Shown in pieces: positions 1 to 64,000 of a DNA stretch of 64,000 nucleotides. The stretch's first letter is position 1, and the number at the start of each line of letters is the position of its first letter. The notes beneath the pieces were generated by a model. The model ran no database searches. It was not told the origin of the DNA and worked only from the letters and a program-made list of their open reading frames with translations. The DNA is taken from contig JAGRNP010000001.1 in the NCBI GenBank assembly GCA_020440705.1, positions 51,787 through 115,786 of the forward strand, in the 5' to 3' direction. Source of the DNA: a bacterium (GTDB lineage Bacteria > Krumholzibacteriota > Krumholzibacteriia > LZORAL124-64-63). A program made the position numbers and the translations under genes.

Positions 1-1310
1 GCGTTGGCCTTGACCAGGTCGTCGCGCATGGCGCTGGTGCGGATGAACCAGCTCGGCGTCGCGAAGTAGATCAGGGCGTTGTCGCAGCGGTCGTGGAACG
101 GGTAGTCGTGGCTGTAGGTCATGGCCTTCAGCAGCTGGCCCGTCTCCTCGAGGTGCCGGATGATGGCCTTGTCGGCCTGCTTGACGTGCACCCCCGCCCA
201 GGGCGTGACCTCGGCCGTGAAGGCGCCGTTGGCGTCGACCGGCCGGAAGAAGCTCAGGTTCTCCCGCTGCCCCACCTGGTAATCGTCCTCGCCGAAGGCC
301 GGCGCCATGTGCACGATGCCGGTACCGGAATCGAGGGTCACGAAATCGGCCTCGACCACGACGAAGGCGCGCTTGCCCTCGTCCGGGCTGACGAAGGGGA
401 GCAGCTGCTCGTAGCGGCGCCCGAGCAGATCGGCGCCCTTGCAGCGGTCGATGATCTCGGGCTGCTCGTCGCCGTGCAGGCCCTCCAGCACGCCCAGCCG
501 GGCCTCGGCCAGGATCAGCACCTCGCCGCCGAACCGCACGCGCACGTAGTCGAAGTCGGCGCCCACGGCCAGCGCCACGTTCGAGGGCAGGGTCCAGGGC
601 GTGGTGGTCCAGGTGACGAAGAACTCGTCCTCGTCGCCGGCCGGATCGACCGCCTTCAGCTTCACGAAGATGCTCGGGTCGTTCACCGTGCGGTAGCTGT
701 TCGCCATCTCGTTGGCACTGAGCGGAGTGGCGCACACCGGGCAGTAGGGCACGACCTTGTGGCCCTTGTAGAGCATGCCTTCGGCGTGGAAGCGGCTGAG
801 GATCCACCACACGGTCTCGATGTAGTCGTTGTCGTAGGTGATGTAGGGATCGTCGAGGTCGACCCAGTAGCCGAGCAGGGTCGTGAACTCGTCCCAGTCG
901 CCCTTGCAGGTCCAGACGCTCTCGCGGCACCTGTCGTTGAAGGGCCCGAGACCGTACTCCTCGATCGCCTGGGCTCCCTGGATGCCCAGCCCCTTCTCCA
1001 CCGCGCGCTCGACCGGCAGACCATGGGTGTCCCAGCCCGCCTTGCGCAGCACGCGGTGGCCGGTCATGGTCTTGTACCGGCACATGATGTCCTTGCAGAG
1101 GCGCGCCATGACGTGGTGCACGCCGGGCATGCCGTTGGCGGTGGGAGGGCCCTCGTAGAAGACCCAGTCCGGCGCCCCTTCCCGCTGCGCGATGGAGCGG
1201 GCGAAGATGTCGTGCTCCCGCCAGAAGGCGCTGACCGCCGCCTCGGACTCGGCGTCGTGGAATTTGCGCGCCAGGGGCGGATACAGGCTGCTCGGTTGAT
1301 CGCTGGACAT
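1..1310 (-). CDS. ileS: Isoleucyl-tRNA synthetase, type 2 (eukaryote-like). N-terminal part only; the 3' end lies beyond the window start.
   Basis: The minus-strand translation from the ATG at 1310 reads MSSDQPSSLYPPLARKFHDAESEAAVSAFWREHDIFARS...FYEGPPTANGMPGVHHV. Further in (near coordinate 1-140) it reads ...YPFHDRCDNALIYFATPSWFIRTS, the class I IleRS motif of the eukaryote-like type. It is not in the ORF track because it runs off the window edge. Confidence 0.88.
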   Translation of the reverse strand, partial: MSSDQPSSLYPPLARKFHDAESEAAVSAFWREHDIFARSIAQREGAPDWVFYEGPPTANGMPGVHHVMARLCKDIMCRYKTMTGHRVLRKAGWDTHGLPVERAVEKGLGIQGAQAIEEYGLGPFNDRCRESVWTCKGDWDEFTTLLGYWVDLDDPYITYDNDYIETVWWILSRFHAEGMLYKGHKVVPYCPVCATPLSANEMANSYRTVNDPSIFVKLKAVDPAGDEDEFFVTWTTTPWTLPSNVALAVGADFDYVRVRFGGEVLILAEARLGVLEGLHGDEQPEIIDRCKGADLLGRRYEQLLPFVSPDEGKRAFVVVEADFVTLDSGTGIVHMAPAFGEDDYQVGQRENLSFFRPVDANGAFTAEVTPWAGVHVKQADKAIIRHLEETGQLLKAMTYSHDYPFHDRCDNALIYFATPSWFIRTSAMRDDLVKAN

Positions 1311-1369
1311 CGTTCCGTCGCTTTCCGTGGGCGCCGCCGCCGTGGGCGGGCGCCGGGTTCTCCTGGTGG

Positions 1370-2197
1370 CTACAGCTCGACCCGGGCCAGGAAGCCCGTC
1401 ACCAGCGCCTCGAGATGGGGCTGGGCGGCGTTGGCCACCTTGATGATCTGCTGCACGTCGGCCGGATGCAGGTTGTCGGGCAGACAGGCGTCGGTGATGA
1501 CCGACATGCCGATGACGCGCATGCCCCCGTGCACCGCCGCGAGGCACTCGGGCACGCTCGACATGCCCACCGTGTCGGCACCGATGGCGCGCAGGAAGCG
1601 GTACTCGGCGCCGGTCTCGAGATTGGGACCGGCCACGGCCACGTAGACCGCCTTCTTCAGGGGGATGCGGGCCGCGAGGGCGACCTCCTCCATGGTGGCG
1701 ACGAAGGCCCGGTCGTAGGGCTCGGACATGTCGGGGAAGCGCGGGCCGAGCCGGTCGTCGTTGGGACCGATGAGAGGGTTGTCGCCCATCAGGTTGATGT
1801 GGTCGGTGATGACCGTGATGTCGCCCGGCCCCATGAGCGGGTTCATGCCGCCGACGGCGTTGCTCATGAACAGGGCCCCGCAGCCCAGGGCCTTCATCAC
1901 CCGCACCGGCAGCGTGATCTGCTGCATGGTGTAGCCCTCGTAGAAGTGGACGCGCCCCTGCATGGCCATGACCCGGCGGCCGCCCAGGGTGCCCAGGACC
2001 AGGTTGCCCTCGTGGCTGGTCGCCGTCGACTCGACGAAGTGCGGCACCTCGCCGTAGGGGATCGTGCAGGCGGTGTCGATCTTCGCCCCCAGTTCGCCCA
2101 GTCCCGTGCCCAGGATGAGGCCGATCTCCGGGGTGAAATCGGTTCGGGCGCGGATGAAGGCGGCGGCTTCCTCGATCTGGGTCCACATGTCGCTCAC
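1370..2197 (-). CDS. Purine nucleoside phosphorylase (trimeric PNP-I/PunA type)
   Basis: 275 aa, MSDMWTQIEEAAAFIRARTDFTPEIGLILGTGLGELG..., with the PNP/MTAP family glycine-rich loop and overall PNP similarity. GTG start with a GGGAGG RBS 6 nt upstream. Confidence 0.88.
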   Translation of the reverse strand: MSDMWTQIEEAAAFIRARTDFTPEIGLILGTGLGELGAKIDTACTIPYGEVPHFVESTATSHEGNLVLGTLGGRRVMAMQGRVHFYEGYTMQQITLPVRVMKALGCGALFMSNAVGGMNPLMGPGDITVITDHINLMGDNPLIGPNDDRLGPRFPDMSEPYDRAFVATMEEVALAARIPLKKAVYVAVAGPNLETGAEYRFLRAIGADTVGMSSVPECLAAVHGGMRVIGMSVITDACLPDNLHPADVQQIIKVANAAQPHLEALVTGFLARVEL

Positions 2198-2332
2198 GGG
2201 GGGCCTCCCGGGGCCTCAGGGTACGGTTTCTGCCGGACGAGACAAACTAACACGGACCCCGCAGGTGACCAAGGAAAAAGCGGGAATCTGCCGATTCCCG
2301 CCCTTCCGTGCGCTCTATTCCCGAAATCCGGC

Positions 2333-3355
2333 TCAGAAACCCGTCGTGATCGTGAAGGTCTCCTCGGCTTCCTCGAACGGATCCGGGCCGGGCCGGTGGG
2401 GGTCGGACACCACGTCGATGTCCAGGGGCTCCACGGGCGGCCGGAAGGCGTCGTCCGGGCCGTCGCCGGTCTCGGCCAGGGATTCGGAAACGATGTCGGC
2501 GATATTGCCGGCCACGTCGTCCTCGGAGGGGTCGTTGGCCAGAGGCGACGCGGGCGCCGGCTCGTAGGTCGGGTTCGCGGCGGACGCGGCCACCGGAGCC
2601 GCCGCCGGCGCGGCGGTCGCAGCGACAGCCGGGACGACCGGGGCGGCGGGGGCGTTCGGAACGGCGTTCGGGACGGCGTTCTCGCCCACCGCCGGGCTGT
2701 AGTCGCGCCAGATGTCCTGCTCGGTGCTGACCGGAGCCGGGATCGGGGTCGGGGCCACGGCGGCCATCGGCGCGGTGGCCGGATTCGCGGCGGGACGGGG
2801 AGCCGGCTGCGGGGCCGTGCGGACGGCCGTCGCCCCGGCGGCGCCGGCGGTGACCCCGGTCACGACCGTATCGACGATGTCGACGAGGCGCCGGTCGAGG
2901 TCCTCGAAGTCGCTCTTGTGGTTGTCCACGAACTGGATCTGGGCCTCGGCCAGGCTGCGGAACCGCGCCAGGTAGGTTTCCTTCTCCTTGCGCAGACCCA
3001 TGATCTCCCGCCGCAGCTCCTCGGTGCGCAGGCGGCACTCCTCCATGATGCCCTTGGCCTTCATCTGGGCTTCCTGGACGATGAGGTCACCCTCGCGATT
3101 GGCGTTGTCCCGGGTCTCCTGCATGACGCGCTCGGCGGTCATCAGGGTGTCCCGCAGGGTGCGCTCCATCTTCTCGTAGTCCGCGATCCGCTCGTCCTGC
3201 TCGAGAACCCGCTCCCGGATCTGCTTGTTGTCGACCAGGACGGTTTCGTATTCGTCGGCCAGGGTGTTCAGGAAGGCGCGAACCTCGTCGCAGTCGAACC
3301 CGCGCATGGACTTGCTGAATTCCTGCTTGCGGGCGTCAAGGGGCGTGATCCTCAT
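2333..3355 (-). CDS. divIVA: DivIVA-domain cell division protein with a long Pro/Ala-rich low-complexity C-terminal tail
   Basis: An internal ATG (residue 24 of the track ORF) gives MRITPLDARKQEFSKSMRGFDCDEVRAFLNTLADEYE, the canonical DivIVA N-terminus, followed by a coiled-coil region and then a PAAPVVPAVAATAAPAAAP-type tail. Confidence 0.82.
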   Translation of the reverse strand: MRITPLDARKQEFSKSMRGFDCDEVRAFLNTLADEYETVLVDNKQIRERVLEQDERIADYEKMERTLRDTLMTAERVMQETRDNANREGDLIVQEAQMKAKGIMEECRLRTEELRREIMGLRKEKETYLARFRSLAEAQIQFVDNHKSDFEDLDRRLVDIVDTVVTGVTAGAAGATAVRTAPQPAPRPAANPATAPMAAVAPTPIPAPVSTEQDIWRDYSPAVGENAVPNAVPNAPAAPVVPAVAATAAPAAAPVAASAANPTYEPAPASPLANDPSEDDVAGNIADIVSESLAETGDGPDDAFRPPVEPLDIDVVSDPHRPGPDPFEEAEETFTITTGF

Positions 3356-3430
3356 CTTGGCAATCCTCCGGATGGCGGAAGCCGGAAGCTTGCGGAGCGG
3401 GCGCGGCGAGTCCCTCCGACTCACCTGAGA

Positions 3431-3691
3431 TCAAAAACCCGTCCCGGCACCGGCCTGGACAATCAACTTCGTGAGCAGCCTTATCAAGAGCCATGCCACG
3501 ATCGGGGACAGGTCCAGGCCCCGCAGGGGGATCAGGGCCCGGATGGGTCCGAGCACCGGTTCGGTCAGCCGGATCACCCACAGGAGGGCTTCGTTGCGGG
3601 GAAAGGGGTTCACCCAGGACAGGATGACCCGCACGAGGATCAGGAACGAATACACGTTCAACAGGGCGAGGGCGAGGCGGATGAGGTCCAT
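3431..3691 (-). CDS. yggT: YggT family membrane protein
   Basis: 86 aa, ...ILSWVNPFPRNEALLWVIRLTEPVLGPIRALIPLRGLDLSPIVAWLL, the YGGT family signature, with two TM segments. Confidence 0.82.
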   Translation of the reverse strand: MDLIRLALALLNVYSFLILVRVILSWVNPFPRNEALLWVIRLTEPVLGPIRALIPLRGLDLSPIVAWLLIRLLTKLIVQAGAGTGF

Positions 3692-3745
3692 TAAAGACTC
3701 CTTTCCGGACCGGATCTGGCCGCCGGCGGCCGGATTGGACAGGTT

Positions 3746-4468
3746 TCAGGCAGGGCGGGGTCCGAAGATGGCGCTTCCCACCCGGACGATGGTCGCCCCT
3801 TCGGCGATGGCGACCTCGTAGTCGTCGCTCATGCCCATGCTCAGTTCGGGCAGCGGCCGGCCGGTCTGGCGGGCCGCGTCGGCGGCGAGGGTCCGCAAGC
3901 GGGCGAAGGTGCGTCCGAGTTCCGCAGTCTCGGCGTCGAAACGGGCCATGCCCATCAGACCCTGCAGGTCCACCCCGGGCAGGCCCGCCACCGCGCCCAC
4001 CGCGTCGACGACCGTCGCCGGATCCAGGCCGTCCTTCTGCGCCTCGCCCGAGATGTTGACCTCGAGCAGCAGCGCCTGCGCCGTCCCGTCGGCCTCGCAG
4101 CGACGGCTGATCCGGGCCGCCGCCTCGACCGAGTCGACGCCGTGGACCAGGGCGAAGCGTCCCGCCACGCGGGCGGCCTTGTTGCGCTGCAGGTGGCCAA
4201 TGAAGTGCCAGGCCAGTTCGGGCGCGCCCGTCTCCGGCCCGCCGACGGCGGTCCGGACTTCGTCCTGTCGTGCCAGGGCGTCCTGGACCCGGTTCTCGCC
4301 GAAGTCGCGCTGACCGGCGCGGGCGGCCTCCAGCACCAGGGGCAGCGGCACCCGCTTGGACACGGCCACGAGCCGCACCCCGGACGCACAACGGCCTGCG
4401 CGGGCGCAGGCCGTTGCGATGCTCTCGCGCACCGCGGCGAGTCTGTCGGTGACCGTGCCGCCGGTCAC
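3746..4468 (-). CDS. yggS: YggS-family PLP-binding protein (PLP homeostasis protein, alanine-racemase-N fold)
   Basis: 240 aa with the VSKRVPLPLVLEAARAGQRDFGENRVQDA hallmark (GENRVQ) and a C-terminal TIVRVGSAIFG. Confidence 0.88.
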   Translation of the reverse strand: MTGGTVTDRLAAVRESIATACARAGRCASGVRLVAVSKRVPLPLVLEAARAGQRDFGENRVQDALARQDEVRTAVGGPETGAPELAWHFIGHLQRNKAARVAGRFALVHGVDSVEAAARISRRCEADGTAQALLLEVNISGEAQKDGLDPATVVDAVGAVAGLPGVDLQGLMGMARFDAETAELGRTFARLRTLAADAARQTGRPLPELSMGMSDDYEVAIAEGATIVRVGSAIFGPRPA

Positions 4469-4472
4469 GGCG

Positions 4473-5180
4473 CTACCGCCAGCGCAGCAGCATGGTCTTC
4501 GGATCGACCTCGAGCTGGACGTTCGCGATGACCGCGTTGTCGTGCTCCTTGATCAGCTTGACCTTGATGTGGTCGGCCTCGGGGACCAGGTTCACGATGA
4601 CGTCCAGGCGCTCGTCGAAGCGGGCGACCTCGGCCGGCACGCCCCGCGCGTCCGTCTCCTGGCCCTCGCGGTGGGTGTTGGCGCTGGTCCAGATCTCGGC
4701 GCCCCACTTGCCGGCCAGGGTGCGCAGGCCGTCCAGCTCCCAGGACTCGGTCTTGGCGTAGCGCGGCGTCCCGTCCATGATGACCATCTCGGGCACGAAG
4801 CCCATGGCCTCGTCCAGGAAGTCCACGGCCTGCTCCAGCTTCTCGAGGCTGAAGGTGTCCGCGTTGTAGACGTGGATGTGCCGGTTGCGCTCCATGCGCA
4901 GCTGGCGGCGGGGCACGTCGTCCATGTCCAGGGCCTCGGCCATGGCGTGGAAGATCTGCTCGAAGAAGTCGCTGATGTGCTCGACCGACTCCTTGGTCGA
5001 GATGTACAGCACCTTCTTGCGCTGCAGGAGGCGATCGACGGCCAGGCCGATCAGGAAGGCGGTCTTGCCCACGCCCGGACGCGAGAGGACCACGCCCAGG
5101 TTGCCGGCGCCCAGGCCGCCGCCCATGGCGCGCTCGAAGATCCGGACGGGGCTGCGGTCGGTCAGGTGTTTTTCCATCAT
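4473..5180 (-). CDS. RecA-superfamily ATPase, KaiC/RadA-like (COG0467-type), single domain
   Basis: This is the real 235-aa part of the chimeric 878-aa track ORF. It reads MMEKHLTDRSPVRIFERAMGGGLGAGNLGVVLSRPGVGKTAFLIGLAVDRLLQRKKVLYISTKES... with a Walker A GVGKT. GAGGAA RBS upstream. It is 4 nt upstream of yggS on the same strand. Confidence 0.6.
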   Translation of the reverse strand: MMEKHLTDRSPVRIFERAMGGGLGAGNLGVVLSRPGVGKTAFLIGLAVDRLLQRKKVLYISTKESVEHISDFFEQIFHAMAEALDMDDVPRRQLRMERNRHIHVYNADTFSLEKLEQAVDFLDEAMGFVPEMVIMDGTPRYAKTESWELDGLRTLAGKWGAEIWTSANTHREGQETDARGVPAEVARFDERLDVIVNLVPEADHIKVKLIKEHDNAVIANVQLEVDPKTMLLRWR

Positions 5181-5236
5181 GGTTTCCTCGTGGTTGCGTC
5201 CCGGGCCCGCGGGCCCGGAACCCCGGTCCTGCGTGC

Positions 5237-7324
<2,088 letters not shown>

Positions 7325-7591
7325 GGTCCTGTTCCCTTTTTCCGATCCCAAGCGGTGACGGGCCCATTCCCGTCGGGGTGTCGCCCCCGGAGTGAAAACG
7401 CGGAATCTCCGGCATCCGGGCGTACAAAAAAGCCCGTCGCCCTGCTCGACAGGGGCAGGTCAGCGACGTGGCGCGGGGAAAATAGACGCCCCCGGCCCAA
7501 AAAGCAAATGCGACGATTCTTCCCGCGTATTTTTCACGCAACCCTCATGGGCGGCCCGCCGGCCCCGTTCCGACGGGGCCCCGCGACGGGA

Positions 7592-8788
7592 TCAGATGGC
7601 GCCGTGCTTCTTCCCCACCTTGGCGAAGGCCTCTAGGCAGCGGGTGACGTGGTCGTCGGTGTGGGCGGCCGAGGCCTGCAGCCGGATCCGGGCCTGGCCC
7701 CGCGGCACCACCGGGAAGCTGAACCCGATGCAGTAGATGCCCTCGCCGAGCAGGTCGGCGGCCATGCCCTGGGCCATGATCGCGTCGTCGTCGTGCCGGC
7801 GGAAGTGCACCGGGATGATGGCGTGGTCGCCTTCGTCGACGTCGAAGCCCAACTCCCGCAATCCGTTGCGCAGACGCTGCTGGTTGTGCGCCAGCGTCCT
7901 GAGGGGCGTCGGATCTTCCCGCAGGATCTTCAGCACCTCCAGCGCCGCCCCGCAGATCATCATGGGCAGGGAGTTGCTGAACAGGTAGGGCCGGCTCTTC
8001 TGGCGCAGCCACTCGACGATCTCGCGCCGGCCGCTCGTGCAGCCGCCGAGGGCCCCGCCGAGGGCCTTGCCGAAGGTGGTCGTGATGACATCGACGCGGT
8101 CCATGACGCCGAACTTCTCGTGGGTCCCCCGGCCGGTCGCGCCGGTGAATCCGGTGGCATGGCTCTCGTCGACCATGACCATGGCCTCGTATTTTTCGGC
8201 CAGATCACAGATCTCCGGCAGCTTGGCCAGGTGGCCGTCCATGGAGAAGACACCGTCGGTGACGATCATGCGGAAGGCCGCGTCGCTGGCCGCCCGGAGC
8301 TGCTCCTCCAGGTGGTCCATGTCGCTGTGGTTGTAGATGTAGCGCTGCGCCTTGGCCAGCCGCACGCCGTCGATGATCGAGGCGTGGTTGAGCTGGTCGG
8401 TGATGATGGCGCTGTCCTTCTCGAGCAGGGGCTCGAACACGCCGCCGTTGGCGTCGAAGCAGGCGGCGTAGAGGATGGTGTCCTCGGTGCCCAGGAAGGC
8501 GCTCATCTCGGCCTCGAGCTGCTTGTGCAGGGTCGTGGTGCCGCAGATGAACCGCACCGAGCTGAGACCGTAGCCCCAGGTGTCGAGGGCGCGCCGGGCG
8601 GCCGCGGTCACGCGGGGATCCGAGGCCAGGCCCAGGTAGTTGTTGGCGCAGAAGTTCAGCACCTTGCGGCCGCCGACCTGGATCTCCGCCCCCTGGGGCC
8701 CCTCGAGCACGCGCTCTTCCTTGTAGAGTCCCTGTTCGCGGATGGCGTCCAGTTCGCCCCGCAGCACCTCGCCGAATCTGCCGTACAT
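7592..8788 (-). CDS. kbl: Glycine C-acetyltransferase / 2-amino-3-ketobutyrate CoA ligase (class II aminotransferase, AONS family)
   Basis: This is the real 398-aa part of the chimeric 783-aa [63 protein letters not shown]...[10 protein letters not shown]...TFGKALGG is co-linear with E. coli Kbl. GGGAGG RBS. Confidence 0.88.
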
Positions 8789-8814
8789 CGTCCGCCTCCC
8801 GGTTGCCGTTCGGT

Positions 8815-9831
8815 CTAGTACTTCTTCGCCATCTCGGCGAGGGTCACGTGGGGCACCTTGTCGGCCCAGCCCGCCTGCCCGAAGGCGATCATGCGCGCCT
8901 TGACGACCTCGGCCATGGCCTCGCGCGCCGGCTTCATGTAGTCCCGCGGATCGAACTTGCCCGGCGACTCGGCGAAGACCTTGCGGATGGCGCCGGTGAT
9001 GGCCAGGCGGTTGTCGGTGTCGACGTTGATCTTGCGCACGCCGTGCTTGATGCCCTTCTGGATGGCCTCGACGGGCACGCCGTAGCTCTCCTTGAGGTCG
9101 CCGCCGTAGTTGTTGATGATCTCGACCAGCTCGCGGGGCACCGAGCTGCTGCCGTGCATGACGAGGTGCGTGTTGGGCAGGCGCCGGTTGATCTCCTCGA
9201 TGACGTCCATCTTCAGCACGTCGCCGGTGGGCTTCTTGGTGAACTTGTAGGCGCCGTGGCTGGTGCCGATGGCCACCGCGAGAGCGTCGCAGCCGGTGTC
9301 GGCCACGAACTGCTCGGCCTCGGCCGGGTCGGTCAGGTGCTCGGCCGCCTCGTCCTCGCTGAGGCCGGCGCCGTGGCCGTCCTCGATGCCGCCGAGGCAG
9401 CCGATCTCGGCCTCGACCGTCACGCCCAGGGCGTGGGCCTTCGCCACCACCTGCTTCGTCACGTCGACGTTGTACTCGTAGGAGGCCGGCGTCTTGCCGT
9501 CCTCCATGAGCGAGCCGTCCATCATGACCGAGGTGAAGCCCTGGTCGATGGCGCTGAAGCAGGTGGCCGGGCTGTTGCCGTGGTCCTGGTGCATGGCGAT
9601 GGGGATGTTCGGGTTCAGCTCGGCGGCGGCGAGCATCAGGTGGCGCAGGTAGTTGTCCTGCGAGTAGGAGCGGGCGCCGCGGCTGGCCTGGACGATGACC
9701 GGGCTGTTGGTCTCGGTGGCCGCCATCATGATGGCCTGGATCTGCTCCATGTTGTTGACGTTGAAGGCGCCGACGCCGTAGTCGTTCTCGGCGGCGTGAT
9801 CGAGCAGGACGCGCATGGGGATCAGCGGCAT
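8815..9831 (-). CDS. fbaA: Fructose-bisphosphate aldolase, class II
   Basis: 338 aa, [50 protein letters not shown]..., a class II FBA with the Zn-ligand histidines conserved. Confidence 0.9.
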
Positions 9832-10035
9832 GGGGATTCCTCCGGTTCCAGGCGAAGACGTGGGGTCGGGCCGCCCCGGCGGGGCGGGCGCCTCCGGTCG
9901 TGAAGTTCCCGTCCAAGCTAAACCAAGCCCGGACCGGAATCAATGGGCGGAGGCGGCATTTATCGGATTATTGCGCCCTCGCCGCCGGACGTTATCATGG
10001 GGGCCGTTCCGCCCCCGGCGAAGGAGACCCGACCG

Positions 10036-10923
10036 ATGACCCTCGGCAACACGACGACCCGCACGGCGGCCCTGACGGGCCTGCTGGCGTTCCTGGCGGC
10101 CGGCGGCGCCGCCGCGGCGCCCCTGCCGGTGGTGGTGAGCATCCTGCCCCAGCAGGAGTTCGTGCGCGCCGTCGGCGGCGACGAGGTCACGGTCGACGTG
10201 CTGGTCGGCCCGGGCCACTCCCCCGCCACCTACGAGCCCACCCCGCGGCAGGTGGCCGGCCTCTCGGCGGCGCGCCTGTTCTTCGCGGCGGGCGTGCCCT
10301 TCGAGCGCGGCATCGTGCCGCGCATCGCCGCCATGCCCGACGGTCCGGTCATCGCCGGCGCCCGCGACTTCGGCCCCGCCGCGGCCCGCGGCCACGACGA
10401 CCACGGGCACGACCACGATCACGGCGACGGCCCCGACCCCCACACCTGGCTCGACCCGGTGCAGGCCATGGCCTTCGCGGACACGGTGTGCGCGCGCCTG
10501 ACCGCCGCCCGCCCCGCCGCGGCCGCGGAATTCGCCGCGCGGCGCGACAGCCTGCGGGCCCGCCTCGCCACCCTCGACCGGGAGATCGCCGCCGAACTGG
10601 CGCCGTGGCGCGGCCGCGCGTTCTTCGTCTTCCACCCCGCCTACGGCCACTTCGCCCGGCGCTACGGCCTCGAGCAGGTGGCCGTCGAGCAGGACGGCCA
10701 CGACCCGGGCGCCAGGCAGGTGGCCGCCGTGGTGGCCCGCGCCCGGGCGGCCGGCGCGACGGTGATCGTGGTGCAGCCCCAGTTCTCGCGCCGCACCGCC
10801 GAGGCGATCGCCCGCGAGGTGGGCGCGGAAATCCTTGTCTTGGATCCCCTCGCGGCGGATTATGAGACGAGCCTGCGGCACATCGCCGCGGCCCTGGCGG
10901 CGTCGTTCGCGTCCGCCCGATGA
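10036..10923 (+). CDS. znuA: Zinc ABC transporter substrate-binding protein (ZnuA/TroA family) with a His/Asp-rich metal-binding loop
   Basis: The internal ATG (residue 32 of the track ORF) is preceded by GAAGGAGA at -8. Signal peptide MTLGNTTTRTAALTGLLAFLAAGGAAAA, then a cluster 9 fold with the flexible loop GHDDHGHDHDHGDGPDPH. Confidence 0.85.
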   Translation: MTLGNTTTRTAALTGLLAFLAAGGAAAAPLPVVVSILPQQEFVRAVGGDEVTVDVLVGPGHSPATYEPTPRQVAGLSAARLFFAAGVPFERGIVPRIAAMPDGPVIAGARDFGPAAARGHDDHGHDHDHGDGPDPHTWLDPVQAMAFADTVCARLTAARPAAAAEFAARRDSLRARLATLDREIAAELAPWRGRAFFVFHPAYGHFARRYGLEQVAVEQDGHDPGARQVAAVVARARAAGATVIVVQPQFSRRTAEAIAREVGAEILVLDPLAADYETSLRHIAAALAASFASAR

Positions 10924-10972
10924 AACGTCCGGCCCGGCCGGACCCAATGCGCGGCCCGACCGCGGAGCCCCC

Positions 10973-11725
10973 GTGTCCGACGTCATCTCCTGCCACGACC
11001 TGAGCTTCGGCTACGACGACCGCGTCGTGCTCGACCACGTGGACATCCGCATCCCCGAGGGCGACTTCGTGTGCGTGGTGGGCGCCAACGGCAGCGGCAA
11101 GACGACCCTGCTCAAGCTCGCCCTCGGCCTGCTCGAGCCGACGCGCGGCCGCATCGAGGTCTACGGGCGGGCGCCGCGGCACACCCGGGGACGCATCGGC
11201 TACGTGCCGCAGCACCCGCGGCTCGACCCCCTGTTCCCCGTCTCGGCCCTGGACGTGGTGCTCATGGGCCGCCTCGGCTGCGGCGCCTCCCTGGGCAACT
11301 GGCGCGGCGCCGACCGCGACCGGGCCCGCGCCGCCCTGGCCGAGGTCGGCCTGAGCGACCGCGCCGGCCACCACTTCGCCGCCCTCAGCGGCGGGCAGAA
11401 GCAGCGCGTGCTCATCGCCCGCGCCCTGGCCGCCGACCCGGACCTGCTGCTCCTGGACGAGCCCACCGCCGGCCTCGACGCCCACGTGGAGGAAGGCTTC
11501 TACCGCCTGCTCGAGGAGCTGAACCGCCGGCTGACCATCGTGCTGGTTTCCCACGACCTGGGCTTCGTCTCGGGCTTCGTCAAGAGCGTGGTGTGCGTCG
11601 GGCGCGAAGTGCTCGTGCACCCGACCACCGAGATCACGGGCGAGATCATCGCCGACCTCTACGGCTCGGACATGCGGCTCGTGCGCCACGACCACCGCTG
11701 CAGCGAGGAAGGGCACCGGCATTGA
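10973..11725 (+). CDS. znuC: Zinc ABC transporter ATP-binding protein
   Basis: GTG start (V47 of the track ORF) with GGAG upstream. VSDVISCHDLSFGYDDRVVLDHVDIRIPEGDFVCVVGANGSGKTT...LSGGQKQRVLIARAL...LLLDEP. Confidence 0.85.
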   Translation: MSDVISCHDLSFGYDDRVVLDHVDIRIPEGDFVCVVGANGSGKTTLLKLALGLLEPTRGRIEVYGRAPRHTRGRIGYVPQHPRLDPLFPVSALDVVLMGRLGCGASLGNWRGADRDRARAALAEVGLSDRAGHHFAALSGGQKQRVLIARALAADPDLLLLDEPTAGLDAHVEEGFYRLLEELNRRLTIVLVSHDLGFVSGFVKSVVCVGREVLVHPTTEITGEIIADLYGSDMRLVRHDHRCSEEGHRH

Positions 11726-12552
11726 GTTTCCTCGACGCCCTCGGCGACCACGCCTTCCTGCGCTACGCCCTGCTCGCGGGCGTGCTGGCCTCGATCCCCT
11801 GCGGGGTCGTGGGCAGCTTCGTGGTGATCCGCCGCATCAGCTACATCGCCGGCGGCATCGCCCACTCGGTGCTCGCGGGCCTGGGCGTGGTCCACTACCT
11901 GCAGGTGGTGCACGGCTTCACGGCGATCAGCCCCATGGGCGGCGCCGTGATCGCGGCGCTGCTGAGCGCGGCGGTGATCGGCGGCGTCAGCCTGCGCCAC
12001 AACCAGCGCGAGGACACGGTCATCGGCGCGGTGTGGGCCATGGGCATGGCCACCGGCATCGTCTTCATCAGCCTGACGCCCGGCTACACCACCGACCTGA
12101 TGAGCTACCTCTTCGGCAACATCCTGCTGGTGTCGGCGGCCGACCTGAAGCTCATCGCCCTGCTCGACGTGGTGGTGCTGGTGACGGTCGGGCTCTTCCA
12201 CCGCCAACTGCTGGCCGTGTGCTTCGACGCGGAGTTCGCCGCCCTGCGCGGCGTGCACGTGCAGCGGTTCACCTTCCTGCTGCTCGGCCTGACCGCCCTG
12301 ACGGTGGTGCTGCTGGTGTCGGTGGTGGGGATCATCCTGGTGATCGCGCTGCTCACCCTGCCCGCCGCCCTGGCCAACCTCTTCGCCCGGCGCCTGTGGC
12401 AGATGATGCTGTTCGCGGCGCTGCTCTGCGTGGGCCTGACGTCGGCGGGCCTGGCCATATCCTACGGGCCCGACCTGCCGGCGGGCGCGGTGACGATCCT
12501 GCTGACGGGCGGGGTGTTCTTCCTGACGTCGGTGCTGCGGAAGCGGGCCTGA
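11722..12552 (+). CDS. znuB: Zinc ABC transporter permease
   Basis: TTG start overlapping the znuC stop (TTGA). LSFLDALGDHAFLRYALLAGVLASIPCGVVGSFVVIRRISYIAGGIAHSVLAGLG..., an 8-TM ABC-3 family permease. Confidence 0.82.
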   Translation: MSFLDALGDHAFLRYALLAGVLASIPCGVVGSFVVIRRISYIAGGIAHSVLAGLGVVHYLQVVHGFTAISPMGGAVIAALLSAAVIGGVSLRHNQREDTVIGAVWAMGMATGIVFISLTPGYTTDLMSYLFGNILLVSAADLKLIALLDVVVLVTVGLFHRQLLAVCFDAEFAALRGVHVQRFTFLLLGLTALTVVLLVSVVGIILVIALLTLPAALANLFARRLWQMMLFAALLCVGLTSAGLAISYGPDLPAGAVTILLTGGVFFLTSVLRKRA

Positions 12553-12609
12553 CGGATCGCGACCACCGCGGAAACAAAAACGCCGCCGGGTGACCGGTGG
12601 CGTCTTGTT

Positions 12610-12963
12610 TGGTGGAGGCGGCGGGAATCGAACCCGCGTCCGTAACCGGTTCCCCGGCGACATCTACATGCTTAGCCGCTTGTTGTTTAACCCGGGAAGA
12701 GGCCCAGCGGCCCGCCGCTTCAGGGGCTAGCCTCACTTTTGTTTCGCCCCGCGACCAGAGGCCTGACGCGGAACTATCCACCGTAAATGGCGCCCCTTGG
12801 CGGCGGTACGGTGGCCCCCCACCGCCGGGACGGGCAGCTTAACTAAGCCGCCAGTGCGAAGTTGTTTTCGTCACTTAATTGGTTTCCACCCGTTTAACGA
12901 GACTGGCGGGATCTCGGCATGCAGTCCCCGGTCCCCCGACCACGTCGAAACCAGGTCGCCCCC
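12610..12963 (-). ncRNA. ssrA: tmRNA (SsrA), one-piece form
   Basis: The minus-strand 5' end is GGGGGCGACCTGGTTTCGACG... and the 3' end is ...GCGGGTTCGATTCCCGCCGCCTCCACCA. The acceptor stem has a G3:U70 pair (tRNA-Ala identity). The internal ORF AGT GAC GAA AAC AAC TTC GCA CTG GCG GCT TAG encodes a tag ending ...DENNFALAA-stop. Confidence 0.85.
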
Positions 12964-13116
12964 CACATTCAGCGGAGAAGTCCGGGACCGGACCGGCCTT
13001 CAATATAGCACACGGCCGGCCGGCCGGCCACGGCGATCGCAGGGGCTTCCGGCCCGCGGCCGCCCGTGGTACGATGCCGCGGTTGTGCCCCGCACCCCCT
13101 CCCCCGAGGTTCCATC

Positions 13117-15168
13117 GTGAAGTCCCGTCTGACCGTCGCGATCTGCCTGCTGCTGGCGCTCGCCGCGCCGGCGTCCGCCGTCGACCTGCCCCCCGGCGAG
13201 CAGCCGCCGCCGACGCCGCTCAGCCGCCTTGCGGCCGCCGGCACCGCCGACGACCACCCCGGCGCCGACCACGTGGTCGTCTTCGAGCACGCCGTCAACC
13301 GGGTCAAGCCCAGCGGCGTGACCGACGTGGACGGCTACCGCCTGGTGAAGGTGCTCACCCCGCACGGGGCGCGCGACCGCTCGGTGCTCGACTGGCACTA
13401 CGATCCCCAGAGCCAGCACCTGGAGATCCGCGAGGTGAACGTCATCCGCGACGGCGAGCGCCTGCCCGTCGACGTGACGGCGGTGCAGGACCTGCCGGCG
13501 CCCCAGTCGATGATCTACTGGCGCGACCGGGTCAAGACCCTGCAGCTGCCCCGCCTGCGGGTGGGCGACGGCATCGAGGTGCGCACCTTCAGCAAGGGCT
13601 TCACCTACGCGCTGCTGGGCGAGGGCGGCGGCGCCGCGGGCGGCGCTTCCGGAGACGCATCCGGCGGATCGGACGCGGCCCCAGACGACAGTCGCTACAT
13701 CCCCCCCATGCCCGGCGAGTACTTCGACATCGTGCTCTTCCGGGGCGACGCGCCCATCGTCGAGAAGCGCTACGAACTGGTGCTGCCCGCCGACAAGCGC
13801 CTGCACGCCGAGGTGTACAACGGCGGCCTCTACTCGAGCGTGACCTACGACGAGGCCACCACCACCTACGCCTGGTGGGGCCTGGACCTGCCCGCGCAGG
13901 TGCACGAGCCGGCCCAGCCGGACGCCTCGGACATCGTGCCCAAGGCCGTCATGGCCACGGCCGCGAGCTGGGAAGCCAAGAGCCGCTGGTTCTTCGACGT
14001 GAACCGCAACCAGTTCGAGGCCACGCCGGCCATCGCCGCGAAGGTGGCCGAGATCCTCGACGACGCCGGCCTGAAGCGCGCCGACGACGAGCGCAAGGCC
14101 AGGAAACTGGTGCACTGGGTGGCCCAGAACATCCGCTACAGCGGCCAGACCATGGGCGAGGGCGAGGGCTTCACCCTGCATCCGGGCGACATGATCTTCG
14201 AACAGCGCAGCGGCGTGTGCAAGGACATCGCCGGCATGCTCATCACCATGATGCGCGCCGCGGGGCTGGACGCCTACGCGGCCATGACCATGGCCGGCAG
14301 CCGCATCGACGCCGTGCCGGCCGACCAGTTCAACCACTGCGTCACGGCCCTGCGCCTGCCCGACGGCTCGTTCCGCATGTACGACCCGACCTGGGTGCCC
14401 TACAACAACGACATCTGGTCCAAGAGCGAGACCGAGCAGCACTACCTGGTGGGTTCGCCCGAGGGCGAGACCCTCAGCCGCATCGCCTACAGTCCGCCGG
14501 CGGAGTCGCCGCTGAAGATCAGGCACGAGGCGCAGCTCGCCCAGGACGGCACCCTCACCGGCACCTTCCGCTTCGACGGCGGCGGGGCGTCGGACAGCCG
14601 CCTGCGGCGCCTGGTGAACGGGTCGCGCATCCGCGAGCTGGACGCCGCCTGCGCCCGCATCCTGGCCGTGGTCAGCCCGCGCGTCCAGGACGTGCGCTGC
14701 ACCCACCGCGCCGCCGACGACTTCGCGGGCGACATGTGGATCGAGATCGCGTACCGCATTCCCGGCTTCGCCGGCGCGGTGGCCGGCGAGTGGACCTTCA
14801 CCAGCCCGATGATGCAGGTGGTGATGAGCAACGGCACCCTCTTCCGCGCGGGCGCCTCGTCCTGGGCGGACGCGCGCGAGACGGACCTCATGCTGTGGTA
14901 CACCCAGCTCGTGGACGGCGAGGAGACGATCCGGCTGCCGGGCGGCTGGCAGCTCGCGGACGCGCCGGCCGTCGACCCGGTGGACGAGACCTACGCCGCC
15001 TTCAGCGGCACGGCCGCCCAGGACGGCCGCCGCCTCCGCGTGACCCAGCGGGCTGAGGTGCGCCGCCGGCAGATCCCGCCCGACGGGTATCCCGGCTTCG
15101 TCGCCGCCATGACCGCGGCGCGCACCTGGGCCGACCAGGAGTTCCGCTTCACGAAGGGAGGCCGCTGA
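13117..15168 (+). CDS. Secreted transglutaminase-like cysteine protease-fold protein (DUF3857 plus transglutaminase core)
   Basis: A GTG start (alternative ATG at 13066) gives the signal peptide VKSRLTVAICLLLALAAPASA. Core motif ...EQRSGVCKDIAGMLITMMRAAGLDAYAA... carries the catalytic Cys, with His and Asp downstream. High GC3 in frame. Confidence 0.78.
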   Translation: MKSRLTVAICLLLALAAPASAVDLPPGEQPPPTPLSRLAAAGTADDHPGADHVVVFEHAVNRVKPSGVTDVDGYRLVKVLTPHGARDRSVLDWHYDPQSQHLEIREVNVIRDGERLPVDVTAVQDLPAPQSMIYWRDRVKTLQLPRLRVGDGIEVRTFSKGFTYALLGEGGGAAGGASGDASGGSDAAPDDSRYIPPMPGEYFDIVLFRGDAPIVEKRYELVLPADKRLHAEVYNGGLYSSVTYDEATTTYAWWGLDLPAQVHEPAQPDASDIVPKAVMATAASWEAKSRWFFDVNRNQFEATPAIAAKVAEILDDAGLKRADDERKARKLVHWVAQNIRYSGQTMGEGEGFTLHPGDMIFEQRSGVCKDIAGMLITMMRAAGLDAYAAMTMAGSRIDAVPADQFNHCVTALRLPDGSFRMYDPTWVPYNNDIWSKSETEQHYLVGSPEGETLSRIAYSPPAESPLKIRHEAQLAQDGTLTGTFRFDGGGASDSRLRRLVNGSRIRELDAACARILAVVSPRVQDVRCTHRAADDFAGDMWIEIAYRIPGFAGAVAGEWTFTSPMMQVVMSNGTLFRAGASSWADARETDLMLWYTQLVDGEETIRLPGGWQLADAPAVDPVDETYAAFSGTAAQDGRRLRVTQRAEVRRRQIPPDGYPGFVAAMTAARTWADQEFRFTKGGR

Positions 15169-17042
15169 TGAAGAGCCTCACGATCCTGCTGCTCGTGGCC
15201 GCCGCCGGGCTGCCTGCATTGGCCGCCGCCGGCCCCGGCGTCTCGAACGGGCACGACCTCGACGCGCTGTGGGCCCGGGCCGAGGCGGGGCACGACCTCG
15301 CGCGCGAGGACGCCGTGGTGCTGCTCGACGACCTGTCCGTCACCGTCGCCGCCGACGGGACCATCGCCACCCGTCTGCACACCGTCGTGTGGATCGGCAC
15401 CGCCCAGGGCATCCGGCACTACGCCGACCTGCGCGTGCCCTGGAACGCGGCGACGTCCACCCTCGACGTGGAACTGCTGCGCACCTGGCGCGACGACCGC
15501 TGGTGGCCCGACGCCGCACGCATCAGCGAGACGGCCGTGGTGCACACCCTGCCCTACGCCGTGCGCGCCGCCCCCGACTACGCCGACCTGCGGGAGACCA
15601 TGCTGCTGCACGACGGCATCGAACTGCCCTGCCTCGTGGAGACGGCCTACACCATCACGGAGCGGGGCCGGCCGGTGGCGGACGGGTCGTTCGGGTTCCG
15701 CGTCGCGGATCCCGCGGTGCGGATCGCGCGGTCGGTGAGCCTGCCGGCGGGCGGCGAACTCGTCGTCGACGGCCGCTTCGGCGCGCCGGCGGCGCAGCGC
15801 GACGGCGCGTCGTGGACCTGGGTCGCCGAGGACGCGCCCCCCCACGCCTGGCCTGTCGCCGGCGACGTGCGGACCTACGAGCCGACGGTCTTCTGGTCCG
15901 CCGGCGCCGACGCGGCCGCCGCCGGCCGCGCCTGGTCCGACGCCTTCGAGGCGGCGGTGGCCGGGTACGACGCCGACGCCCTCGCTCCCGACCTGGGCGC
16001 CGCCGTGGCCGGGGCCGCCGGTGGCGTGGCCGAGGTCCGGGCGGTGCTCGGGTTCCTGCGCGACACGGTCCGGCCGGTCGGCACCGCGCCGGCGCCCTGG
16101 CGTTTCCGGCCCCGCACCGCTGCGCGCACCTGGGACACGGCGTACGGCCATGTCCTGGACCGGGCGGTCCTCGCCACCGCCGTCCTGCGCGGCCTGGGTT
16201 GGCGCGTGGCGCCCCGCTTCGCCGTCGAAGACGCGGCGTCGGTCGACCACGCCCTCGAACTGGGCCGCCTGGTGCTGGTCGTCGATCATGCCGGGGACGC
16301 GTCGGCGCTGATCGTCGACGCCGCGACGGGCGCGCTCGGCGACGGCGCCGACGCGGCGGCCCTGGTCGATCCCGCCGCAGCCACCACGGCGATCTCCGAC
16401 GCGCCCGCGTCCGACTTTGCTCTCGTGATCAGCCTCGCGCCCGGGAAGGAGGGCGCCTGGCAGGGCACGGGCCGGCTCGCGACCCGCGGCCTCTTCGCCA
16501 CCGCGGCGCCGTTCCTCGCCGGCGGCGACGGGGTGCGCGACCACGTCGCGGCGGTGGTGGGCTCGGTGCTCCCGGACGCGACGGTGGACGGCGTGAACGT
16601 CCGGCTCGCCGGGCCGGGAAGGCACGAGGTCGAGTTCGCCGTGACGGTGCCCGCGCCCGAGGGCGACGAGATGCGCTTCGTCGTCGGCTCGCCCGCCGGC
16701 GGCCTGCCCGCGGCCCTGCCCCACGACGTGAACGTGGCCGACGCGGCGCGGCAGTCGCCCATCGCCTGGCGCGGGGCCGCGCGCCAGAGCGTCACCCTGC
16801 GCCTGGATCTCGGCGGGCGCACCGTGGTGCACCGGCCGGCCGATCGCGACCTGAGCGCTGACAGCGGCCTCTTCCAAGCCGTGACGACCGCTGACGACGA
16901 CCGGCTGACCTTCCGGCGCGAGCTCACGCTCGTGGCCGCGCGGGCTCCGGAGCACTGGCCGTCGGTGCGCGGGCTGCTGCTGGCGGAGACCGACGCCGCC
17001 GCGGCGACGATCGTGCTGGGCCCGGCTTCGGCCGCGGACTAG
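15168..17042 (+). CDS. Secreted paralogue of the preceding transglutaminase-like protein (DUF3857/3858-like). It lacks the catalytic Cys, so it is a putative pseudo-enzyme partner.
   Basis: TGATG stop/start overlap with the upstream gene. Signal peptide MKSLTILLLVAAAGLPALAAAGPG. Very high GC3 in frame. The region homologous to the TGase core reads TWDTAYGHVLDRAVLATAVLRGLGW, with no Cys. Confidence 0.62.
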   Translation: MKSLTILLLVAAAGLPALAAAGPGVSNGHDLDALWARAEAGHDLAREDAVVLLDDLSVTVAADGTIATRLHTVVWIGTAQGIRHYADLRVPWNAATSTLDVELLRTWRDDRWWPDAARISETAVVHTLPYAVRAAPDYADLRETMLLHDGIELPCLVETAYTITERGRPVADGSFGFRVADPAVRIARSVSLPAGGELVVDGRFGAPAAQRDGASWTWVAEDAPPHAWPVAGDVRTYEPTVFWSAGADAAAAGRAWSDAFEAAVAGYDADALAPDLGAAVAGAAGGVAEVRAVLGFLRDTVRPVGTAPAPWRFRPRTAARTWDTAYGHVLDRAVLATAVLRGLGWRVAPRFAVEDAASVDHALELGRLVLVVDHAGDASALIVDAATGALGDGADAAALVDPAAATTAISDAPASDFALVISLAPGKEGAWQGTGRLATRGLFATAAPFLAGGDGVRDHVAAVVGSVLPDATVDGVNVRLAGPGRHEVEFAVTVPAPEGDEMRFVVGSPAGGLPAALPHDVNVADAARQSPIAWRGAARQSVTLRLDLGGRTVVHRPADRDLSADSGLFQAVTTADDDRLTFRRELTLVAARAPEHWPSVRGLLLAETDAAAATIVLGPASAAD

Positions 17043-17064
17043 GCACAAGGACGACCGCAACGCC

Positions 17065-17093
17065 GAAGGCGCGCCGGGATCCGGCGCGCCTTC
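17065..17093. terminator. Perfect 13-bp-stem palindrome between convergent genes (DUF3858-like and PrpD)
   Basis: GAAGGCGCGCCGG gat CCGGCGCGCCTTC. Confidence 0.4.
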
Positions 17094-17120
17094 TCGCGTT
17101 CGGCAGCGGTGGGGACGGGT

Positions 17121-18512
17121 CTACTTCTCCGCCACCAGCAGCTTCATGTACGCCTTGATGTCGGTGCACCCGTCGAAGCCCCACGTCGCCTCGATGACGG
17201 CGTCCTGGCGCTCGCGCGAGATCACCGCCTCGCTGTTGGCCCGGAACTTGGCGATCAGTTCGTCGTCGCTGAGCGGGTTCTGCGGGCTGCCCTTGGCGTG
17301 GTCGACGGTCTTCTCGAAGGAGCGCCCGTCGCTGGTCGTGATGGTCGCGATGGCCCGCTTGGTGCCGGGGAACATGGCGTCGATCTCGGCGTTGGCCACG
17401 ACCTTGATCTTGCCGAGCAGCGCCCGGATGCGCGGGTCGAAGAGCTTGTCCTGCTCGAAGCTGTTGGGGTAGACGCCGCCGTCGGCCGCGACGGCCGCCA
17501 GGCAGTAGGGCAGGCTGTGGTCGGCGGTCTCCTTGGTCTGCGGATCGTACTTCGAGGGGTCCGAGAGGATGTCCGCGCCGCGGGCGGTGGTCTGGATGTG
17601 GATCGAGGCCACGTCCTCGGCCACCAGGCCGTTCTCCTTCATGATGCCCTGCACCGCCGACATGGGCTGGTGCGTGAGGGCCTCGGTGGGGAAGGCCTTG
17701 TAGCCGCAGTCGGTGATGAGGAACGTCTCCCCCAGCCCCTCGAGCAGGATCTCCGGCTTCAGCTTCACGGTCGGGATGACGTGTTCGAAGCCCTCCTTGC
17801 CCTCGATGACCTCGACGGGTCCCTCGTAACCCTCGGCGGCCATCTGGGCCGCGAGCACGCCGGCCTGGGTGGCCAGGGGGTCGGCGGTGTTCTTCATGTT
17901 GGTCAGCGCGCCGGCCACGACGCCGCCCTGGGTGTAGTGGCTGCTGCCGCTGATGCCCGCCGCGGCGACCATCTGCGCCCGGTCCAGGCCGTACATGCGA
18001 CCGGCCACGAAGGGGCTCACGAACTGCGTCAGGGTGGCGTGGTGCCAGCCCACCTCGCGCACGCCCGGGAAGCAGGCCAGGCACCAGCGCATCTCCAGCT
18101 CGTACGCGATCATGATGCCGACCAACGCCTCGCGGCCGTCGCGGCCCAGGGCTTCGGCCGGACTGATGGCGCCGAAGATGATGTCCGAGGGATGGCTCGG
18201 GTCCTGCTCCCAGTAGATGTCGTTGTAGTCGAGGGCCCGCACCAGGAGGCTGTTCATCAGGGCCGCGCCGGCGGCGTTGGTCCGGGCGCCGGTGCCGATG
18301 AGCGTGCTCTCGGGCGTGCCGCCCTGGCGGGCGATGAAGCGGTACATGGCGGCCATGTCCCTGTTGTTCACGGCGGCCAGGGCGCAGCCCACGCTGTCCA
18401 GCAGGAAGCGCTTGGCCTCCTTGATGGAGACCGCGGGGATGTCCTCGTATTTCAGGTTGATGGCGAAATCGGCCATCCTGCCGGTCAGGCTGTCTTGGGG
18501 GGCGTGGCTCAT
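17121..18512 (-). CDS. MmgE/PrpD family protein (2-methylcitrate dehydratase / IRG1-like)
   Basis: 463 aa with full-length PrpD-family similarity (...AAGISGSSHYTQGGV...CGYKAFPTE...). GGAGG RBS. Confidence 0.88.
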   Translation of the reverse strand: MSHAPQDSLTGRMADFAINLKYEDIPAVSIKEAKRFLLDSVGCALAAVNNRDMAAMYRFIARQGGTPESTLIGTGARTNAAGAALMNSLLVRALDYNDIYWEQDPSHPSDIIFGAISPAEALGRDGREALVGIMIAYELEMRWCLACFPGVREVGWHHATLTQFVSPFVAGRMYGLDRAQMVAAAGISGSSHYTQGGVVAGALTNMKNTADPLATQAGVLAAQMAAEGYEGPVEVIEGKEGFEHVIPTVKLKPEILLEGLGETFLITDCGYKAFPTEALTHQPMSAVQGIMKENGLVAEDVASIHIQTTARGADILSDPSKYDPQTKETADHSLPYCLAAVAADGGVYPNSFEQDKLFDPRIRALLGKIKVVANAEIDAMFPGTKRAIATITTSDGRSFEKTVDHAKGSPQNPLSDDELIAKFRANSEAVISRERQDAVIEATWGFDGCTDIKAYMKLLVAEK

Positions 18513-18544
18513 CTCGGGTCGCCTCCAGGCGGTCGGGAGTGCGG

Positions 18545-18577
18545 GGATTTCAAACGGGGCGGCCGTAGCCGCCCCGT
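18545..18577 (-). terminator. Terminator-like hairpin downstream of gdhA
   Basis: Stem CGGGGCGGC / GCCGCCCCG with loop cgta, followed on the minus strand by TTTGAAAT. Confidence 0.45.
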
Positions 18578-18618
18578 CGTGCGGGCCGGGCCCGCGTCTG
18601 CATGGGCCCAGTCTAGGT

Positions 18619-19980
18619 CTAGACCACGCCCTGGTCCAGCATCGAGTCGGCGACCTTCAGGAAGCCGGCGATGTTGGCGCCGTTGACGTAGTTGCCCGGC
18701 GTGCCGAACTCGTTGGCGGCCGCCATGCTCGCTGCGTGGATGCTCTTCATGATGCCGTGCAGTTTCTGATCGACCTCTTCGCGGGTCCAGTTGTAGCGCA
18801 TGCTGTTCTGCGACATCTCCAGGCCGGAGACCGCCACGCCGCCGGCGTTGGCGGCCTTGCCCGGACCGTAGAGGATCTTCGCGTCGACGAAGTGGTTCAC
18901 GCCGTCGGGAACCGTCGGCATGTTCGCGCCCTCGCTGACGACGTAGACGCCGTTGCGCAGCAGGTTCTTGGCGTCCTGCTCGTTGATCTCGTTCTGGGTC
19001 GCCGAGGGGAACGCGCAGTCGGCCTTGTGGTCCCACAGGGGATTGTGGTCCATGCCCGGATCGACGGCGGTGTAGACGGCGCCGGGGAACTTGTCGGCGT
19101 ACTCCTTCACGCGGCCGCGCCTGACGTTCTTCAGATCCATCAGGAAGGCCAGCTTCTCGCGCGTGAAGCCCGCCTCGTCCAGGATGTAGCCGCCGCTGTC
19201 CGAGCAGGTGATCGGCTTGGCGCCCAGGTCGAGCAGCTTCTCGATGGTGTACTGGGCCACGTTGCCGGAGCCCGAGACCAGGGCGGTCTTGCCCTCGAGG
19301 GTCTCGTTGCGCGTACCCAGCATCTCGGCCGCGAAGTACACGGCGCCGTAGCCGGTGGCCTCGGGCCGGATGAGGCTGCCGCCCCAGTTCAGGCCCTTGC
19401 CCGTCAGCACGCCCACGAACTCGTTGCGCAGCTTCTTGTACTGGCCGAAGAGGAAGCCGATCTCCCGGCCGCCGACGCCGATGTCGCCCGCCGGGACGTC
19501 GGTGTTGCCGCCGATGTGGCGGAAGAGCTCGCTCATGAAGCTCTGGGTGAAACGCATGACTTCGAGGTCGCTCTTGCCCTTGGGGTCGAAGTCCGAACCG
19601 CCCTTGCCGCCGCCCATGGGCAGCGTCGTCAGGCTGTTCTTGAAGACCTGCTCGAAGGCCAGGAACTTGAGGATGCCCAGGTTCACGCTCGGATGGAAAC
19701 GCAGGCCGCCCTTGTAGGGGCCGATGGCGCTGTTCATCTCGATCCGGAAGCCCTTGTTGACCTGGACCTCGCCCTTGTCGTCCACCCAGGGGACACGGAA
19801 CAGGATGACACGCTCGGGCTCGACGATGCGCTCCAGGATCTTGGCCTTGCGGTACTCCGGACGCTTGTCCAGCACCGGCCAGATGGATTCGACGACCTCT
19901 TCGACCGCCTGGTGGAACTCCACTTCCGCAGGGTTCTTGGCGATGACGTTTTCCATGAAGGCAGCAACGTTCTGGGCCAT
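18619..19980 (-). CDS. gdhA: NADP-specific glutamate dehydrogenase (hexameric 50-kDa class)
   Basis: 453 aa, MAQNVAAFMENVIAKNPAEVEFHQAVEEVVESIWPVLDKRPEYRKAKILERIVEPERVILFRVPWVDDKGEVQVNKGFRIEMNSAIGPYKGGLRFHPSVNLGILKFLAFEQVFKNSLTTLPMGGGKGGSDFDPKGKSDLEVMRF... matches E. coli GdhA along its full length. Confidence 0.92.
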   Translation of the reverse strand: MAQNVAAFMENVIAKNPAEVEFHQAVEEVVESIWPVLDKRPEYRKAKILERIVEPERVILFRVPWVDDKGEVQVNKGFRIEMNSAIGPYKGGLRFHPSVNLGILKFLAFEQVFKNSLTTLPMGGGKGGSDFDPKGKSDLEVMRFTQSFMSELFRHIGGNTDVPAGDIGVGGREIGFLFGQYKKLRNEFVGVLTGKGLNWGGSLIRPEATGYGAVYFAAEMLGTRNETLEGKTALVSGSGNVAQYTIEKLLDLGAKPITCSDSGGYILDEAGFTREKLAFLMDLKNVRRGRVKEYADKFPGAVYTAVDPGMDHNPLWDHKADCAFPSATQNEINEQDAKNLLRNGVYVVSEGANMPTVPDGVNHFVDAKILYGPGKAANAGGVAVSGLEMSQNSMRYNWTREEVDQKLHGIMKSIHAASMAAANEFGTPGNYVNGANIAGFLKVADSMLDQGVV

Positions 19981-20360
19981 TTCGACTCTCCTTTGGTAGT
20001 TGGCATCGTCCGAATCCGAAGCAGCGCCTGGGCGACCCGGGGCGACTCCCGAAACCGTTTGGAAAACATGGAAACCTGTTTATCCGTTGGCAAGGATTTT
20101 CGCCCCCCGGTGTCGGAAATTGTTGCCTCAAAAACGGTTAATCCGGTTCGGTATTTCAAGTACTTGGCGCGCACATTATTGCACAAATGTGTTCAAAACC
20201 GGCGCCGGGCCCTGCCGCAGGGTCGCCAGGCGCCGTGCCGGCGTCCGGCCGCGGGGCGGGCGATCGGGTCGGCGACGGGCTTGCCATGGGCCGGCGGAAT
20301 GGGCAGTATGGCGGTGGGAATCGTCCCACCGCACCCGAAGAGACGGGAAGGAGAAAGACG

Positions 20361-20681
20361 ATGGACTTTCACGAACTGCAGAAGACCCGCGTGGGCGACC
20401 TGCGCGAGATGATGAAGGAGCACTGCCCGGAGACGACGGGAGTCGTCGGCATGAAGAAGGACGAGCTGGTGGCCGCCCTGGCCGAGAAGCTCGGCATCGA
20501 GGCCCCCCACAAGCACGTGGCGGCGGGCCTGGGCAAGCGCGCCATCAAGGCCGAGATCCGCGACATGAAGGTCAAACGCCAGGCCGCCCTCGCGGCCGGC
20601 GACGGCGCCGAGCTGAAGAAGTTCCGGCGCCTGATCCATCGCCGCAAGCGCCGGCTGCGCCGGATGATGTCCCTCGACTAG
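20361..20681 (+). CDS. Small Rho_N/SAP-like domain protein (Rho termination factor N-terminal domain-containing)
   Basis: Strong RBS GGAAGGAGAAAG 5 nt before the ATG. MDFHELQKTRVGDLREMMKEHCPETTGVVGMKKDELVAALAEKLGIEAPHKH... followed by a basic tail KFRRLIHRRKRRLRRMMSLD. Confidence 0.6.
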   Translation: MDFHELQKTRVGDLREMMKEHCPETTGVVGMKKDELVAALAEKLGIEAPHKHVAAGLGKRAIKAEIRDMKVKRQAALAAGDGAELKKFRRLIHRRKRRLRRMMSLD

Positions 20682-20759
20682 CCCCGGCGGGCACCGGACG
20701 CACCAGGGGCGGCCCCGCGGCCGCCCCTGTCCGTATCCGGCCGCTCCCGCGCCGCCCCG

Positions 20760-23501
20760 CTAGTCGGGATCGTCGAGCCGCCGCGCGGCGTTGGTCACCG
20801 CGCCGATCATCGCCGCCAGGCCGCTGCCCGCCTCGACCTCCAGGTCGCTGACGAAGGTCACGTCGAGCATGCCCGGCATGCGCACGCCGGTGCGCGAGTA
20901 GTTCATCTCGGCCAGGGCCAGACTCCAGCCCTGGAACCAGCACTCGAGCTGGTAGAGCCGGGTCTGGTCGCCCGCGAAGTGGACCAGCAGGTCGATGTCG
21001 CTGTCGGGCCGGGCGGTGCCGTTCTTCACCGAACCGTAGAGGTACACGCCCTTGACCTGGAACCGCTCGCGGTCGAGGGCCCGCACCATGCGCTCGGCCA
21101 TGCGGAACCGCCAGCGCCAGAACTGCCGGGGCTCGTGCAGCGGCTGCGGTGCGCTGGCGGTGCCGCCGACGCTGCGGGCCGCCTCCTCCGGGCCGAGCGC
21201 CGCGAGGGCGCGGTCCTGGTCGCCGTTCAGGTACACGTGCAGCACGTCGCCCCCCGTGACCGCCGGCACGTCGATGACGCGCACGCATGCGGCGAGATGG
21301 GCGTGGTCGGGCAGCAGTTCGGGCAGCAGGTTGGCGCTGCCGGTCAGGAATTCGGCACTGAAGACCACGTCGGCGTCGTCCGGGTACAAAGGCAGGTAGC
21401 GGATCTGCGCCTCGACCAGATCCTGGAAGAAGTGGGTGCCGAAGCTGAGGTCCGGCAGGTAGTTGCCCACCTTGCGGGCCACCTCGATCAGCATCGCCGT
21501 GTTGTTGATGTCGGCGTAGGTCACGCGCACGCCCAGCTTGATGTCGCCCCGGCTGCCCCAGCGCCCCGGCCCGATCAGGATGAAGCGGCGCTTGGGGAGC
21601 AGGCCGTTCAGCAGGCCCACGGCCCGGCCCACCTCGGCCATGGCCTCGGCCGAGGGCAGCTTGCCGTACACGGCCGGATCCACGTACACGATGTGGGAGA
21701 TCGGCGGCACGTAGCCGTTGGAGATGTGGCGGTGCGCCGTGAAGATGACGCGGTCGGCCGGGATGTCGGTGGGGATCGGGGCCGGCGCCGCGTCGCCCGT
21801 CATGGCCTGCGGGCGGCACTGCAGCAGGTAGAACTCCTTGCCGTCGTGGGCGAATTCCAGGTCGACCGGCGTGTTCATGTACTGGGACAGGGTGCTCAGC
21901 AGGGCGTTCATCTTGTCGATGAAGTCGGTGCCGCCGAGCAGCCCCTCCATGTCCGGCACGAGGTCGTCGTTCTGCGGATCGATCATCAGGCGCGAGACCT
22001 GCTCGAGCCGCCCGTTGCGCAACACGGAGAAGACCTTGTCGATGAGCGGGTACTGGCCGTCCGCCTCCTTCAACAGGGCCTCCAGCGGCACGGTCTCGAA
22101 CGAGTTCGTCTCGAGGTTGATGACGTCGGCGTAGCGCGGGCAGTAGCGCAGGATCTCGTCGAGGGACTGGTTGGCGCGCAGACCCGGCTGCGACGGCACC
22201 GCCAGCACGGGGAAGTCGTCGGCGGTGCGATCGACCGCGCGGGTGCCCAGGCCCGGCACCAGGCGGATCAGGCCGTCGTCGCGCTGGATGCGCGGCGACC
22301 AGCGGAACTCGTTCAGGCTGAAGGCCACCCCCGCGAAGGCCGGCAGCCAGTAGCGCCCGACGCGCGTGCCGACGACCTCCTGGATGAGAATGCCCATCTC
22401 CTCCACGAACTCCTGCAGGCCCCGCTCGCGGCGGTACTCGATGGGGTCGGGCCCGAGCACCGACGCCCACACCTCGGCCACGGCCTCGAGCAGGGCGTCC
22501 ATGCGCTCGGTCTTGTTGCCCTGGTTCGCCAGGAAGAGGCTCTTGTACTTGCCGGAGAAGGCGGTGCCGAAGCGGTCCTCGAGCAGGCTCGAGCTGCGGA
22601 TGATCAGCGGCACCTCGCCGAAGTAGTCCAGCGCGCGCGAGAGGCCGGTGAGCACCTCGGGCGGGAACGAGCTGTTCTTGAACAGCTGGATCATGTTGGG
22701 GTACTCGCGGCGGACCTGCGTGATGTCCTTGAACTTCTGGTCCATCACGTCTTCGAGGTCGTTCAGCTTGATGAAGTCCATGATCGCGTCGGAGATGATC
22801 GACCACGTGCGCGGGAACTTCACCTCGCCGAGGCCGAGCTGGGCGATCTCGGGCTGCTCGAGGATCCAGCGGGCGAGCAGCAGGCCCGACGCCTTGCCCC
22901 CCAGCTTGCCGTAGCTGCCCTGGGGCATGATCACGTGGTCGAGGATGTTGTGGAAGTCGGTGATGCGCACCACTTCCTTGGCCACGTTGATGAAGTCGAG
23001 CTGCTCGGTGAGGAAGCGCTGGATCAGCGAGACGCGCAGGCTCTTCAGGGTGCTGTGGTTCAGGCCGCTGCGCCCGAGCAGGAGCTCGTGGTACTTGCGG
23101 ATGGCCTGGGCGATCTCGGGCATGGTGCTGCGGGGGTCGCCCACCACCGTGCTGAAGAAGCCGGCCTCCTCCTCCTTGACCCACTTCTCGAGCCGCTGCT
23201 CGATCTCCTCGTCGCCGAGGAATTCGGCCGCCAGTTCGAAGGGCGCGCCGCTGAACAGCGGCGAGCCCTCGAGGTCGAGCCGGAAGCCGGGCGCGTTGCC
23301 GTCACGCACCGAGACGCCCGACTGGGCGTCGTCGAACTCGGCCAGCATCTGCTGGGCGCCCGACAGGCCGATGGAGCAGAGATGGTTCAGCATCTTGCGC
23401 GAGACCCGCAGGAACTGTTTCCTGCGGGTCCGGCGCATCTCGTCGATCCGGTCGCGCCAGTTGCCGACCGGAAGATCGGGGCTGTCGGGGCGGTCGGTCA
23501 C
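20760..23501 (-). CDS. PPDK_N (PEP synthase/pyruvate phosphate dikinase nucleotide-binding ATP-grasp) domain protein with a C-terminal Pol-beta-type nucleotidyltransferase domain
   Basis: 913 aa. Central part ...PQGSYGKLGGKASGLLLA...LIIRSSSLLEDRFGTAFSGKYKSLFLANQG...LIGPGRWGSRGD...GTHFFQDL... is PEP-utilising N-domain-like. C-terminus ...GVYLYGSVKNGTARPDSDIDLLVHF... carries the minimal NTase motif GS-x9-D-x-D. GTG start 4 nt after the gdh2 stop. Confidence 0.82.
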   Translation of the reverse strand: MTDRPDSPDLPVGNWRDRIDEMRRTRRKQFLRVSRKMLNHLCSIGLSGAQQMLAEFDDAQSGVSVRDGNAPGFRLDLEGSPLFSGAPFELAAEFLGDEEIEQRLEKWVKEEEAGFFSTVVGDPRSTMPEIAQAIRKYHELLLGRSGLNHSTLKSLRVSLIQRFLTEQLDFINVAKEVVRITDFHNILDHVIMPQGSYGKLGGKASGLLLARWILEQPEIAQLGLGEVKFPRTWSIISDAIMDFIKLNDLEDVMDQKFKDITQVRREYPNMIQLFKNSSFPPEVLTGLSRALDYFGEVPLIIRSSSLLEDRFGTAFSGKYKSLFLANQGNKTERMDALLEAVAEVWASVLGPDPIEYRRERGLQEFVEEMGILIQEVVGTRVGRYWLPAFAGVAFSLNEFRWSPRIQRDDGLIRLVPGLGTRAVDRTADDFPVLAVPSQPGLRANQSLDEILRYCPRYADVINLETNSFETVPLEALLKEADGQYPLIDKVFSVLRNGRLEQVSRLMIDPQNDDLVPDMEGLLGGTDFIDKMNALLSTLSQYMNTPVDLEFAHDGKEFYLLQCRPQAMTGDAAPAPIPTDIPADRVIFTAHRHISNGYVPPISHIVYVDPAVYGKLPSAEAMAEVGRAVGLLNGLLPKRRFILIGPGRWGSRGDIKLGVRVTYADINNTAMLIEVARKVGNYLPDLSFGTHFFQDLVEAQIRYLPLYPDDADVVFSAEFLTGSANLLPELLPDHAHLAACVRVIDVPAVTGGDVLHVYLNGDQDRALAALGPEEAARSVGGTASAPQPLHEPRQFWRWRFRMAERMVRALDRERFQVKGVYLYGSVKNGTARPDSDIDLLVHFAGDQTRLYQLECWFQGWSLALAEMNYSRTGVRMPGMLDVTFVSDLEVEAGSGLAAMIGAVTNAARRLDDPD

Positions 23502-23505
23502 GCCA

Positions 23506-24795
<1,290 letters not shown>

Positions 24796-24923
24796 GGCCG
24801 GTCTTCCTCTGCTGGGGTGTGCGGACGGGCGTCGCGTCCCGTCACCTCACGCGCGGCCGGCCCCGGGGCCGGCGGGATTTTCCGGAAATCTCACCACGCC
24901 ATCTCCGGCAGGCAAGAAGATTC

Positions 24924-27905
24924 TCACTCGCCGGCGGCCGCGGCGGCTCCGTCCGGGCGCCGCACCACGCCCCGGCCGCTGCGGCCGTCGATGAGCACCT
25001 CGAGGGGGGCGTCGAGGCGGATCCGGCGCAGGAACCGGCCCACCTCCTCCCCGGGCTGGGCGTCGAACCAGTCCCAGTCGAGGCGGCCGTTGCCGCGGGT
25101 CGAGTTCACCGTCAGGTAGCCCACCTGGAAGCTGGTCAGGTTCTGGAAGAAGTGGGTGCCCTGGCTCGGCGTGACCTTGAAGTCGTCGAGGTCGGTCTCG
25201 ACGATGACGCGGGCCCCCGAGATCTGCTCCCAGCGCACGGGGATGCCGAGCCAGCGGTCGGACGAGCCCCAGCGACCCGGCCCGATCAGCAGGTAGGGCC
25301 GTGCGTCCTGGACCATGGCGCGGTTGGCCTTGCCGATCTCGTCGGCGATGGCCTGGGTCTCGGCCCGGTCGAAGCGGTCGCGGGGCACGTAGAGGATGTC
25401 CCGGATCTGGTCGCGCCGACCGTTGCCCAGGGCGACGTCGGTGGCGACGAGGGCATCGTCGTCCGCGAGGGCTTCCGGCGGGACCTCGGGCGCGTCGTAG
25501 CCGGCGGCCAGGGGACGGATCTGCAGGAAGCCGAACTGGTGCGGCCGCAGCTCGCCGTCGCCCAGCACGACGGCGAACTCGATCTCCACCTCGGCGCTCA
25601 TGGTGCGGCGGCCGAGTTCGAGCAGCAGGCGCAGGATCTCCGCGAGGGGGAACAGGTCCGCCTTCAGCACGTGGGCGAAGGTCACCAGCCGCGAGCCCGG
25701 CCGGTGGATCCCGTCGTAGATCATGTTGTTCTCGGGCGAGAAGACCGACCCGATGGGCTCGAGGGTGCCGTGCCGCTCGGCGTCCGCCAGTTCGAGGTGG
25801 GCCAGGTTGAAATCGTCCCGGTCGCCCGGATACGCCTCGGGGTGGCTGATGTCGACCGCCCAGAACCGCCGCTGGGAGAGTTTCAGCCAGTCGTTGATGG
25901 TGCCGAACTGGGGCAGCGAGGTCGGGTTCGCCGGGCTGAAGCGCAGGGCCCGGCCCCCCTCCACCACGGTGCGCCCGAGGCCCAGGGCCACGGTGGCCAC
26001 CCCGTCCCTGGGATCCATGCCGTCGGCCGGATAGAAGTTCGACGAGTTGGCCACGCCCGAGAAGTGCGGGTAGTCGAAGTTCTCGTACCGCTGCCCCACC
26101 ATCTGCTGGATGATGACGGCCATCTTCTCTTCCTCGATGCGGTTGCTCGTGGCCTCGATGTAGCTCTTGGCCGCCCGCGAGTAGGCCGAGGCGAAGACGA
26201 GCTTGATGGCGTCGCAGAGCTGGTCGAGGCGCACCTTCAGGTCGTCGTGGCTGTTGGCCAGCATGTAGGTCGAGTAGACCCCGGCGAAGGGCTGGAACTG
26301 GCTGTCCTCGAGCAGGCTGCTCGAGCGCACGGCCAGGGGGTAGCGCACCTGCTCGAGGAAGGCCTCGAGGTCGCCGTAGATCTCCGACGGCAGCTTGGCC
26401 GCGAGGAAGGCCGCGTTGATCTCCTCGTCCGGCATCTCGCCGGTGACCCGTGCCCGCAGGTCGTCCTGCTTCATGAACGAGTCGAAGACGTCTGTGCCCA
26501 CCACCGCCGTGGACGGCACCTGGATCAGGGTGCCGGGGTAGCGGTTGGTGACGCCGTAGCGGAACAGGATCGAGTTCATGAAGGCGAGACCGCGCCCCTT
26601 GCCGCCGAGCGAGCCGCCCCCGATGCGCACGAAGGCGCTGCTGGTGTCGAAGTGCCGGCGCGAGAAGTCGGCCACGACGCCACGCTGGCTCTCGGTGCGG
26701 AAGCGGGCGATGATCCGGATCAGGTACTCGCGCAGGTCCTCCACCTCGGCGAACTCCGTCACCTTCACCGGGCGCAGGTCGGCGGCCAGCTCGAACTCCG
26801 TGCGGGCGCGCAGCCAGTTGCTGAAGTGGTCGTGGCTCGCGTGATGCCGGATCGATTCGCCCGGCACGGTCCGCAGCAGCTGCAGCAGCGTCTTGAGGTC
26901 GGGCGCGCGCCCCACCTCGGTGCCGTCCGGCAGGCGGAAGACGAAGTCGCCGAAGCCGAAGTTCTCGAGCATGAAGTTGCGCAGCTCCTGCAGCAGGTGC
27001 CGGCTCTTCTTGCGGATGAAGCCGGCGCCGATCTCGTCGGCCACCTCGCTGAGGTCCTCGTCCGTCGACTGCAGCACGGCCGGCGTGTGGGGGTCGACGA
27101 ACTTCACGCGGCGGATGAACTCCACCCCCGCATCCGGGTTCTCGACGCCCTGCCAGGGGAAGCGCCCGTCCGAGATCACGCCCAGCAGCGAGTCCTTGTA
27201 CTCCTGGTAGTACTCCCAGGCCTCCTCGAAGGTGTTGGCCAGGAGGATCTTGGGCCGCGCGCGCAGGCGCAGCAGGCGGTGGCTGATGTTGATGCCCTCG
27301 ACCATCAGGCTCTGGGTCTGGTTCAGCACCTCGGTGTAGATCAACGGCAGGTAGGACGAGTAGAAGCGCACCGAATCCTCGATGAGCAGGATGCAGCGCA
27401 CGTCGCCGTAGCGCGTGTCGTGGGCGACGTTCTTGCGGTCCTCGCAGTACTTGATGATCCCGAGCAGCAGGCGGACGTCGCCGTTCCACAGGAAGTAGCG
27501 GTCGATGCAGCGGACCGTGTCGCGCTCCTGCAGGTGCTGCAGCTCGCGGGGGTTGAAGGCGAGGTTGTAGATGTCGAGTTCGGGGTGCCGTCGCTTGACC
27601 CGACGGGCCAGCTGGGTGGCGTCCATGTCGCCGAGCCGGCTCATGGTGATGACCATGTCGTAGCGACGGGTCTCCATGAGGCGCAGGGCCTCCTCGCCCG
27701 TCGAGGCCCGCGTCACGTGGGGCGGGAAACTCAGGTTGAGCTCGCGGTACTCGTTCAGGAGCACCTCGGTCAGCCGGCCCCCCTCCTCCAGGGTGAAGGC
27801 GTCGTACATGCTCGCCACCAGCAGGATCTCCTGCACCCGGAACGGCATGAGGTGGCCGAAACCGGTGAACGAACGGGTGTTGCGCGTGTCCGAGAGTCGG
27901 GGCAT
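24924..27905 (-). CDS. Tandem receiver (REC, first one degenerate) domains fused to a PPDK_N ATP-grasp domain. Paralogue of the 20760-23501 protein.
   Basis: 993 aa with an AAGGAAG RBS. The N-terminus MPRLSDTRNTRSFTGFGHLMPFRVQEILLVASMYDAF... is pseudo-receiver-like (no DD pair). The second REC is VRCILLIEDSVRFYS.... It then reads GGGSLGGKGRGLAFM...LAVRSSSLLEDSQFQPFAGVYSTYMLANSH...LLIGPGRWGSSDR...GTHFFQNL..., homologous block by block to the other PPDK_N protein. Confidence 0.82.
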   Translation of the reverse strand: MPRLSDTRNTRSFTGFGHLMPFRVQEILLVASMYDAFTLEEGGRLTEVLLNEYRELNLSFPPHVTRASTGEEALRLMETRRYDMVITMSRLGDMDATQLARRVKRRHPELDIYNLAFNPRELQHLQERDTVRCIDRYFLWNGDVRLLLGIIKYCEDRKNVAHDTRYGDVRCILLIEDSVRFYSSYLPLIYTEVLNQTQSLMVEGINISHRLLRLRARPKILLANTFEEAWEYYQEYKDSLLGVISDGRFPWQGVENPDAGVEFIRRVKFVDPHTPAVLQSTDEDLSEVADEIGAGFIRKKSRHLLQELRNFMLENFGFGDFVFRLPDGTEVGRAPDLKTLLQLLRTVPGESIRHHASHDHFSNWLRARTEFELAADLRPVKVTEFAEVEDLREYLIRIIARFRTESQRGVVADFSRRHFDTSSAFVRIGGGSLGGKGRGLAFMNSILFRYGVTNRYPGTLIQVPSTAVVGTDVFDSFMKQDDLRARVTGEMPDEEINAAFLAAKLPSEIYGDLEAFLEQVRYPLAVRSSSLLEDSQFQPFAGVYSTYMLANSHDDLKVRLDQLCDAIKLVFASAYSRAAKSYIEATSNRIEEEKMAVIIQQMVGQRYENFDYPHFSGVANSSNFYPADGMDPRDGVATVALGLGRTVVEGGRALRFSPANPTSLPQFGTINDWLKLSQRRFWAVDISHPEAYPGDRDDFNLAHLELADAERHGTLEPIGSVFSPENNMIYDGIHRPGSRLVTFAHVLKADLFPLAEILRLLLELGRRTMSAEVEIEFAVVLGDGELRPHQFGFLQIRPLAAGYDAPEVPPEALADDDALVATDVALGNGRRDQIRDILYVPRDRFDRAETQAIADEIGKANRAMVQDARPYLLIGPGRWGSSDRWLGIPVRWEQISGARVIVETDLDDFKVTPSQGTHFFQNLTSFQVGYLTVNSTRGNGRLDWDWFDAQPGEEVGRFLRRIRLDAPLEVLIDGRSGRGVVRRPDGAAAAAGE

Positions 27906-28007
27906 GGGACGGCTTCCTTGCGGCTGGTGGCACGGTCGGTCGCTGGGGGCAACTTACCACAGGCCCGCACGACGGGCCAGTGCGGCCTCCCCCCGCCTCG
28001 CCGTCGC

Positions 28008-28862
28008 TCAGAACCCGAAGCCGAAAGCCAGCCGGACCTCGCCGCCCCGGGCCCCGGCCGGCTCGGCGAACACGGTCTCGTGGGCACGGGGCACGGCCCA
28101 GCCGACGAGGGCGCCCACCGACGCGCCGGCGAGGATGTCGGTGGGGAAATGCCGTCCCGCCCGGTAGCGCAGGTAGCCCGTCGTCGAGGCCGCCGCGAGG
28201 CATCCGCCCCACACCCACGCCTCGGCGTCGGCGTCGGGGTGCAGCCGGGTGTAGACGGTGGCGAAGAAGACCATGGCGGCGAAGGCGTTGGCGGTGTGGC
28301 CGGACGGGAACGACCGCGTCGTGGTGCGGGCGCCGCGCAGGGCCGCCGGAATCGCCGGATCGTCGCTGTAGGCGTAGGGGCGCGGCCGGCCGACGAGGTT
28401 CTTCAGGAGATAGGTGATGCCCGTGGTCACGAGAGCCGTCTCGAGATACATGACGGCGATGTCGTCGCGCTGCCCACCGTGGCCCGCGTCGAGCGCGAGG
28501 CCGAGGGGCGCCGCGGCGCAGGCCGCCACGAGCCAGTCGCTGGCCCGGGCCGCGGCCGGCGACCAGTTGTCGACCGCGGAGCGGTCCAGGGCGTTCAGCG
28601 CCGCCGGGTCCAGGGGCTCTCCGGCCGCCGGTCCCGGTTCGTCTCCCCGGTCGAGCCACCAGCCCAGACCGTAGGCCAGCACGCCGCCGACGACGAGCGG
28701 CGCGTCGACCCCGTCACCCGTCCGGTAGCCTGCCTGGGCGGCGGCCTCCCTCGGGGCCGTGACGCCGGCCAGGGCCAGGACCACCAACGTCGCCGCGGCC
28801 CGGCGACCGGAACGGGACCGGCCGGCCGTCGGCGGTGTCGAGTGGCGATGCGGTCCGCTCAT
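28008..28862 (-). CDS. PAP2-family phosphatase (acid phosphatase/phosphatidic acid phosphatase-like), secreted or membrane
   Basis: 284 aa with an Ala-rich signal region and the three PAP2 motifs KNLVGRPRP, SFPSGHT and RAGRHFPTDILAG. Confidence 0.85.
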   Translation of the reverse strand: MSGPHRHSTPPTAGRSRSGRRAAATLVVLALAGVTAPREAAAQAGYRTGDGVDAPLVVGGVLAYGLGWWLDRGDEPGPAAGEPLDPAALNALDRSAVDNWSPAAARASDWLVAACAAAPLGLALDAGHGGQRDDIAVMYLETALVTTGITYLLKNLVGRPRPYAYSDDPAIPAALRGARTTTRSFPSGHTANAFAAMVFFATVYTRLHPDADAEAWVWGGCLAAASTTGYLRYRAGRHFPTDILAGASVGALVGWAVPRAHETVFAEPAGARGGEVRLAFGFGF

Positions 28863-29025
28863 GGTTGCTCCCGGAGTCGCGGGGAAATCACGGTGGCGGC
28901 GGGCGGGACGATATCAGGGCCCGCCCACCCCGTCCAGCCCGTCGGCCGCGACCGGGAGGGCCGCAGACGCGACGACCCCGGGCAGCGGGCCCGGGGTCGT
29001 CGGTCGCCGGGACGGGGCGGCCGGG

Positions 29026-30588
29026 TCAGGCCTTGAACTCCACGCCCTGGGCCAGGTGGATCTCGCCGCCCCAGTTGATGGTATTTGTCTGCCGACGCAT
29101 GTACATCTTCCAGGAGTCGGAACCGGACTCGCGCCCGCCGCCGGTCTCCTTCTCGCCCCCGAAGGCGCCGCCGATCTCGGCGCCCGAGGTGCCGATGTTG
29201 ATGTTGGCGATGCCGCAATCGGAACCGAGGAAGCTGAGGAAGGCCTCGCCCTCGTTCACGCTGTCGGTGTAGATGGCGCTGCTCAGACCCTGCGGCACGT
29301 CGTTGTGCATCCGGAAGGCCTGGTCGATCTTCCTGTACTTCATCACGTACAGGATCGGCGCGAAGGTCTCGCTCTGCACGATCGGCTTGCGGTTGTCGAT
29401 CTCGATGATCGTCGGCTGCACGAAGGTGGCCGCCCCGAAGGGCTTGAGCACCTTGCCGCCGTACAGCACCTTGCCGCCCTGCTCCCTGGCCGCCTTGATG
29501 GCGTCCTCGTAGTCCTTCACGGCGCCCTCGTCGATCAGGGGACCCATCAGCGTCGCCGGATCCAGCGGATCGCCGATGTTCACGCGCTTGTAGTTGGCGA
29601 TGAGCTTCTTCACGAAGGTGTCGTAGACCTTCTCCTGGATGATCAGGCGGCGCGTGCTGGTGCAGCGCTGGCCCGCGGTGCCGACGGCGCCGAAGAAGGC
29701 GCTGGCCAGGGCGCCCGTCAGGTCGGCCTTCTCGCTGATGATGATGGCGTTGTTGCCGCCGAGCTCGAGGATCGCCCGGCCGAGGCGCGCGCCCACGACG
29801 CCGCCGATGCGCTGGCCCATGCGGGTCGAGCCGGTGGCGCTGATCAGGGGCACGTCGTGGTCGTTGACCAGCTTCTCGCCGATGGTCGAGCCGCGGCCGA
29901 TGGTCACGCAGCTGATGCCGGGCGTGATGCCGTTCCGCGCGAAGACCTCGTTGACGATGTTCTGGCAGGCGATGGCGCAGAGCGGCGTCTTGCTCGAGGG
30001 CTTCCAGATGCAGCTGTCCCCGCACACCCAGGCCAGGGCGGTGTTCCAGGCCCACACGGCCACCGGGAAGTTGAAGGCGCTGATGACGCCGACGACACCC
30101 AGGGGGTGCCACTGCTCCATCATGCGGTGCTTGGGCCGCTCGCTCTGCAGCGTCGGGCCGCTCAGGTTGCGGCTTAGCCCCACGGCGAAGTCGCAGATGT
30201 CGATCATCTCCTGCACCTCGCCCAGACCCTCGGTGTGGATCTTGCCCATCTCCAGGCTCACCAGGGCGCCGAGCATCTCCTTCTTCTCGCGCAGGGCCTC
30301 GCCGATCTGGCGCACGACCTCGCCGCGCTTCGGCGCGGGCAACGCCCGCCAGTCGAGGAAGGCCTGCTTGGCGTACTTCATCACCACGTCGTAGTCCTTC
30401 GTGCTGGCCTGCTCGATCTTCGCCAGCACCTCGCCCGTGGTCGGGTTCCTGGTGACGAGCATGTCCTTGCTGTTCGCGAACCACTCGCCGCCGCAGTTGG
30501 CGCCCTTCATGGTGGGCTTCAGGCCCAACGTCCGGAAGATCTGGGCCTTGGTCACCTTCCTGGTCGCCTGCGTGGTCTTCTTGGCCAT
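29026..30588 (-). CDS. Alpha-aminoadipic semialdehyde / piperideine-6-carboxylate dehydrogenase (ALDH7 'antiquitin' family)
   Basis: This is the real 520-aa part of the chimeric 808-aa ORF. MAKKTTQATRKVTKAQIFRTLGL...IPAPKRGEVVRQIGEALREKKEMLGALVSLEMGKI...ELGGNNAIII...GTAGQRCT...ETFAPILYV...SGAEIGGAFGGEKETGGGRESGSD is co-linear with human ALDH7A1. Confidence 0.9.
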   Translation of the reverse strand: MAKKTTQATRKVTKAQIFRTLGLKPTMKGANCGGEWFANSKDMLVTRNPTTGEVLAKIEQASTKDYDVVMKYAKQAFLDWRALPAPKRGEVVRQIGEALREKKEMLGALVSLEMGKIHTEGLGEVQEMIDICDFAVGLSRNLSGPTLQSERPKHRMMEQWHPLGVVGVISAFNFPVAVWAWNTALAWVCGDSCIWKPSSKTPLCAIACQNIVNEVFARNGITPGISCVTIGRGSTIGEKLVNDHDVPLISATGSTRMGQRIGGVVGARLGRAILELGGNNAIIISEKADLTGALASAFFGAVGTAGQRCTSTRRLIIQEKVYDTFVKKLIANYKRVNIGDPLDPATLMGPLIDEGAVKDYEDAIKAAREQGGKVLYGGKVLKPFGAATFVQPTIIEIDNRKPIVQSETFAPILYVMKYRKIDQAFRMHNDVPQGLSSAIYTDSVNEGEAFLSFLGSDCGIANINIGTSGAEIGGAFGGEKETGGGRESGSDSWKMYMRRQTNTINWGGEIHLAQGVEFKA

Positions 30589-30638
30589 GGCTATCGTTCC
30601 TTTACCTGGTTGTCGCCGTCTCCGGCGGGGTGGTCCGG

Positions 30639-31964
30639 TCAGTAGACCGTCAGTTCTTCCTTGCATGTGATCTCGAGGGTCGCCAGCTCGTCGAGCACCG
30701 GATTGTAGATCTCCGGCGTGACGGGCCGCAGGACCCCGCGGGCGGAAATGCCGCCCTCCAGGATGAGCCGGGCCGCGATGGCCGCGGGCAGGGACACCGT
30801 GCGCGACATGGAGGTGTCGCCGTAGCGGATCCCGAAGTCGACGAGGCTGCTGGTCAGGCGTTCGTAGTGGTTGTCCTCCGGGAACCACGCCTTGAACTCG
30901 TGGAACAGGACGACCATGTCGCGTTCGCCCGGGTTGTAGGTGAGCTTGTCGAGCATGATGTCGCCGAGGGCGTCGAGCGGCGACACCGCGGCGCGGCCGA
31001 TGGGCCGGCGCGAGAAGAGGCCGAGCCAGTGCATGTTCCACGGCGGCAGCGTGTCCGCCGGCAGGCCCATGCGGTGGGCGGCCACGACGCGCAGGTCGTC
31101 CTCCGGGCCGGCGCCGAGCAGACCCCGCATGTAGTCGGCGTAGGTGAGGTCGGCCGCCGGCCTTTCGGCCATGTCGAGCATGCCCACCTTGACGAGGTTG
31201 TGCATGGTGTCGCACCAGCCGATGTAGCGCAGCGTGCCCCGGAACAGCGACCGCACTTCGGCGCCGAGACCGTAGATCTCCCGGTACTCGAGGCTGTCGC
31301 GGTTCGGGTAGGCCTCGAACACGCCCGCCCCCGGCACGGTCAGCAGGTGCATGTCGCGGAAGAGACGCTCCGGCTCCACGATCACCTCGTGGTTGTCGCG
31401 CCAGTAGCGCGCCCCGTTGCGGCTGGCCAGCAGCACGCCCCGCGGCGCCCACGAGAACTTGTAGCCGAAGGGGTTGTCGTTGGCCTCGGGCGCCGGCAGA
31501 CCGCCGCAGTACGAACGGAAATGCCGGATCTTGCCGCCGCGCGCGTGCACGTCGTCGATGATGCGCATGGCCGACATGTGGTCGATGCCCGGATCGAGGC
31601 CGATCTCGTTGAGGAAGATCAGGTCCTTGTCGCGGGCGTCGGCATCGAAGGCCTGCATCTCCGGCGACACGTACGAGGCCGTGACCAGGTTGCGCCGGTG
31701 CTGGAGGCAGTGGTTGGCCACCAGCGGGTGGTAGCTGTACGGCACGAGGCTGATCACCAGGTCGTGGGCCGCCACCAGCTCCGACAGGGCGCGGTCGTCG
31801 TCGAGCACCAGGCGCAGGGCCGTGCCGTTGGGCTCGTCGCCGATCAGCTTCTGGGCGTCCTCGACGGCGAGGCTGGTCACCGTCAGGGCGTAGTCGCGCC
31901 GCAGCAGGTACCGGATCAGGGGACCCGCCACCATGCCCGCGCCGAGCACCAGGATCTTCTTCAC
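30639..31964 (-). CDS. Saccharopine dehydrogenase (NADP+, L-glutamate-forming; LYS9 / AASS-SDH-domain type)
   Basis: GTG start preceded by GGGGAGGGG. VKKILVLGAGMVAGPLIRYLLRR...VTASYVSPEMQAFDADARDKDLIFLNEIGLDPGIDHMSAMRIID...; 441 aa. Confidence 0.85.
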   Translation of the reverse strand: MKKILVLGAGMVAGPLIRYLLRRDYALTVTSLAVEDAQKLIGDEPNGTALRLVLDDDRALSELVAAHDLVISLVPYSYHPLVANHCLQHRRNLVTASYVSPEMQAFDADARDKDLIFLNEIGLDPGIDHMSAMRIIDDVHARGGKIRHFRSYCGGLPAPEANDNPFGYKFSWAPRGVLLASRNGARYWRDNHEVIVEPERLFRDMHLLTVPGAGVFEAYPNRDSLEYREIYGLGAEVRSLFRGTLRYIGWCDTMHNLVKVGMLDMAERPAADLTYADYMRGLLGAGPEDDLRVVAAHRMGLPADTLPPWNMHWLGLFSRRPIGRAAVSPLDALGDIMLDKLTYNPGERDMVVLFHEFKAWFPEDNHYERLTSSLVDFGIRYGDTSMSRTVSLPAAIAARLILEGGISARGVLRPVTPEIYNPVLDELATLEITCKEELTVY

Positions 31965-31993
31965 GCTCGTCCCCTCCCCGGCCGGCGACCCCG

Positions 31994-33319
31994 TCACCGG
32001 CCCGCCTTGTCCAGGTGTTCCTGCAGATACCGGTAGCCCGGGGCGAGCTCGCCCCGGTGACAGATGACGGCCTTCTTCAGGTGCGGCGGCAGATGCAGCG
32101 CCTCGAACCCGACGGCGTAGTCGGCCTGGGCCAGGGCCGGCACCATCGCGCCCAGCACCGAGCTGAAATGCAGCGAACTCTCCCGCGGCAGCTCGCACGG
32201 CAGGTTGTCCACCGACATGACCACGGGCCCCGGACCGACCACGCCGTCGGCGACGGTGTCGGTCTCGGGATCGTACACGTAGCAGGGCGCATCGGGCATG
32301 GGCGCCTTCAGCGTCACCTCGATGCTGCCCCCGATGTCGCAGCTGATGTCGCCGATGACGCGCAGGCGCGGCGATCGATCGGGCCCGAAGTTGGCCCGGA
32401 CCCACTTCTTCGTGACCAGGCGCGGGTAGGCGTCGGTCCAGTAGATGGTGTTCAGCAGCGCGTCGAGGTGGGGCAGGTGCCGCTCGAAGACGCCGCGGTA
32501 GTTCTCCGGGCGCTGGTAGTAGTCCTGCAGCACGAACTGGGCCTCGTCGGACCGCGGCCGCACCATGTCCTCCTCGCGGAAGGTCACCTTGAGCAGGGGC
32601 CCGCGTCCGGCCACGTCGCCCTCGGCGGCGGCGGCCAGTTCGGCCGGCGTCACCTCGGTGACGGGCAGGCAGTCGAGGATCGCCGCGCAACCCCGGGCCA
32701 CGTTCCCGTACCCGGCCACGCCGATGACGAGGGGACGTTCCAGGGCCCACAGCCCTTCGCTGCGGATGCGGGCGCCGATCCGGCGCAGGTGCTCCTGCAC
32801 CTCGCCCAGGCTGCCGTACTCGTAGGCGTGCCGCAGCTCGCCGAGAGGCGTGGCGATGCCCTCGTTCTCGAGGCGCGCCGCCAGGGCGACCAGGGTCTCG
32901 ACCGCGCCCGCGTAGCCCGCGTGCAGGCTGAAGAAGATCAGGCGCCGGTTCTGCTCGTCGGCGATCCGCTCGTAGTCGATGAGGGTGGCCCCCACATCCA
33001 GCAGATGCCGCAGCATGGGCATGTTGTAGGCCTGGCCCTTGATGGTGTGCGAGAAGTAGAGGTAGGTCTTGCCCGGTTCGAGTTCGGCGACCGGGATCTC
33101 CTTCACCGCCAGGATCACGTCGGCGGTGCGCAGGTCCGGGACGATGCGCGCACCGACCGCCTCGTATTCCACGTCGCCAAAGACCCGGATCGGCGAGGTC
33201 TGGACCACGACATCGAGATCGTGGCGGTCCCGGAGGGTCGCCACGTCATCCGGAACGAGGGGCACGCGACGTTCCCACTGGTTCTTGTCCTCGCGCCGGA
33301 TGCCGATCGTCACGCCCAT
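31994..33319 (-). CDS. Lysine-ketoglutarate reductase / saccharopine dehydrogenase (L-lysine-forming; AlaDH/PNT-fold, LYS1 / AASS-LKR-domain type)
   Basis: 441 aa, MGVTIGIRREDKNQWERRVPLVPDDVATLRDRHDLDVVVQTSPIRVFGD...VIGVAGYGNVARG... Confidence 0.83.
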   Translation of the reverse strand: MGVTIGIRREDKNQWERRVPLVPDDVATLRDRHDLDVVVQTSPIRVFGDVEYEAVGARIVPDLRTADVILAVKEIPVAELEPGKTYLYFSHTIKGQAYNMPMLRHLLDVGATLIDYERIADEQNRRLIFFSLHAGYAGAVETLVALAARLENEGIATPLGELRHAYEYGSLGEVQEHLRRIGARIRSEGLWALERPLVIGVAGYGNVARGCAAILDCLPVTEVTPAELAAAAEGDVAGRGPLLKVTFREEDMVRPRSDEAQFVLQDYYQRPENYRGVFERHLPHLDALLNTIYWTDAYPRLVTKKWVRANFGPDRSPRLRVIGDISCDIGGSIEVTLKAPMPDAPCYVYDPETDTVADGVVGPGPVVMSVDNLPCELPRESSLHFSSVLGAMVPALAQADYAVGFEALHLPPHLKKAVICHRGELAPGYRYLQEHLDKAGR

Positions 33320-33598
33320 GGGTCACCTGCCGGGATGGTCGCAATCCGGGAGGCCGGGATTGCCGCAGAGGGTTGTGGGACATCGCGAAGGAAACGCCGA
33401 CGGACGGCCCGTCGCCGCCCCAAAGCTAGGAGGCCCGCTGGGCCCCGTCAAGTGCCCCTCCACGGCGCCCTGCCACCCCACCGGGCGCCAAGTTCGACCG
33501 TGACAACGGCCCGCCCGGCCCGCTAGACTGGGCGGGTCCACCGCCGGTCGCCGGACCGGTCGGCACCCCGCCCGCGAGGCCAGCCAAGGAGCCGTGCC

Positions 33599-34072
33599 AT
33601 GAGCCCCAACGCGTACGCCGTCCCGGTCAAGCAAGCCCTCCAGTTCTTCAGCCGGACCTGCAGCGTGTTCAACGAGGACGACTCGGCCTATGCCCCCACG
33701 CCGGGCCAGTTCACGGTGGCCCAGCATGTGGCCCACGTGGCCCAGACCATCGACTGGTTCCTCGCCGGCGGCTTCTCTCCCGAAGGCTTCGACCTCGACT
33801 TCGCCAGCCACCAGGCCCAGGTCCGCGCCGTCGACTCCCTCGCCGAAGCCATGACCTGGCTGGCGCGCAGCGTCGACGCCGCCTCGGCGACCCTCTCCGC
33901 CCAGTCGGCCCAGGACATGATGGCTCCCATCGCCGAGGGCCCCATCATGGCCGGCGAGCCCCGCGCGGCCATCGTCGCCGCCATCGCCGAACACACGGCC
34001 CACCACCGCGGCTCGCTCGCCGTCTACGCCAGGCTCCTCGGCTACGCGCCGCCGATGCCGTATTCCGCCTGA
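33599..34072 (+). CDS. DinB-family (DinB_2/DUF664) metal-dependent protein
   Basis: AAGGAG RBS. 157 aa with HVAHVAQTIDW...EHTAHHRGSLAVY, the His-triad pattern of the DinB/YfiT fold. Confidence 0.78.
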   Translation: MSPNAYAVPVKQALQFFSRTCSVFNEDDSAYAPTPGQFTVAQHVAHVAQTIDWFLAGGFSPEGFDLDFASHQAQVRAVDSLAEAMTWLARSVDAASATLSAQSAQDMMAPIAEGPIMAGEPRAAIVAAIAEHTAHHRGSLAVYARLLGYAPPMPYSA

Positions 34073-34212
34073 GCCGGGCGGGCATCCCCTTGCGGTCACC
34101 ACGACCGGGCCGGGACCGGAAGGCAGGAACGGTCCCGGCCCGGTCGTGATGGCCGCAGGGTGACGACGGCGTGGCATGCAGGCGGGATGCGGGATCGCCC
34201 GTGCGGCGGGGA

Positions 34213-34641
34213 TCAGGCGAAGCCGGCCAGGGCCCAGGCGACCAGGATGAGGGCGACGACGGCCGCGGAGCCGGTGACCAGGCCGGTGCGGCGGGAACGG
34301 AGCCAACCGCTGAGGCCGACGGCGGCCAGCAGGGCGAAGACGCCGAGGCCGAAACTCAGGGAGTTGACGACGCGACCGGTGCCGACGGAAGCGTGGGCCC
34401 GCACGTTGGCCGGGACGTCCGCATGGAGCACGGTCGTCAACATGACCGAGGCCACCACCGACACGACGAAGGCGCACGCGGCCACCGCGGCCGCCCCCAC
34501 GACCCAGCCGGCGACCCGCCGGGGCGCATGCGACACCAGCACGGTCACCAGGAACGTCGCCGCAAATCCCCCCAGGAAAGCTCCCAGGAACGCCAACTGC
34601 CGCGACAGCTCCAACAGGTAGGCATCCGTCAACGCCTGCAT
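34213..34641 (-). CDS. Hypothetical membrane protein (4 predicted TM helices)
   Basis: An internal ATG (M45 of the track ORF) with a GGGGAG RBS gives MQALTDAYLLELSRQLAFLGAFLGGFAATFLVTVLVSH... It lies downstream of PepSY_TM on the same strand. Confidence 0.5.
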   Translation of the reverse strand: MQALTDAYLLELSRQLAFLGAFLGGFAATFLVTVLVSHAPRRVAGWVVGAAAVAACAFVVSVVASVMLTTVLHADVPANVRAHASVGTGRVVNSLSFGLGVFALLAAVGLSGWLRSRRTGLVTGSAAVVALILVAWALAGFA

Positions 34642-34772
34642 CCGATACTCCCCATGGTCGCCGTTGGCGTTTCGCCGGTCGCCCGCACGTGGGGTTCCCG
34701 CCGGGTGTTCGCGCCCGCGGGAGACGTTCCTGCCTTCCGGCTCCCGCGGGCGCGAACACCCGGCTGGAGGCA

Positions 34773-35327
34773 CTACGCCCGGACGACCAGCGTGTACACC
34801 AACGGCAGGACGATGCCCAGCGCCATGAGGAGGCCGCCCCGGCCCTTGAGGCCCTTGCGCCCCCGCACGAGCCAGGGTCCGGTCAATGCCAGGATGATCA
34901 GGATGCCGGCGTAGACGTCGGCGATCCCGGTCCAGGGCGCCTTGCCGAGATTGAGGTGCATGAAGTTGAGGTCGAAGAGCAACGGCCGCTTGCGGAACCC
35001 GTGCTGGGTGATCTCCCCCGAGGCCAGATCGACGTCGTAGCCGCCGCCCTCGACGAAGACCTGCAGGGTGGTCGAGTCGGCGCGCCAGGTGTTCTTGACC
35101 TCGTCGCCGAGGCCCAGGCGCTCGATCACGAGCGCCCGGATCTCGTCGGTCGGGTGCACGCCCACCGGCTCCATGCGCTCCACCGTGAGGGTGCGCTGGT
35201 AGTTGGCGTCCCAGTGGTGGGCATGGTTGACGGCGATGCCGCTGACGGCGTAGACGAGGGTCAGGCCCACGGCAAGGAAACCCAGCTCCCGGTGCAGGGT
35301 GCGGCAGATCTTCCGGAATCGCTGCAT
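34773..35327 (-). CDS. PepSY-associated TM helix domain protein
   Basis: MQRFRKICRTLHRELGFLAVGLTLVYAVSGIAVNH..., the PepSY_TM N-terminal signature, with a second TM near the C-terminus. Confidence 0.7.
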   Translation of the reverse strand: MQRFRKICRTLHRELGFLAVGLTLVYAVSGIAVNHAHHWDANYQRTLTVERMEPVGVHPTDEIRALVIERLGLGDEVKNTWRADSTTLQVFVEGGGYDVDLASGEITQHGFRKRPLLFDLNFMHLNLGKAPWTGIADVYAGILIILALTGPWLVRGRKGLKGRGGLLMALGIVLPLVYTLVVRA

Positions 35328-35331
35328 GCGG

Positions 35332-35808
35332 CTACTTCTTGGCGACGACGGCGCCGGTGCCGCTCAGCTGGTACAGCGTCATGCAGGTGGTGACCGACGC
35401 GGCGTCGAAGTCCTTGCCGTCCTTCTTGGCCTCCATCTCGCAGACCTTCTTCGTGGTCTCGAGGTCGAGCTCGTTGGCGGTCCAGACGCCCTCGGCCAGC
35501 ACGGTGTCGCCCAGCATCTCGGGCGGGAAGACGATGACGCCGTCCTTCACCTTCACGCGCACGGTCTCGCCCTCGACGTCCGAAGCCAGGTTCACCCAGC
35601 AGCCGCGGTGCTCGCACACGCCGACGGCAGTGCCCTTGACGCGGATCGTCTTGCCCACGTAGGCGTCGGGGTTGGCCAGCAGCGTGCTCACCAGCACAGT
35701 GTCGGACCCGCTGACGCCCTGGCCGTAGACGGTCTCGGCCTTGTCGGCCTGGGCGGCGACGGCGAGCAGCGAGCACAGGGCCATGGAAACGAGGATGATC
35801 TTGCGCAT
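35332..35808 (-). CDS. DUF4920 domain protein (secreted)
   Basis: An internal ATG with a GGGGGAGAA RBS gives MRKIILVSMALCSLLAVAAQA (signal peptide)...VKGTAVGVCEHRGCWVNLASD.... Confidence 0.68.
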   Translation of the reverse strand: MRKIILVSMALCSLLAVAAQADKAETVYGQGVSGSDTVLVSTLLANPDAYVGKTIRVKGTAVGVCEHRGCWVNLASDVEGETVRVKVKDGVIVFPPEMLGDTVLAEGVWTANELDLETTKKVCEMEAKKDGKDFDAASVTTCMTLYQLSGTGAVVAKK

Positions 35809-36021
35809 GTGGTTCTCCCCCACGGTGATGGTGCGAGCGGGGCCGCCCGGTCGCGTCCGGGGGCCTGTTTATCTTCTGGCAAAAGGATGGGCATTCGAAC
35901 GGGTCTTTTCAAGAGGATTCGGTCGTGTCTCGGGAAATGTGTCTCGACGCAGCCGCACCGATCGCTTCCCCGGATCCGTTCCGGACGCGCATCTCAGCTC
36001 GCGCCTCCGCCCCCGGCCGGA

Positions 36022-36993
36022 TCAGGCCCCGGCGCCGAGGGCGAAGCGCAGCCCCCGGGCCAGACCGTTGCGCCAGTTCACCCAGTTGTGTCCGGCAGCG
36101 CGCAGTTCCAGGCGGGCCGACATCCCCGCGGCCGCGAGGGCCGCCACGAGCCGCTCGTTGCTGCCGGTCAGCCATTCGAGGGTGCCGCAGTCCAGGTGCC
36201 AGGCGATGTCCCGCGGGGCCTCGACCTCGACCCGCTGCCGGAAGGCCTCCCGGCCCTCGAAGGGCCACGACAGGTCCATGTCCGGCGAAAAGAGGAACGC
36301 CCCGGACTGGGCCACCACCCGCTGGAAGAGCTCCGGGTGGTCCCAGGCCAGGTAGGCGCTGCACAGTCCGCCCAGGCTCGCGCCCCACGCCGTGCGCCGG
36401 CCGTCGCCGGCGATGCGGGCCTCGACCGCGGGCAGCACCTCGGCGACCAGGTGCGCGAGGTAGTCCGGATTGAAGGCGTACTCCCGGGTGCGGTCGTTGG
36501 GGGTGACGAAGACGAGGTGGGCCGGCGCGACCTCGCCCGCGGCGAGGAGGCGATCGAGCACCTGCGCCACGCGGCCCCAGCCGAAGTAGGCCTTGCCGTC
36601 CTGGAACCACACCGCCGGCAGCTCGGCGTCGGCGTGCCCCGCCGGCGTGTACACCAGCACCTGGCGCGCCGCGGGGAAGCGGGCCGTCTCCACCCGCAGG
36701 CGCAGCACGCGTCCAGCGGGCTTGACGCCTTCCTCGACGACCCACCGGTCGGGGGCGTAGGCGGGCCCCATCAGGTTCGAGGCGAAGGTCCACCAGGGAT
36801 TCAGGCGCGGATTGGGGTTGTCCGGATCGGGCCGCTTCTCGCCGTCGGCGTCCTGCCAGGCGTACTCGAAGTAGGCGTCGTCGGGGATCTCGAAGGGCGC
36901 CAGGCGCTCGACCGGGACCGGCGCCTTGCGCCAGTCGGTGTGGTCGCTCCACAGGTGCGTGGCCCAGGCGGGCGGCTGCAGGTCGACGCGCAC
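36022..36993 (-). CDS. Esterase family protein (enterochelin-esterase-like alpha/beta hydrolase, PF00756)
   Basis: 323 aa with a GTG start. ...VLVYTPAGH...GASLGGLCSAYLAWDHPELFQRVVAQSGAF...GHNW.... Confidence 0.78.
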   Translation of the reverse strand: MRVDLQPPAWATHLWSDHTDWRKAPVPVERLAPFEIPDDAYFEYAWQDADGEKRPDPDNPNPRLNPWWTFASNLMGPAYAPDRWVVEEGVKPAGRVLRLRVETARFPAARQVLVYTPAGHADAELPAVWFQDGKAYFGWGRVAQVLDRLLAAGEVAPAHLVFVTPNDRTREYAFNPDYLAHLVAEVLPAVEARIAGDGRRTAWGASLGGLCSAYLAWDHPELFQRVVAQSGAFLFSPDMDLSWPFEGREAFRQRVEVEAPRDIAWHLDCGTLEWLTGSNERLVAALAAAGMSARLELRAAGHNWVNWRNGLARGLRFALGAGA

Positions 36994-37000
36994 GGCCGGA

Positions 37001-37327
37001 TCAGGTCCGCAGGTCGCGGCCGGTCTTGGCCTTCAGGGTGGCCACCTTGCCGTCGAGGCGGCCGCCCGGTCCGGGGCGCCAGTCGAACTTCAGGTTGCAG
37101 GCGATGCGCCCGCAATCGGCGCTCATGCGTTCGTAGCACTTCTTCACCACGGCCATCACCTCGTCGTACTCGCCCTCGAGGCAGGTGCCCATGGGGCCGA
37201 GGCGGTAGGGCAGGCCGCTGTCGTCGATGATCTCGAGGTTGCGCTTCACGTACTCGCTCACGCTCGCCCCCTTGTCGGTGGGGAACATGGCGAACTCCAG
37301 CAGCACCATCGCGAACTCCTTCCGCAT
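37001..37327 (-). CDS. MTH1187/YkoF family protein (DUF77, thiamine/ligand-binding ACT-like)
   Basis: 108 aa, MRKEFAMVLLEFAMFPTDKGASVSEYVKRNLEIIDDSGLPYRLGPMGTCLEGEYDEVMAVVKKCYE. The real start may be the Met at residue 7. Confidence 0.75.
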   Translation of the reverse strand: MRKEFAMVLLEFAMFPTDKGASVSEYVKRNLEIIDDSGLPYRLGPMGTCLEGEYDEVMAVVKKCYERMSADCGRIACNLKFDWRPGPGGRLDGKVATLKAKTGRDLRT

Positions 37328-37346
37328 CCGGCCCGATCGGGCCGGA

Positions 37347-39161
37347 CTACTCCTCGCCCGTCGAGAGCTTGGCCCGCTTGGCCGCGCGCTTGCGGTCGTT
37401 CTCGTCGAGCAGGGCCTTGCGCAGCCGGATCGACTTGGGCGTCACCTCGACATACTCGTCGTGGTTCAGGTACTCGAGAGCCTCCTCGAGACTCATCTTC
37501 AGGGGCGGGGCGATGCGCATCTTCCGGTCCGAGCCCGAGGCCCGCATGTTCGTCAGCTGCTTCGCCTTCTGGGCGTTCACGACCAGATCGTCGTCGCGCG
37601 TGTTCTCGCCGATGATCTGCCCCGTGTAGAGATTGTCGCCCGCTTCGACGAAGAAGATGCCGCGGTCCTGCAGGGCGTCCAGCGCGAAGGCCACGGCCTT
37701 GCCGGGCCCCATCGAGATCAGCGAGCCGTTGGTGCGCTCGGGGATCGAGCCCTTGAAGTACTGGTAGTCGTGGAAGCGGTGGTGCATGACGATCTCGCCG
37801 GCCGTCGCCCGCAGCATCCGGCTGCGGAAACCGATCAGGCCACGGCTCGGGATGTGGAACGTGATCAGGGTGCGGCCCCCGCGCTGCTCCATGTTGACCA
37901 TGTCGCCCTTGCGCGTGGCGGCGTACTCGATGACGGTGCCGGCGAGGTCCGACGGCACGTCCACGTTGAGGGTCTCGATGGGCTCGGCCTTCTTGCCCCC
38001 GATCTCCTTGTAGATCACCTGGGGCTGGCCCACCATGAACTCGTAGCCTTCGCGCCGCATGTTCTCCATGAGGATCGACAGGTGCAGGATGCCGCGCCCC
38101 GAGACCTTGAAGCCGTCGCCCAGGTCCTGCACGCGCAGGGCCACGTCGCGCTCGGTCTCGCGCAGCAGGCGCTCGAGCACCTGGCGGCTGGTGACGTACT
38201 TGCCCTCCTGGCCGTAGCCCGGGCTGTCGTTGGGCCGGAAGGTCATGCTCAGGGTCGGATCGTCGACGGCGATCAGGGGCAACGGCTCCGGCATCTCGAC
38301 GTCGGCGATGGTGTCGCCGATGTCGACGCCCTCGAGGCCGACGACCGCGCAGATGTCGCCGCAGCCGACGTGCTCCACCTCGGCCTTGCCCAGGTTGTCG
38401 AACACGTAGAGCCGGCGCACCTGGGCCTTCACCTGCGAGCCGTCCCGCTTGCACAGCATGACCTGCTGCTTCGCCTTGAGCGAGCCGCGCACGATGCGGC
38501 CCACGCCGATGCGGCCCACGTAGCCGCTGTGGTCCATGGCCGCCACGAGCATCTGCAACGGCCCCTCCTGGATCTTCGGCGCCGGCACGTGGTCGACGAT
38601 GAGGTCGAGCAGCGGGCTGAGGTCCCTGCGCTCGTCCTCCAGTTCGCCCACCGCCCAGCCGTCGCGGCCCGCGGCGTACACGCCGCGGAAGTCGAGTTGC
38701 TCGTCCGTCGCGTTCAGTTCGAGGAAGAGATTGAAGATCTCGTCGAGCACCTCGTCCGGCCGGGCGCTCGGCCGGTCGACCTTGTTGATCACGACCACGG
38801 GTTTCAGGTCGAGCTGCATGGCCTTCTGCAGCACGAACCGCGTCTGGGGCATGGGCCCTTCGAAGGCGTCGACGAGCAGCAGCACGCCATCGGCCATCTT
38901 GAGCACCCGTTCCACCTCGCCGCCGAAGTCGGCGTGGCCCGGGGTGTCGATCAGGTTGATGCGCGTGTCCCGGTAGGTGATCGAGAAGTTCTTCGACGTG
39001 ATGGTGATGCCCCGCTCGCGCTCGAGGTCGTTGGAGTCCATCACGCGCTCCTGCACTTCCTGGCCGGCGCGGAACACGTGGCACTGGCGCAGGATCTGGT
39101 CGACGAGCGTGGTCTTGCCGTGATCGACGTGGGCGATGATGGCGACGTTGCGGATCTGCAT
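37347..39161 (-). CDS. typA: Translational GTPase TypA/BipA
   Basis: This is the real 604-aa part of the chimeric 699-aa [29 protein letters not shown]...[43 protein letters not shown]...[10 protein letters not shown]... Confidence 0.9.
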
Positions 39162-39378
39162 GCGGATCGACCTCGAAACGGGAACGGGTCCGGTTGGGGC
39201 GGCGGCATTTCCGGCGCCCGGGCGGGCCAAAGAATAGTCTGCCGCGTCTTCGCGCGCCAATCCGACCGCCGGGGCGCGCCCAAATCCGTCTTGACCGCCG
39301 GACCCCGCCGCGGCGAGAATGATTGTGGTCCGATGACAACAAGGACCGGATCGAGCTTCTCGCCACAAGGAGCCCGCC

Positions 39379-40374
39379 ATGACCGCCGGAACCCCCGCCA
39401 CCGACGAGGCCGTGCGCCTGCTGCGTGAACTGGGCCTGACCGCCACCGAGGCCGAGGTCTACTGCGCCGCCCTGCAGGCCGCCGTCAGCGAACCCGTCAG
39501 CAGCTACAAGCTGGCCCAGGCCATGGGCCGCGACCCGGCCAACGTGGGCAAGATCCTCGCCGCGCTCGTGCACCGCGACGCCATGGCCGTGGTCCAGGAC
39601 AAGCCCCGCCTCTACCTCCCCACCGCCCCGGACGTCTTCACGGCCCGGATCCGCGCCCGGCTCGTGCGCCACGCCCGCGACGCCGCCGCGGCCCTCGAGG
39701 ACCTGCGCGACGCCCCGGAGCGCCCCGAAGCCGTGGGCCTGGCCCTGGCCGACCCGGAAGCCGTCTTCGCCCGGGCCCGGACGCTGCTGGCCGGCTGCGG
39801 GCGGCGCGCCGTGGTCTTCGGGGCCAAGGAATGCCTGCGCGAGATCGGCGCCGAACTGGAGGCCGCCGCCGAGCCGGACGACCGCGAGGTGCTCGTCCTG
39901 AGCCCCGCGGCCATGCAGGCCGAGCACGCCATGATCGCGGTCTTCAGCCCCCTGAGCGGCCTGGGCGACCTGCCGGGGCGCGACTTCCTGCAGCTGGTGG
40001 TCGACGATCGCGCCTGGCTGGCGGCCGACCTCGGTCCGGACGCCCCGGTCCCCTGCGGCTGGTGGAGCGACCACAGTCCCGCCGCCCGGGTCCTGGCCGG
40101 CTCGCTCACCCTGGCCTGGCACGCCGGCCACGCCGCCGGTCCCCGCCACGAGGTCGCACCCTGCGCTCCCGCACCGGAGCCTGAACCGGGGGCGGAGTCC
40201 GCAGCCGAGTCGGCGCCGATCGCCGCGTCGGAACCGGCGCCCACGCCCGAACCCGCACCCGCGGCGCCGGTCGCGCCCCAGCCCCCGGCCCCTGTGGAGA
40301 CGCCGTCCGCGGCCTCCGACGAAGGCGACGACGGCCTGACGTTCCTCGTCCGCCACGACCGCCGCCCCGGCTGA
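39379..40374 (+). CDS. TrmB-like HTH transcriptional regulator with a Pro/Ala/Glu-rich low-complexity C-terminal tail
   Basis: AAGGAG RBS. The N-terminus LRELGLTATEAEVYCAALQAAVSEPVSSYKLAQAMGRDPANVGKILAALVHRD is a TrmB-type wHTH. It is divergent from typA. Confidence 0.62.
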   Translation: MTAGTPATDEAVRLLRELGLTATEAEVYCAALQAAVSEPVSSYKLAQAMGRDPANVGKILAALVHRDAMAVVQDKPRLYLPTAPDVFTARIRARLVRHARDAAAALEDLRDAPERPEAVGLALADPEAVFARARTLLAGCGRRAVVFGAKECLREIGAELEAAAEPDDREVLVLSPAAMQAEHAMIAVFSPLSGLGDLPGRDFLQLVVDDRAWLAADLGPDAPVPCGWWSDHSPAARVLAGSLTLAWHAGHAAGPRHEVAPCAPAPEPEPGAESAAESAPIAASEPAPTPEPAPAAPVAPQPPAPVETPSAASDEGDDGLTFLVRHDRRPG

Positions 40375-40381
40375 CGGGCAC

Positions 40382-40408
40382 AAAAAAAGGGAGAGCCGGA
40401 GCCCTCCC
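40382..40408 (-). terminator. Rho-independent terminator downstream of the DAG kinase gene
   Basis: The minus strand reads GGGAGGGCTCCGGCTCTCCC followed by TTTTTTTGTG. Confidence 0.6.
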
Positions 40409-40538
40409 GATGCATGGGTCGGTTCTTCTGCATGGTGCGTTTCGGAAACGGGACTGCGTCGTGTGTTGCACCCAGCGGGAACCGATCAGCTGCAGGAAAG
40501 ATACGGAATCCCCATGCGGGCGGCAAATCGCGCCAGTG

Positions 40539-41528
40539 CTACTTCCGGCTGCGCTGCCACAGGTTCTTCCAGTTCAGGTCGTCCAGGAAGCCCCGCTGCT
40601 CCGGGTTCTCCCGGTACCGCTTGCCCACGATCAGCTTGACGCCGCCCGCGATGATCTCCGCCCGCAACGGCGTCTGCCCCATCTCCTCCCCGTCGATCTG
40701 CACGGCCACCGGCGGCTGGGTCGCGATGGTCACCTCCCGGGCCTGGAAATGGTGCAGGCGCGGCGTGGGCCTGTAGCGCCAGGTGAGCATGCGGAACAGG
40801 ACGGCGACGAGGTCCCACAGGGAGCGGCTCGAGATCACCGTCAGGTCGAAACGCTCGTCGTGGGCGCTCGTGTCGGGCGTCACCTTCAGGTTGATGTCGC
40901 CGATCTTGCCGATGTTCGACAGCAGGATGGTGTTGCCCTCGAACTCGTGCACCTCCCCCCGGTCGGCCTCGATGACGATCTTCACCTCGTCCATGTTCAG
41001 GGCGTTGCGGACCCCGGCCCAGAGGTAGGTGAAGACACCGAAGAGGTTCTTCAGGCGACGCGGCGAATCCTGGATCACCTTGGCCGGATAGCCCATGGCC
41101 GCCATGAGGAAGAAGTGCCGGTCGTGCTCGGGCAGGAAGCCCACGTCGAAGGCCAGCACGCGGCTCTCCAGGATGTTGGTGATGGCCATGCCCGGGAACC
41201 ACGGCAGGGCCAGTGCCAGCGAGACGACGTTGGCCGTCCCCACCGGCACCACGGCGATGGGCACCTTGCGCTCGGTGCGCGCCTGCCCGGAAACCACCTC
41301 GCCCACCGTCCCGTCGCCTCCGATGGCCACGATGAGATCGAAGCCGTCGTCGGCCGCTCCCCGCGACCAGCGCATGGCGTCGCCCTGGCCGCTGGTGACC
41401 CGCACCGAACAGGTGACCCCCTTCGCTTCGAACGATCCCCGCAGTTGCTGGCCCAGGCGCAGACCCCGGGCCTGCCCGGCCACGGGGTTGACGATCAGCA
41501 CGGCGCGGCTGTAGGGGGATGCGCTCAA
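40539..41528 (-). CDS. Diacylglycerol kinase catalytic-domain lipid kinase (YegS/DagK family)
   Basis: 329 aa, ...AVLIVNPVAGQARG...DLIVAIGGDGTVGEVV...VPIAVVPVGTANV... Confidence 0.85.
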   Translation of the reverse strand: MSASPYSRAVLIVNPVAGQARGLRLGQQLRGSFEAKGVTCSVRVTSGQGDAMRWSRGAADDGFDLIVAIGGDGTVGEVVSGQARTERKVPIAVVPVGTANVVSLALALPWFPGMAITNILESRVLAFDVGFLPEHDRHFFLMAAMGYPAKVIQDSPRRLKNLFGVFTYLWAGVRNALNMDEVKIVIEADRGEVHEFEGNTILLSNIGKIGDINLKVTPDTSAHDERFDLTVISSRSLWDLVAVLFRMLTWRYRPTPRLHHFQAREVTIATQPPVAVQIDGEEMGQTPLRAEIIAGGVKLIVGKRYRENPEQRGFLDDLNWKNLWQRSRK

Positions 41529-41623
41529 ATGGTGGCTGCCCGGTTCGGGATACGGAAAAAGGCGGCGACGCCCGGAACCGCAACAGGATAGGGCGCTTGG
41601 GCGGGGGATTCAAGAACTGACGG

Positions 41624-42091
41624 TCAGCCCGTGAGGTCGCGGTCCCAGGTGCCCAGCCACGAGCGGACGCGCACCGTCTCGCCCGGCGCCGGCTGCACGT
41701 CGTCGAGGGACTCCTGCGCCAGGTCGATCCGCCAGCTGCCCAGCCACTCGCCGTCCTCGAAGGCCACGGCGACGACGATGCGCTCCGCCACGAAGCCTTC
41801 CAGGAAGGCCATGGCCTCGTCGTAGAAGCTGCCGGGATCGTCCGACCCGTCCGACCCGAAGCGGGTGTGGAAACTCTCGCCGAACCCGATCGAGATCTCC
41901 CACTCGCTGGTGGTGATGAACAGGCCGTGGCTCGAGCCGTCCCTGGGGCGCGGCACCTCGACGAGCAGGGCCTCCTTCTCGAATTCCTCGTACGGATCGA
42001 AGCGGGACAGGCGGTGCCACTCGGGCCAGCGCCGGAACAGGCGCATGGCGAACTGGCGGGAATGGTCGTTCAGGTTCTGCAGGTCGAGCAT
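41624..42091 (-). CDS. Hypothetical protein with no recognisable domain
   Basis: Starting at the internal Met (M28, GGAG upstream) gives 155 aa, MLDLQNLNDHSRQFAMRLFRRWPEWHRLSRFDPYEEFEKEALLVEV... The composition is normal (W/F/E/D), unlike the surrounding spurious ORFs. It sits between the PilZ-like gene and the DAG kinase on the same strand. Confidence 0.45.
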   Translation of the reverse strand: MLDLQNLNDHSRQFAMRLFRRWPEWHRLSRFDPYEEFEKEALLVEVPRPRDGSSHGLFITTSEWEISIGFGESFHTRFGSDGSDDPGSFYDEAMAFLEGFVAERIVVAVAFEDGEWLGSWRIDLAQESLDDVQPAPGETVRVRSWLGTWDRDLTG

Positions 42092-42247
42092 CAGCGCACT
42101 CCGGGAGCGGTGCCAGGGAAGCGGGAGCCGGGGGGGTGCCATCACGGTAAGCCCGGCCGGGGATCCGGTCAACCCGGCGAACGCCTGCCGGTGCCCGAAA
42201 AAAAGCGACCGCCGGGCGGTCGCGTCCGATGGCGGTCCGGGGCCGGA

Positions 42248-43546
42248 TCAGACGCCGGCCACGTGGATGCGTTTGGCCAGGCGGGCCCTCTGCTCGGCGA
42301 GGACGTACTCCCGGATCGCGTCCAGGGCCCCGCGGTCGGCGTCCTGGGAGATCAGGAACTCGAGCCCGACCTCGAACCGCCGCGTGTTGCGGTCGACGAG
42401 GCGGGCCGTCGAGCGCCGCACCGCCGACAGAAGCACCAGGGGCGCATCGCGGTCGGGGAAGTGGATGTGGCAGCTCACGCAGCTGTTCAGCTCGACGGCC
42501 TCGAGCCCGGGTTGCTCGTCGGCGACCAGGCGGGCGCCGCTGAAACTGAGGTCGGCCATCTCGCCGACGAAGAGGGGCGGCGCGGCGTGATCGACATCGT
42601 TCCAGGGCGACGCCATCTCGTCGTTGCGACGCAGTTCGACCCGGATCGCATTCTCCAGCGGAATCCGGAAGGCGAGCCGCTGCTGCGAGATGAGCGCGTG
42701 CTGCGGCGCCTGGAAATACGCCACCGGAATGTCGGCGCCGGACTCCAGGGTGTGGTATCCGCGCCCGAGCAGCACCAGGGGGAAGCGCAACGAGCGGTCG
42801 CGGATGCCCACCGAAGCCCACAGCTCCTGGCCCACTTCGGGAGTCGGCGGCTGGGACGTGCCCAGTTCGACCACGAAGGTCAGGCACGGTTCGCCATCGA
42901 GGGTTCCCGGCCCGAGGAGCAGGCCGTGCCAGGGCGTGTCCCGGTCCCCGCCCGTCTCCAGCGCCACGTCGACTTCGACCTTGCGCACGAAGAGGAGGAA
43001 GTTCTCCATGGCCAGATGGGAATCGATGCGGTCGCGCGACTCCCACCCTGCGGGCAGGTAGCTCGACTCCATGGCCGTCAGGTAGTCGCCGCCCCGCGCA
43101 AGCTCGAGCTCCAGGCGCGACGGCGCCTCCGTGAGCAGGAACAACTGCCCGACCTCGGTCTCCAGCCGGAGCCCGAAGCTGCGGCGGCCGCGGGAGATCA
43201 GCGTCGTGGGGCCGCCATCCAGGCCGGTCACCTCGCCGCGGGGATTGCGGGCATCGAGCTTGCCGAGCAGCAACCGCAGATAGGTCGCGGCGAAACTCTC
43301 GTCGGTGCCGCCATCCGCGCCCGCCCCCACGGCCATCACGTGGTCCCGCAGGGCCGCGTCCATGCCCATGTGCACCCGCTGCAACGGCCCGTTGCGGATC
43401 TGCAGTTCCGCGTGGGACGGGAAGGTGAGGCTGCCCTGCTGGAGCAGGGACACGCCGTAGCCCAGCACCGACAGCCCGCAGCTCTCGTGCAGGGCTTCCT
43501 CGCCCGCCTGGATCATCGCGTTGAGGGACTCGAAGAGCATGGACAT
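42248..43546 (-). CDS. Hypothetical protein with a C-terminal PilZ-like (c-di-GMP-binding) domain
   Basis: Start taken at MSMLFESLNAMIQAGEEALHE (GAGG upstream). The C-terminal ...VELRRNDEMASPW...GEMADLSFSGARLVADEQ... resembles the PilZ RxxxR ... D-x-S-x-x-G motifs. Confidence 0.5.
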   Translation of the reverse strand: MSMLFESLNAMIQAGEEALHESCGLSVLGYGVSLLQQGSLTFPSHAELQIRNGPLQRVHMGMDAALRDHVMAVGAGADGGTDESFAATYLRLLLGKLDARNPRGEVTGLDGGPTTLISRGRRSFGLRLETEVGQLFLLTEAPSRLELELARGGDYLTAMESSYLPAGWESRDRIDSHLAMENFLLFVRKVEVDVALETGGDRDTPWHGLLLGPGTLDGEPCLTFVVELGTSQPPTPEVGQELWASVGIRDRSLRFPLVLLGRGYHTLESGADIPVAYFQAPQHALISQQRLAFRIPLENAIRVELRRNDEMASPWNDVDHAAPPLFVGEMADLSFSGARLVADEQPGLEAVELNSCVSCHIHFPDRDAPLVLLSAVRRSTARLVDRNTRRFEVGLEFLISQDADRGALDAIREYVLAEQRARLAKRIHVAGV

Positions 43547-43757
43547 CCCCGCCTCGCACGGGTCGGAAATCGGTTCCGGAGCGCCCCCGGCGCCCGCCTG
43601 CACACGTTCTCCCCGTTACCATCGGCAGCAAACCGGCCGGGTTTACCCCCGGATCGCCGAACCGGGCCCTTTGCCCGCATTCCCCGTGACCGGGCGGCCG
43701 ATCGGGCCTATCATGGGCCCGTTTCCCGACCCGGACCCCGCCCCGAAGGAGCGCCCC

Positions 43758-45791
43758 TTGTCCCCCAGCCCCCATTTCGACGGCCGACTCGGCGCGCGGC
43801 CCGTACCCGGCGGCGTCCGCTTCGCCCTCGACGCGGCCCCCGGGGGCGGCGCCCGCCTGCTCCTGTTTCCCGACGCCGACGCCGCGCTCCCCGACCGGGT
43901 GATCGAGCTCGATCCGCAGCGCGACCGCCACGGCCGCGTCTGGAGCGTCGTGGTGCCCGACGCCGGCCCGGGTCAGTGCTACAACTGGGTGCTGACCCCG
44001 CCCGGTGCCGTCGCGCGGCCCGTGCAGGCTCTCCTGGACCCCCGCGGACTGGGTGTCGCCGGCTGGAACCGCTACGACCGGCAGGCCCTGCGCAAGCTGC
44101 CGGACAACACCCCGGTCGCCCTGCGCAGCGTGGTCCTCGATCCCGACGCCTACGACTGGGGCGACGACGCCCCCCCGCGGACCGTCGGCCGTGAGTTCAT
44201 CTACGAGGTGCACGCCGCGGCCTTCACCGCCGATCCCTCGAGCGGGCTGGCGCCCGACCTGCGCGGCACCTACGCCGGCCTGGCCGCGCGGGCCGACCAC
44301 CTGGTCGAGTTGGGCGTCACGGCCGTCGAGCTGCTGCCGGTCGCCGCCTACGACCCGCTCGACGCCCCCGCGGGCCGCCGCAACTACTGGGGCTACAGCC
44401 CGCTGTCGTGGTTCGCGCCGCATCCCCTCTACGCCCGCGATCCGGACCCCGCCCGCGTGCTCGACGAGTTCCGCGACATGGTGCGCGCCCTGCACGCCGC
44501 GGGCCTGAAGGTCTACGTCGACGTCGTCTACAACCACACCGCCGAGGCGGGCGCCGACGGCCCCGAACTCAGTTGGCGGGGCTGCGACGAGGACGGCTAC
44601 TACCTGCGCGACGCCGCGACCGGCCGCTACCGCGACTACACCGGCTGCGGCAACACGATCAGCGCGAACCACCCGGTCGGACGGCGGCTCATCCTCGACT
44701 CGCTGCGTTGGTGGGTGCGCCACCTGCACGTCGACGGTTTCCGCTTCGACCTCGGCGCGACCCACGTGCGCGACGTGGACGGCGCGCCGCTCGCCCGGCC
44801 GCCCCTCATCGGAGCCATGGAGGCCGATCCCGTCCTCGCCGACACGCGCCTGATCGCCGAGCCCTGGGACACCGGCGGCCTGCACCTGGTGGGCGACTTC
44901 CCCGGCGACCGCTTCGCCGTGTGGAACGGCCCGTTCCGCGACGCGGCGCGGCGCTTCCTGAAGGGCGACGCCGGCGTCATCGAGGAACTCATGGCCCGCA
45001 TCGTCGGCAGCCCCGACCTGCTCGGCCGCCCCGGCGCCACCGCCGCGGACACCATCAACTTCGTGACCTGCCACGACGGCTTCACCCTGCACGACCTCGT
45101 GTCCTACGAGCGGAAGCACAACGAGGCCAACGGCGAAGCCAACCGCGACGGCTCCGACGCCAACCTCAGCTGGAACGGCGGCGTCGAGGGCCCGAGCGAC
45201 GATCCGGAACTGATGGCCCTGCGCGAGCGTCGGGTGCGCAACTTCCTCGTGCTGCTCTTCCTTTCCCACGGCGTGCCCATGCTCTGCGGCGGCGACGAGT
45301 GGGGGCAGACCAGACGGGGCAACAACAACCCCTGGTGCCAGGACAACGACCTCAACTGGCACGACTGGAGCCTCGCCCGCACCAACGCCGGACTCGTCGC
45401 CTTCACCCGCCGCCTCGCCCGGCTCGCCAACCACCATCCGGTCCTGGCGCGCCGCCGGTTCTGGTCCGCCACCGGTCCCGGCCACACCGGCGACATCGCC
45501 TGGCACGGCCGCGAGCCGGGCCGGCCCGACTGGTCGCCCACCTCGCGTCATCTGGCCTGGGAGATCGTCGAGCCCACCGGTGGCGCCCACCTGCTGGTGG
45601 CCATGAACTCCGAGCCCGGACCCACGACCTTCCACCTGCCCGCGCCTCCGGCCGGGAAGCGCTGGCTGCGGCTGGTCGACACGGCCGACGCGGCGGCCGG
45701 CGGCTGGTGCGAACCGGCCTGCCCCGAACCGGCCGCGGCCGCGGTGGCGGTCGCCACGCACGGGGTCATGGTCTGGCTTGCGCAGAGCTAA
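43758..45791 (+). CDS. glgX: Glycogen debranching enzyme GlgX (isoamylase, GH13)
   Basis: A TTG start preceded by GAAGGAG (7-nt spacer) gives LSPSPHFDGRLGARPVPGGVRFAL... The alternative is the ATG at 43713 (M65 of the track ORF). ...YWGYSP...VYVDVVYNHTAE...GFRFDLG...EPWD...FVTCHDGFTLHDLVSY.... Confidence 0.85.
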   Translation: MSPSPHFDGRLGARPVPGGVRFALDAAPGGGARLLLFPDADAALPDRVIELDPQRDRHGRVWSVVVPDAGPGQCYNWVLTPPGAVARPVQALLDPRGLGVAGWNRYDRQALRKLPDNTPVALRSVVLDPDAYDWGDDAPPRTVGREFIYEVHAAAFTADPSSGLAPDLRGTYAGLAARADHLVELGVTAVELLPVAAYDPLDAPAGRRNYWGYSPLSWFAPHPLYARDPDPARVLDEFRDMVRALHAAGLKVYVDVVYNHTAEAGADGPELSWRGCDEDGYYLRDAATGRYRDYTGCGNTISANHPVGRRLILDSLRWWVRHLHVDGFRFDLGATHVRDVDGAPLARPPLIGAMEADPVLADTRLIAEPWDTGGLHLVGDFPGDRFAVWNGPFRDAARRFLKGDAGVIEELMARIVGSPDLLGRPGATAADTINFVTCHDGFTLHDLVSYERKHNEANGEANRDGSDANLSWNGGVEGPSDDPELMALRERRVRNFLVLLFLSHGVPMLCGGDEWGQTRRGNNNPWCQDNDLNWHDWSLARTNAGLVAFTRRLARLANHHPVLARRRFWSATGPGHTGDIAWHGREPGRPDWSPTSRHLAWEIVEPTGGAHLLVAMNSEPGPTTFHLPAPPAGKRWLRLVDTADAAAGGWCEPACPEPAAAAVAVATHGVMVWLAQS

Positions 45792-46062
45792 ATGGTTGGA
45801 AAATTGCGGTATTGATGGCACCAGGGCGCCAAAATTTGCAGCACCTGGATCATTTTTCCTGCAACTTGGCTAATATTTCTTTCCAAACGTCAGAGATTCT
45901 GATACTGTCTCCCGCGTTGCAGTTCCGGGGAGGCTAATCCCGAATCCTGCGTCAGAATCGACATCCGTGACCGACAACTCGCTGCCTCATCTCGCCGATT
46001 CGCCCAGCCTCCCCCACTGCACACCCGGCCCGGTGCCCGCATCGGACGGAGACTGCAACGAG

Positions 46063-46097
46063 AAAAGCCGCCCCCTTCGCCCGGGGCGGCTTTTTTT
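46063..46097. terminator. Bidirectional intrinsic terminator (A-run, GC stem, T-run)
   Basis: AGAAAA GCCGCCCC cttcgccc GGGGCGGC TTTTTTT. It lies 45 nt after the tamB stop on the minus strand, and at the right end of a low-GC intergenic island on the plus strand. Confidence 0.65.
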
Positions 46098-46141
46098 GGC
46101 GACTCGACTATTTGCGACTCGCTTTTTTGCGTCTCGGCCTT

Positions 46142-49100
46142 CTAGTAGCGCTTGCTCCAGCGCAGTTCCAGTCCCGAGTCCTCCTCACCCTGCCCGTAGG
46201 TCGAGACCAGCTTGAAGATCCGCGTCAGGGCGTACTCCATGGTCAGGAAGTAGGTGCCGCTCTTCTCGAGACTGTGGTTGTACTTGAGGATCAGGTTCGG
46301 CGCGATGAACTTGCCGACCATGAGGGTGCTGTCGCCCTCGGATCCCGAACCGACCTCGACCATGTCCACGCCGAAGGTCTCCGAGACCGAGTTCTGCAGT
46401 CCCGCGGTGCCGAAGACCATGGCCAGGGCCGCCATGTTCTGTCGCAGCTGCTGGCCGGCGTCGCCCTCCTGGCGCACGCCGCCGCGCTGGTCGGTGTCGA
46501 GCTCGTTCATGGGCCGACCGAAGAGCAGCACCGCCACGATGTCCTGCTCCTCGTACTCGGGCTCGGAGCTCAGCGTCACCTGGGGATCCGCCGCCGTCCC
46601 GGTCACCGCGATCCGCACGAGGGTGCCCGAGACGTCGGCCTCGAGCAACATGTCGAGCACCGGATCGGCGGGCACCGCGCCGTGGAAACCGATGTCCCCC
46701 CGCTCGACGCGGAAGACCCGGTTCATGAACTGCAGGGTGCCTTCGACGGCCCGCACGTCGCCGACGATCCGGGGCTGGGGACGGCCGTCCTCGTCGTGAC
46801 CGCGGTCGACCTGCAGGTCACCCGCGAGCTCGACGTCCAGCCCGTAGCCGTGGACGCGGAAGTTGCCCGGAATGGTCACCTTCAGGTCGAGGTCAGGCAG
46901 CACGGCCGGTCCCTTGGCTTCCAGCACGGGTCCCTTCGCCTCGGGCCGCACGAAGACCGCGACCGTGTCCGCCGCCGCCGCTCCCGAGTCGGCCGCCGCC
47001 AGCGCCCACAGCGCCGGCTGCCCCTCGGTCGGATGCAGCGCCTTCGGGAGCTCCGGAATGCGGAAGAACGCCGACGGCACTTCGATCGTCCCGCTCACGC
47101 GCGGGTCGGCCAGCGGCCCCGCAAGCGCGATGTCCGTGCGGAGCTCCAGCCGCGATCGGTACGGCAGCCGGATCTCGAGCTTCGGCGTGGCGAGGCGACC
47201 GTCCACGGTCCCCGTCAACCGGGGGGCCTGTTCCGTCGCCAGCGAGTCCGCCCCGGCCCCATCGCCGCCGTTCGCGACGCCGACCACGGCCGTGGCGGCC
47301 ACCGTGAACAGGCCGGACAGGGACACATCGTCGGGCAGCAGCCGGTTCAACCGGGACAGGCCGAGCTGCTGCTCGGGCACGTCGAGCCGGGTGGGGCGAT
47401 CGGGGTCCATGAGCCAGCGCCCGGTCTGCGGGTCGAGCCGCCCGGGCACGACCAGCCGCGCCGCCAGTCCGGCGGTGTCGGCCGAGACGATCGCCATGTC
47501 GGCCACGACGCCGGCCGAGTCGCCCGCAGCCAGGGAGAACGTCAGGTCGGCCCCCAGGTTGGGCTCGTCCCGGTGGGGCACCAGGCGCACCTGGGCGTCG
47601 CCCGCGAGTTCGGGCGACCGGCGCGTTCCCGACACGGCGAGCGACGCGTCCACGGTCACGTCGCGGCCGCCGTCCGCCGACCAGAACTCCGCCGGGGCCA
47701 GGCGCTGCAGGAGCGCCTCGGGCAGATCCAGATCGACCAGGGCGGTCAGGGCCAGGGTGTCGCTCCGGGCGCGCGCCGTCAGTTCCACCAGACCCGGTTC
47801 GCCCGTGAGCGCCAGGGTGGACACGTCCAGGTCGCCCGGCTGCGGTCCGTGCACGACGCGCACGGGCTCCCGCAGCCGGATGCGGTGGTCGCCGTCGGCC
47901 ACGACGAGGCTGTCCAGGCTGAGGGTCCGCACCGGCGCGAGACCCAGCGAATCGACATGGGCCGAGCCGGCGGTCTGGGCGCGCAGGGCCCCCGACCAGA
48001 CGCCGACGGCGAAGTCGGCCCGCAGGGAATCGCCGGCGCTGCGGGCCACGTCCAGGCCGACGTCCAGGCTGTCGAGGCGGGTCTCGCCCCAGGCCAGCCC
48101 TTCGGGCAGATGCAGTTCGAGCCGGCCGCCATCCCGCGTGCCCCGGGCCGCCAGCCGCAGGGCGGGCAGACTCGCCTCGTCAGTGCGGAACCGCCCTTCG
48201 CCCTGCAACGACACCGTCGGATCGAACAGCGTGCCGGCGGCCGCGAGCCCCACCCGCAGGGAGACGGTCCCGGAATCGACCCGGGCCGCCGCGCGGGGCG
48301 CCAGGATCTCCGCCAGGCGGGTCCCCTCGAGACCGGCCACGAGATCGAAGTCCAGGGTGTCGGCGACGAAGCGGCCCGCCGCCGCGATGCTGGCCCCCTG
48401 CCAGGCCAGGGCGAGGGTGTCCAGCTGCACGACCGCCGAACGGCGGTCGCCGGCCATGACCTGCTCCACGTCGGCCCGGCTGGATGCCACGAGCCGACCC
48501 GCCTCGAGCCAATCGGTCGCCCCGAGATCGAGATCGACATCCACGGCGATCAGGGGTCGGGCCACGTCGGCATCGACGCGCAGCCGCCCGTGCAGGCGGC
48601 CGAACTCCTCGGCGGGGAACCCGGCGGGCAGGAGCACGGCCACGTCGGCCGGCCCGGGCAGCACGAAGTCGCTGACCAGGTGCCCGGCCAGTCCGGCCGC
48701 GGTCCGCTCGAGGCGGCCGGTGTTGTGCAGCTGCAGCGGGCGCCGGGTCCGCAAGCCTCCCGCACCGCTCTCCGGCGACGGCGCGCCCACCGCGCCGACG
48801 TGGTCGAATTGCACGTTCAGGCTGTCGAGCCGCGCGGCAACGAGGCCCTCGTCGCCACCCGCGTCCGACAGCGAGAGCCCCACGCCCAGGTGGCCGAGCA
48901 CGATCTCCCAGGCTTCCCCGGTGACGCTGTCGAGCAGGGCGCTGCGGAAGGTGCCGCCCAGGTGCCGCACGCGGAGGCGCCCCTCGTGTCCCGCGCCCGC
49001 CTCGACCTCGGTCCGCAGCACGACGTTCCGCACCTGCTCGGTGGGCGTGAGCCGCGCCCGGCCGAGGGCGAATCGCCCGTCGCCGAGGGCCAGCGAGGGC

Positions 49101-49624
49101 ACGCCCGGGATGGCCCCCGGCCGCGGGAAGGTGGGCGTCGCCGCGGCCGTATCGGGGGCCGCGCTCGCGCTCGTGTCGGCGAGCGATCCGAGGAGCTCCA
49201 CCGAGGCCGGTGCATCGAGCCACCGGACGTCCACCCGCAGCGAATCGATCCGCACGTCCTCCTGTCTGAGGGCCTGCAGGTCGCACCAGAGCTCGAGCCG
49301 GGCGAGGTCGAGCAGGGTGTCGGCGGCCGCGCCCCCCGTCCAGACGACGTCCGTCAGGCGCAGATGCCCCAGCTCGGGCCAGGCGATCTCCCCCACCGCG
49401 ACCTCGCCGGGCAGTCGGGGCGCCGCCATCTGCAGCGCCGCGCCGGCCAGTCGCGAGCGCACCCCGCCGCTCTGCAGGACGGCCCCGACGAGCACCGCCA
49501 CGGCCACGATCGTCCACATGATCGCGACCAGGCCGTAATGCCCCGCCCGCCGGGCGATCCGCACCGGCCGCGAGCCCAGCACGCGCCCCGCGGCGCCGCC
49601 CCACTGCCGCATCCGGCTCACCAT
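46142..49624 (-). CDS. tamB: Translocation and assembly module subunit TamB (AsmA-like/DUF490)
   Basis: Start at MVSRMRQWGG...YGLVAIMWTIVAVAVLVGAVL (N-terminal TM anchor). It is a long beta-rich protein ending ...LILKYNHSLEKSGTYFLTMEYALTRIFKLVSTYGQGEEDSGLELRWSKRY, typical of the TamB C-terminal domain. It overlaps the upstream tamA stop. Confidence 0.8.
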   Translation of the reverse strand: MVSRMRQWGGAAGRVLGSRPVRIARRAGHYGLVAIMWTIVAVAVLVGAVLQSGGVRSRLAGAALQMAAPRLPGEVAVGEIAWPELGHLRLTDVVWTGGAAADTLLDLARLELWCDLQALRQEDVRIDSLRVDVRWLDAPASVELLGSLADTSASAAPDTAAATPTFPRPGAIPGVPSLALGDGRFALGRARLTPTEQVRNVVLRTEVEAGAGHEGRLRVRHLGGTFRSALLDSVTGEAWEIVLGHLGVGLSLSDAGGDEGLVAARLDSLNVQFDHVGAVGAPSPESGAGGLRTRRPLQLHNTGRLERTAAGLAGHLVSDFVLPGPADVAVLLPAGFPAEEFGRLHGRLRVDADVARPLIAVDVDLDLGATDWLEAGRLVASSRADVEQVMAGDRRSAVVQLDTLALAWQGASIAAAGRFVADTLDFDLVAGLEGTRLAEILAPRAAARVDSGTVSLRVGLAAAGTLFDPTVSLQGEGRFRTDEASLPALRLAARGTRDGGRLELHLPEGLAWGETRLDSLDVGLDVARSAGDSLRADFAVGVWSGALRAQTAGSAHVDSLGLAPVRTLSLDSLVVADGDHRIRLREPVRVVHGPQPGDLDVSTLALTGEPGLVELTARARSDTLALTALVDLDLPEALLQRLAPAEFWSADGGRDVTVDASLAVSGTRRSPELAGDAQVRLVPHRDEPNLGADLTFSLAAGDSAGVVADMAIVSADTAGLAARLVVPGRLDPQTGRWLMDPDRPTRLDVPEQQLGLSRLNRLLPDDVSLSGLFTVAATAVVGVANGGDGAGADSLATEQAPRLTGTVDGRLATPKLEIRLPYRSRLELRTDIALAGPLADPRVSGTIEVPSAFFRIPELPKALHPTEGQPALWALAAADSGAAAADTVAVFVRPEAKGPVLEAKGPAVLPDLDLKVTIPGNFRVHGYGLDVELAGDLQVDRGHDEDGRPQPRIVGDVRAVEGTLQFMNRVFRVERGDIGFHGAVPADPVLDMLLEADVSGTLVRIAVTGTAADPQVTLSSEPEYEEQDIVAVLLFGRPMNELDTDQRGGVRQEGDAGQQLRQNMAALAMVFGTAGLQNSVSETFGVDMVEVGSGSEGDSTLMVGKFIAPNLILKYNHSLEKSGTYFLTMEYALTRIFKLVSTYGQGEEDSGLELRWSKRY

Positions 49625-51471
49625 GGATACCCGATCCCGAAGTGCCACAGTTCGCGCGGTTCTCCGGCGACCTGGTCGGCGATGTTGCGGGCGAACCCGA
49701 CGCGGAGCGGCCCGATGGGGCTGCGCAGCGACAGGGCGACCCCCGCCGCCACCGGGAACGTGCCGAGATCCACGTCGCCCACCTCGGCCCAGACGTTGCC
49801 CCCGTCGACGTAGACCGCCCCCTCGAAGAGCCAGGGCAGCGGGAAGCGCAGTTCGCCGCTCAGCAGGAGCACGACTTCGCCGCCGCGCGGGTTGCCCGCA
49901 TCGTCGCGCGGCCCGAGGGCCCGGCGCCGGTAGCCCCGATGGGAGTTGTAGCCGCCGGCGTGGTAGCGGCGGTTGGCGATGACATCGCGGTCCGACTTCA
50001 TCGAACGCGCGATGCCGGCCCGCACCCGCGGGGAGAAGACCAGTCCGCGTCCGACACCGAGATAGCGGGCGGCGTCGACCTGCGCCGCCGAGTAGGGCAC
50101 CTCGGACACGAGCCACGGCTCCGACGTGGTGAGCGAGACCTTGAGCCAGCCGCCGCGCGACGGGGCGATGGGATCGTCGGTGCGGTCCCACTTGCGGTCG
50201 ATCCAGAATTCCCACAGGCGGCCCTGGGCCTCGGGGGTGTCGGTGCTGTCGGCGACCTTCTCCTTGATCCGGTTCTCCGAAACGGCCGTGCCGAGGTTGA
50301 GAATGTCGCGCCCCCGCGGGCGGAAGCTCTGCACCAGGGCGAGCCGGTACTCGAACGACTCGTAGGCGTCCTCGTCCTCCACGATGCGGTCGAGGGAAAG
50401 CTGCGTGCGGGCGCGGGGCGAGAGCCAGCCGAGCCAGAACAGGCCGGCGCCGAAACGGCTTTCATGGGTGGCGAGCTCGCCTCGCAGCAGGTAGCCGACG
50501 CCGCCGCCGAAGCGGTTGCGGTCGACCCAGTCCGACTTGATCATCCAGGGGTTGTCCGACCACGTGCCGATCGCCGCGTCCCAGCTGCGCATGCGGCCGT
50601 TCTCCAGGTGGGCCGTCAGCAGCAGCTCGCCGGGCGCCGTCTCGGTCGTCTCCAGTTCCACCCGCCGGAAGAGCTGGGTCAGGCGCAGATCCATGGCCGC
50701 GTCGGCCAGCCGCCGCTCGGCGTACTCCGTGCCCGGCGCGATGTCGATCACGCGGTGGGCCAGGCCGACCAGATCGTCGCTGCACCCCTCCACCGCGACC
50801 CGCGCGATGCGGTAGCGATCACCCGCCGCGATGGTGTAGTCGACGCCCGCGCGCCCGCGGCCGAGCGGCCGCAGATCGTGCCGCACCGCCACCTTGGCGA
50901 AGCCCCGGTTGCGCAGGTAGGTGCGCAGGCCGAGCTGACCGGTGGCCAGGTCCTCGTCGGTGACGATGTCCCCCACGGCCAGGATCGCGGCACCAGTGGT
51001 GTCGGGCACGGCGACGCCGTCCGGCCAGCCCGCGTAGGTCAGGGCCCCGACGCGCACCGGGTCGCCCGGGTTGACGTGGATCACGAGCCCCAGCTGCCGC
51101 TTCTCGCGCGAAACGGCGACCGCCTCCGGCACCGGTCCCGCCGCGGGGTAGCCCCGGGCGGCCAGGAAGAGCCGGATGCGGGCCAGATCCTCGGCCAGGG
51201 TGCGGGCGGCGAACGGAGGGCGTTTGCGGCCCTGCAGCAGTTTCCACTGGCCGCTGAGGGCGAGGCCGCGTTCGAGATCGCCGCTCAGGGCCGGCGGCGC
51301 CCCCTCGAGGCGGAACGTCGTCAGTTCCCAGCCCCGGAACCCGCCCCAGTCGGTGGTGTCGGCCGCATGCGCGCCGGCGTCCCGCCCGATGGCGGGCAGG
51401 ACGCAGCAGCAGCACAGGACCAGCAGTCGGATCCGCGCCGCGCGGAAGCGGGGAAAGCGAAGGTGCGGCAT
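49618..51471 (-). CDS. tamA: TamA/BamA-family outer membrane protein (POTRA domains plus an Omp85 16-strand barrel)
   Basis: This is the real 617-aa part of the chimeric 1106-aa ORF. MPHLRFPRFRAARIRLLVLCCCCVLPAIG (signal peptide) ... and the C-terminus ...GPLRVGFARNIADQVAGEPRELWHFGIGYPW has an Omp85-type ending. Confidence 0.8.
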   Translation of the reverse strand: MPHLRFPRFRAARIRLLVLCCCCVLPAIGRDAGAHAADTTDWGGFRGWELTTFRLEGAPPALSGDLERGLALSGQWKLLQGRKRPPFAARTLAEDLARIRLFLAARGYPAAGPVPEAVAVSREKRQLGLVIHVNPGDPVRVGALTYAGWPDGVAVPDTTGAAILAVGDIVTDEDLATGQLGLRTYLRNRGFAKVAVRHDLRPLGRGRAGVDYTIAAGDRYRIARVAVEGCSDDLVGLAHRVIDIAPGTEYAERRLADAAMDLRLTQLFRRVELETTETAPGELLLTAHLENGRMRSWDAAIGTWSDNPWMIKSDWVDRNRFGGGVGYLLRGELATHESRFGAGLFWLGWLSPRARTQLSLDRIVEDEDAYESFEYRLALVQSFRPRGRDILNLGTAVSENRIKEKVADSTDTPEAQGRLWEFWIDRKWDRTDDPIAPSRGGWLKVSLTTSEPWLVSEVPYSAAQVDAARYLGVGRGLVFSPRVRAGIARSMKSDRDVIANRRYHAGGYNSHRGYRRRALGPRDDAGNPRGGEVVLLLSGELRFPLPWLFEGAVYVDGGNVWAEVGDVDLGTFPVAAGVALSLRSPIGPLRVGFARNIADQVAGEPRELWHFGIGYPW

Positions 51472-51591
51472 GGGAGGCAGGATAGTCAGACCGGGTGCCG
51501 AAGTCACGCGGGAACGCGGCCCGGGGTGGTGGCCGACCGCCGGCGGCGGTACGATGGGCCCCAGCCCCGGTCGCCCGCGAAAGGAAGAGCC

Positions 51592-52752
51592 ATGAGCGAC
51601 TCGCCGATCTATCTCGACTACAACGCCACCACGCCGCCGGATCCCCGCGTGGCCGACGCCATGGCGCCCTTCCTCAGGGAGCCCTTCGGCAACCCCAGCA
51701 GCGGTCACGCCTGGGGCCGGCGCGCCCGCGCGGCCGTCGAAGGCGCGCGCGCCAGGGTCGCGGCCCTGCTGCAGGCCGACCCGGCGGGAGTCGTCTTCAC
51801 CGGTGGCGGCACCGAAGCGGACAACCACGCGCTGATCGGCGCGGCCCGGTTGCGCGCACCCCGGGGCGGCCACCTGGTCACCACGGCCGTCGAGCATCCC
51901 GCCATCACGGCCGCCTGCCGCCACCTGGCCGACTTCGGCGTCGAGACGACATACGTCGGCGTGGACGACCAGGGTCGCGTCGACCCGGCCGCGGTCGCCG
52001 CCGCATGCCGCCCCGACACCTTCCTGGTGTCGGTGATGCTGGCCAACAACGAGGTGGGCACCCTGCAGCCCGTGGCCGAGATCGCGGCCCTCGCCCGCGC
52101 CCGCGGGATCCTCTCCCACACCGACTGCGCCCAGGCCGTCGGCAAGGTCCCCGTCGGGCTCGACGATCTCGGCGTCGACATGATCTCTCTCGCGGGCCAC
52201 AAGCTGTACGGGCCGAAAGGGGTCGGGGCGCTCGTGCTGCGTTCCGGGGTCGCGGTGGCGAACCTCATGTTCGGCGCCGGCCACGAGCAGGGCCGTCGCC
52301 CCGGCACCGAGAACGTGCTGGCGATCGTGGGGCTGGGGGTCGCCTGCGAGCTCGCCGCCGACGACGTGGCATCGGAAGGACACCGCCTGGCCAACCTGCG
52401 CGATCGCCTGGCGACCATCATCACCGCGGGGCAGCCCGACGCCGTGGTCCATGCCGCCCGCGCGCCCCGTCTGCCGAACACGCTCAGCGTCGGCTTTCCC
52501 GCCCGCATCGCCGGCGAGATCATGGCGCGGCTGCCCGACGTGGCGGTGTCGGCCGGGGCGGCGTGCCACGGGGACGCGATCCATGTCTCCCACGTGCTCC
52601 AGGCCATGGGCGTGCCGCGCGACGTGGCGGTGGGGACGCTGCGCCTCTCCCTCGGCCGCATGACGACGGCCGCGGAAATCGAGGCCGCCGGGGCGCGGAT
52701 CGTCGCCGCCGCGGCGGCCACTCCCCGGGTCGGGACGGGGGATTCCGTCTAG
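51592..52752 (+). CDS. Cysteine desulfurase (IscS/NifS class V aminotransferase)
   Basis: AAGGAAG RBS. MSDSPIYLDYNATTPPDPRVADAMAPFLREPFGNPSSGHAWGRRA...SLAGHKLYGPKGVGAL...AGAACH... (PLP Lys in SLAGHK, catalytic Cys in AGAACH). Confidence 0.9.
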   Translation: MSDSPIYLDYNATTPPDPRVADAMAPFLREPFGNPSSGHAWGRRARAAVEGARARVAALLQADPAGVVFTGGGTEADNHALIGAARLRAPRGGHLVTTAVEHPAITAACRHLADFGVETTYVGVDDQGRVDPAAVAAACRPDTFLVSVMLANNEVGTLQPVAEIAALARARGILSHTDCAQAVGKVPVGLDDLGVDMISLAGHKLYGPKGVGALVLRSGVAVANLMFGAGHEQGRRPGTENVLAIVGLGVACELAADDVASEGHRLANLRDRLATIITAGQPDAVVHAARAPRLPNTLSVGFPARIAGEIMARLPDVAVSAGAACHGDAIHVSHVLQAMGVPRDVAVGTLRLSLGRMTTAAEIEAAGARIVAAAAATPRVGTGDSV

Positions 52753-53204
52753 GAGAGATCCTCGAGCGGAGCCAGCACCTGCAGCTGCTTCTGCATGGTC
52801 GGGCAGGGGTTCTCTTCGGAGAGCAGCTCGGCGAGCGTGGTCCCGGCGAACGCCTCCTGCACATGGGCCATGGCCTGATCGAGGCGGCGGTGCAGCGGAC
52901 ACAGGGCCGAGCTGTGGGCTTCGAGATCGAGGGGACACGATTCGATGCGCTGGATGGGGCTGACCGCGTTCATGATGTCGAGCATGCAGATCTCGGCCGG
53001 ATCCCGGGCCAGCACGAAGCCGCCGTTCAGGCCGCGGGTCGAGTAGACGAGCCGGCCCCGCACCAGCGACTGCAGCACCTTCGAGAGGTAGCTCTGCGGC
53101 ACCTTCATCATCGCGGCGATGGACTTGGTGGTCATCGGCGAGCCGTCGCCGGCGGCCAGGGCGAGGACCGCGCGCATGGCGTATTCGATGGTCAGAGAGA
53201 ACAC
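52749..53204 (-). CDS. Rrf2-family transcriptional regulator (IscR-like, with a Cys cluster)
   Basis: 151 aa, MFSLTIEYAMRAVLALAAGDGSPMTTKSIAAMMKVPQSYLSKVLQSLVRGRLVYSTRGLNGGFVLARDPAEI... with C-x-C-x-C/H residues further on. Confidence 0.8.
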   Translation of the reverse strand: MFSLTIEYAMRAVLALAAGDGSPMTTKSIAAMMKVPQSYLSKVLQSLVRGRLVYSTRGLNGGFVLARDPAEICMLDIMNAVSPIQRIESCPLDLEAHSSALCPLHRRLDQAMAHVQEAFAGTTLAELLSEENPCPTMQKQLQVLAPLEDLS

Positions 53205-53279
53205 GTCCTCATCCTCGGCTGGAGGGGCGAAGCCGGAATTAGATATACGTATCCAAATTAGCGGGGTTTCCGGCGGCTG

Positions 53280-53951
53280 TCAACGGCCGAAACTGATGCC
53301 GGCGCGGACGATCAGGTAGTCCCAGTTGTAGCTGCGCTGGATGCCGTCGGGATCGAATTTGGACGTGTCGAAGCGGTTGTAGGTGTACTCCCCCACCAGT
53401 TCGACGTTGCGCATCTTGAGGCCGATGCCGGCGCTGTAGGCGGGCGCATTCACCGACGACTGGAAATACGAGATGTCGTCCTCGTCCCGCAGCCGGTTGT
53501 TGGCCAGGGCGACGCCGCCGGTCAGGAAGAGCCGCATGGGCGAGCCGCCGCCGCCGGCAAAGGCGTGGAAGTCGACGCCGTAGCGGTACATCGAGGTGCG
53601 CCGGTAGTAGGGGATACCACCGTTGACCCCGGTGTCGGTGCCGAACCGCGTGTACTGGAAAACGGGTGAGACGGCGAAGAATTCGCCCAGGTACTGGCGC
53701 CAGCGGGCCCCGAGCTGGTAGCCGGTGCCGGACCCGAACCCGACCAGGGAGTCGAAGTAGGGTTCGTCCTGGTCACCCATGGGTTCCGCCAGGCCCCCTT
53801 CCAGAACGATCTCATGAGTCGACGGCGCCGCGTGGTAGCTCGGACCCCGGGTCGCCAGAACGACGCGGGCGTCGGCCTCGACGGCCAGGAGGGTGCTCGC
53901 GAGCAGGGCCAGCGCGACTGCGGTTGCGGTTCCGTTCGTCAGGTATCTCAT
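53280..53951 (-). CDS. Outer-membrane beta-barrel protein (OmpA-like TM barrel / PF13505-like)
   Basis: An internal ATG with an AAGGAG RBS gives the signal peptide MRYLTNGTATAVALALLASTLLAVEA, then alternating-hydrophobic beta-strand patterning rich in Tyr/Gly/Phe. Confidence 0.55.
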   Translation of the reverse strand: MRYLTNGTATAVALALLASTLLAVEADARVVLATRGPSYHAAPSTHEIVLEGGLAEPMGDQDEPYFDSLVGFGSGTGYQLGARWRQYLGEFFAVSPVFQYTRFGTDTGVNGGIPYYRRTSMYRYGVDFHAFAGGGGSPMRLFLTGGVALANNRLRDEDDISYFQSSVNAPAYSAGIGLKMRNVELVGEYTYNRFDTSKFDPDGIQRSYNWDYLIVRAGISFGR

Positions 53952-54192
53952 GATCTCGCTCCTTCGGGCGTCCGGGTCCGGTGCGAAGGGGACATGGCGG
54001 GGACCCTGGGTTGCCCGAGCGATAAGCAGGTTCGGTGCCGACCGCGCACGGTCGGGCCCCGACAGAAGCAAATCATTTCCGGAAAGCGACTTGCGGAGTG
54101 CCAGGCGCCCCGGATCCCCCACCCGTGGGCGCGTGCGGTCGCTGCCGTGTGCACCAGCGAGGACAGTCCATCCCGCGAGGGGACAGTCGGCC

Positions 54193-54579
54193 TCAGACGT
54201 ACTCGGCCACGCGTTCGAGCTGGTTCTCCACCGCCGCGAGCAGCACCTCGGCGTCGAAAGGCTTCGTGATGTACTTCATCACGCCCCCCTCGCGCGCCTT
54301 GTGGTAGTCGTCCTCGGCCGTGCGCGCCGTCAGGTAGATCACCGGAATGTCGCTGGTCTCGGTGATGTTCCGCAGGCGTTCGACCACCACGTGGCCGTTG
54401 CCCGCCGGCATGCCGATGTCGAGGATGATGAGGTCCGGGTGCTCCTCGATGGCCTTCTTGGTGGCCCCCAGGCCATCCATGGCCGTCGACACCTTGTAGC
54501 CCTCGGCCCGCAGCCGCAGACTCAGGCTGTGCACGATATCGGGTTCGTCGTCCACGACGAGAATGTGTCCCTTAGACAT
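54193..54579 (-). CDS. Single-domain response regulator (CheY-like receiver)
   Basis: AAAGGAG RBS. MSKGHILVVDDEPDIVHSLSLRLRAEGYKVSTAMDG...LIILDIGMPAGNG...KPF.... Confidence 0.85.
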   Translation of the reverse strand: MSKGHILVVDDEPDIVHSLSLRLRAEGYKVSTAMDGLGATKKAIEEHPDLIILDIGMPAGNGHVVVERLRNITETSDIPVIYLTARTAEDDYHKAREGGVMKYITKPFDAEVLLAAVENQLERVAEYV

Positions 54580-56128
54580 GGACGGCTCCTTTCCATTCGA
54601 CGGGTTGCAACTCGATCAGTTCGGGATGGTCCAGGACGCTGCGGTCGCCCGGCCGCGTCACATCGATGATGGCCAGGCGGGGCGTGGCCTCGGGATAGGA
54701 CTTGCCCAGGGCGGCCTCGAGTCGGGCGGCCAGGGACGCGGCGCCGGCGGCGTCGGTCTTCAGGACGAACGCGTTCACCGGTCGTTCGCCCAGATGCACG
54801 ACCCCCACGCGGTCGTCGCTGCTGCGCACGAGCGCGACCAGGTCGGATTCGAGGGCGGCCGGGTCCCAGGGCGCCCGAGGGTCCGGTTCCAGCAGCACCA
54901 GGGTCCACGGCACGATCATGCCGGTCGGGCTGTGGGTCGCGTCGCCCACGAAGGCCGCCAGGTGGGCCGGATGGGAGTAGACGGGCAGGGAGAAGCGGAA
55001 CCGGCAGCCCGGCGCGTCGTCCTCGAGCAGTTCGAGGCTCCCCCCGTGCAGTTCGACGATCTTGCGGGAGATGGGCAGGCCGAGCCCTGTCCCCTTGGCG
55101 CCCGGACCATCGCGACGGTTGAGCTGCGCGAACTTCTCGAACGCCCGGGCCCGGTCCTCGGGCGCGATGCCCGGACCGTCATCCGCCACCGTGACCTCGA
55201 CCATGTCCACGGCAGCGCGGGCGCTGACGGCGATCTTCCCCCCTTCGGGGGTGAACTTGTGCGCGTTGCCCACCAGGTTCACGAGCACCTGGGTGACCAT
55301 GTCGGGCGCCGCGAGCACCGGCGGCACCGGCGCGCCGTCACCCGTCGCGACCGCGATCTCCTGCCCGGCGCCGCGGCAGCGGCCGCTGAAGTCCTCCACG
55401 CACGAACGGATCAGCGCCGCGATGTCGACCCGCTCCCGGGACAGGCGCATGGCGCCCGACTCGATGCTGTCCAGGTCGAGCAGGTCGTTGACGAGTCCGG
55501 CCAGGCGGTCGCAGTTCCGCAGGGCCGACGCCAGGCACTTGCGCTGCTCGTCGCTCACCTCGCCCACGACACCGTCGTGCACCAGCGAGCAGAACTCGCG
55601 GATCACCGTCAGCGGGGTGCGGAATTCGTGGGAGGCGGCCGAGAGGTAGTCCGACTTGAGGTCGCTGATCTCCTGCAGCCGCGCGTTGGCCGCGTTCAGT
55701 TCGGCGACGAGCTCCGCCTGGGCGAGCTGGGCGCGCTTCAGGTTGAGGAAGGCCGCCACCTTGGCCCGGATCACGTGCGGATCGACGGGCTTGAAGAGAT
55801 AGTCGATGGCCCCCACGTCGTAGCCCGACGAGATGTGCCGCCGCTCCTTGTTGATCGCCGTCACGAAGATCACCGGCAGGTCCCGGGTCCGCGGATGCCG
55901 GCGCATCAGCTCGGCCACCTCGAAGCCGTCCATGCCCGGCATCTGCACGTCGAGCAGCACGAGGGCGAAGTCGTGGTCGAGCATCAGCGCGAGGGCCTCC
56001 TCGCCCGAGCCGGCCGCGAGGATGCTCATGTCGTCCCGCTCGAGGACCTGGCGCAGCGAGGCGATGTTGCTCGGCCGGTCGTCGACGATGAGGATCTTCA
56101 GGCTGGCGGCGTCCGGCATCGGATTCAC
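54572..56128 (-). CDS. Hybrid receiver-histidine kinase (REC, HisKA, HATPase_c, and a C-terminal domain of unknown function)
   Basis: GTG start after GAGGAGG. ...LKILIVDDRPSNIASL...LVLLDVQMPGMDGFEV...SAASHEFRTPL...GNAHKFTPEGG...DDGPGI...GTGLGL.... Its stop overlaps the downstream REC start, and its start overlaps the upstream HK stop. Confidence 0.85.
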   Translation of the reverse strand: MNPMPDAASLKILIVDDRPSNIASLRQVLERDDMSILAAGSGEEALALMLDHDFALVLLDVQMPGMDGFEVAELMRRHPRTRDLPVIFVTAINKERRHISSGYDVGAIDYLFKPVDPHVIRAKVAAFLNLKRAQLAQAELVAELNAANARLQEISDLKSDYLSAASHEFRTPLTVIREFCSLVHDGVVGEVSDEQRKCLASALRNCDRLAGLVNDLLDLDSIESGAMRLSRERVDIAALIRSCVEDFSGRCRGAGQEIAVATGDGAPVPPVLAAPDMVTQVLVNLVGNAHKFTPEGGKIAVSARAAVDMVEVTVADDGPGIAPEDRARAFEKFAQLNRRDGPGAKGTGLGLPISRKIVELHGGSLELLEDDAPGCRFRFSLPVYSHPAHLAAFVGDATHSPTGMIVPWTLVLLEPDPRAPWDPAALESDLVALVRSSDDRVGVVHLGERPVNAFVLKTDAAGAASLAARLEAALGKSYPEATPRLAIIDVTRPGDRSVLDHPELIELQPVEWKGAVHV

Positions 56129-59100
56129 GTCGTCACCTCCTCGGCTGCGGCCAGGCCGCGGCAGGCGGCGAGCACCTTGCCGATCGTGGCCGGCTTCTCG
56201 ACGAGGGCGTCGGCCGAGGCGATCTCGCCCGCCCGCTCGGACGGCACCATCGCGACCAGGCGCAGCAGGGGCGCGCCGCTGCAGGCACGCAGCTTCTGCA
56301 GCAGGTTCTCGCCGCGCGGCGAATCCGGCGCCCCGCCGGAGCACCAGGGATTGACCAGCACCACGGTGGGCGCCCGCAGGCTCGCGACGATGCCGAGCAG
56401 GTCCGACACCCGGCGCACGACTTCGGGACCGTGCCCCACCGAGACCAGTTCATCGCCCAGCCGGTAGATGGTCCGCATCTCGTCGTCGGCCAGGATGAGG
56501 TTCCAGCCGGCCAGGACGGACGGGTCCTGCACCGGCGACGCCGCCTGCACCTCGGGCTCCGGGGTGACCCAGTCGGCCACGTCGGTGCGGGCCGGCGGCG
56601 ACGACGCGACCTCCTCGCCCCCGACGCGCATGCGCAAAGGCAGATAGAGCGTGAACTTGCTGCCCTTGCCCTCGACGCTCGTCAGCTCGAGGCGCCCCTG
56701 CAGCAGCTCGGTCAGGCGGCGCGAGATCGACAGGCCGAGGCCCGACCCCCCGTAGCGTCGCCCGATCGTTCCGTCGCCCTGGTTGAAGGCCTCGAACACG
56801 CGGCGGCAGACCTCCTCGTTCATGCCGATGCCGGTGTCGGCCACCGAGAACGCGACGCACGGGTTCTGCATGCCGCCGCCCAGGCTGGCCACTTCGTCCT
56901 GGGAGGGCGTGCGCACGCGCAGGGCCACCGAGCCCTTGTCCGTGAACTTGCAGGCGTTGCTCAGCAGGTTCTTCAGGATCTGCTTGACCCGCAGCCCGTC
57001 GGTGAAGATCGCGTCGGGCACACCCGGCCCCCGGTAGGAACGGTATTCGATGCCCTTGCGGTCGGTGACCGGGTGGAAGAGCTGGTTGAGGTCGGACAGC
57101 AGGCTGTCGACCGCCACCTCGGTGGGCGAGAGTTCGAGTTTGCCGGCCTCGACCTTCGACAGGTCGAGGATGTCGTCGATGATGGTCATCAGTTCCTCGC
57201 CCGCCTGGTGGATCGTGCCGGCGGCCTCGACCTCGGAGCGGTCGAGCCGACCGGCCTTGTTCTCCCCCAGCACCTGCGCCATGAGCAGCATGCTGTTCAG
57301 CGGCGTCCGCAGTTCGTGGGACATGTTGGCCAGGAACTCGCTCTTGTAGCGGTCGGAGCGGGCCAGACGCTCGTTCTTGTCCTGCAGCTCCTTCTGCTGC
57401 CGCGAGAGCGTGCCCGCCTGCCGACGCGTCTCCTCGAGCAGCCGGTGCACCCGCTCGCGCGACCGCGACGAATCCAACGCGACGGCGACCGACTCGGCCG
57501 AAAGGCGCAGGAACTCGAGATCGTCGTCGCTCACCGCATCGAAGGTCGCCAGTTCGAGGATGCCCTTGATCTGGCCCGCGAGGTGGAACGGCGCCACGAT
57601 GAGGTGACGGGGCGCCGATTCGCCCATGGCGCTGCGGATCAGGATGTGCTCCGACGGCACGTCGCTCAGCACCTGGATGCGCCGCCGCATGGCCGCGCGC
57701 CCCACCACGCCCTGGCCCTCGCGCAGGCGCCGCACCGGCCAGTGGTCGTCCGATTCGCCGTAGTGGGCCACGAGCACCAGGCTCTGGCCCGGACGCGCCA
57801 GGTAGAAGGCGCCGGCCTGGGCGTTGTAGTAGTCGCCGATGTGTTCGAGGATCGCCGCGGCGAGGGTCTCGGTGTCCGGTTCGCCCCGCATGCGTTCGTT
57901 CAGTTCGGCCTGCTGTTCCTGGAGGCGGAACTGCCGGTCGCGGGTGCGCTTGGCCTCGTCGAGATGGTCGATCATCTTGGCGAAACTCGCAGCCAGACCG
58001 GCCACCTCGTCATCGCCGACGACGTCCAGGTCCGGAACCTCGTGACCGTCCGCCACGCGGTTCATCATGTGCCCCAGGGCCGTGATGGGCTGCAGCATGC
58101 GCTGGGCGATGATCTGGCCCACGATGGCGGCGGCGGCACCGGTCGCGATGATGATCAGCAGCATCGCGAGCTTGATGCGGGCCAGTCCGGCAAGGGCCTC
58201 GGACGCCGGCAGTTCGGTGATGAGGCCGAAGCGGCGGCCCAGGGCCTCGACGGTGACGCCGTAGCCGAAGACCTGGCGGTCGGTCGCGCCGAGATAGCTC
58301 GTCAGGTCGCCCGCCTTGCGGGGCGGATCGGTGGCGGCCCCCATGCGGCCTTCGAAAGCGGCCTTCTGGCTGTCCAGCCAGGCCGTGGTGACGTCGTTCA
58401 GCAGCCGGTCACGCAGGGGTTCGAGGTCGCTGTCATCGTGGCTGCTCAGCAGGAGGCGCAGGTTGTCGTCGACCAGGTAGATCCGCACCGTCGCCCCTTC
58501 GGGCAGGGCGCGGGCCATCTGGGTGCCGAGCTCGCGCCCGTCGATCTGGAAGGCGAGGAAGCCCTCCGGGTCCGGCTCGGGCCCGTACACGGGCACGACG
58601 AGGAAGGCCGATTCGAGGCCCGCGCTCGGCTCGTAGGGGCCGAAGTCGGACAACACGATGCCGCCGGTGACGGCCGCCTCGCGCACCGCCGACGCGAGGA
58701 TCGAGCGCGTGTACGTGCCGGTCAGGACGTTGCTGCCGAGATCGTCCTCGCGGGCGCAGCTGAAGAGCACGAGCCCCTCGGCGTCGAGCAGCAGGATGTC
58801 GTACCACGGCGAGGAATTGCGGAAGCGGACGAGTTCGTGACCCTCCTGCTGGGCGAGCGCCTCCCACGAGGCCCCGCCGATCCAGCTGCGGGCGTTCTGG
58901 CCGCTGGCCTGCAGATCGGCTTCCAGAAGTTCCAGGAAGGCGAGGTTCGAGCGCAAACGGCTCTGGTGGTCGAGCTCGCGGCGCGCCCGGTCGAAGAAGG
59001 CGTGCACGGTCTCCTTGCCGGCCGTGGCCGATCCCATCAGGGCGTCGCGGATGGCCTTGTGCTGGGATCGGCGCGCGCTCGTGTAGCCGATGGATCCGGC

Positions 59101-59217
59101 GACCACGAGGGGGATCACCGCCACGCCCATCAGCCACACCAGCAGGGTGTGGCGCAGGCTGCGCCGCGAGGGTCGGCCCACCTGGATCGGAGACGGGTTC
59201 TTGGGCAGCACGGACAT
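56125..59217 (-). CDS. Sensor histidine kinase with a periplasmic sensor region, a TM helix, HAMP, GAF, HisKA and HATPase_c, and a degenerate C-terminal receiver-like domain
   Basis: Start at MSVLPKNPSPIQVGRPSRRSLRHTLLVWLMGVAVIPLVVAGSIG. ...FLANMSHELRTPLNSM...NACKFTDKGSV...ADTGIGM...GGSGLGLSI... Confidence 0.85.
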   Translation of the reverse strand: MSVLPKNPSPIQVGRPSRRSLRHTLLVWLMGVAVIPLVVAGSIGYTSARRSQHKAIRDALMGSATAGKETVHAFFDRARRELDHQSRLRSNLAFLELLEADLQASGQNARSWIGGASWEALAQQEGHELVRFRNSSPWYDILLLDAEGLVLFSCAREDDLGSNVLTGTYTRSILASAVREAAVTGGIVLSDFGPYEPSAGLESAFLVVPVYGPEPDPEGFLAFQIDGRELGTQMARALPEGATVRIYLVDDNLRLLLSSHDDSDLEPLRDRLLNDVTTAWLDSQKAAFEGRMGAATDPPRKAGDLTSYLGATDRQVFGYGVTVEALGRRFGLITELPASEALAGLARIKLAMLLIIIATGAAAAIVGQIIAQRMLQPITALGHMMNRVADGHEVPDLDVVGDDEVAGLAASFAKMIDHLDEAKRTRDRQFRLQEQQAELNERMRGEPDTETLAAAILEHIGDYYNAQAGAFYLARPGQSLVLVAHYGESDDHWPVRRLREGQGVVGRAAMRRRIQVLSDVPSEHILIRSAMGESAPRHLIVAPFHLAGQIKGILELATFDAVSDDDLEFLRLSAESVAVALDSSRSRERVHRLLEETRRQAGTLSRQQKELQDKNERLARSDRYKSEFLANMSHELRTPLNSMLLMAQVLGENKAGRLDRSEVEAAGTIHQAGEELMTIIDDILDLSKVEAGKLELSPTEVAVDSLLSDLNQLFHPVTDRKGIEYRSYRGPGVPDAIFTDGLRVKQILKNLLSNACKFTDKGSVALRVRTPSQDEVASLGGGMQNPCVAFSVADTGIGMNEEVCRRVFEAFNQGDGTIGRRYGGSGLGLSISRRLTELLQGRLELTSVEGKGSKFTLYLPLRMRVGGEEVASSPPARTDVADWVTPEPEVQAASPVQDPSVLAGWNLILADDEMRTIYRLGDELVSVGHGPEVVRRVSDLLGIVASLRAPTVVLVNPWCSGGAPDSPRGENLLQKLRACSGAPLLRLVAMVPSERAGEIASADALVEKPATIGKVLAACRGLAAAEEVTT

Positions 59218-59340
59218 GATCCCTCGTCGGTCGGTAGCCCCGCACGACCCGGACCGCCCGGCCCGGGTTTCTTTCCTGTCCAGATTCGGCCGAACTGAGG
59301 GAAACTTTACGCAGGAACGCCACCGCGGGGCAGCGGGGGG

Positions 59341-59381
59341 AATCATGGGAAACGCCCGGCCCCTTCCTGCGGGGCCGGGCG
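59341..59381 (-). terminator. Terminator-like hairpin downstream of the sigma-54 activator gene
   Basis: Stem CGCCCGGCCCC / GGGGCCGGGCG with loop ttcctgc, followed on the minus strand by TTTCCCATGATT. Confidence 0.45.
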
Positions 59382-59409
59382 TCTGCACCTGTCGGCGGGC
59401 GTCGGCCCG

Positions 59410-61944
59410 CTAGTCTTGCCGCACCTTGGCGGCGATGCCCAGCCTTTCCATCTGGCGGTACAGGGTGCTGCGGCTGACACCCAGGGCACGCGCCGCCCGG
59501 GCGCGGTTGCCGTCGGCTTCGGCCAGGGCCAGCAGGATCCGCGAACGCCCGGTCTCCCGGCCGCCGAGCCGCCGCGGCGCGTCGGCCGGCCTGAAGGCGC
59601 CCGCGCCGTCGCGCCCCACGAGGTGCACGGGGAAGCCGTCGGCATCGCCCAGTTCGACGTCCACCGCGCCGCACGCCGCATGCTGGACGTGCGCCTGGCG
59701 GGCCGCCATGGCGATCTCCCGCACGTTGCCCGGCCAGGCATAGGACTGGGCCCGCTCGAGGCTGGCGGCGCTGAAGTAGCGCGACAGCTCGACCGGAACG
59801 CCGGCCGCCTCGGCCAGGAAGTGCTTCAGGAGCGGCAGGATGTCCTCGCGCCGCTCCGTGATGGGAGGCAGCCTCAGCTCGAGGATCTTCAATCGGTAGT
59901 AGAGATCGGCCCGGAACCGGCCCTCGGCCACCCGCTGCTTCAGATCGGCGTTGGTCGCGGCCACGAGCCGGATGTCGGCGTGGCGTTCGGCCGGGTCGCC
60001 GATGGCCTGGTACGAGCCGTCCTGCAGCAGGCGCAGCAGCCGCGGCTGCAGTTCCAGGGGCAGGTCGCCGATCTCGTCCAGGAAGAGGGTGCCGCCGTGG
60101 GCGCGGGCCGCCAGGCCGATGCCGTCGCTCTCGGCCCCGCTGAACGAGCCCTTCGTGTGGCCGAAGAACTCCCGTTCGAAGATCGACTCGGGAATGGCCG
60201 TCACGTTGACGCACACCAGCTCGCCGTGGCGCCGGGTGCTCTTCTCGTGCAGGCGCCGCGCGAAGAGCTCCTTGCCGGTCCCGGTCTCGCCCGTCACCAG
60301 CACCGGTTCGCCGCTGTCGGCGAAGGCGTCGGTCAGCTGGATCAGGTCGCGCATGCGCGACGAGACGTGGACGATGCGCACCGGCGCGCGCCGCAGCCCG
60401 GTCGGGCGCGGTCCCGCCGCGGCGCCGGCCGCGAGACGTCCGGAGAGCTCGACGTCCTGGCGCACGCCCGAAATCCGGTTCAGCAGCTGGCGGGCCGCCA
60501 GGATCCAGTGGTCGACCTCCATCTTCAGGAAGAGGTCGAGGGCCGACATGGCATCCTGCCAGGCCTCGTCGAGGATCAGGCCGCGCTCGTCGTCGAGACC
60601 GCCCTCGACCCGGGCCACGGCGGTCTCGGCCGCCTGCAGGTGCGCGATCGCCAGCTCGTGCCGGCCGTTGACCTCGGCCAGCAGCCCCACGGCGTCGCGC
60701 GCGTAGTGCTGGGCCGAGCCCAGGTCGGCCAGACCGAGCAGGGTCTCGGACATGACCCGCTTGATCACGCCTTCCTCGAAGCGATCGCCCTGGCGCCGGG
60801 CCAGGCCGAGGGCGCGCGTCAGCACGGGCACGGCTTCGGACTGCCGGCCGAGCCGCGTCAGGCACTCGCCCTGCCGGCGCAGCACCTCCATGACGATGTC
60901 GCCGTCGGGCGCGATGCTGTTGCCCACGGCCAGGGCGCGGCTGTAGTAGCGCCGGGCCGCTTCGATCTGGCCCTGGTCGCGATGCACGTCGCCGAGGAAT
61001 TCGAGGGCCAGCGCCTCTTCGCGCGAGAGCAGCAGGCCGTTGGCCCGCTCGTAGGCCTGCATCAGTTCGGCGCGGGCGCCTTCGAAGTCGCGCCGCAGGC
61101 GCAGGGTGTTGCCCAGGGCGATGCCCGCCCGGCACAGGCTGGTGCGCGCGTCGACCTGCTCGAGCAGCCGGATGGCGGCTTGCAGCTCGGACTGCGAGCG
61201 GCCGAAATCGCCCTGCTTGTAGTGGGCGATTCCGACATTCAACCTGTTGCCGCCCATATTCTTGAGCATTCCGAGTTGAGAATGCAGTTGATGGGCCCGC
61301 TCGAACCAGCGCACGGCTTCCTGATACTCGGCGCCGCGGAAGGCGATCACGCCCATGAGATTGGCGGTGCGCGCCCCGTCGAGGCGGTTGTCCAGCACGC
61401 GGTACACCGAATAGGCGGCCTCGACGTCCTCGCGCGCCGCGTCCGGATCTCCAAGGGCCGACCAGGCCTGGCCCCGCAGGTACAGGAAGTCGGCGATGAC
61501 CGGCGGCAGGTGCTGCCGGTGGGCGTCGATGAACGCGGTCGCCACGTCGATGACGGGCATGTAGTCGCCCCGCTTGCAGGCGAAGGCCAGCCGGACCACT
61601 TCCAGATCGGGCAGGCCGGCGGGCACCATGTCCCAGCGACCGGCCGAAGCGTGCAGGACCTCGAAGTCCTGGAAGCGCTCGAGCTGGAAGAGATTGCGGG
61701 CGCAAAGGACGACACCGTCCTTCACGGTGGGGGAACCGGGTGCGGGCACGAGGGCGATCGGGCCGGGTTCCCGGGTCTCGATGGCGTCGAGGCAGGCTCG
61801 GGCCAGCTTGAGCGAGTTCTCGTAGTCCTCGTCCAGAAAGGCCTTCCAGGCTTGCTCCCAGGCCTTCGGATCGAGGGGAATCTCGCCCAAGGAGCCGCCG
61901 GTGGCGTGGCCGGCGACCCGCGTGTCCTGGGCGCTATTTCTCAT
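59410..61944 (-). CDS. Sigma-54-dependent transcriptional activator (bEBP) with an N-terminal TPR-repeat sensory region and a C-terminal Fis-type HTH
   Basis: Start at MRNSAQDT with a GGAGGAG RBS. TPR-like repeats occupy the first ~500 aa. The AAA+ core reads ...VLVTGETGTGKELFARRLH...REFFGHTKGSFSGA..., and the HTH reads ...ALGVSRSTLYRQMERLGI. Confidence 0.85.
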   Translation of the reverse strand: MRNSAQDTRVAGHATGGSLGEIPLDPKAWEQAWKAFLDEDYENSLKLARACLDAIETREPGPIALVPAPGSPTVKDGVVLCARNLFQLERFQDFEVLHASAGRWDMVPAGLPDLEVVRLAFACKRGDYMPVIDVATAFIDAHRQHLPPVIADFLYLRGQAWSALGDPDAAREDVEAAYSVYRVLDNRLDGARTANLMGVIAFRGAEYQEAVRWFERAHQLHSQLGMLKNMGGNRLNVGIAHYKQGDFGRSQSELQAAIRLLEQVDARTSLCRAGIALGNTLRLRRDFEGARAELMQAYERANGLLLSREEALALEFLGDVHRDQGQIEAARRYYSRALAVGNSIAPDGDIVMEVLRRQGECLTRLGRQSEAVPVLTRALGLARRQGDRFEEGVIKRVMSETLLGLADLGSAQHYARDAVGLLAEVNGRHELAIAHLQAAETAVARVEGGLDDERGLILDEAWQDAMSALDLFLKMEVDHWILAARQLLNRISGVRQDVELSGRLAAGAAAGPRPTGLRRAPVRIVHVSSRMRDLIQLTDAFADSGEPVLVTGETGTGKELFARRLHEKSTRRHGELVCVNVTAIPESIFEREFFGHTKGSFSGAESDGIGLAARAHGGTLFLDEIGDLPLELQPRLLRLLQDGSYQAIGDPAERHADIRLVAATNADLKQRVAEGRFRADLYYRLKILELRLPPITERREDILPLLKHFLAEAAGVPVELSRYFSAASLERAQSYAWPGNVREIAMAARQAHVQHAACGAVDVELGDADGFPVHLVGRDGAGAFRPADAPRRLGGRETGRSRILLALAEADGNRARAARALGVSRSTLYRQMERLGIAAKVRQD

Positions 61945-62302
61945 ACCACTCCTCCAGACGATGCGAGGCGTCGGACATGATGTAGAACCTGAAGGTGATG
62001 CTGCTTCCGTCCTGGACCGGCACGATGAGCACGGGCCCCGCATGGAGGAGCTTGTCGAGGAACGAGGGGGCGAGCCAGGATCCGCCCGCGGCGTTCTCGT
62101 GGATGTCGTCGTCGGAATCGCCACCACCGGCGTCGTTGGTGTCGAGGGGATCGCCGGTCCGGCGCTCGCCCCGGTGGCTCGTGTCGAGCCCCCGTTCGTC
62201 GTCGGCCCGCGCGGTCGAGAACCCGCCCAGTCCCAGCAGGATCAGGACGGACATCAGCGCCAGGGCCGCCTTGGCGCTCAGGTGATCGAGCAACTTCTCC
62301 AT
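61934..62302 (-). CDS. Small secreted Asp/Gly-rich hypothetical protein, co-transcribed with the sigma-54 activator
   Basis: GGGAGGG RBS. MEKLLDHLSAKAALALMSVLILLGLGGFSTARA (signal peptide), then an acidic DDERGLDTSHRGERRTGDPLDTNDAGGGDSDDDIHENAAGGS... Its 3' end overlaps the activator start by 11 nt. Confidence 0.5.
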   Translation of the reverse strand: MEKLLDHLSAKAALALMSVLILLGLGGFSTARADDERGLDTSHRGERRTGDPLDTNDAGGGDSDDDIHENAAGGSWLAPSFLDKLLHAGPVLIVPVQDGSSITFRFYIMSDASHRLEEWYEK

Positions 62303-62420
62303 TGGTTCCCTCCCGGGAATTGCGGCTGCGAGGTGCCTCGAATGGTGCGGGGTTCGCATGAACCTACGGAATCGGGCGCCGGGAGGAAAGAGGGGCCGGC
62401 AGATGCGGGCGGGGACCGGG

Positions 62421-63683
62421 TCAGGCCGGTTGCCCCGCCCACTTCTCGATCAGGGGCCGCACCTTGTCCACGCGGAACGGCTTGGCCAGGAAGTCGTTGA
62501 TGCCGGCGTCGATGCAGTCGGCGAGCTGGGTCTCGTCCGGGGAGGACGTGAGCGCGATGATCGTCAGGGGCGCACCCCAATCCGGATCCGCGGTGATGCG
62601 GTCGACCTCGAGGCGCCGGATCTCGCGGGTGGCCGCGACGCCGTCGAGATTGGGCATGGCCAGGTCCATCAGCACGAGGTCCCACGGACGGCTCCGCGCC
62701 CGGGCGAAGGTGTCGACGACCTGGCGCCCGCAGGTGGCCGTCGCCACGTCGCAGCCCAGGCGGCCGAGCAGCTGCCGCCCCACGGCCAGGTTCACCTCCG
62801 CGTCGTCGACCAGCAGCACCCGGCAGGCCTCGCCGCCCGTTCCCGGCCCGACGACCGGTTCGATGTCCGGGTCGGCCTCGATGCCCGACACCTCGCGCAG
62901 GGTCCGCACGAGCAGCTCCCGCTCCAGGTGCACCCGCAGGCGGGCCATCAGCTCCTCCTGGATGCAGGGCTTGGTCAGGTAGTCGGTCGCGCCAATCTTG
63001 AACAGGGCCAGGGTCCGGGCGTCGTCGGCGTTGGACGACAGGAAGATGACCGGCAGTTCGGACAGGCGCTTGTTGCCCCGGATCTTCAGACAGAGCTCGT
63101 CGCCGCCCATGCGCGCCATGTGCAGATCGGTCAGCACCAGGTCGACGTCGTGGTTCTGCAGGTACTGCCAGGCCGTGTCCCCGTCGTCCGCTTCCTGCAC
63201 CTGGGCGCCCAGCCGCGACACGCCGGAGCGCACGAAGCGCCGGATCGTGCGGCTGTCGTCCACCACGAGCACGTTCAGGTCCTGCATCTCGGTGCGGCAG
63301 CCGAGCAGCGAGTTGACGTGGGCGAGCAGGTCGCCCCGCTGCCAGGGCTTCTGGATGAAGTCGGCCGCGCCGATGTAGTAGCCGCGGAGGCGGTCCTCGT
63401 CGTTGTCGTTGGAGGTGACGAAGACGGCGTGGAGGTTGTCGTTGCCCAGCGGGGCCACCTGGGCCAGGAATTCGCGCGACATGATCTCGGCGAGGAAGTC
63501 GAAGGCCTCCATGCCCTCGAGCACCATGCTGAGGGTGAGCAGCGAGATGCCCGGCTCGGTGAGCAGCACCTCGCGGGCCTCCTCCGGGTTCGCGGCCTCG
63601 AGCACCTCGTAGTCGCCCCATTCGAGCTCTTCCCGGATGAAACGCCGCACCATCGAACTGCCGTCGAGCACCAGAACGCGCAT
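62421..63683 (-). CDS. Protein of three tandem receiver (REC) domains, no output domain
   Basis: 420 aa. MRVLVLDGSSMVRRFI..., ...LNVLVVDDSRTIRRFV...LVLTDLHMARMGG... and ...RVLLVDDAEVNLAVGRQLL...LVLMDLAMPNLDG.... Confidence 0.8.
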   Translation of the reverse strand: MRVLVLDGSSMVRRFIREELEWGDYEVLEAANPEEAREVLLTEPGISLLTLSMVLEGMEAFDFLAEIMSREFLAQVAPLGNDNLHAVFVTSNDNDEDRLRGYYIGAADFIQKPWQRGDLLAHVNSLLGCRTEMQDLNVLVVDDSRTIRRFVRSGVSRLGAQVQEADDGDTAWQYLQNHDVDLVLTDLHMARMGGDELCLKIRGNKRLSELPVIFLSSNADDARTLALFKIGATDYLTKPCIQEELMARLRVHLERELLVRTLREVSGIEADPDIEPVVGPGTGGEACRVLLVDDAEVNLAVGRQLLGRLGCDVATATCGRQVVDTFARARSRPWDLVLMDLAMPNLDGVAATREIRRLEVDRITADPDWGAPLTIIALTSSPDETQLADCIDAGINDFLAKPFRVDKVRPLIEKWAGQPA

Positions 63684-63891
63684 CGGTTCCTCCCCCGCTC
63701 TGCGGGCCTCGGGTCCCCGTCATGACTAAGTATTTCCTTTATCGGCAAAAGCGGCGCCGACGTGAGCGAAAATGCGTCGCGCGCTGTCGCCGTCGGGCCA
63801 GTTGGCTTAATATGTGCGCCGAGCCCCGTCCGGCCTCACGGCGGGGCCTTGAACTTGTACCGACCGGACACGCGGCGACGGGAGTGGTGAG

Positions 63892-64000
63892 ATGGAGTAT
63901 CGGTTTCTGGGCAAGTCGGGCCTGAAGGTCAGCGCCCTCAGCTTCGGCGCCTGGGTCACGTTCCAGGACCAGCTGGACGTGGACAAGGCGCACGCCTGCA
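63892..64000 (+). CDS. Aldo/keto reductase (AKR), N-terminal fragment; continues beyond the window
   Basis: GGAG upstream. [36 protein letters not shown], a typical AKR / Kv-beta-like N-terminus. Confidence 0.7.

Follow-up and report, generated by a model that had tools for sequence, protein, structure and literature searches.

Characterized proteins that adopt the transglutaminase fold in bacteria are mostly hydrolases or amidases, such as LapG, PeiW/PeiP, PNGase and protein glutaminase. Among these, LapG is a periplasmic protein with a Cys-His-Asp triad, but it consists of a single small domain (~180–220 aa) and is regulated through the c-di-GMP receptor LapD, whereas the first of the two genes described here, ORF1, encodes a three-domain protein of 683 aa, and no neighbor recurs beside the pair in related loci. 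LapG furthermore lacks DUF3857 and DUF3858 and has no known paralogous dead partner. ORF1 and ORF2 both fall outside the LapG (BTLCP) family, with no match to its profile when Pfam was scanned at E ≤ 1. Inactive transglutaminase-fold proteins such as Rad4/XPC and erythrocyte protein 4.2 are eukaryotic and intracellular, and their genes are not known to adjoin or couple with that of an active paralogue. A likeness in working principle only is offered by M16 peptidases (the α/β subunits of the mitochondrial processing peptidase and the bacterial M16B pairs), in which an active subunit and a paralogue without the catalytic motif are encoded by adjacent genes and form one enzyme, with the dead subunit aiding substrate binding. 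The strict co-occurrence and co-expression of such pairs are found here as well, although M16 enzymes are zinc metallopeptidases of unrelated fold and chemistry, and the ORF1–ORF2 complex is putative.

The earlier note on this DNA described the arrangement as functionally uncharacterized, and this agrees with our full-text searches, which gave only incidental mentions of these DUFs. Literature searches on DUF3857, DUF3858, 3kd4/BDI_1141 and periplasmic transglutaminase-like pseudoenzymes returned no study of an ORF1/ORF2-type pair, and no experimental function was found for any DUF3857 protein. Bacterial proteins with these DUF annotations are listed in the outer-membrane vesicle proteome of Tannerella forsythia (PMC10682907). 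Both protein families are already catalogued, and the pair is strictly conserved across a large bacterial group. What makes this otherwise ordinary example of enzyme/pseudoenzyme evolution worth attention is that DUF3857, a very large family, comes as a fixed pair of an enzyme and a dead paralogue.

Gene layout and neighborhood

Within the window (the whole 64,000-nucleotide stretch of DNA that was analyzed), ORF1 and ORF2 lie in tandem (Table 1). The longest reading of ORF1 starts at a GTG at 13066 and yields the 700 aa originally given. Judged from the sequence, however, the GTG at 13117 is the better start, because the resulting 683-aa form is identical to a public protein (P0001; 100% identity, 100% coverage), is preceded by GAGG 7 nt upstream and opens with the signal-peptide-like segment VKSRLTVAICLLLALAAPASA. 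The 624 aa given for ORF2 needed no revision. The signal peptides of both proteins were called by eye from the N-terminal sequences, and structure prediction places a helix at residues 2–15 of ORF1 and 2–13 of ORF2; both proteins are predicted to be secreted.

Table 1. Positions of the features of the ORF1/ORF2 locus in the window.
Feature	Position	Strand	Basis or remark
SD-like GAGG	13106..13109	+	7 nt upstream of ORF1 GTG; read from sequence
ORF1, DUF3857 / transglutaminase-like core / DUF3858-like; putative catalytic subunit	13117..15168	+	683 aa; ORF list, Pfam, homologues, fold match
ORF1 predicted signal peptide, aa 1-21, VKSRLTVAICLLLALAAPASA	13117..13179	+	Ala-x-Ala then VD; read from sequence, inferred
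ORF1 DUF3857, aa 74-260	13336..13896	+	Pfam envelope
ORF1 transglutaminase-like core, aa 322-424	14080..14388	+	Pfam PF01841
ORF1 triad codons	Cys368 14218-14220; His407 14335-14337; Asp423 14383-14385	+	
ORF1 C-terminal DUF3858-like, aa 586-672	14872..15132	+	Pfam match weak and sub-threshold (E 0.048)
Coupling junction	15154..15170	+	AAGGGAGG = SD for ORF2 within last ORF1 codons, then TGATG
ORF2, DUF3857 / pseudo-transglutaminase core / DUF3858-like; non-catalytic paralogue	15168..17042	+	624 aa; ORF list
ORF2 predicted signal peptide, ~aa 1-21, MKSLTILLLVAAAGLPALAAA	15168..15230	+	read from sequence, inferred
ORF2 DUF3857, aa 62-225	15351..15842	+	Pfam
ORF2 pseudo-transglutaminase core, ~aa 249-401	15912..16370	+	
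ORF2 triad-equivalent codons	Val329 16152-16154; Leu370 16275-16277; Asp384 16317-16319	+	
ORF2 C-terminal DUF3858-like, ~aa 538-620	16779..17027	+	PF12970 in 34/38 relatives; profile alignment to 3kd4

The pair had been described as sitting just after the tmRNA, and the two are indeed adjacent (tmRNA at 12610–12963). The tmRNA is on the minus strand and thus divergent from the pair, however, and none of 48 related loci has a tmRNA within the fetched flanks; we therefore reject a link and regard the adjacency as incidental. No third conserved gene accompanies the pair in related loci. The only recurrent type of flank consists of generic multi-domain surface proteins, found in 28 loci on either side and either strand, which are probably of the FlgD_ig type, as in the annotation of the regions flanking two related loci. 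The gene context yields no substrate clue. A scan of 12500–17400 gave no sigma-70-like promoter and a sole hairpin, which lies upstream of the pair and adjoins the tmRNA.

An enzyme-like protein and its cysteine-less paralogue

By its sequence features, ORF1 is a member of the transglutaminase-like superfamily with putative cysteine hydrolase/transferase activity. It matches DUF3857 (PF12969; E 6.6e-26, 91.8 bits against a cut-off of 24.6) and Transglut_core (PF01841, clan Peptidase_CA; E 1.9e-9, 38.2 bits, cut-off 23). The segment SGVCKDIAGM (residues 365–374), in which a retained cysteine-protease-like core had been recognized, contains Cys368; together with His407 and Asp423, this residue is invariant in 60/60 orthologues and is the same in the Bacteroidales upstream genes, and the Cys-His-Asp order appears canonical for the superfamily. 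DUF3858 (PF12970) is matched weakly (14.2 bits, cut-off 27), although the ORF1 family profile aligns in a second stretch to the C-terminus of PDB 3kd4. This structure is also the best fold match of the ORF1 model (E 2.4e-22), while phmmer found no PDB sequence matching ORF1 and NCBIfam has a family for neither protein. In the model, the catalytic core (residues 339–457) has pLDDT <50 because the alignment is too shallow (Neff ~2), and the triad geometry is consequently read from the sequence; a variable Gly/Ala/Ser-rich insert within DUF3857 (aa 163–186) also has pLDDT <50. We find 3659 homologues of ORF1, the top ones 60–80% identical, with identities of 51–80% within the clade and 33–34% to Bacteroidales.

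In ORF2, DUF3857 is the only Pfam match (E 6.5e-15, 56 bits, cut-off 24.6), and it is present in 38/38 members of the family. The proposed resemblance to DUF3857/DUF3858 proteins is therefore borne out for DUF3857 in both proteins, whereas DUF3858 is weak in ORF1 and unmatched in ORF2 itself; 34 of the 38 ORF2-family members do match PF12970 (best E 2.4e-11), and the family profile aligns with residues 419–503 of 3kd4, its C-terminal domain. The transglutaminase fold is present in the central domain. At the triad positions, however, ORF2 has Val329 (within TAYGHVLDRAV, residues 324–334) for Cys and Leu370 for His, with Asp384 kept in a YDP-type motif, such that the claimed loss of the triad holds for the first two residues and not for the third. 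Among 60 orthologues, and among 91 additional cluster representatives, the Cys position is never Cys and the His position never His, while the Asp is kept in 52/60 and 75/91, respectively. From these residues, ORF2 is best described as a non-catalytic homologue of the transglutaminase fold.

Other parts of ORF2 are strongly conserved. Conservation in the family peaks at RETMLLHDG.ELPC (aa 142–155), a block that lies within DUF3857 and includes RETMLLHD, one of the two best-conserved peptide patterns used in the ORF2 locus search. Its residues His148, Asp149 and Cys155 do not vary among 38 sequences, and the further representatives keep His148 in 80/91 and Cys155 in 82/91. The pseudo-active site has conserved Tyr326, Gly327, His328 (in 53/60 orthologues), Asp331, Arg332 and Asp384. 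Since ORF2 is intact (~620–650 aa) in well over 100 loci and carries invariant blocks, it is under selection and not a decaying copy. With E ≤ 0.001, the family profile matches 14,359 clusters formed at 50% identity.

BLASTP sees nothing significant between the two proteins (best E 0.5), and a profile–profile comparison is thus required to detect their homology: hhalign aligns the ORF1 and ORF2 profiles end to end over 575 columns (probability 97.5%, E 7.6e-12), and the ORF2 model, like that of ORF1, finds its best match in 3kd4. Their homology spans the full length, with a common plan of DUF3857, a transglutaminase-like core and DUF3858. The earlier note had called them paralogues and proposed aligning them; the alignment confirms the relationship and leaves ORF2 without Cys and His at the equivalent positions. 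Mean pairwise identity is 64% in the ORF1 family and 41% in the ORF2 family, the enzyme being slower-evolving than its partner. The correlation between the family identities (r 0.82) is explained by shared phylogeny and was set aside as evidence of interaction.

Coupling, fixed pairing and the Bacteroidales counterparts

The ORF1 stop codon (TGA, 15166–15168) and the ORF2 start codon (ATG, 15168–15170) share one base at 15168, forming the TGATG overlap noticed at the outset, and translational coupling is well supported across independent loci. Among genome loci found via ORF2, the partner is present with a stop/start overlap in 75/75 assessable cases (1 nt in 42, 4 nt in 33), and in each an SD-like motif falls within the final 18 nt of ORF1, where it sits in a conserved tail of the K-G-G-K type. 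For metagenome loci found via ORF1, 62/62 assessable cases likewise include the partner, and the stop/start overlap measures 1 or 4 bases. Neither type occurs without the other in the 137 assessable loci, and the pairing looks obligate. Coupling proves co-expression, not interaction.

The arrangement had been called recurrent, and we observe the same gene order in Bacteroidales, with the active gene first and the Cys-less gene second. In Phocaeicola L084/L085, for example, a 663-aa DUF3857+Transglut_core gene is followed by a 508-aa DUF3857+DUF3858 gene. Like ORF1, the Bacteroidales upstream protein keeps GVCKD, FNHCV and DPTWVP, and both Cys and His are missing from the triad positions of the downstream protein, as in ORF2. 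ORF1 matches the upstream counterpart best (33–34% identity, E 1e-115 to 1e-123) and ORF2 the downstream one (22–25% identity, E 1e-6 to 8e-11). As the order is the same and each member is closest to its own counterpart, the division of labor, and with it the pairing, is older than the divergence of Bacteroidota from Krumholzibacteriota-type lineages. The Bacteroidales pairs differ in having a gap of 6–10 nt instead of an overlap, no SD motif and a shorter partner (~500 aa).

The structure 3kd4 is BDI_1141 of Parabacteroides distasonis, deposited by structural genomics in 2009 as a "putative protease". It is of the cysteine-less partner (ORF2) type, although it comes from Bacteroidales, is ~15–16% identical to ORF2 and ~120 residues shorter, and lacks equivalents of His328 and Cys155. 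Ala occupies the Cys155 position in 3kd4, as it does in one of two Bacteroidales partners that were inspected, and Asp149 and His328 are each replaced by Thr in the Bacteroidales counterparts. Literature searches found no published function for 3kd4/BDI_1141. The only solved structure of the family is thus the dead partner, and reading 3kd4 as a protease is probably mistaken.

A two-subunit reading and its alternatives

We favor, at slightly better than even confidence, the interpretation that this self-contained two-gene operon encodes a cysteine hydrolase or transamidase of the envelope made of two subunits, one of them a paralogue without catalytic function. Its product would be secreted, with the periplasm or envelope as the most likely location, and would have a transglutaminase/papain-like cysteine fold in the form of two ancient paralogues. 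ORF1 would be the catalytic subunit, with Cys368-His407-Asp423 attacking an amide or isopeptide bond via a thioester intermediate, and hydrolysis would be likelier than cross-linking. ORF2 would keep the three-domain fold after loss of the nucleophile and general base; ribosomes reinitiating at the ORF1 stop codon would translate it, so that the two genes would always be expressed together, and it may bind ORF1 as a non-catalytic subunit for substrate recognition or regulation. The substrate may be an envelope protein or peptide. The common architecture, the invariant ORF1 triad, the family-wide loss of Cys and His in ORF2, the strict pairing and the lack of any other conserved neighbor count for this interpretation. 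Counting against it are the low model confidence in the ORF1 catalytic core, a gene context silent on the substrate, and the spacing of the Bacteroidales genes, which lie apart instead of overlapping.

A broader version, which we offer tentatively and consider rather improbable as a whole, is that the pair forms an obligate heterodimeric envelope enzyme of an undescribed functional class, extending from human-gut Bacteroidales to Krumholzibacteriota, Eisenbacteria and Latescibacterota, in which the dead paralogue contributes one half of a pseudo-symmetric chamber that binds substrate for a housekeeping processing step on envelope proteins, lipoproteins or cell-wall peptides. If this were true, 3kd4, the family's only crystal structure, would be a regulatory subunit mislabelled as a protease. 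Taken together, the fixed pairing, its age and the identity of the solved structure as the dead partner yield a concrete testable hypothesis, and the genetically tractable Bacteroidales are the place to test it.

The strongest competitor to a two-subunit enzyme, though we judge it unlikely, is that the genes are only co-expressed, with ORF1 a stand-alone enzyme and ORF2 a separate binding protein built on the old fold, with no complex. Coupling by itself indicates co-expression alone, the ORF2-type protein of Parabacteroides crystallized by itself, and ORF2 has conserved surface motifs of its own; yet the absence of either gene alone from the assessable loci, with order and junction fixed across phyla, is a strictness unusual for merely co-regulated genes. 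Somewhat less probable still is that ORF1 is a true cross-linking transglutaminase that links envelope or matrix proteins by isopeptide bonds. It has the fold and triad in common with such enzymes, but the predominance of hydrolases and amidases among characterized bacterial members of the fold speaks against it; sequence cannot tell the two chemistries apart in ORF1.

We give little credence to the idea that ORF2 is a latency factor or chaperone, a paralogous decoy shielding the ORF1 active site as a trans prodomain or inhibitor until arrival at the site of action. The conserved pseudo-active-site residues suggest a retained binding capacity, and the order of enzyme first and coupled partner second resembles effector/immunity pairs; the degree of ORF1 conservation, both within the clade and to Bacteroidales, fits a housekeeping enzyme and not an arms-race toxin, however, and immunity proteins are normally not full-length paralogues of their effector. 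A toxin/immunity reading was rejected on the same two grounds, the high conservation of ORF1 and the paralogy of the two proteins. Finally, it is very improbable that ORF2 catalyzes a different reaction through the N-terminal hairpin with His148/Asp149/Cys155 or through His328/Asp331 in a remodelled pocket: for all their conservation within the ORF2 family, Cys155, Asp149 and His328 lack conservation among the Bacteroidales counterparts, known catalytic motifs are unmatched (Pfam, NCBIfam), and the D-G-x-E hairpin is conserved in ORF1 too and so looks like a structural signature of DUF3857.

Homology of the two proteins

In the ORF list of the window, ORF1 and ORF2 are long + strand open reading frames in head-to-tail order, and an earlier note read them as a translationally coupled pair of secreted paralogues, one active and one dead. 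ORF1 has two alternative starts, GTG 13066 (700 aa) and GTG 13117 (683 aa). We take the latter because the public protein identical to ORF1 (P0001; identity and coverage both 100%) has 683 residues, because GAGG is read from the sequence 7 nt 5' of this GTG, and because translation from here gives a protein that opens with VKSRLTVAICLLLALAAPASA, a stretch resembling a typical signal peptide, and then VD. The coordinate 13117 is therefore kept, and the length of 700 aa in the note is corrected to 683 aa. The N-terminus of ORF2 is likewise hydrophobic and signal-like.

BLASTP of ORF1 against ORF2 found no similarity, and the homology is visible to profiles only. When the family alignments of 34 ORF1 homologues (A1) and 38 ORF2 homologues (A2) are compared profile to profile, 575 columns align (probability 97.5%, E 7.6e-12), beginning in the N-terminal domain and extending to the C-terminus. 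In Pfam, ORF1 matches DUF3857 (E 6.6e-26), Transglut_core (E 1.9e-9, exceeding the curated cut-off) and, below threshold, DUF3858; DUF3857 is the only match of ORF2, and NCBIfam has no family for either protein. The 38 ORF2 relatives all match DUF3857, with DUF3858 in 34 and Transglut_core in 13. AlphaFold models ORF2 well (mean pLDDT 87); in fold comparison the best match of this model is 3kd4, the structure of BDI_1141 from Parabacteroides distasonis, and its N-terminal domain matches Ost1/ribophorin I and the N-domain of M1 aminopeptidases. For ORF1, the outer domains are modelled well and the core poorly (pLDDT < 50 at 339-457), and here too 3kd4 is the best match. From the profile alignment, the family domain matches and the fold matches, we conclude that ORF1 and ORF2 are distant paralogues with one architecture. 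Within its DUF3857 domain, ORF1 carries a Gly/Ala/Ser-rich low-complexity insert (aa 163-186, window 13603-13674) that varies between homologues and has pLDDT < 50 in the model.

Catalytic residues

The motifs quoted in the note are found where claimed, with SGVCKDIAGM at ORF1 365-374 and TAYGHVLDRAV at ORF2 324-334. Cys368, His407 and Asp423 of ORF1 are invariant in 60/60 orthologues, consistent with the active core ascribed to it. In the profile alignment, this triad falls on Val329, Leu370 and Asp384 of ORF2. In the ORF2 model, helix 329-342 begins at residue 329, and 370 and 384 lie on the following two strands, such that the three positions are predicted to have the canonical topology of the transglutaminase fold. 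Among 60 ORF2 orthologues, the Cys position holds A/D/G/R/V/P/T/S/E and never Cys, and the His position holds L/V/I/A and never His. The Asp position, which lies in a conserved Y-D-P motif mirroring the Y-D-P of ORF1, remains Asp in 52/60. The pattern is unchanged in 91 further full-length cluster representatives. The alignment thus bears out the loss of Cys and His, whereas the Asp of the supposedly dead triad is retained.

With no Cys or His at the triad positions of these 60 + 91 sequences, ORF2 is, as far as the chemistry of cysteine proteases or transglutaminases is concerned, a conserved pseudoenzyme. It is not a decaying gene, since every locus has it intact and it carries its own invariant blocks; the block T-A-Y-G-H-x-L-D-R-A surrounds the former active site. 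Enzyme/pseudoenzyme pairs are a familiar theme, and this reading of ORF1 and ORF2 is supported by triad status, profile homology and conserved coupled pairing.

Although ORF2 evolves fast elsewhere, its conservation peaks at RETMLLHDG.ELPC in the DUF3857 domain (aa 142-155, window 15591-15632), where His148, Asp149 and the lone Cys155 are invariant; Cys155 is replaced by Ala in 3kd4. This block or its cysteine could form an interface, bind a ligand or take part in a disulfide.

Conservation and age of the pairing

The two genes overlap by one base in TGATG, as the ORF1 stop ends on the base with which the ORF2 start begins. AAGGGAGG lies 6 nt 5' of the ORF2 ATG, within the final ORF1 codons. 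As the codons AAG GGA GGC of the ORF1 tail double as the Shine-Dalgarno site for ORF2, protein tail and ribosome-binding site constrain each other. The C-termini of ORF1 homologues are almost always K/E-G-G-K/R-like, e.g., EKGGK or KGGAR (window 15151-15165; related loci L003-L082).

A scan for ORF2 in which each species was represented by one genome gave 80 loci, mostly labelled as MAGs of Krumholzibacteriota, Eisenbacteria and Latescibacterota, of which 75 had sufficient upstream DNA. An ORF1 homologue lies immediately 5' of ORF2 in 75/75, with an overlap of 1 nt (TGATG or TAATG) in 42 and 4 nt (ATGA or GTGA) in 33. In all 75, the final 18 nt of ORF1 also contain a Shine-Dalgarno-like motif, whose bases encode a conserved K-G-G-K type tail. 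An ORF1-based metagenome scan likewise returned 80 loci, at identities down to 41%, and an ORF2-type gene lies immediately 3' of ORF1 in 62/62 assessable loci (overlap 1 nt in 27, 4 nt in 35). The pair is thus always together and always enzyme first, and in the Krumholzibacteriota-type clade it is always translationally coupled, as the note had proposed from TGATG; the strictness of this coupling (137/137 assessable loci, 75 genome and 62 metagenome) is new here. Within this clade, mean pairwise identity is 64% for the enzyme versus 41% for the partner, and ORF1 is therefore the slower-evolving of the two. Some loci (L013, L042, L044, L048, L049, L060, L064 and L074) are labelled Fibrobacteraceae, Gemmatimonas or Aminicenantes. 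Their proteins are as near to those of the window as the proteins of Krumholzibacteriia MAGs, and the labels may be binning or labelling artefacts rather than signs of lateral transfer.

3kd4, the one family member with a solved structure, was deposited as a 'putative protease'. It matches the ORF2 profile (E 4.9e-19) far better than that of ORF1 (E 3e-5) and has SAYGTPLE as the counterpart of ORF1 SGVCKD, which together indicate that it is of the cysteine-less partner type. With a 291-residue 3kd4 fragment rebuilt from printed alignments as query, we find Bacteroidales relatives (Phocaeicola and another contig) in which a 3kd4-like gene (~500 aa, DUF3857 and DUF3858) follows a 651-663-aa DUF3857 and Transglut_core gene located 6-10 nt upstream. 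The upstream protein retains GVCKD, FNHCV and DPTWVP, and the downstream protein lacks both Cys and His. ORF1 aligns over its full length with the upstream proteins (33-34% identity, E 1e-115 to 1e-123), and ORF2 shares 22-25% identity with the downstream ones. By the like gene order, motifs and matches, the gene duplication and the nucleophile loss are older than the divergence of Bacteroidales and Krumholzibacteriota-type phyla. The age of the pair across Bacteroidota-related lineages and the recognition of 3kd4 as the dead partner are new here. The wider family is large: of clusters built at 50% identity, the ORF2 profile matches 14,359 with E up to 0.001 and 471 with E up to 1e-30.

In a Parabacteroides-like contig of ~2x coverage (L083, 1394-1995), tblastn detects, at 48% identity, no more than the final ~165 residues of the transglutaminase-type partner expected upstream of a gene identical to the 3kd4 fragment, and these are split among small called genes. 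The cause may be misassembly, or the partner may be degraded in that strain.

Possible function and surroundings

Both proteins already belong to catalogued DUF families. Full-text literature searches found DUF3857 and DUF3858 mentioned in passing only, next to lolA in Xanthomonas (PMC6341742) and, in the bacterial part of a Tannerella forsythia vesicle proteome (PMC10682907), as two listed proteins of 648 and 544 aa, and found no study of the pair or its function. With the pair also present at every assessable locus and in Bacteroidales, this agrees with its earlier description as recurrent but uncharacterised.

The two genes form a module: one encodes an enzyme whose Cys-His-Asp triad is intact, the other a full-length paralogue lacking Cys and His. 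Both proteins are probably exported, to judge by N-termini that resemble signal sequences and by the vesicle proteome from a relative. LapG, PeiW and PNGase have the same fold and cleave amide or isopeptide bonds; by analogy, the substrate of ORF1 may be an envelope protein or peptide in which it cleaves such a bond. ORF2 would join it as a non-catalytic subunit, adding substrate binding or control. The modelled N-terminal domain resembles the N-domain of M1 aminopeptidases, which faces the substrate, and this is loosely compatible with peptide handling. Alternatively, ORF2 could be a latency or inhibitor factor, or residues other than those at the vacant Cys and His positions could give it residual catalysis. 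Independent action is a further alternative for these two strictly paired proteins. A true cross-linking activity of ORF1 is the last, and acyl transfer is less likely than cleavage.

Features of the pair and its surroundings in the window
Feature	Position	Strand	Details
ABC-transporter ATPase (Walker A and signature motifs), then permease	10835-12552	+	read from translation
GC-rich hairpin and T-run	12580-12603		between tmRNA 3' end and upstream + strand ORF end (12552)
tmRNA	12610-12963	-	Rfam 184.7 bits; tag peptide DENNFALAA
ORF1 stop	TGA 15166-15168	+	
ORF2 start	ATG 15168	+	
ORF2 end	17042	+	624 aa
MmgE/PrpD-like protein	17121-18512	-	463 aa; read from translation
Glutamate-dehydrogenase-like protein	18619-19980	-	453 aa; read from translation

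The adjacency of the tmRNA, which the note had pointed out, is real, but we reject it as meaningful: the tmRNA is on the opposite strand and none occurs near the pair in 48 related loci (0/48), making the adjacency incidental. Its transcription is directed away from the pair, and the hairpin could terminate both the tmRNA and the upstream + strand ORF. Comparison of related-locus flanks revealed no other conserved gene around the pair; none of the ABC-transporter, MmgE/PrpD-like and glutamate-dehydrogenase-like neighbours is conserved beside it in relatives, and no further paralogue of the pair was found in the window. A Pfam scan found no FlgD_ig-type domain in ORF1 or ORF2. Such C-terminal domains are seen in type IX secretion cargo, and several large proteins that carry them lie in the flanks of two related loci (L001 and L002). 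In 28 other loci (among L003-L082), large multi-domain proteins that form one cluster recur in the flanks.

Follow-up and report, generated by a model that had tools for sequence, protein, structure and literature searches.

The characterised PPDK_N enzymes that we found have small-molecule substrates (rifampin, pyruvate, aryl ketones), VadK (Rv1127c) of M. tuberculosis excepted. VadK is a truncated PPDK that serves as a regulatory kinase and autophosphorylates on His422 (PMC13400623, 2026); its binding partners are methylcitrate synthase and dehydratase, and it adjusts the flux (PMC13400623). Domain censuses have also recorded a REC + PPDK architecture, which is enriched in aspartate-less receivers (PMC5847659, PMC4395418). 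In the literature we found no functional study of the protein family described below, two members of which stand beside a glutamate dehydrogenase (GDH) gene in the window analysed here, the whole stretch of 64,000 nucleotides. In the ORF list the minus-strand order is RRPP, a tandem-receiver/PPDK_N protein, then GDH2, then PPNT, a PPDK_N/minimal nucleotidyltransferase protein. The genes and the intergenic region discussed are as follows.

24924..27905, minus strand: RRPP, 993 aa, response-regulator-like (ORF, Pfam, AF2, Foldseek)
24796..24923, minus strand: intergenic region between RRPP and GDH2, 128 nt, containing the GC-rich palindrome CCGGCCCCGGGGCCGG
23506..24795, minus strand: GDH2, 429 aa, hexameric-type GDH of the Pyrococcus/RocG-like class (Pfam, PDB sequence matches)
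20760..23501, minus strand: PPNT, 913 aa, starting 4 nt past the GDH2 stop (ORF, Pfam)
20361..20681, plus strand: convergent basic protein, 106 aa (tblastn conservation in close relatives)
18619..19980, minus strand: gdhA, NADP-type, 453 aa, 780 nt downstream of PPNT (NCBIfam)

The ORFs are all as an earlier, sequence-only reading had given them, and the NCBI gene calls on the source contig (MCB1181855-58) agree. RRPP is MCB1181858.1 in that set and bears the label "histidine kinase", which is an automatic label only. Codon-position GC in the ORFs of the cluster is that of real genes, with a GC3 of 0.94-0.97, and the sequence agrees with the GTG start of PPNT and with gaps of 128 nt (24796-24923) and 4 nt (23502-23505). 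The larger gap had been labelled a promoter region, a description that is unverified because no sigma-70-like promoter was found in it on this strand; no intrinsic terminator was found there either. No histidine kinase gene adjoins the cluster; there are histidine kinase genes 30 kb off, at 54.5-59.4 kb of the window. The small convergent ORF had been taken for a Rho_N/SAP-like protein, which we could not support, the Pfam Rho_N match (E 0.05; 14 bits, where the cutoff is 24.9) being not significant. By tblastn it occurs at the same position with 68-85% identity in loci L002, L006, L008 and L009, and a 106-aa gene is called in L002; judged by this conservation in close relatives, it is a genuine gene.

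RRPP consists of a pseudo-receiver, a receiver, a helical linker, a PPDK_N ATP-grasp domain and a novel C-terminal domain.

27408..27830, minus strand: REC1, residues 26-166, aspartate-less pseudo-receiver (AF2 fold, partial Pfam match)
26961..27395, minus strand: REC2, residues 171-315, canonical receiver (AF2 fold, Foldseek, invariant residues)
26688..26945, minus strand: beta-hairpin and helical linker, residues 321-406, DUF5752-like (Pfam PF19027)
25506..26633, minus strand: ATP-grasp (PPDK_N), residues 425-800 (Pfam, Foldseek, invariant motif residues)
24951..25475, minus strand: C-terminal domain, residues 811-985, with the GPGRWGS loop and H918 (alignment)

The AF2 model of RRPP (pLDDT 81, pTM 0.75) matches RPH, PPDK and PleD in Foldseek. 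The REC-REC description holds at the level of the fold, since the (beta-alpha)5 pattern occurs twice in the AF2 secondary structure, and fails as a claim of two canonical receivers, since REC1 lacks the acceptor Asp. REC1 gives a partial Response_reg match in Pfam (28-32 bits) and has M88/S89 at the acceptor position and W140 in place of the Lys, in 61-62 of 62 homologues; its pseudo-receiver nature had been missed in the sequence-only reading. In REC2, E176, D177, D246, S280 and K299 are invariant in 62/62 homologues, and D246 (codon 27168-27170, checked against the sequence) is the predicted phospho-acceptor. Foldseek matched the tandem receivers to PleD (E 2e-6) and to 3luf (E 7e-5), and many single REC domains also matched, all REC matches falling between E 2e-6 and 2e-3. 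The linker scores 26-29 bits against PF19027 (cutoff 23), a weak match that recurs in other family members. The PPDK_N domain (Pfam residues 432-801, E 2e-37) matches RPH 5hv3 with a Foldseek E of 1e-13, and the codon of the invariant H918, at 25152-25154, was checked against the sequence.

PPNT has an N-terminal helical domain, the PPDK_N ATP-grasp, the novel C-terminal domain and a minimal nucleotidyltransferase (NTase).

22917..23501, minus strand: N-terminal all-helical domain, residues 1-195 (AF2 secondary structure)
21768..22910, minus strand: ATP-grasp (PPDK_N), residues 198-578 (K203, R302-S305, E308/D309, E549, Q561, R563)
21177..21764, minus strand: C-terminal domain, residues 580-775 (G644-P-G-R-W-G-S650, invariant H690)
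20802..21119, minus strand: MNT-type nucleotidyltransferase, residues 795-900 (G823, S824, D835, D837, D880)

Pfam places PPDK_N at residues 200-578 (E 5e-55) and NTP_transf_2 at residues 811-855 (E 2e-9), and finds no significant match in residues 1-195. The invariant H690 (codon 21432-21434) sits at the N-terminus of a helix, residues 689-697, in the AF2 secondary structure. The NTase retains the G-S motif, the DxD and the third carboxylate on a pol-beta fold; its motif, given earlier as GS-x9-DxD, is in fact spaced GS-x10-DxD. About 13% of PPNT orthologues no longer have the catalytic Asp residues.

That the two large proteins are paralogues was borne out by BLASTP, which aligned PPNT 227-705 with RRPP 461-933 (27% identity, E 3e-29), and the quoted motifs GGK, RSSSLLED, GPGRWGS and GTHFFQ[DN]L were found in both. 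Both carry the dikinase feature of a PPDK_N ATP-grasp with catalytic Lys, Glu, Gln and Arg. These catalytic residues are invariant in 60 sequences spanning three paralogue classes, and the E-x11-Q-x-R motif has exactly the spacing seen in genuine PPDK fragments. The PPDK-like nucleotide and Mg site of each paralogue is intact. As had been claimed, no His swivel domain is recognisable: in the Pfam HMM check neither protein matches PF00391, and neither matches the PEP/pyruvate domain PF02896 or has a rifampin-binding domain. The PEP synthase and PPDK models of NCBIfam, whose cutoffs are 598-1063 bits, score 17-67 bits, and their matches are confined to a portion of the ATP-grasp.

The C-terminal domain of about 180 aa common to RRPP and PPNT, with its invariant His, had escaped the sequence-only reading. 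It matched no Pfam family, no PDB sequence and no swivel-domain fold, and its family counts 1649 representatives. In PPNT numbering, G644, G646, R647, G649, G657, E673, G688, H690 and F691 are invariant in 60/60 sequences, and W648, D653, S686, F692 and Y702 are each shared by 57-59 of them. The invariant His lies in the GTHFFQ motif, and GPGRWGS forms a Gly-rich loop.

GDH2 matches ELFV_dehydrog_N and ELFV_dehydrog (E 1e-55 and 5e-72 in Pfam) and PDB 1gtm/1euz across residues 7-429 (E 1e-122), with a clade-specific insert at residues 241-290. The earlier call of a GDH stands, and its "Gdh2-type" label is to be read as the class of ~430-aa Pyrococcus/RocG-like hexameric GDHs. The second GDH is an NADP-type gdhA, as proposed (PRK09414 in NCBIfam, 745 bits against a cutoff of 536).

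An adjacency to GDH2 peculiar to this genome would have refuted the sequence-only reading, but it is strongly conserved: among 68 related loci with enough flank (at least 4 kb upstream) a GDH2-type gene lies within 4 kb upstream of PPNT on the same strand in 62. The GDH/dikinase-like arrangement occurs in hundreds of species of more than 10 bacterial phyla, with loci from Krumholzibacteria, Eisenbacteria, Gemmatimonadota, Acidobacteriota, Myxococcota, Ignavibacteria, Calditrichota, Cloacimonadota and others, and the gaps measure 2-4 nt where the genes do not overlap. A third, stand-alone short paralogue, present in most lineages and overlooked before, lies between GDH2 and PPNT in 47/68 loci, and natural fusions of it with PPNT (1523-1654 aa) occur; both features speak for joint action of the paralogues. 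This synteny across phyla, together with the fusions, argues against chance adjacency. A metallophosphoesterase gene adjoins PPNT in 41/84 loci. In most lineages the cluster is enlarged by the short paralogue and a metallophosphoesterase; the cluster in the 64,000-nt window has neither. RRPP is near the core genes in only 19/68 loci. For 17 of 19 RRPP genes the distance to a GDH gene is below 450 bp; the neighbour is GDH2 for 10 of them and, directly beside the gene, the NADP-type gdhA for 7. A gdhA is present in 13 of the 68 loci. The occurrence of RRPP beside either GDH type argues that the family is tied to GDH itself and not to one pathway.

The cluster is the Krumholzibacteriia version of a widespread, uncharacterised GDH-linked module. 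We tentatively favour the reading that it acts on GDH, as an ATP-driven module for covalent modification or regulation. Its core would be a catabolic-type hexameric GDH co-transcribed with paralogous PPDK_N enzymes. The ATP-grasp would take a phosphoryl or pyrophosphoryl group from ATP and pass it either to the C-terminal domain, on its invariant His, or straight to an acceptor; the group, or a phosphorylation-dependent conformation, would act on GDH or a GDH-bound factor and so set glutamate/2-oxoglutarate flux. RRPP would place this activity under two-component control via Asp246 of its second receiver. MNT antitoxins AMPylate proteins, and the MNT-type NTase of PPNT could transfer AMP to a hydroxyl of that same target, a modification that the metallophosphoesterase encoded beside PPNT in most other lineages might reverse. 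The loss of NTase Asp residues in some orthologues, and the lack of a metallophosphoesterase and short paralogue in the window, imply that the AMPylation and eraser steps would not be universal. A post-translational or signalling module on GDH, suggested in the sequence-only reading, is plausible, and the idea is strengthened because RRPP adjoins either GDH class, the metallophosphoesterase co-occurs and VadK offers a precedent. The conserved arrangement points to a system of control or modification, so far unstudied, where nitrogen and carbon metabolism have a central node.

It is possible, if doubtful, that the proteins are instead dikinases or ligases for small molecules. Their substrate, to be phosphorylated, nucleotidylated or both, would be a metabolite produced or consumed next to the GDH reaction, for instance an intermediate of amino-acid catabolism or one derived from glutamate or 2-oxoglutarate; the C-terminal domain would serve for substrate binding or as a phospho-carrier, and the metallophosphoesterase as a pathway hydrolase. 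The nearest characterised relatives (RPH, PEP synthase, PPDK, and HpeI of hydroxyphenylethanone kinase; PMC12167813) point this way, as do the tight operon with a catabolic enzyme and the position of the cluster, which in the Krumholzibacteriia lineage comes after lysine/saccharopine catabolic genes. PPNT identity across phyla is 50-80%, which is unusually high for a regulator and just as much in keeping with a core enzyme. It is also uncommon for a regulator to be co-translated with an abundant catabolic enzyme. Against the small-molecule reading, no other pathway enzyme was found consistently nearby in the related loci examined, the family goes with both the catabolic GDH2 and the anabolic gdhA, one paralogue is a response regulator with an architecture typical of signalling outputs, and no candidate substrate can be named.

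We consider it improbable that the ATP-grasp and C-terminal domain form an unorthodox histidine kinase in a non-canonical phosphorelay, the invariant His being autophosphorylated and passing its phosphoryl group to D246 of RRPP or to another response regulator, with GDH merely a co-regulated neighbour. An invariant His and a canonical receiver do share one polypeptide, VadK has been described as a PPDK-derived histidine kinase (PMC13400623), and the automatic NCBI label makes RRPP a histidine kinase. However, RRPP is near the core genes in a minority of loci, receivers are missing from PPNT and the short paralogue, neither a DNA-binding output nor any other is encoded, and the near-obligate GDH adjacency would be left unexplained. 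Very improbable is the reading as ordinary PEP synthase/PPDK paralogues for gluconeogenesis from amino acids, or as genes whose adjacency to GDH is meaningless: PPDK_N is the top Pfam match, NCBIfam lists PEP synthase models and the names "pyruvate, water dikinase" or "pyruvate, phosphate dikinase" are given to some database entries, but those model scores are far under their cutoffs, the absence of PF00391 and PF02896 already contradicts it, and the synteny and fusions speak against a meaningless adjacency. A toxin-antitoxin or anti-phage element built on the NTase can hardly be credited, for although 35-45 residues of the NTase around GS...DxD match MntA-type antitoxins and the PADLOC candidate models PDC-S09, it makes up just the small C-terminal end of a 900-aa enzyme in a housekeeping-metabolism context conserved across phyla, with no HEPN partner or other defence-gene match found.

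The comparison with known systems follows the domains. Like the MntA/HepT-type NTases, that of PPNT has a minimal pol-beta fold with GS...DxD and a third Asp; unlike MntA/HepT and GlnE/GlnD it forms part of a dikinase-like enzyme, and some orthologues have it in degenerate form; no HEPN family appears in the Pfam matches of neighbours in the window and four related loci. MntA and GlnE nucleotidylate protein hydroxyls, and the action proposed for PPNT at a node of nitrogen metabolism has that idea in common with them. The GlnE/GlnD likeness that had been proposed is an analogy and no more, the NTase being of the minimal MNT/NTP_transf_2 type: among the Pfam and NCBIfam models PPNT has generic NTP_transf_2, Polbeta, MntA and ANT matches only, and no GlnE/GlnD-specific domain. 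PleD and RRPP both place tandem receivers, one of them degenerate, before an enzymatic domain; in PleD the first receiver is phosphorylated and the output is GGDEF, whereas in RRPP the second is canonical, the first degenerate and the output a PPDK_N-type enzyme. Rifampin phosphotransferase, PEP synthase and PPDK have the PF00391 swivel His domain, which RRPP and PPNT lack; the pair also differs from PEP-utilising dikinases in lacking PF02896 and a rifampin-binding domain. The phenylphosphate synthase and HpeHI/AcvAB systems pair a stand-alone PPDK_N subunit with a partner carrying the PEP-utilizers His domain; no such partner gene was found in the GDH clusters examined, and the context of those systems is aromatic catabolism, as against GDH here. 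VadK keeps the canonical PPDK phosphohistidine domain with His422, whereas the C-terminal domain of RRPP and PPNT looks unrelated and their invariant His sits in this other domain; VadK is linked to the methylcitrate cycle and not to GDH, and here there are two to three paralogues with receiver and NTase modules. By analogy, VadK nevertheless appears to be the best precedent for the RRPP/PPNT module: in both, a PPDK-type ATP-grasp occurs and the PEP/pyruvate domain does not, both are tied genomically and functionally to a specific set of metabolic enzymes, and VadK has been proposed to be a regulator that autophosphorylates, binds central-metabolic enzymes and tunes the flux through them.

The cluster lies in a window of about 70% GC, and ORF analysis of the window found gene-like codon-position GC in the open reading frames of the cluster (GC3 0.94-0.97). 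The gene coordinates proposed in the sequence-only reading coincide exactly with these ORFs, and the NCBI calls MCB1181855-58 are identical. The nearest relatives are Krumholzibacteriia. The genes are arranged as follows:

24924-27905, minus strand: RRPP, the tandem-receiver and PPDK_N protein (ORF of 993 aa), separated from GDH2 by 128 nt
23506-24795, minus strand: GDH2, the hexameric-type glutamate dehydrogenase (ORF of 429 aa), separated from PPNT by 4 nt
20760-23501, minus strand: PPNT, the PPDK_N and nucleotidyltransferase (NTase) protein (ORF of 913 aa, GTG start)
20361-20681, plus strand: convergent ORF for a small basic protein of 106 aa
18619-19980: the separate NADP-type gdhA

Neither a promoter nor a terminator turned up when the coding strand of the intergenic regions was scanned. 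The 128-nt spacer between RRPP and GDH2 contains a perfect GC-rich palindrome, CCGGCCCCGGGGCCGG (window 24850-24880, minus strand), with no T-run after it; it may serve as an attenuator or a processing site, or have no role. The 106-aa protein is labeled 'transcription termination factor Rho' by NCBI and is 68-85% identical to proteins at the same convergent position in four related loci (L002, L006, L008 and L009). Its earlier assignment as Rho_N/SAP-like is not upheld, the Pfam Rho_N match not being significant.

A canonical hexameric GDH and paralogous enzymes share an operon that is widespread and tightly conserved. Scanning a single genome per species gave at least 593 relatives of PPNT, and the groups and locus counts given here rest on the best 80 of these. 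They include Krumholzibacteria, Eisenbacteria, Gemmatimonadota, Myxococcota, Zixibacteria, Acidobacteriota (Holophagae, Thermoanaerobaculia, Aminicenantes), Ignavibacteria/Melioribacter, Calditrichota, Cloacimonadota, Fermentibacteria and Planctomycetota, the taxon labels of metagenome-assembled genomes being unreliable. Neighbors were found by tblastn with the window proteins, and 68 loci had at least 4 kb of upstream sequence. The adjacency to GDH is not limited to one genome, since a GDH2-type gene lies within 4 kb upstream on the same strand in 62 of the 68. By the same search, a third paralogue of about 580 aa stands between GDH2 and PPNT in 47 loci, RRPP is present in 19 and gdhA in 13. 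In 17 of the 19 loci with RRPP, a GDH gene of the same orientation is less than 450 bp away from it: GDH2 in 10 and NADP-type gdhA in 7. On four long contigs, the short paralogue or GDH is separated from PPNT by gaps of 2-4 nt or overlaps it by 8-14 nt, ORF starts in the related loci being approximate. The lineage of the window is a reduced variant, RRPP-GDH2-PPNT, that lacks both the short paralogue and the phosphoesterase seen elsewhere. The additional genes of the related loci are these:

L001:6266-8014, L083:8260-10008, L084:8164-9996 and others: third paralogue, about 580 aa, ATP-grasp and C-terminal domain only
L083:13182-15512 (on a contig shared with L074) and L022:18312-20603: fourth paralogue, 776 aa, PPNT-like and without the NTase
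L001:11168-12043, L083:15555-16415 and 39 other loci: metallophosphoesterase, about 285 aa, divergent in sequence (Pfam Metallophos, 29-30 bits)

The third paralogue is 41-45% identical to the C-terminal half of RRPP and is fused to PPNT in three proteins (P0361, P0365 and P0382); some fusions could be sequencing frameshifts, because in some loci the genes for the short paralogue and PPNT overlap in different reading frames. The fourth is 43% identical to residues 88-769 of the window PPNT, and in L083 its gene adjoins that of the metallophosphoesterase. The latter directly follows PPNT, mostly convergently, in 41 of 84 loci from several phyla, and is absent from the window. Its subtype was sought in NCBIfam, which gave only generic, very weak matches, and in the PDB, which gave none; it is possibly an eraser or a pathway hydrolase. 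The 106-aa gene of the window stands where other lineages place the metallophosphoesterase.

In Pfam, both large proteins match PPDK_N (E 2e-37 for RRPP, 5e-55 for PPNT), and the C-terminus of PPNT matches NTP_transf_2/Polbeta. That the two are paralogues is borne out by 27% identity over about 500 aa (E 3e-29, PPNT 227-705 against RRPP 461-933). They are not PEP synthases, because the NCBIfam models for PEP synthase, PPDK and RPH score 17-67 bits against cutoffs of 598-1063 and cover only part of the ATP-grasp. These scores, together with the failure of hmmscan to find PF00391 in the C-terminal domain, agree with the earlier view that neither is an ordinary PEP-utilizing enzyme. In an alignment of 20 PPNT, 20 RRPP and 20 stand-alone paralogues, the ATP-grasp residues K203, R302-S305, E308, D309, Q374, E549, Q561 and R563 (PPNT numbering) are invariant in all three classes. 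Real PPDK fragments read D-x-E-F-T-x8-L-Q-T-R where PPNT reads D-L-E-F-A-x8-L-Q-C-R; the equal spacing suggests an intact site for nucleotide and Mg. On these alignments, the paralogues evidently retain a PPDK-type ATP site, with one apparently controlled by a receiver and one fused to an MNT-type NTase.

Beyond the Pfam PPDK_N region both proteins have a further alpha/beta domain, about 180 aa long. Among the 60 sequences G644, G646, R647, G649, G657, E673, G688, H690 and F691 of this domain are invariant, and W648, D653, S686, F692 and Y702 are retained in 57-59. AF2 models built on 62-sequence alignments (identity at least 55%) reached pLDDT 81 for both proteins and pTM 0.66 and 0.75, and place H690 at a helix N-terminus. 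Among 1.84 billion representatives, phmmer detected the domain in only 1649 proteins, 974 of them at E<=1e-10, and PPDK_N precedes it in every case checked. It occurs in stand-alone paralogues of about 580 aa, in RRPP proteins of about 1000 aa, in proteins of 700-815 aa, and in fusions of 1523-1654 aa that join the stand-alone form to PPNT. By sequence, the domain appears to be new, with no published description found. Its identification as a divergent phosphohistidine swivel domain is unsupported. Some likenesses to the swivel domain can be seen by eye (LGNG and ASPG; VIVE...SQGTHFF and GILT.GGMTSHAA; VDGRSGRGVV and LDGSTGEV). An hhalign comparison with the PPDK central-domain profile gave a probability below 1% (E about 0.1), and the domain profile matched PDB sequences only by chance, in longin domains. 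Foldseek alignments to PPDK are long (640-720 columns) and suggestive, but the aligned ranges are not given.

Two N-terminal receivers had been proposed for RRPP, and its fold search additionally matched the tandem receivers of PleD and 3luf as well as numerous single REC domains. The second is canonical, with E176, D177, D246, S280 and K299 (RRPP numbering) each present in 62 of 62 homologues. The first is an aspartate-less pseudo-receiver, because in the same homologues it has Met or Ser in the acceptor position and Trp in place of Lys. A census likewise notes an enrichment of aspartate-less receivers ahead of PPDK-type effectors (PMC4395418). The PPNT NTase has G823-S824, D835-x-D837 and D880, its Asp residues being replaced in 8-9 of 62 orthologues.

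GDH2 has the ELFV domains in Pfam and matches 1gtm and 1euz (E 1e-122). The cofactor-binding domain of the cluster GDHs holds two small inserts, CVS[SC]WDQxDQTSYxF and GGIDKxKAxxxGYE, both missing from Pyrococcus and Thermococcus GDH. No Ser, Thr, Tyr or His is invariant in the cluster-GDH insert, so no modification site can be proposed; the inserts may be a docking or modification surface or a mere clade marker. They and the wider surroundings are located as follows:

23926-24075: the GDH2 inserts (GDH2 residues 241-290)
28008-28862, minus strand: PAP2 phosphatase, directly upstream of RRPP
within ORF 29026-31452, minus strand: aldehyde dehydrogenase
within ORF 30639-32750, minus strand: saccharopine dehydrogenase
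31994-33319, minus strand: AlaDh_PNT-type lysine-ketoglutarate-reductase-like gene
17121-18512, minus strand (also L002:11427-12818 and L003:5489-5920): MmgE/PrpD-family gene, 2-methylcitrate-dehydratase-like

The genes upstream of RRPP (28008-33319) form a glutamate-yielding lysine/saccharopine catabolic set. The upstream order is identical in L002:1-3436, so in this lineage the GDH module closes a longer string of amino-acid catabolic genes. The MmgE/PrpD-family gene is near the cluster in the window and two close relatives, which may be coincidence; its proximity is curious because VadK, a regulator of M. tuberculosis derived from PPDK, binds methylcitrate dehydratase (PMC13400623). Two neighboring large DUF3857 proteins (13066-17042, plus strand), the first with a transglutaminase-like core, have no apparent link. 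A signaling gene string at 54572-63683 (minus strand) encodes a REC-HisKA-HATPase hybrid kinase, a HAMP-GAF histidine kinase, a TPR/sigma-54 activator and a triple-receiver protein, which are candidate partners of the RRPP receiver about 30 kb away.

We tentatively propose that the cluster is an ATP-driven modifier or regulator of GDH. Phosphoryl groups derived from ATP, possibly by way of the invariant His, would act on GDH or a GDH-bound factor, as would nucleotidylation, and the phosphoesterase would undo the modification. Against this, most characterized relatives work on small molecules, the sequences are very strongly conserved for a regulator, and the NTase and phosphoesterase are dispensable in some lineages. 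A small-molecule dikinase pathway seems less likely; a regulatory or modifying role is favored over a linear pathway by the gene fusions, the receiver and the association with both classes of GDH. A more specific form of the GDH-modifier proposal is improbable though by no means remote: the C-terminal domain would be a new phospho-carrier or catalytic replacement for the swivel His, and the paralogues, two or three in number, would form with the MNT-type NTase and the metallophosphoesterase a hitherto unrecognized covalent phosphorylation and AMPylation switch on GDHs with two-component input. If true, it would toggle catabolic and anabolic GDHs in many bacterial phyla. A stand-alone phosphorelay, for which the canonical receiver might speak, is improbable. 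An anti-phage defense or toxin-antitoxin reading was rejected, PADLOC matching the NTase motif only.

GDH stands where carbon and nitrogen metabolism meet and is the main entry of amino-acid carbon in the protein-degrading carriers of the cluster (among them Ignavibacteria, Calditrichota, Cloacimonadota, Acidobacteriota, Krumholzibacteria). Control of bacterial hexameric GDH is generally ascribed mainly to transcription, allostery or partner proteins. A conserved ATP-driven, signal-responsive modification would, if true, be a new layer of GDH control, and could explain how organisms with NADP- and NAD-type GDHs avoid futile cycling. The cluster is a concrete, testable gene set, and cultured carriers exist, such as Melioribacter roseus, Ignavibacterium album, Caldithrix abyssi and a Bacteroides strain with REC-PPDK_N.

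The REC and PPDK architecture is listed in response-regulator censuses (PMC5847659, PMC4395418). Literature searches for PPDK_N with GDH or a nucleotidyltransferase, and for DUF5752, gave nothing relevant beyond such census mentions; no functional work, description of the C-terminal domain or report of GDH linkage was found. RRPP and PPNT lack two of the three defining features of PEP-utilizing dikinases, and PPNT is neither a member of GlnE/GlnD nor a HEPN-MNT pair. The cluster appears to put PPDK-derived ATP-grasp enzymes to use outside PEP metabolism. [quoted passage not shown] Re-use of the PPDK-type ATP-grasp with a non-canonical C-terminal domain extends that finding well past actinobacteria. 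If the covalent switch is real, it would be for GDH what GlnE is for GS or AceK for IDH.

Follow-up and report, generated by a model that had tools for sequence, protein, structure and literature searches.

We analysed a 64-kb stretch of DNA (hereafter, the window) from an uncultured Candidatus Krumholzibacteriota-like bacterium. At this locus, three co-directional genes on the minus strand, separated by gaps of 29 nt (lkr-sdh, 31965..31993) and 50 nt (sdh-aldh7, 30589..30638), are predicted to encode a saccharopine route of lysine degradation. The genes and the features that surround them are:

31994..33319, minus strand: lkr, predicted monofunctional lysine-2-oxoglutarate reductase (saccharopine-forming) of the AASS N-terminal-domain type; ATG start, 441 aa
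30639..31964, minus strand: sdh, predicted saccharopine dehydrogenase (L-glutamate-forming) of the Lys9 / AASS C-terminal-domain type; GTG start, 441 aa
29026..30588, minus strand: aasadh/pcd (here aldh7), predicted ALDH7 (antiquitin)-type 2-aminoadipate-6-semialdehyde / piperideine-6-carboxylate dehydrogenase; ATG start, 520 aa
33423..33451, minus strand: putative sigma-70-type promoter, TTGACG (33451..33446), 17-nt spacer, TAGCTT (33428..33423); ~100 nt upstream of the lkr ATG
28971..29001, minus strand: terminator-type hairpin 25 nt past the aldh7 stop, in which a perfect, GC-rich stem of 12 bp carries a 7-nt loop and is followed by a weak U tract
33320..33598, no strand: divergent intergenic region of 279 nt between lkr and a DinB-family gene (33599..34072, plus strand)
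33500..33529, plus strand: conserved promoter-like site GTGACA-18-TAGACT inside the lkr/DinB intergenic region

Gene calls and transcription signals

All three genes end in TGA, and each start is preceded by a Shine-Dalgarno-like motif. For sdh, the call on ENA contig L001 places an alternative GTG start at 31997, giving a 4-nt overlap with the lkr stop; the start at 31964 has GGAGG 8 nt upstream and agrees with where the ORF begins in 42 of 58 homologues. GC3 in the three genes was 0.93-0.97, against an overall GC of 0.70, which is this genome's coding signature. The base composition of the trio is the same as that of the remaining genome, and nothing suggests a recent transfer. Plus-strand ORFs overlapping the trio (e.g., 28759..30177, 30630..32036 and 32015..33526) were dismissed as shadow ORFs, typical of DNA with 70% GC.

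When six orthologous upstream regions were compared, CTTGAC and, within the -10 element, TA..TT emerged as invariant columns, at a mean identity of only 60%, and the site upstream of lkr may function as a promoter. At the other end of the locus, the hairpin, taken in its 81-nt context, had a folding energy of -51.4 kcal/mol (z = -4.4), which none of 200 shuffled sequences equalled, and non-homologous GC hairpins with U runs were found in the same place after ALDH7 in four relatives (L082, L084, L002 and L006). The conserved promoter-like site, the short gaps with Shine-Dalgarno motifs and the hairpins past ALDH7 are all consistent with expression from one promoter, and the trio is probably co-transcribed as one unit. 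In another relative (L083), a PAP2 gene begins 3 nt past ALDH7, and the transcription unit may therefore be longer in some genomes.

An Rfam search over 28700..33800 at E <= 1 returned nothing, giving no sign of a riboswitch for lysine or of any other RNA leader ahead of lkr. The 104-nt lkr leader folded no better than shuffled sequences (z = 0), and no consensus structure was shared by the six orthologous leaders. A terminator-like site within the leader (33414..33398), picked up by a pattern scan, was rejected as not significant, being unconserved in relatives and coming from a scan whose total was not above chance expectation. The genes bordering the operon include neither a lysine transporter nor a lysine-responsive regulator, and no riboswitch adjoins it. 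Of the 47 predicted genes in the 64-kb window, 43 were scanned, and these include no 2-aminoadipate transaminase, 2-oxoadipate dehydrogenase or glutaryl-CoA dehydrogenase and neither a homocitrate synthase nor an aminoadipate reductase; genes for beta-lactam or other biosynthesis were likewise not found in the window.

Family identity of the three enzymes

LKR presents the N- and C-domain architecture of AlaDH/PNT proteins, with Pfam matches to AlaDh_PNT_N (PF05222, 87.8 bits) and to AlaDh_PNT_C (PF01262, 23.0 bits, exactly at the cut-off). We ranked the affinities of the enzymes by the hierarchy of E-values against solved structures, in place of an outgroup-rooted phylogeny (AlaDH, PNT, Lys1). 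On this scale, residues 5-434 of LKR matched residues 8-446 of the human AASS LOR domain chain (8e8u) over the full length at E 1.9e-58, whereas yeast Lys1 was matched over N-domain residues 3-140 only (E 1.4e-16), and alanine dehydrogenase and an AlaDH/PNT (transhydrogenase-type) protein were matched at E 8e-6 and 7e-5, respectively. LKR residues R18, K73, E74, H91, E117 and R126 aligned with R18, K77, E78, H96, E122 and R131 of yeast Lys1 and were invariant in 80 of 80 prokaryotic homologues. The acid-base Lys/His dyad comprises K77/H96 in yeast and K93/H111 in human, and the carboxylate-binding arginines of the yeast enzyme are R18 and R131 (PMC13174811; ref. 18 of PMC9490328); both the catalytic dyad (K73/H91) and the substrate-binding arginines are kept in LKR. 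These findings support the grouping of the window's LKR with the AASS LKR/LOR domain and the prediction that it forms saccharopine.

As for the cofactor, human LOR is NADPH-dependent, with Arg267 contacting the NADPH 2'-phosphate, whereas yeast Lys1 is NADH-dependent and carries Asp at that position (PMC9490328). In an alignment that crosses a variable region, R248 of LKR falls on human Arg267 and F247 on human Ser266, and the position of R248 is K or R in 63 of the 80 homologues. This basic residue suggests that LKR uses NADPH.

SDH matched Sacchrp_dh_C (PF16653) with 284.2 bits and Sacchrp_dh_NADP (PF03435) with 61.4 bits. Its best solved match was the Magnaporthe saccharopine reductase (1e5l, E 4.8e-92), followed by the yeast enzyme (2axq, E 5.3e-89) and the human AASS SDH (5l78, E 2.5e-85). 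The next relative was Pyrococcus PH1688 (3abi), of the lysine-dehydrogenase type, at E 3.2e-6; nothing lay beyond it, and no homospermidine or carboxynorspermidine enzyme was among the solved-structure matches at E <= 0.01. The conserved motifs of the protein are GxGxV, LNExGxDPGxDHM, NPxxYKFSWxPxGV, YxNRxS and RGTxR, and the dinucleotide motif (G8-x-G10-x-V12) is kept in at least 95% of 59 sequences. The residue after beta-2, as read from the alignment, matches neither the human enzyme (Asp) nor the fungal ones (Arg) and is not decisive for NAD+ versus NADP(H). The evidence supports the window's SDH as a predicted glutamate-forming saccharopine dehydrogenase.

A search of NCBIfam profiles established that equivalog models exist for neither LKR nor SDH, and NCBI labels the window's LKR a 'hypothetical protein'. 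The third enzyme scored 777.2 bits against the NCBIfam equivalog for piperideine-6-carboxylate dehydrogenase (NF050084, cut-off 730), with the next family at 312.9 bits against its cut-off of 770. Its solved matches were led by 10fm (E 1e-177), with 'Semialdehyde dehydrogenase Pcd' (6rtr, E 2e-174) second-best, and included antiquitin (2jg7, E 2e-166) and human ALDH7A1 (4x0t, E 2e-161). In ALDH7 enzymes, a catalytic Cys and a general-base Glu are accompanied by a specific Glu and Arg that form ion pairs with AASA at its amino and carboxylate groups (PMC11362210, citing Tang 2008 and Luo & Tanner 2015). E127, E275, R308, C309 and T310 of the window's enzyme aligned with E120, E267, R300, C301 and T302 of the seabream enzyme, so that both AASA-binding residues (Glu and Arg) are kept, as is the catalytic Cys, supporting its assignment as a predicted ALDH7/P6C dehydrogenase.

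The original prediction, which had described an LKR, a glutamate-forming SDH and an ALDH7/antiquitin-type dehydrogenase, was exact in position, shared orientation and gap lengths and agrees with these results for each of the three enzymes; by the E-value hierarchy against solved structures, neither of the first two grouped with alanine dehydrogenase/transhydrogenase or with spermidine/homospermidine synthase-like members of the SDH family. This provides a functional annotation, predicted from sequence and with family identity secure, for three genes of a poorly known candidate phylum.

Conservation and spread of the gene pair

Across 80 species-level prokaryotic loci from many phyla, sdh directly follows lkr in 77 (median gap, 32 nt), the pair being found in Anaerolineae, Aminicenantes, Neomarinimicrobiota, WOR-3, Acidobacteriota and Thermoplasmatales archaea. 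The complete trio is present in seven Krumholzibacteria-type loci (L002, L004, L006, L008, L082, L083 and L084), in which LKR identity ranges from 71% down to 58%. Because the trio recurs in these seven related genomes, and the pair in 77 of 80 loci, a chance origin is excluded. Moreover, LKR is 39% identical to residues 17-450 of P0193, a fused LKR/SDH protein of 964 aa, and SDH aligns with residues 463-958 of the same protein. The gene order lkr-sdh is thereby shown, at the level of sequence alignment, to be the domain order of fused AASS-type proteins, a form of Rosetta-stone evidence.

Linkage to ALDH7 is restricted to the Krumholzibacteria-like clade, and most prokaryotic LKR-SDH pairs have no adjoining ALDH7. 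All-against-all clustering of the neighbours in the 80 loci yielded no further conserved partners other than housekeeping genes, each in a few related genomes. The original prediction that the route is uncommon in bacteria and rarely forms a tidy operon has to be narrowed to the clade-restricted ALDH7 linkage, since the LKR-SDH pair is widespread in metagenome-derived genomes and nearly always contiguous. An earlier genome survey reportedly found lkr with sdh in only 27 of 1478 genomes. By the present comparison, the pair is far more widespread among prokaryotic metagenome-derived genomes than older surveys suggested. NCBI often gives prokaryotic LKR the name 'hypothetical protein'; the absence of curated NCBIfam models for LKR and SDH is a gap in practical annotation rather than a conceptual advance.

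The glutamate released by the route had also been tied to two neighbouring GDH genes, which lie 4.2 and 9 kb from the operon, with the terminator hairpin and genes for PAP2 and PPDK_N in between. Their synteny with the operon holds within the clade only, one relative (L084) has three unrelated genes inserted between, and no GDH/ELFV dehydrogenase cluster was found near LKR-SDH in the other 70+ loci (other phyla). On these grounds, and given the intervening hairpin, a functional tie between the operon and the GDH genes was judged unsupported, leaving a within-clade synteny.

Proposed lysine route and its alternatives

We propose that the three genes form one transcription unit for the conversion of L-lysine to L-2-aminoadipate via saccharopine, a reading that we consider probable. 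LKR would form saccharopine from lysine, 2-oxoglutarate and NAD(P)H, and SDH would convert saccharopine, with NAD(P)+ and water, to glutamate and 2-aminoadipate-6-semialdehyde (in equilibrium with piperideine-6-carboxylate), which ALDH7 would oxidise with NAD+ to 2-aminoadipate. Since this last step is practically irreversible, it would set the catabolic direction and remove a reactive intermediate. The net effect would be transfer of the epsilon-amino group of lysine to 2-oxoglutarate, giving glutamate, with the three enzymes acting as prokaryotic, separate-gene counterparts of ALDH7A1 and the fused AASS of eukaryotes. The prediction, then, is that these bacteria can produce 2-aminoadipate from lysine while passing its epsilon-amino group into glutamate, presumably using lysine as a source of nitrogen and carbon. 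As a member of a known pathway, the trio is expected rather than surprising.

The same chemistry might instead serve stress protection rather than nutrition, with AASA/P6C passing to pipecolate by way of a P5C reductase encoded elsewhere, or acting as an aldehyde-stress buffer, in line with what has been proposed for lysine-to-AASA routes in bacteria and for the part of ALDH7 in osmotic stress. The downstream catabolic genes missing from the scanned part of the window (43 of 47 predicted genes) would fit such a purpose. However, an ALDH7 in the same operon would draw the semialdehyde to 2-aminoadipate, away from reduction to pipecolate, and no proC-like, compatible-solute transporter or osmoregulatory genes adjoin the operon, making stress protection an unlikely purpose. 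A different question is whether the pair runs towards lysine, with SDH as a Lys9-like saccharopine reductase and LKR as a lysine-forming, Lys1-like enzyme completing the alpha-aminoadipate route as in fungi. Both reactions are reversible in vitro, and their fungal use is biosynthetic (PMC9490328); SDH finds its best solved match in a fungal biosynthetic enzyme (1e5l), and most prokaryotic pairs lack a neighbouring ALDH7. Here, however, the pair comes with an ALDH7, an enzyme that consumes the semialdehyde by oxidation and cannot be its source, and the scanned part of the window (43 of 47 predicted genes) yielded no gene for a homocitrate synthase or an aminoadipate reductase. LKR itself is of the AASS type (full length, E 2e-58) and not of the Lys1 type (N-domain only, 1e-16), and its basic residue aligns, across a variable region, with Arg267 of the NADPH-dependent human LOR, whereas NADH-dependent Lys1 has Asp (PMC9490328). 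We thus regard biosynthesis as highly improbable at this locus.

The superfamilies could also be right and the substrates other, for example in another opine-type condensation by the AlaDH/PNT fold or a polyamine-related reaction by the Sacchrp_dh fold. The lack of NCBIfam equivalogs for LKR and SDH, NCBI's 'hypothetical protein' and an AlaDh_PNT_C match sitting exactly on the 23-bit threshold leave some room for this, yet every catalytic and carboxylate-binding residue of Lys1/LOR is invariant, and the E-values of solved relatives with other substrates are 50-80 orders of magnitude poorer. With the pair also mirroring fused AASS-type proteins, and with a predicted substrate-specific AASA dehydrogenase as operon partner, we give other substrates very little credence.

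Returning to catabolism via saccharopine, one can speculate, with considerable reserve, that separate-gene LKR-SDH ranks among the more frequent, mostly unannotated lysine modules in uncultured prokaryotes, and that the window's operon is a 'committed catabolic' derivative of a versatile ancestral pair. Only the Krumholzibacteria-like clade would then have joined the irreversible ALDH7 step, and in lineages where it is unlinked the pair may run otherwise: it could be biosynthetic or, where a lysine 6-aminotransferase-like gene is nearby, an NADPH-to-NADH exchanging cycle.

Relation to known lysine pathways

The closest parallel is the eukaryotic route, by which animals and plants convert lysine to 2-aminoadipate and which comprises the three chemistries predicted here in the same order, with the domain order there corresponding to the gene order here. 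LKR resembles human LOR over its full length, including C-lobe regions absent from yeast Lys1, in its catalytic Lys/His and, by the variable-region alignment, in the Arg at the NADPH 2'-phosphate position; the window's ALDH matches ALDH7A1 at E ~1e-161 with shared substrate-binding residues. In contrast to the fused, mitochondrially targeted AASS with its unlinked ALDH7A1, the window encodes three polypeptides in one operon, without an interdomain linker. Among bacteria, Silicibacter/Ruegeria pomeroyi reportedly has separate, contiguous lkr and sdh genes read as lysine catabolism (de Mello Serrano et al. 2012 FEBS Lett 586:905; Neshich et al. 2013 ISME J 7:2400; cited in PMC11169572, PMC9478572 and PMC7253579). 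That organism belongs to the Alphaproteobacteria, unlike the one studied here, in which the AASA dehydrogenase lies within the same operon. In S. pomeroyi, aasadh is reportedly paired with a lysine dehydrogenase gene instead.

Fungal Lys9 and Lys1 share folds and reaction chemistry with the window's enzymes, as well as the catalytic residues of LKR and the Magnaporthe reductase as SDH's best match. They differ in a physiological direction opposite to the one proposed here, in the length of Lys1 (373 aa versus 441 aa, with an N-domain match only), in the Asp that NADH-dependent Lys1 carries where, by the variable-region alignment, the window's LKR has Arg (PMC9490328), and in the use of an aminoadipate reductase rather than ALDH7. 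Finally, lysine 6-aminotransferase with Pcd (in beta-lactam producers) and lysine 6-dehydrogenase with AASADH have the same last enzyme and the same product, 2-aminoadipate (PMC5200902). These routes reach AASA in one transaminase or dehydrogenase step, whereas the proposed route would take two, via saccharopine; the lysine-dehydrogenase-type PH1688 (3abi) matches the window's SDH only at E 3e-6.

The lkr-sdh-ALDH7 genes and their products

At ~70% GC, the window's DNA carries spurious long ORFs in all frames. Codon-position GC together with a simple codon-usage gene caller picked out three minus-strand genes. Their coordinates agree with those of the cluster in the original prediction, which had left its strand (minus) unstated, and give spacers of 29 nt between lkr and sdh and 50 nt between sdh and ALDH7, with a GC3 of 0.93-0.97 in the three genes:

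31994..33319, minus strand: lkr (lysine-2-oxoglutarate reductase, LKR), ATG start, TGA stop, 441 aa
30639..31964, minus strand: sdh (L-glutamate-forming saccharopine dehydrogenase, SDH), GTG start, TGA stop, 441 aa
29026..30588, minus strand: ALDH7 (antiquitin-type dehydrogenase), ATG start, TGA stop, 520 aa

For SDH, the gene call on ENA contig L001 chose an alternative start, GTG 31997, which overlaps the LKR stop. This is the less likely candidate, since GTG 31964 has a GGAGG 8 nt upstream and matches the ORF start in 42 of 58 homologues.

LKR comprises the AlaDH/PNT N- and C-domains (profile search), and its best match among all solved structures was the lysine-2-oxoglutarate reductase domain of human AASS (E 1.9e-58), with residues 5-434 aligned to residues 8-446 of the human chain. 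Yeast Lys1 matched over the N-domain only (E 1.4e-16), and alanine dehydrogenases at about 1e-5. As read from the alignment, R18, K73, E74, H91, E117 and R126 of LKR, all invariant in 80/80 prokaryotic homologues, correspond to yeast R18, K77, E78, H96, E122 and R131; K73 and H91 also correspond to human K93 and H111, the acid-base pair (PMC13174811; also Kumar et al. 2012, cited in PMC9490328).

SDH contains both saccharopine dehydrogenase domains (profile search) and keeps the signature motifs of the family. Its closest solved structures were Magnaporthe saccharopine reductase (E 4.8e-92), yeast Lys9 (5.3e-89) and the SDH domain of human AASS (2.5e-85), the next relative being a Pyrococcus lysine-dehydrogenase-type protein at 3e-6. 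By these structure-match E-values, the two proteins did not group with alanine dehydrogenase/transhydrogenase or with homospermidine synthase-like proteins, and the identities originally proposed for them stand. Moreover, LKR and SDH map one after the other onto a single 964-aa fused protein, taken from a representative library without protein names (LKR to residues 17-450 at 39% identity, SDH to 463-958 at 30%), and the gene order is therefore the domain order of AASS-type enzymes.

The ALDH7 protein scored 777 bits against the NCBI L-piperideine-6-carboxylate dehydrogenase equivalog (curated cut-off 730) and matched bacterial Pcd, fish antiquitin and human ALDH7A1 at E 1e-161 to 1e-177. In alignments it retains the catalytic cysteine C309 and general base E275, as well as E127 and R308, positions at which Glu and Arg ion-pair with aminoadipate semialdehyde in ALDH7 (PMC11362210).

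LKR and SDH constitute an annotation gap: NCBIfam holds no model for either, and the LKR sequence is identical to NCBI MCB1181862.1, labelled 'hypothetical protein KDM41_00360 [bacterium]' and encoded on a MAG contig of 119 kb. Many of its relatives are also 'hypothetical protein' at NCBI, and JGI names for them differ ('alanine dehydrogenase', 'saccharopine dehydrogenase (NAD+, L-lysine-forming)', 'alpha-aminoadipic semialdehyde synthase').

Proposed pathway and its direction

Our preferred reading is a saccharopine pathway running in the catabolic direction, and we regard the chemistry and the operon as highly probable. LKR would condense lysine with 2-oxoglutarate and reduce the imine to saccharopine; SDH would then cut saccharopine oxidatively on the other side of the nitrogen, yielding glutamate and 2-aminoadipate semialdehyde/piperideine-6-carboxylate (P6C), and ALDH7 would oxidise this reactive product to 2-aminoadipate. 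This direction is favoured because the operon includes ALDH7, an oxidising and practically irreversible step, because LKR belongs to the AASS type rather than the Lys1 type, and because it carries a basic residue at the position that determines NADPH use. This residue, R248, lies opposite human Arg267 in the alignment; Arg267 contacts the NADPH 2'-phosphate and stands in place of the Asp of NADH-dependent Lys1 (PMC9490328, PMC13174811). K or R occupies this position in 63/80 homologues. R248 suggests, short of proof, that LKR uses NADPH, which would drive it toward saccharopine formation. No enzymes acting after 2-aminoadipate were found among the 43 of 47 predicted window genes scanned. Our confidence is lower that the operon serves nutrition rather than a response to stress (PMC7253579).

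Neither the chemistry nor the enzymes are new, and separate genes for them are a known bacterial arrangement. In bacteria, a report on LKR and SDH appeared in 2012 (de Mello Serrano et al.), followed in 2013 by a survey of genes for lysine catabolism (Neshich et al.), both as cited in PMC11169572, PMC9478572 and PMC7253579. Textbook accounts still name other routes as typical of bacteria (PMC5653290). The novelty here is slight and lies in the lineage and in the presence of all three steps within one operon there.

Transcription unit and neighbouring genes

lkr shares its 279-nt upstream region with a divergent DinB-family gene, and mean identity among six orthologous upstream regions is only 60%. 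The candidate signals around the operon are:

33451..33423, minus strand: putative lkr promoter element, TTGAC, 17 nt, TAGCTT, conserved in the six orthologous regions
33500..33529, plus strand: promoter-like site on the dinB side, GTGACA, 18 nt, TAGACT, both hexamers conserved in orthologous loci
28971..29001: terminator-type GC hairpin, 12-bp perfect stem, 25 nt past the ALDH7 stop

The plus-strand site would serve the DinB/mycothiol-S-transferase-like gene at 33599..34072. Folding of the context around the hairpin gave z = -4.4, and in four relatives the same position after ALDH7 holds GC hairpins of unrelated sequence, each with a U run behind it. Together, the promoter element, hairpins, short gaps and Shine-Dalgarno-like motifs support a predicted three-gene transcription unit. 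A lysine riboswitch upstream of lkr is unlikely, as an Rfam search of the operon region matched no family and the lkr leader showed neither conserved nor unusually stable structure when its fold was set against shuffles and orthologous leaders were compared. The operon boundary differs among relatives: in the window a 163-nt gap with the strong hairpin separates the ALDH7 stop from a PAP2 phosphatase gene, whereas in the related locus L083 (14290-14294) the PAP2 gene begins 3 nt past the ALDH7 stop without a hairpin, and the transcription unit may be extended there.

The original prediction had also linked two glutamate dehydrogenase (GDH) genes to the operon. Two ELFV-family genes do lie nearby, one (18619..19980) passing the NADP-specific GDH equivalog and the other (23506..24795) GDH-like but under cut-offs, and GDH could turn the glutamate that SDH releases back into 2-oxoglutarate. 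Evidence for a specific tie is nevertheless weak: the terminator hairpin, the PAP2 gene and the gene for a 993-aa PPDK_N protein separate the operon from the two genes, which are 4.2 and 9 kb downstream; in another relative (L084), ALDH7 and PAP2 are split by an insertion of three unrelated genes; and neighbour clustering of 80 loci placed no GDH near LKR-SDH outside the Krumholzibacteria-like clade.

The GDH-family gene at 23506..24795 is flanked on both sides by large PPDK_N (PEP-utiliser ATP-grasp) proteins (20760..27905, minus strand), an arrangement conserved across the Krumholzibacteria-like clade (e.g., L082:15457-21326 and L083:15150-21326). The 993-aa protein has a weak N-terminal receiver domain and DUF5752; the other, of 913 aa, has a C-terminal nucleotidyltransferase domain and starts ~4 nt past the GDH stop. 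PEP synthase was rejected for both (NCBIfam 50-67 bits vs cut-offs of 600-880), and a possible role for the block is as a regulatory or modifying system associated with GDH. The NADP-GDH gene is followed directly by an MmgE/PrpD-family gene (17121..18512, minus strand), whose product falls far under the cut-off for 2-methylcitrate dehydratase (88 bits vs 575).

LKR-SDH pairs across prokaryotes

The window is ordinary chromosome, with genes including EF-G, TypA, FBA, an IleRS-type synthetase, ZnuABC, TamB/Omp85 and two-component systems; the operon matches the rest of it in composition, and the nearest relatives are Candidatus Krumholzibacteria/Krumholzibacteriota MAGs. The LKR family is not a small one, with at least 6840 90%-identity clusters matching at E <= 1e-10 and, in a 50%-identity library, 601 representatives at E <= 1e-30, a mix of monofunctional (~440 aa) and fused (900-1100 aa) proteins.

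With one genome searched per GTDB species, a pattern scan yielded 176 loci with an LKR relative, and among the best 80 SDH lies directly downstream of LKR in 77 (median gap 32 nt). The loci come from Krumholzibacteriota, Acidobacteriota, Anaerolineae/Caldilineae, Aminicenantes, Neomarinimicrobiota, WOR-3, Zixibacteria, Gemmatimonadota, Bacteroidales, Clostridia, Myxococcota and Thermoplasmatales archaea. Neighbour clustering of the 80 found no consistent further partner gene, and the four ALDH-bearing loci among them are all Krumholzibacteria-like. The full trio also occurs on three further long contigs of this clade, within an extended syntenic block (TypA, thiamine-binding protein, esterase, DUF4920, PepSY, DinB, LKR-SDH-ALDH7, PAP2, PPDK_N protein, GDH, PPDK_N/nucleotidyltransferase).

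Where at least 1.7 kb past SDH was available (n=51), only two loci had any aldehyde dehydrogenase; the 49 pairs without a linked one (e.g., L010, L017, L047 and L050) span many mostly uncultured phyla and Thermoplasmatales. In Thermoplasmatales, a class-III aminotransferase lies within a few kb of LKR-SDH (L017:11327-12643, L025:6103-7419, L034:12234-13568), and one is also found near the pair at L028:3390-4598 and L065:8290-9489. Its N-terminus, judged by eye, resembles lysine 6-aminotransferase (LAT). LKR-SDH pairs without a linked ALDH7, some of them beside this LAT-like gene, may not be simple catabolic modules. If the aminotransferase is LAT, it and LKR/SDH would reach the same product by two routes and, more speculatively, running opposed they would form a cycle exchanging NADPH for NADH.

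Follow-up and report, generated by a model that had tools for sequence, protein, structure and literature searches.

The window, a 64,000-nucleotide stretch of bacterial DNA, carries the convergent genes glgX and tamB. Their ends, at 45791 and 46142, leave between them a gap of 350 bp (45792-46141), which is where the original prediction had placed it. The GlgX protein of the window is 100% identical to an NCBI GlgX protein labeled ‘[bacterium]’ (P0001). The gap is AT-richer than its surroundings, as had been noted from the letters. Its mean GC content of 0.563 against a window mean of 0.70 is nevertheless higher than the ~50% proposed, and the dip is limited to 45792-45914 (0.447), with a value of 0.645 for 45915-46097. 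The 200-bp stretch at 45765-45964 (GC 0.49) is the lowest in GC of all 64 kb. The AT-rich part looks like an upstream or promoter region, and the putative RNA itself is GC-richer. The second lowest GC in the window is found at 19981-20210 (0.515 at 19997-20196). This stretch resembles an ordinary 5′ promoter region of the minus-strand gene starting at 19980, which has the Shine–Dalgarno sequence GGAGAG, and it contains an inverted repeat, CACAT-N10-ATGTG, at ~20174-20193. The features of the locus are listed in Table 1.

Table 1. Coordinates of genes, sequence elements and predicted RNA segments at the glgX-tamB gap and downstream of it.
Feature	Position	Strand	Sequence, basis or remark
glgX	stop side ends 45791	+	Pfam, NCBIfam TIGR02100 GlgX
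AT-rich stretch, putative promoter/upstream region	45792-45914	+	GC 0.447; composition
TGGTTGGAAAAT box directly after the glgX stop	45793-45804	+	19-spacer alignment
Inverted repeat	45889-45903	+	GTCAGA-N3-TCTGAT; overlaps the -10 box
Putative extended -10 element	45900-45908	+	TGaTACTGT (TGnTAnnnT); conserved in family
Predicted small RNA, ~183 nt	45915-46097	+	5′ end predicted from the -10 element; 3′ end at terminator U-run
P1 5′ strand	45915-45923	+	CGUUGCAGU; alternative 3′ partners
P2 5′ strand	45927-45934	+	GGGGAGGC; pairs with 46007-46014
P3 5′ strand	45941-45946	+	CGAAUC; pairs with 45997-46002 (GAUUCG)
Apical region, ~50 nt	45947-45996	+	G-poor, weakly structured; conservation, ensemble folds
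P3 3′ strand plus unpaired CCC	45997-46005	+	GAUUCGCCC; invariant in 22/22
P2 3′ strand	46007-46014	+	GCCUCCCC; pairs with 45927-45934
Small hairpin	46030-46045	+	CCGGUG-CCCG-CAUCGG; window-specific, no counterpart in relatives
Intrinsic terminator	46063-46097	+	12-bp stem, loop CUUCGCCC, U7
Tail to tamB stop	46098-46141		GCGACTCG twice; outside conserved element
tamB stop codon	46142-46144	-	PF04357
NifS/IscS-like cysteine desulfurase	51604-52680	+	beyond tamB
Rrf2-family regulator	52773-53204	-	convergent with desulfurase, beyond tamB

The same element lies right after glgX in 21 related metagenomic contigs, most of them labeled Krumholzibacteria, whose GlgX proteins are 51-65% identical to that of the window. 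In a protein search, the nearest GlgX proteins are metagenomic and 55-65% identical, several of them being labeled Krumholzibacteria or Krumholzibacteriota. A scan of genome contigs with the C-terminal half of GlgX yielded, among the matches listed, proteins of other phyla at 43-53% identity. These distant loci are uninformative for synteny and were reused as negative controls. The contigs of the GlgX homologues share the gene order of the window, a PilZ/hypothetical/DAG-kinase operon on the minus strand followed by glgX on the plus strand. All of them have a gap of 200-400 bp 3′ of glgX, and these gaps align in blocks. The most conserved block supplied the pattern CTCGCC-N0-2-GATTCGCCC-N1-3-YCTYCCC for a scan of metagenome contigs. 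This returned 25 matches, 11 of which are the same element at 10 distinct loci (L110 is a duplicate of L090). The remaining 14 fall in GC-rich coding DNA and seem to be due to chance. The family thus has 22 members: the window, eight loci obtained through close GlgX homologues (a ninth, L084, duplicates L083 and is not counted), ten from the pattern scan and three held-out loci. By tblastn, glgX is directly upstream of the element wherever the contig extends that far.

A covariance model built from 19 members recovered the held-out loci L115, L116 and L117 with E-values of 3e-12, 1e-11 and 3e-6, all three after glgX. Its match in the window covers 45915-46026 (83.4 bits). The model finds no second copy in the 64 kb, and no match beside 80 glgX loci from other phyla (~0.7 Mb). 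A search of the whole window against Rfam 15 at the gathering threshold finds only the tmRNA at 12610-12963, and places no family on the gap, for which such a search had been suggested. That tmRNA gene lies on the minus strand (184.7 bits) and has the tag peptide DENNFALAA according to ARAGORN. At E <= 10, the Rfam scan of 45300-46700 gives only sub-threshold matches that are driven by the terminator. The best of these, Thr_leader (RF00506), RefA9, isrK and ncS54, reach 13-26 bits against gathering thresholds of 43-55. They align only with the terminator hairpin and U-run, leave the core uncovered and are not reproduced in seven other family members, in which Rfam has nothing on the core. Literature searches found no description of this glgX-adjacent RNA. 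Judged from sequence and predicted structure, the element is a conserved, previously undescribed family of putative small RNAs, restricted to a Krumholzibacteria-type lineage.

The segment 45915-46097 folds with -81.3 kcal/mol (z = -4.2). Plus-strand folds give z-scores of -4.2 to -5.2, against -2.7 for the minus strand. The core common to all members is 85-98 nt in length (~88 nt) and always lies directly 3′ of glgX on the plus strand, with the helices P2 and P3 closing the G-poor apical region of ~50 nt. Across the 22 sequences, 98.9% of the cells of P2 are paired, with double changes in four of the eight pairs. P3 is 99.2% paired and varies only by G.U pairs on its 5′ strand. None of 500 shuffles matches the observed pairing or covariation of P2/P3, and in controls with slid partners the pairing falls to 37-66%. 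RNAalifold on a MAFFT alignment recovered these two helices only. Fifteen G.U cells in P2/P3 would be A.C mismatches on the minus strand, which indicates that the plus strand is the RNA strand. The held-out L115, L116 and L117 add the compensatory pairs GGGGGGGC/GCCCCCCC and GGGGAA/UUCCCC. Nucleotide conservation is 0.73 in the core, compared with 0.65 in the adjacent glgX coding sequence and 0.58 in the upstream spacer. The conservation of both sequence and structure is found on one strand and is non-coding.

The 5′ strand of P1 has two possible partners, CUGCA at 46017-46021 and ACUGCAACG at 46052-46060, the latter giving 9 bp. P1 occurs with different sequences in L081, L082, L083, L086, L089 and L087/L108, and is absent in the L088 group. 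Its 3′ partner is duplicated both in the window (CUGCA and ACUGCAACG) and in L081 (GUCUGC at 8288-8293 and GUCUGG at ~8309-8314). This creates two alternative closing helices ~25-35 nt apart.

The CCC that follows P3 has an unpaired probability of ~0.8 in the ensemble fold. It forms the 3′ side of the internal loop between P2 and P3 and shows no variation; the 5′ side varies. The apical region carries the CA.C motifs ACAUC (45961-45965) and ACAAC (45974-45978), and CAUCUCGCC at 45988-45996 presents a CA.CUCGCC pattern just 5′ of the P3 3′ strand. L115, L116 and L117 show that CUCGCC is not universal in the family. Ensemble folds predict that the invariant C-rich positions are mostly unpaired. 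When folded under constraints, the apical region yields weak structures (-2 to -9 kcal/mol) that are not consistent from one member to another. A candidate apical hairpin, P4 (GUCA/UGAC, 45951-45954/45968-45971), is 64% paired when modeled, and its complementarity is no better than that of shuffles (Fisher p = 0.105). P4 may exist, and is put forward tentatively. A relationship to 6S RNA was considered and rejected. The 6S RNA is a rod of ~180 nt in which long helices flank a large bubble at the center; here Rfam gives no match, including to its 6S and 6S-Flavo models, and an 88-nt core consists of two short helices closing a 50-nt loop.

The gap ends in a strong terminator, just as the original prediction described it. 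The GC-rich stem, the short loop and the U-run of an intrinsic terminator are all present. The inverted repeat is perfect over 12 bp (46063-46074/46083-46094) with a loop of 8 nt, and the T7 run at 46091-46097 comes directly after the stem. The terminator folds with -29.7 kcal/mol (z = -4.4). The hairpin starts 272 nt past the glgX stop, in agreement with the ~270 nt that had been given. Its description as bidirectional is plausible but weaker on the minus strand, where the tail consists of just UUUUCUCGUU (U4CUCGUU) and escaped the terminator scan. The loop repeats the internal UUCGCCC motif of the RNA. The loop (U)UCGCCCGG is kept, with a covarying stem, in the window, L081, L082, L083, L085, L086, L089, L099 and L115. 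A hairpin plus U-run is found 3′ of the core in ~17 of the 22 members, the stems differing freely. In several members there is also a U-run directly 3′ of the P2 3′ strand: L090 (10582-10600, CCCCGCUCUUUUUUUUU), L097 (3369-3375), L098 (5567-5575), L091 and L092. With it, the closed core could serve as an early, weak terminator that precedes the canonical hairpin.

Between the terminator and tamB, the tail at 46098-46141 has a fold z-score of -1.07 and is unalignable in relatives. The short direct repeats reported for the gap do exist, as GCGACTCG occurs at 46099 and again at 46114. They are not a meaningful feature, since the window shows no excess of this 8-mer (5 copies against 10 expected) and the tail is not conserved.

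The stretch upstream of the RNA, 45792-45914, is not significantly structured (z = -0.96), and no terminator was predicted in it by the terminator scan. It contains the sequence TGaTACTGT, which fits an extended -10 element. The TAnnnT part is found 9-19 nt upstream of P2 in 19/19 members, and the TG one base before it in 15 of the 19; L116 has TGtTAGCAT at this box. By our calculation, TGnTAnnnT would be expected by chance within an 11-nt span of 45%-GC DNA in ~1-2% of sequences. Its recurrence against this figure argues for a conserved extended -10 box, and for a start near 45915. A simple sigma-70 scan called no full promoter upstream of the RNA, and misses the box because no good -35 element is present. 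Readings of the upstream sequence as sigma-54 or sigma-E-like promoters were dropped by eye, as the spacings do not fit.

Two other elements recur in the upstream stretch. In the alignment of 19 spacers, a TTGRAA-like sequence is seen just after the glgX stop in most family members. The TGGTTGRAAAT / TGAAAT box recurs across clades (L082, L083, L086, L088, L089, L097, L105 and others), and fits no consistent -35/-10 spacing. In most members an inverted repeat, TCAG-N5-CTGA, extends into the -10 box. At the same place, L081 (8153-8168) has CCAGA...TCTGG, in which both arms are changed. The repeat at 45889-45903 is possibly, and speculatively, an operator or a small hairpin.

The genes that follow the element differ among the members. 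Twelve of them, the window included, have a convergent tamB. In L085 a NifS/IscS-like cysteine desulfurase gene comes 70 nt after the terminator. L091, L092, L116 and L117 have a NifS/IscS-like gene with no terminator in between, its start codon being 15-60 nt past the core (leader-type loci). The element is followed by a convergent Rrf2 regulator in L087/L108 and by a Patatin-Omp85 gene in L115, and the contigs of L088 and L098 run out shortly past the RNA. The desulfurase and Rrf2 genes of the window lie beyond tamB, and every gene order seen has this pair downstream of the RNA. In a rough GlgX tree, all RNA-bearing loci belong to a single clade, over which the leader-type loci are dispersed. 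One of these, L116 (GCA_019038745.1, JAHOYV010000081.1), is labeled Gemmatimonadales in NCBI and has the gene order PilZ/glgX/RNA/NifS-like/Rrf2. Its GlgX falls among those of the Krumholzibacteria-type clade. Unless the label is doubtful, the element reaches beyond the class Krumholzibacteria.

Where a convergent tamB comes right after the terminator, there is nothing to regulate in cis. For the window copy only two roles come into question, as a small terminated transcript and as the end of the glgX mRNA, and it may fill both. The reading we favor, to which we would give an even chance, is that a lineage-specific, small structured RNA acting in trans is encoded in the gap. Transcription would start near 45915, from the putative extended -10 element in the AT-rich stretch. 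No terminator was found between the glgX stop and the RNA, so read-through from glgX probably enters the RNA and ends at the same terminator. Both transcripts would stop at the U7 terminator (46097), the shorter of them giving an RNA of ~183 nt. This layout would be that of a 3′ UTR-embedded small RNA with its own promoter, and the element may be both the glgX 3′ UTR and an independently promoted small RNA. The candidate small RNA ending at the terminator, as first proposed from the sequence, gains support from the conserved plus-strand structure with a -10 box upstream.

Within such an RNA, P2 and P3 would present a C-rich binding surface. The unpaired positions that may contact a partner are the CA.C motifs, CAUCUCGCC, the CCC near GAUUCG and the UUCGCCC of the terminator loop. 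The partner could be a protein that binds RNA, or target mRNAs through their G-rich segments. Since these invariant, unpaired positions have no partner inside the RNA, they argue for recognition by another molecule. Complementarity scans of local sequence, in the window and 18 member loci, gave no recurrent target site. The invariant 20-mer led to one perfect complement of 13 nt, GGGCGAAUCGGCG, to the invariant CGCCGAUUCGCCC of the RNA, at 57613-57625 on the minus strand. It lies in coding sequence for a GAF domain rather than at a start codon, and it is probably due to chance (~0.01 matches expected per 13-mer). TTCGCCCRG occurs 11 times in the window, where 2.6 copies are expected; the surplus was rejected as RNA motifs, being in-frame Phe-Ala-Arg/Gln codons. 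No Hfq gene is found in the 64-kb window. Counting against a simple base-pairing small RNA are the near-invariant strands of P2 and P3 and the constant core length of 85-98 nt. These traits are more typical of ligand- or protein-binding RNAs. The trans reading also has against it that the core of L091, L092, L116 and L117 would act in cis.

These four loci belong to the case for the chief rival, itself unlikely, namely that the core is a cis leader, riboswitch-like or protein-binding, of the NifS/IscS-like gene, and that the window copy has been orphaned or repurposed by the tamB block. They run from promoter through core to the start of an Aminotran_5/NifS-like gene without an intrinsic terminator, and in L085 the same type of gene follows core and terminator. 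The constant core length, conserved junction nucleotides and near-invariant helices are aptamer-like, and the recurrent desulfurase-Rrf2 pair downstream would suit such a leader. The core is equally conserved, however, in the 12 members that have a convergent tamB after the terminator. It occupies a 5′ UTR only in the four leader-type loci and not in the window. Manual inspection found no conserved antiterminator or anti-Shine–Dalgarno pairing of the core with terminators or ribosome binding sites, the stems varying freely, and no Rfam riboswitch was matched. The scatter of leader-type loci on the rough GlgX tree would fit a tamB block that was lost repeatedly. The element could instead be only the 3′ UTR of glgX, which stabilizes or processes the mRNA and terminates both genes, with neither promoter nor trans role of its own. 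Its link to the glgX 3′ end in 22/22 members, whatever follows, would agree with this, as would the terminator-free run from glgX stop to core and the missing canonical -35 element. The TAnnnT box, mostly with TG, is nonetheless kept near P2 amid a poorly conserved AT-rich stretch, and in the leader-type loci it is the only plausible promoter for the downstream gene. Nor does a protective structure need an invariant single-stranded sequence of 9-17 nt, and we regard the 3′ UTR alone as decidedly unlikely.

A special case of the trans reading is that the RNA is a decoy that titrates a CsrA-like carbon-storage regulator. The element adjoins a glycogen gene and has repeated short motifs (three CA.C and two UUCGCCC), within which GGAC is seen in many members. 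Krumholzibacteriota do encode CsrA homologues, mostly predicted to be non-canonical (PMC13443453). The glycogen link is positional only, though, the GGA hairpin-loop architecture of CsrB/RsmZ is absent, and the 64-kb window has no csrA gene. The apical regions of the window, L098 and L092 lack GGA altogether. As the window core is without GGA motifs, a decoy is very unlikely. Least credible of all, and extremely improbable, is a view of the gap as what is left of foreign or mobile DNA, or as a small gene that encodes a protein. The low GC content relative to background had suggested a foreign remnant or insertion to the original prediction, and stop-free stretches of 50-80 codons do overlap the core. 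Comparison of orthologous glgX-tamB regions speaks against an insertion, as the same spacer and element are found at the same syntenic site after glgX in the 21 relatives, with no flanking repeats and no mobility genes. A coding gene was rejected: Pfam finds nothing for the ORFs of the gap, indels of 0-2 nt inside the most conserved block break the frame, runs of nine invariant nucleotides lack third-position variation, and L090 has no stop-free frame across the core.

The arrangement proposed for the trans-acting RNA has counterparts in other bacteria. DapZ after dapB and MicL within cutC, in enterobacteria, are type I 3′ UTR-embedded small RNAs with their own promoter. Like these, the present element comes directly after a same-strand protein gene, has a putative promoter of its own near the stop codon and shares an intrinsic terminator. 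There is no similarity in sequence or structure, and the phylum is a different, uncultured one. The core is also far more structured and sequence-constrained, and for it a seed/terminator layout of the Hfq type would be hypothetical. The SreA and SreB transcripts of Listeria derive from SAM riboswitches and work in cis and in trans. The present family resembles them in that one folded module is used for a short transcript ending at a terminator and also, in some of the genomes, for a 5′ leader. Unlike SreA/SreB, it has no Rfam 15 riboswitch match, and no switchable expression platform was detected. With the CsrB/RsmZ sponges it has in common a small size, repeated short exposed motifs and a position near carbon-storage genes. 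Its motifs are C-rich (CA.C, UUCGCCC) and number only 3-5, in contrast to the GGA in hairpin loops of those RNAs.

The Krumholzibacteria are uncultured and known only from metagenomes, and to our knowledge almost nothing is known of their RNA regulators. What is gained here is a concrete RNA gene with defined boundaries, a covariance model, 22 members and a 9-nt signature, GAUUCGCCC. For annotation, a conspicuous AT-rich ‘island’ is explained as a putative promoter plus RNA gene instead of foreign DNA. The element has two genomic contexts, as a standalone RNA and as the leader of a cysteine desulfurase gene. A doubtful but wider reading is that the 88-nt core is a new sensing or protein-binding module, which serves as the desulfurase 5′ leader in some Krumholzibacteria and as a terminated small RNA in most, including the window. 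If this is true, a cis regulator would here have been converted in nature into an RNA acting in trans, perhaps with a link to Fe-S/sulfur or glycogen metabolism. Such a dual use, if real, would illustrate how a folded module of RNA can switch between acting in cis and acting in trans.
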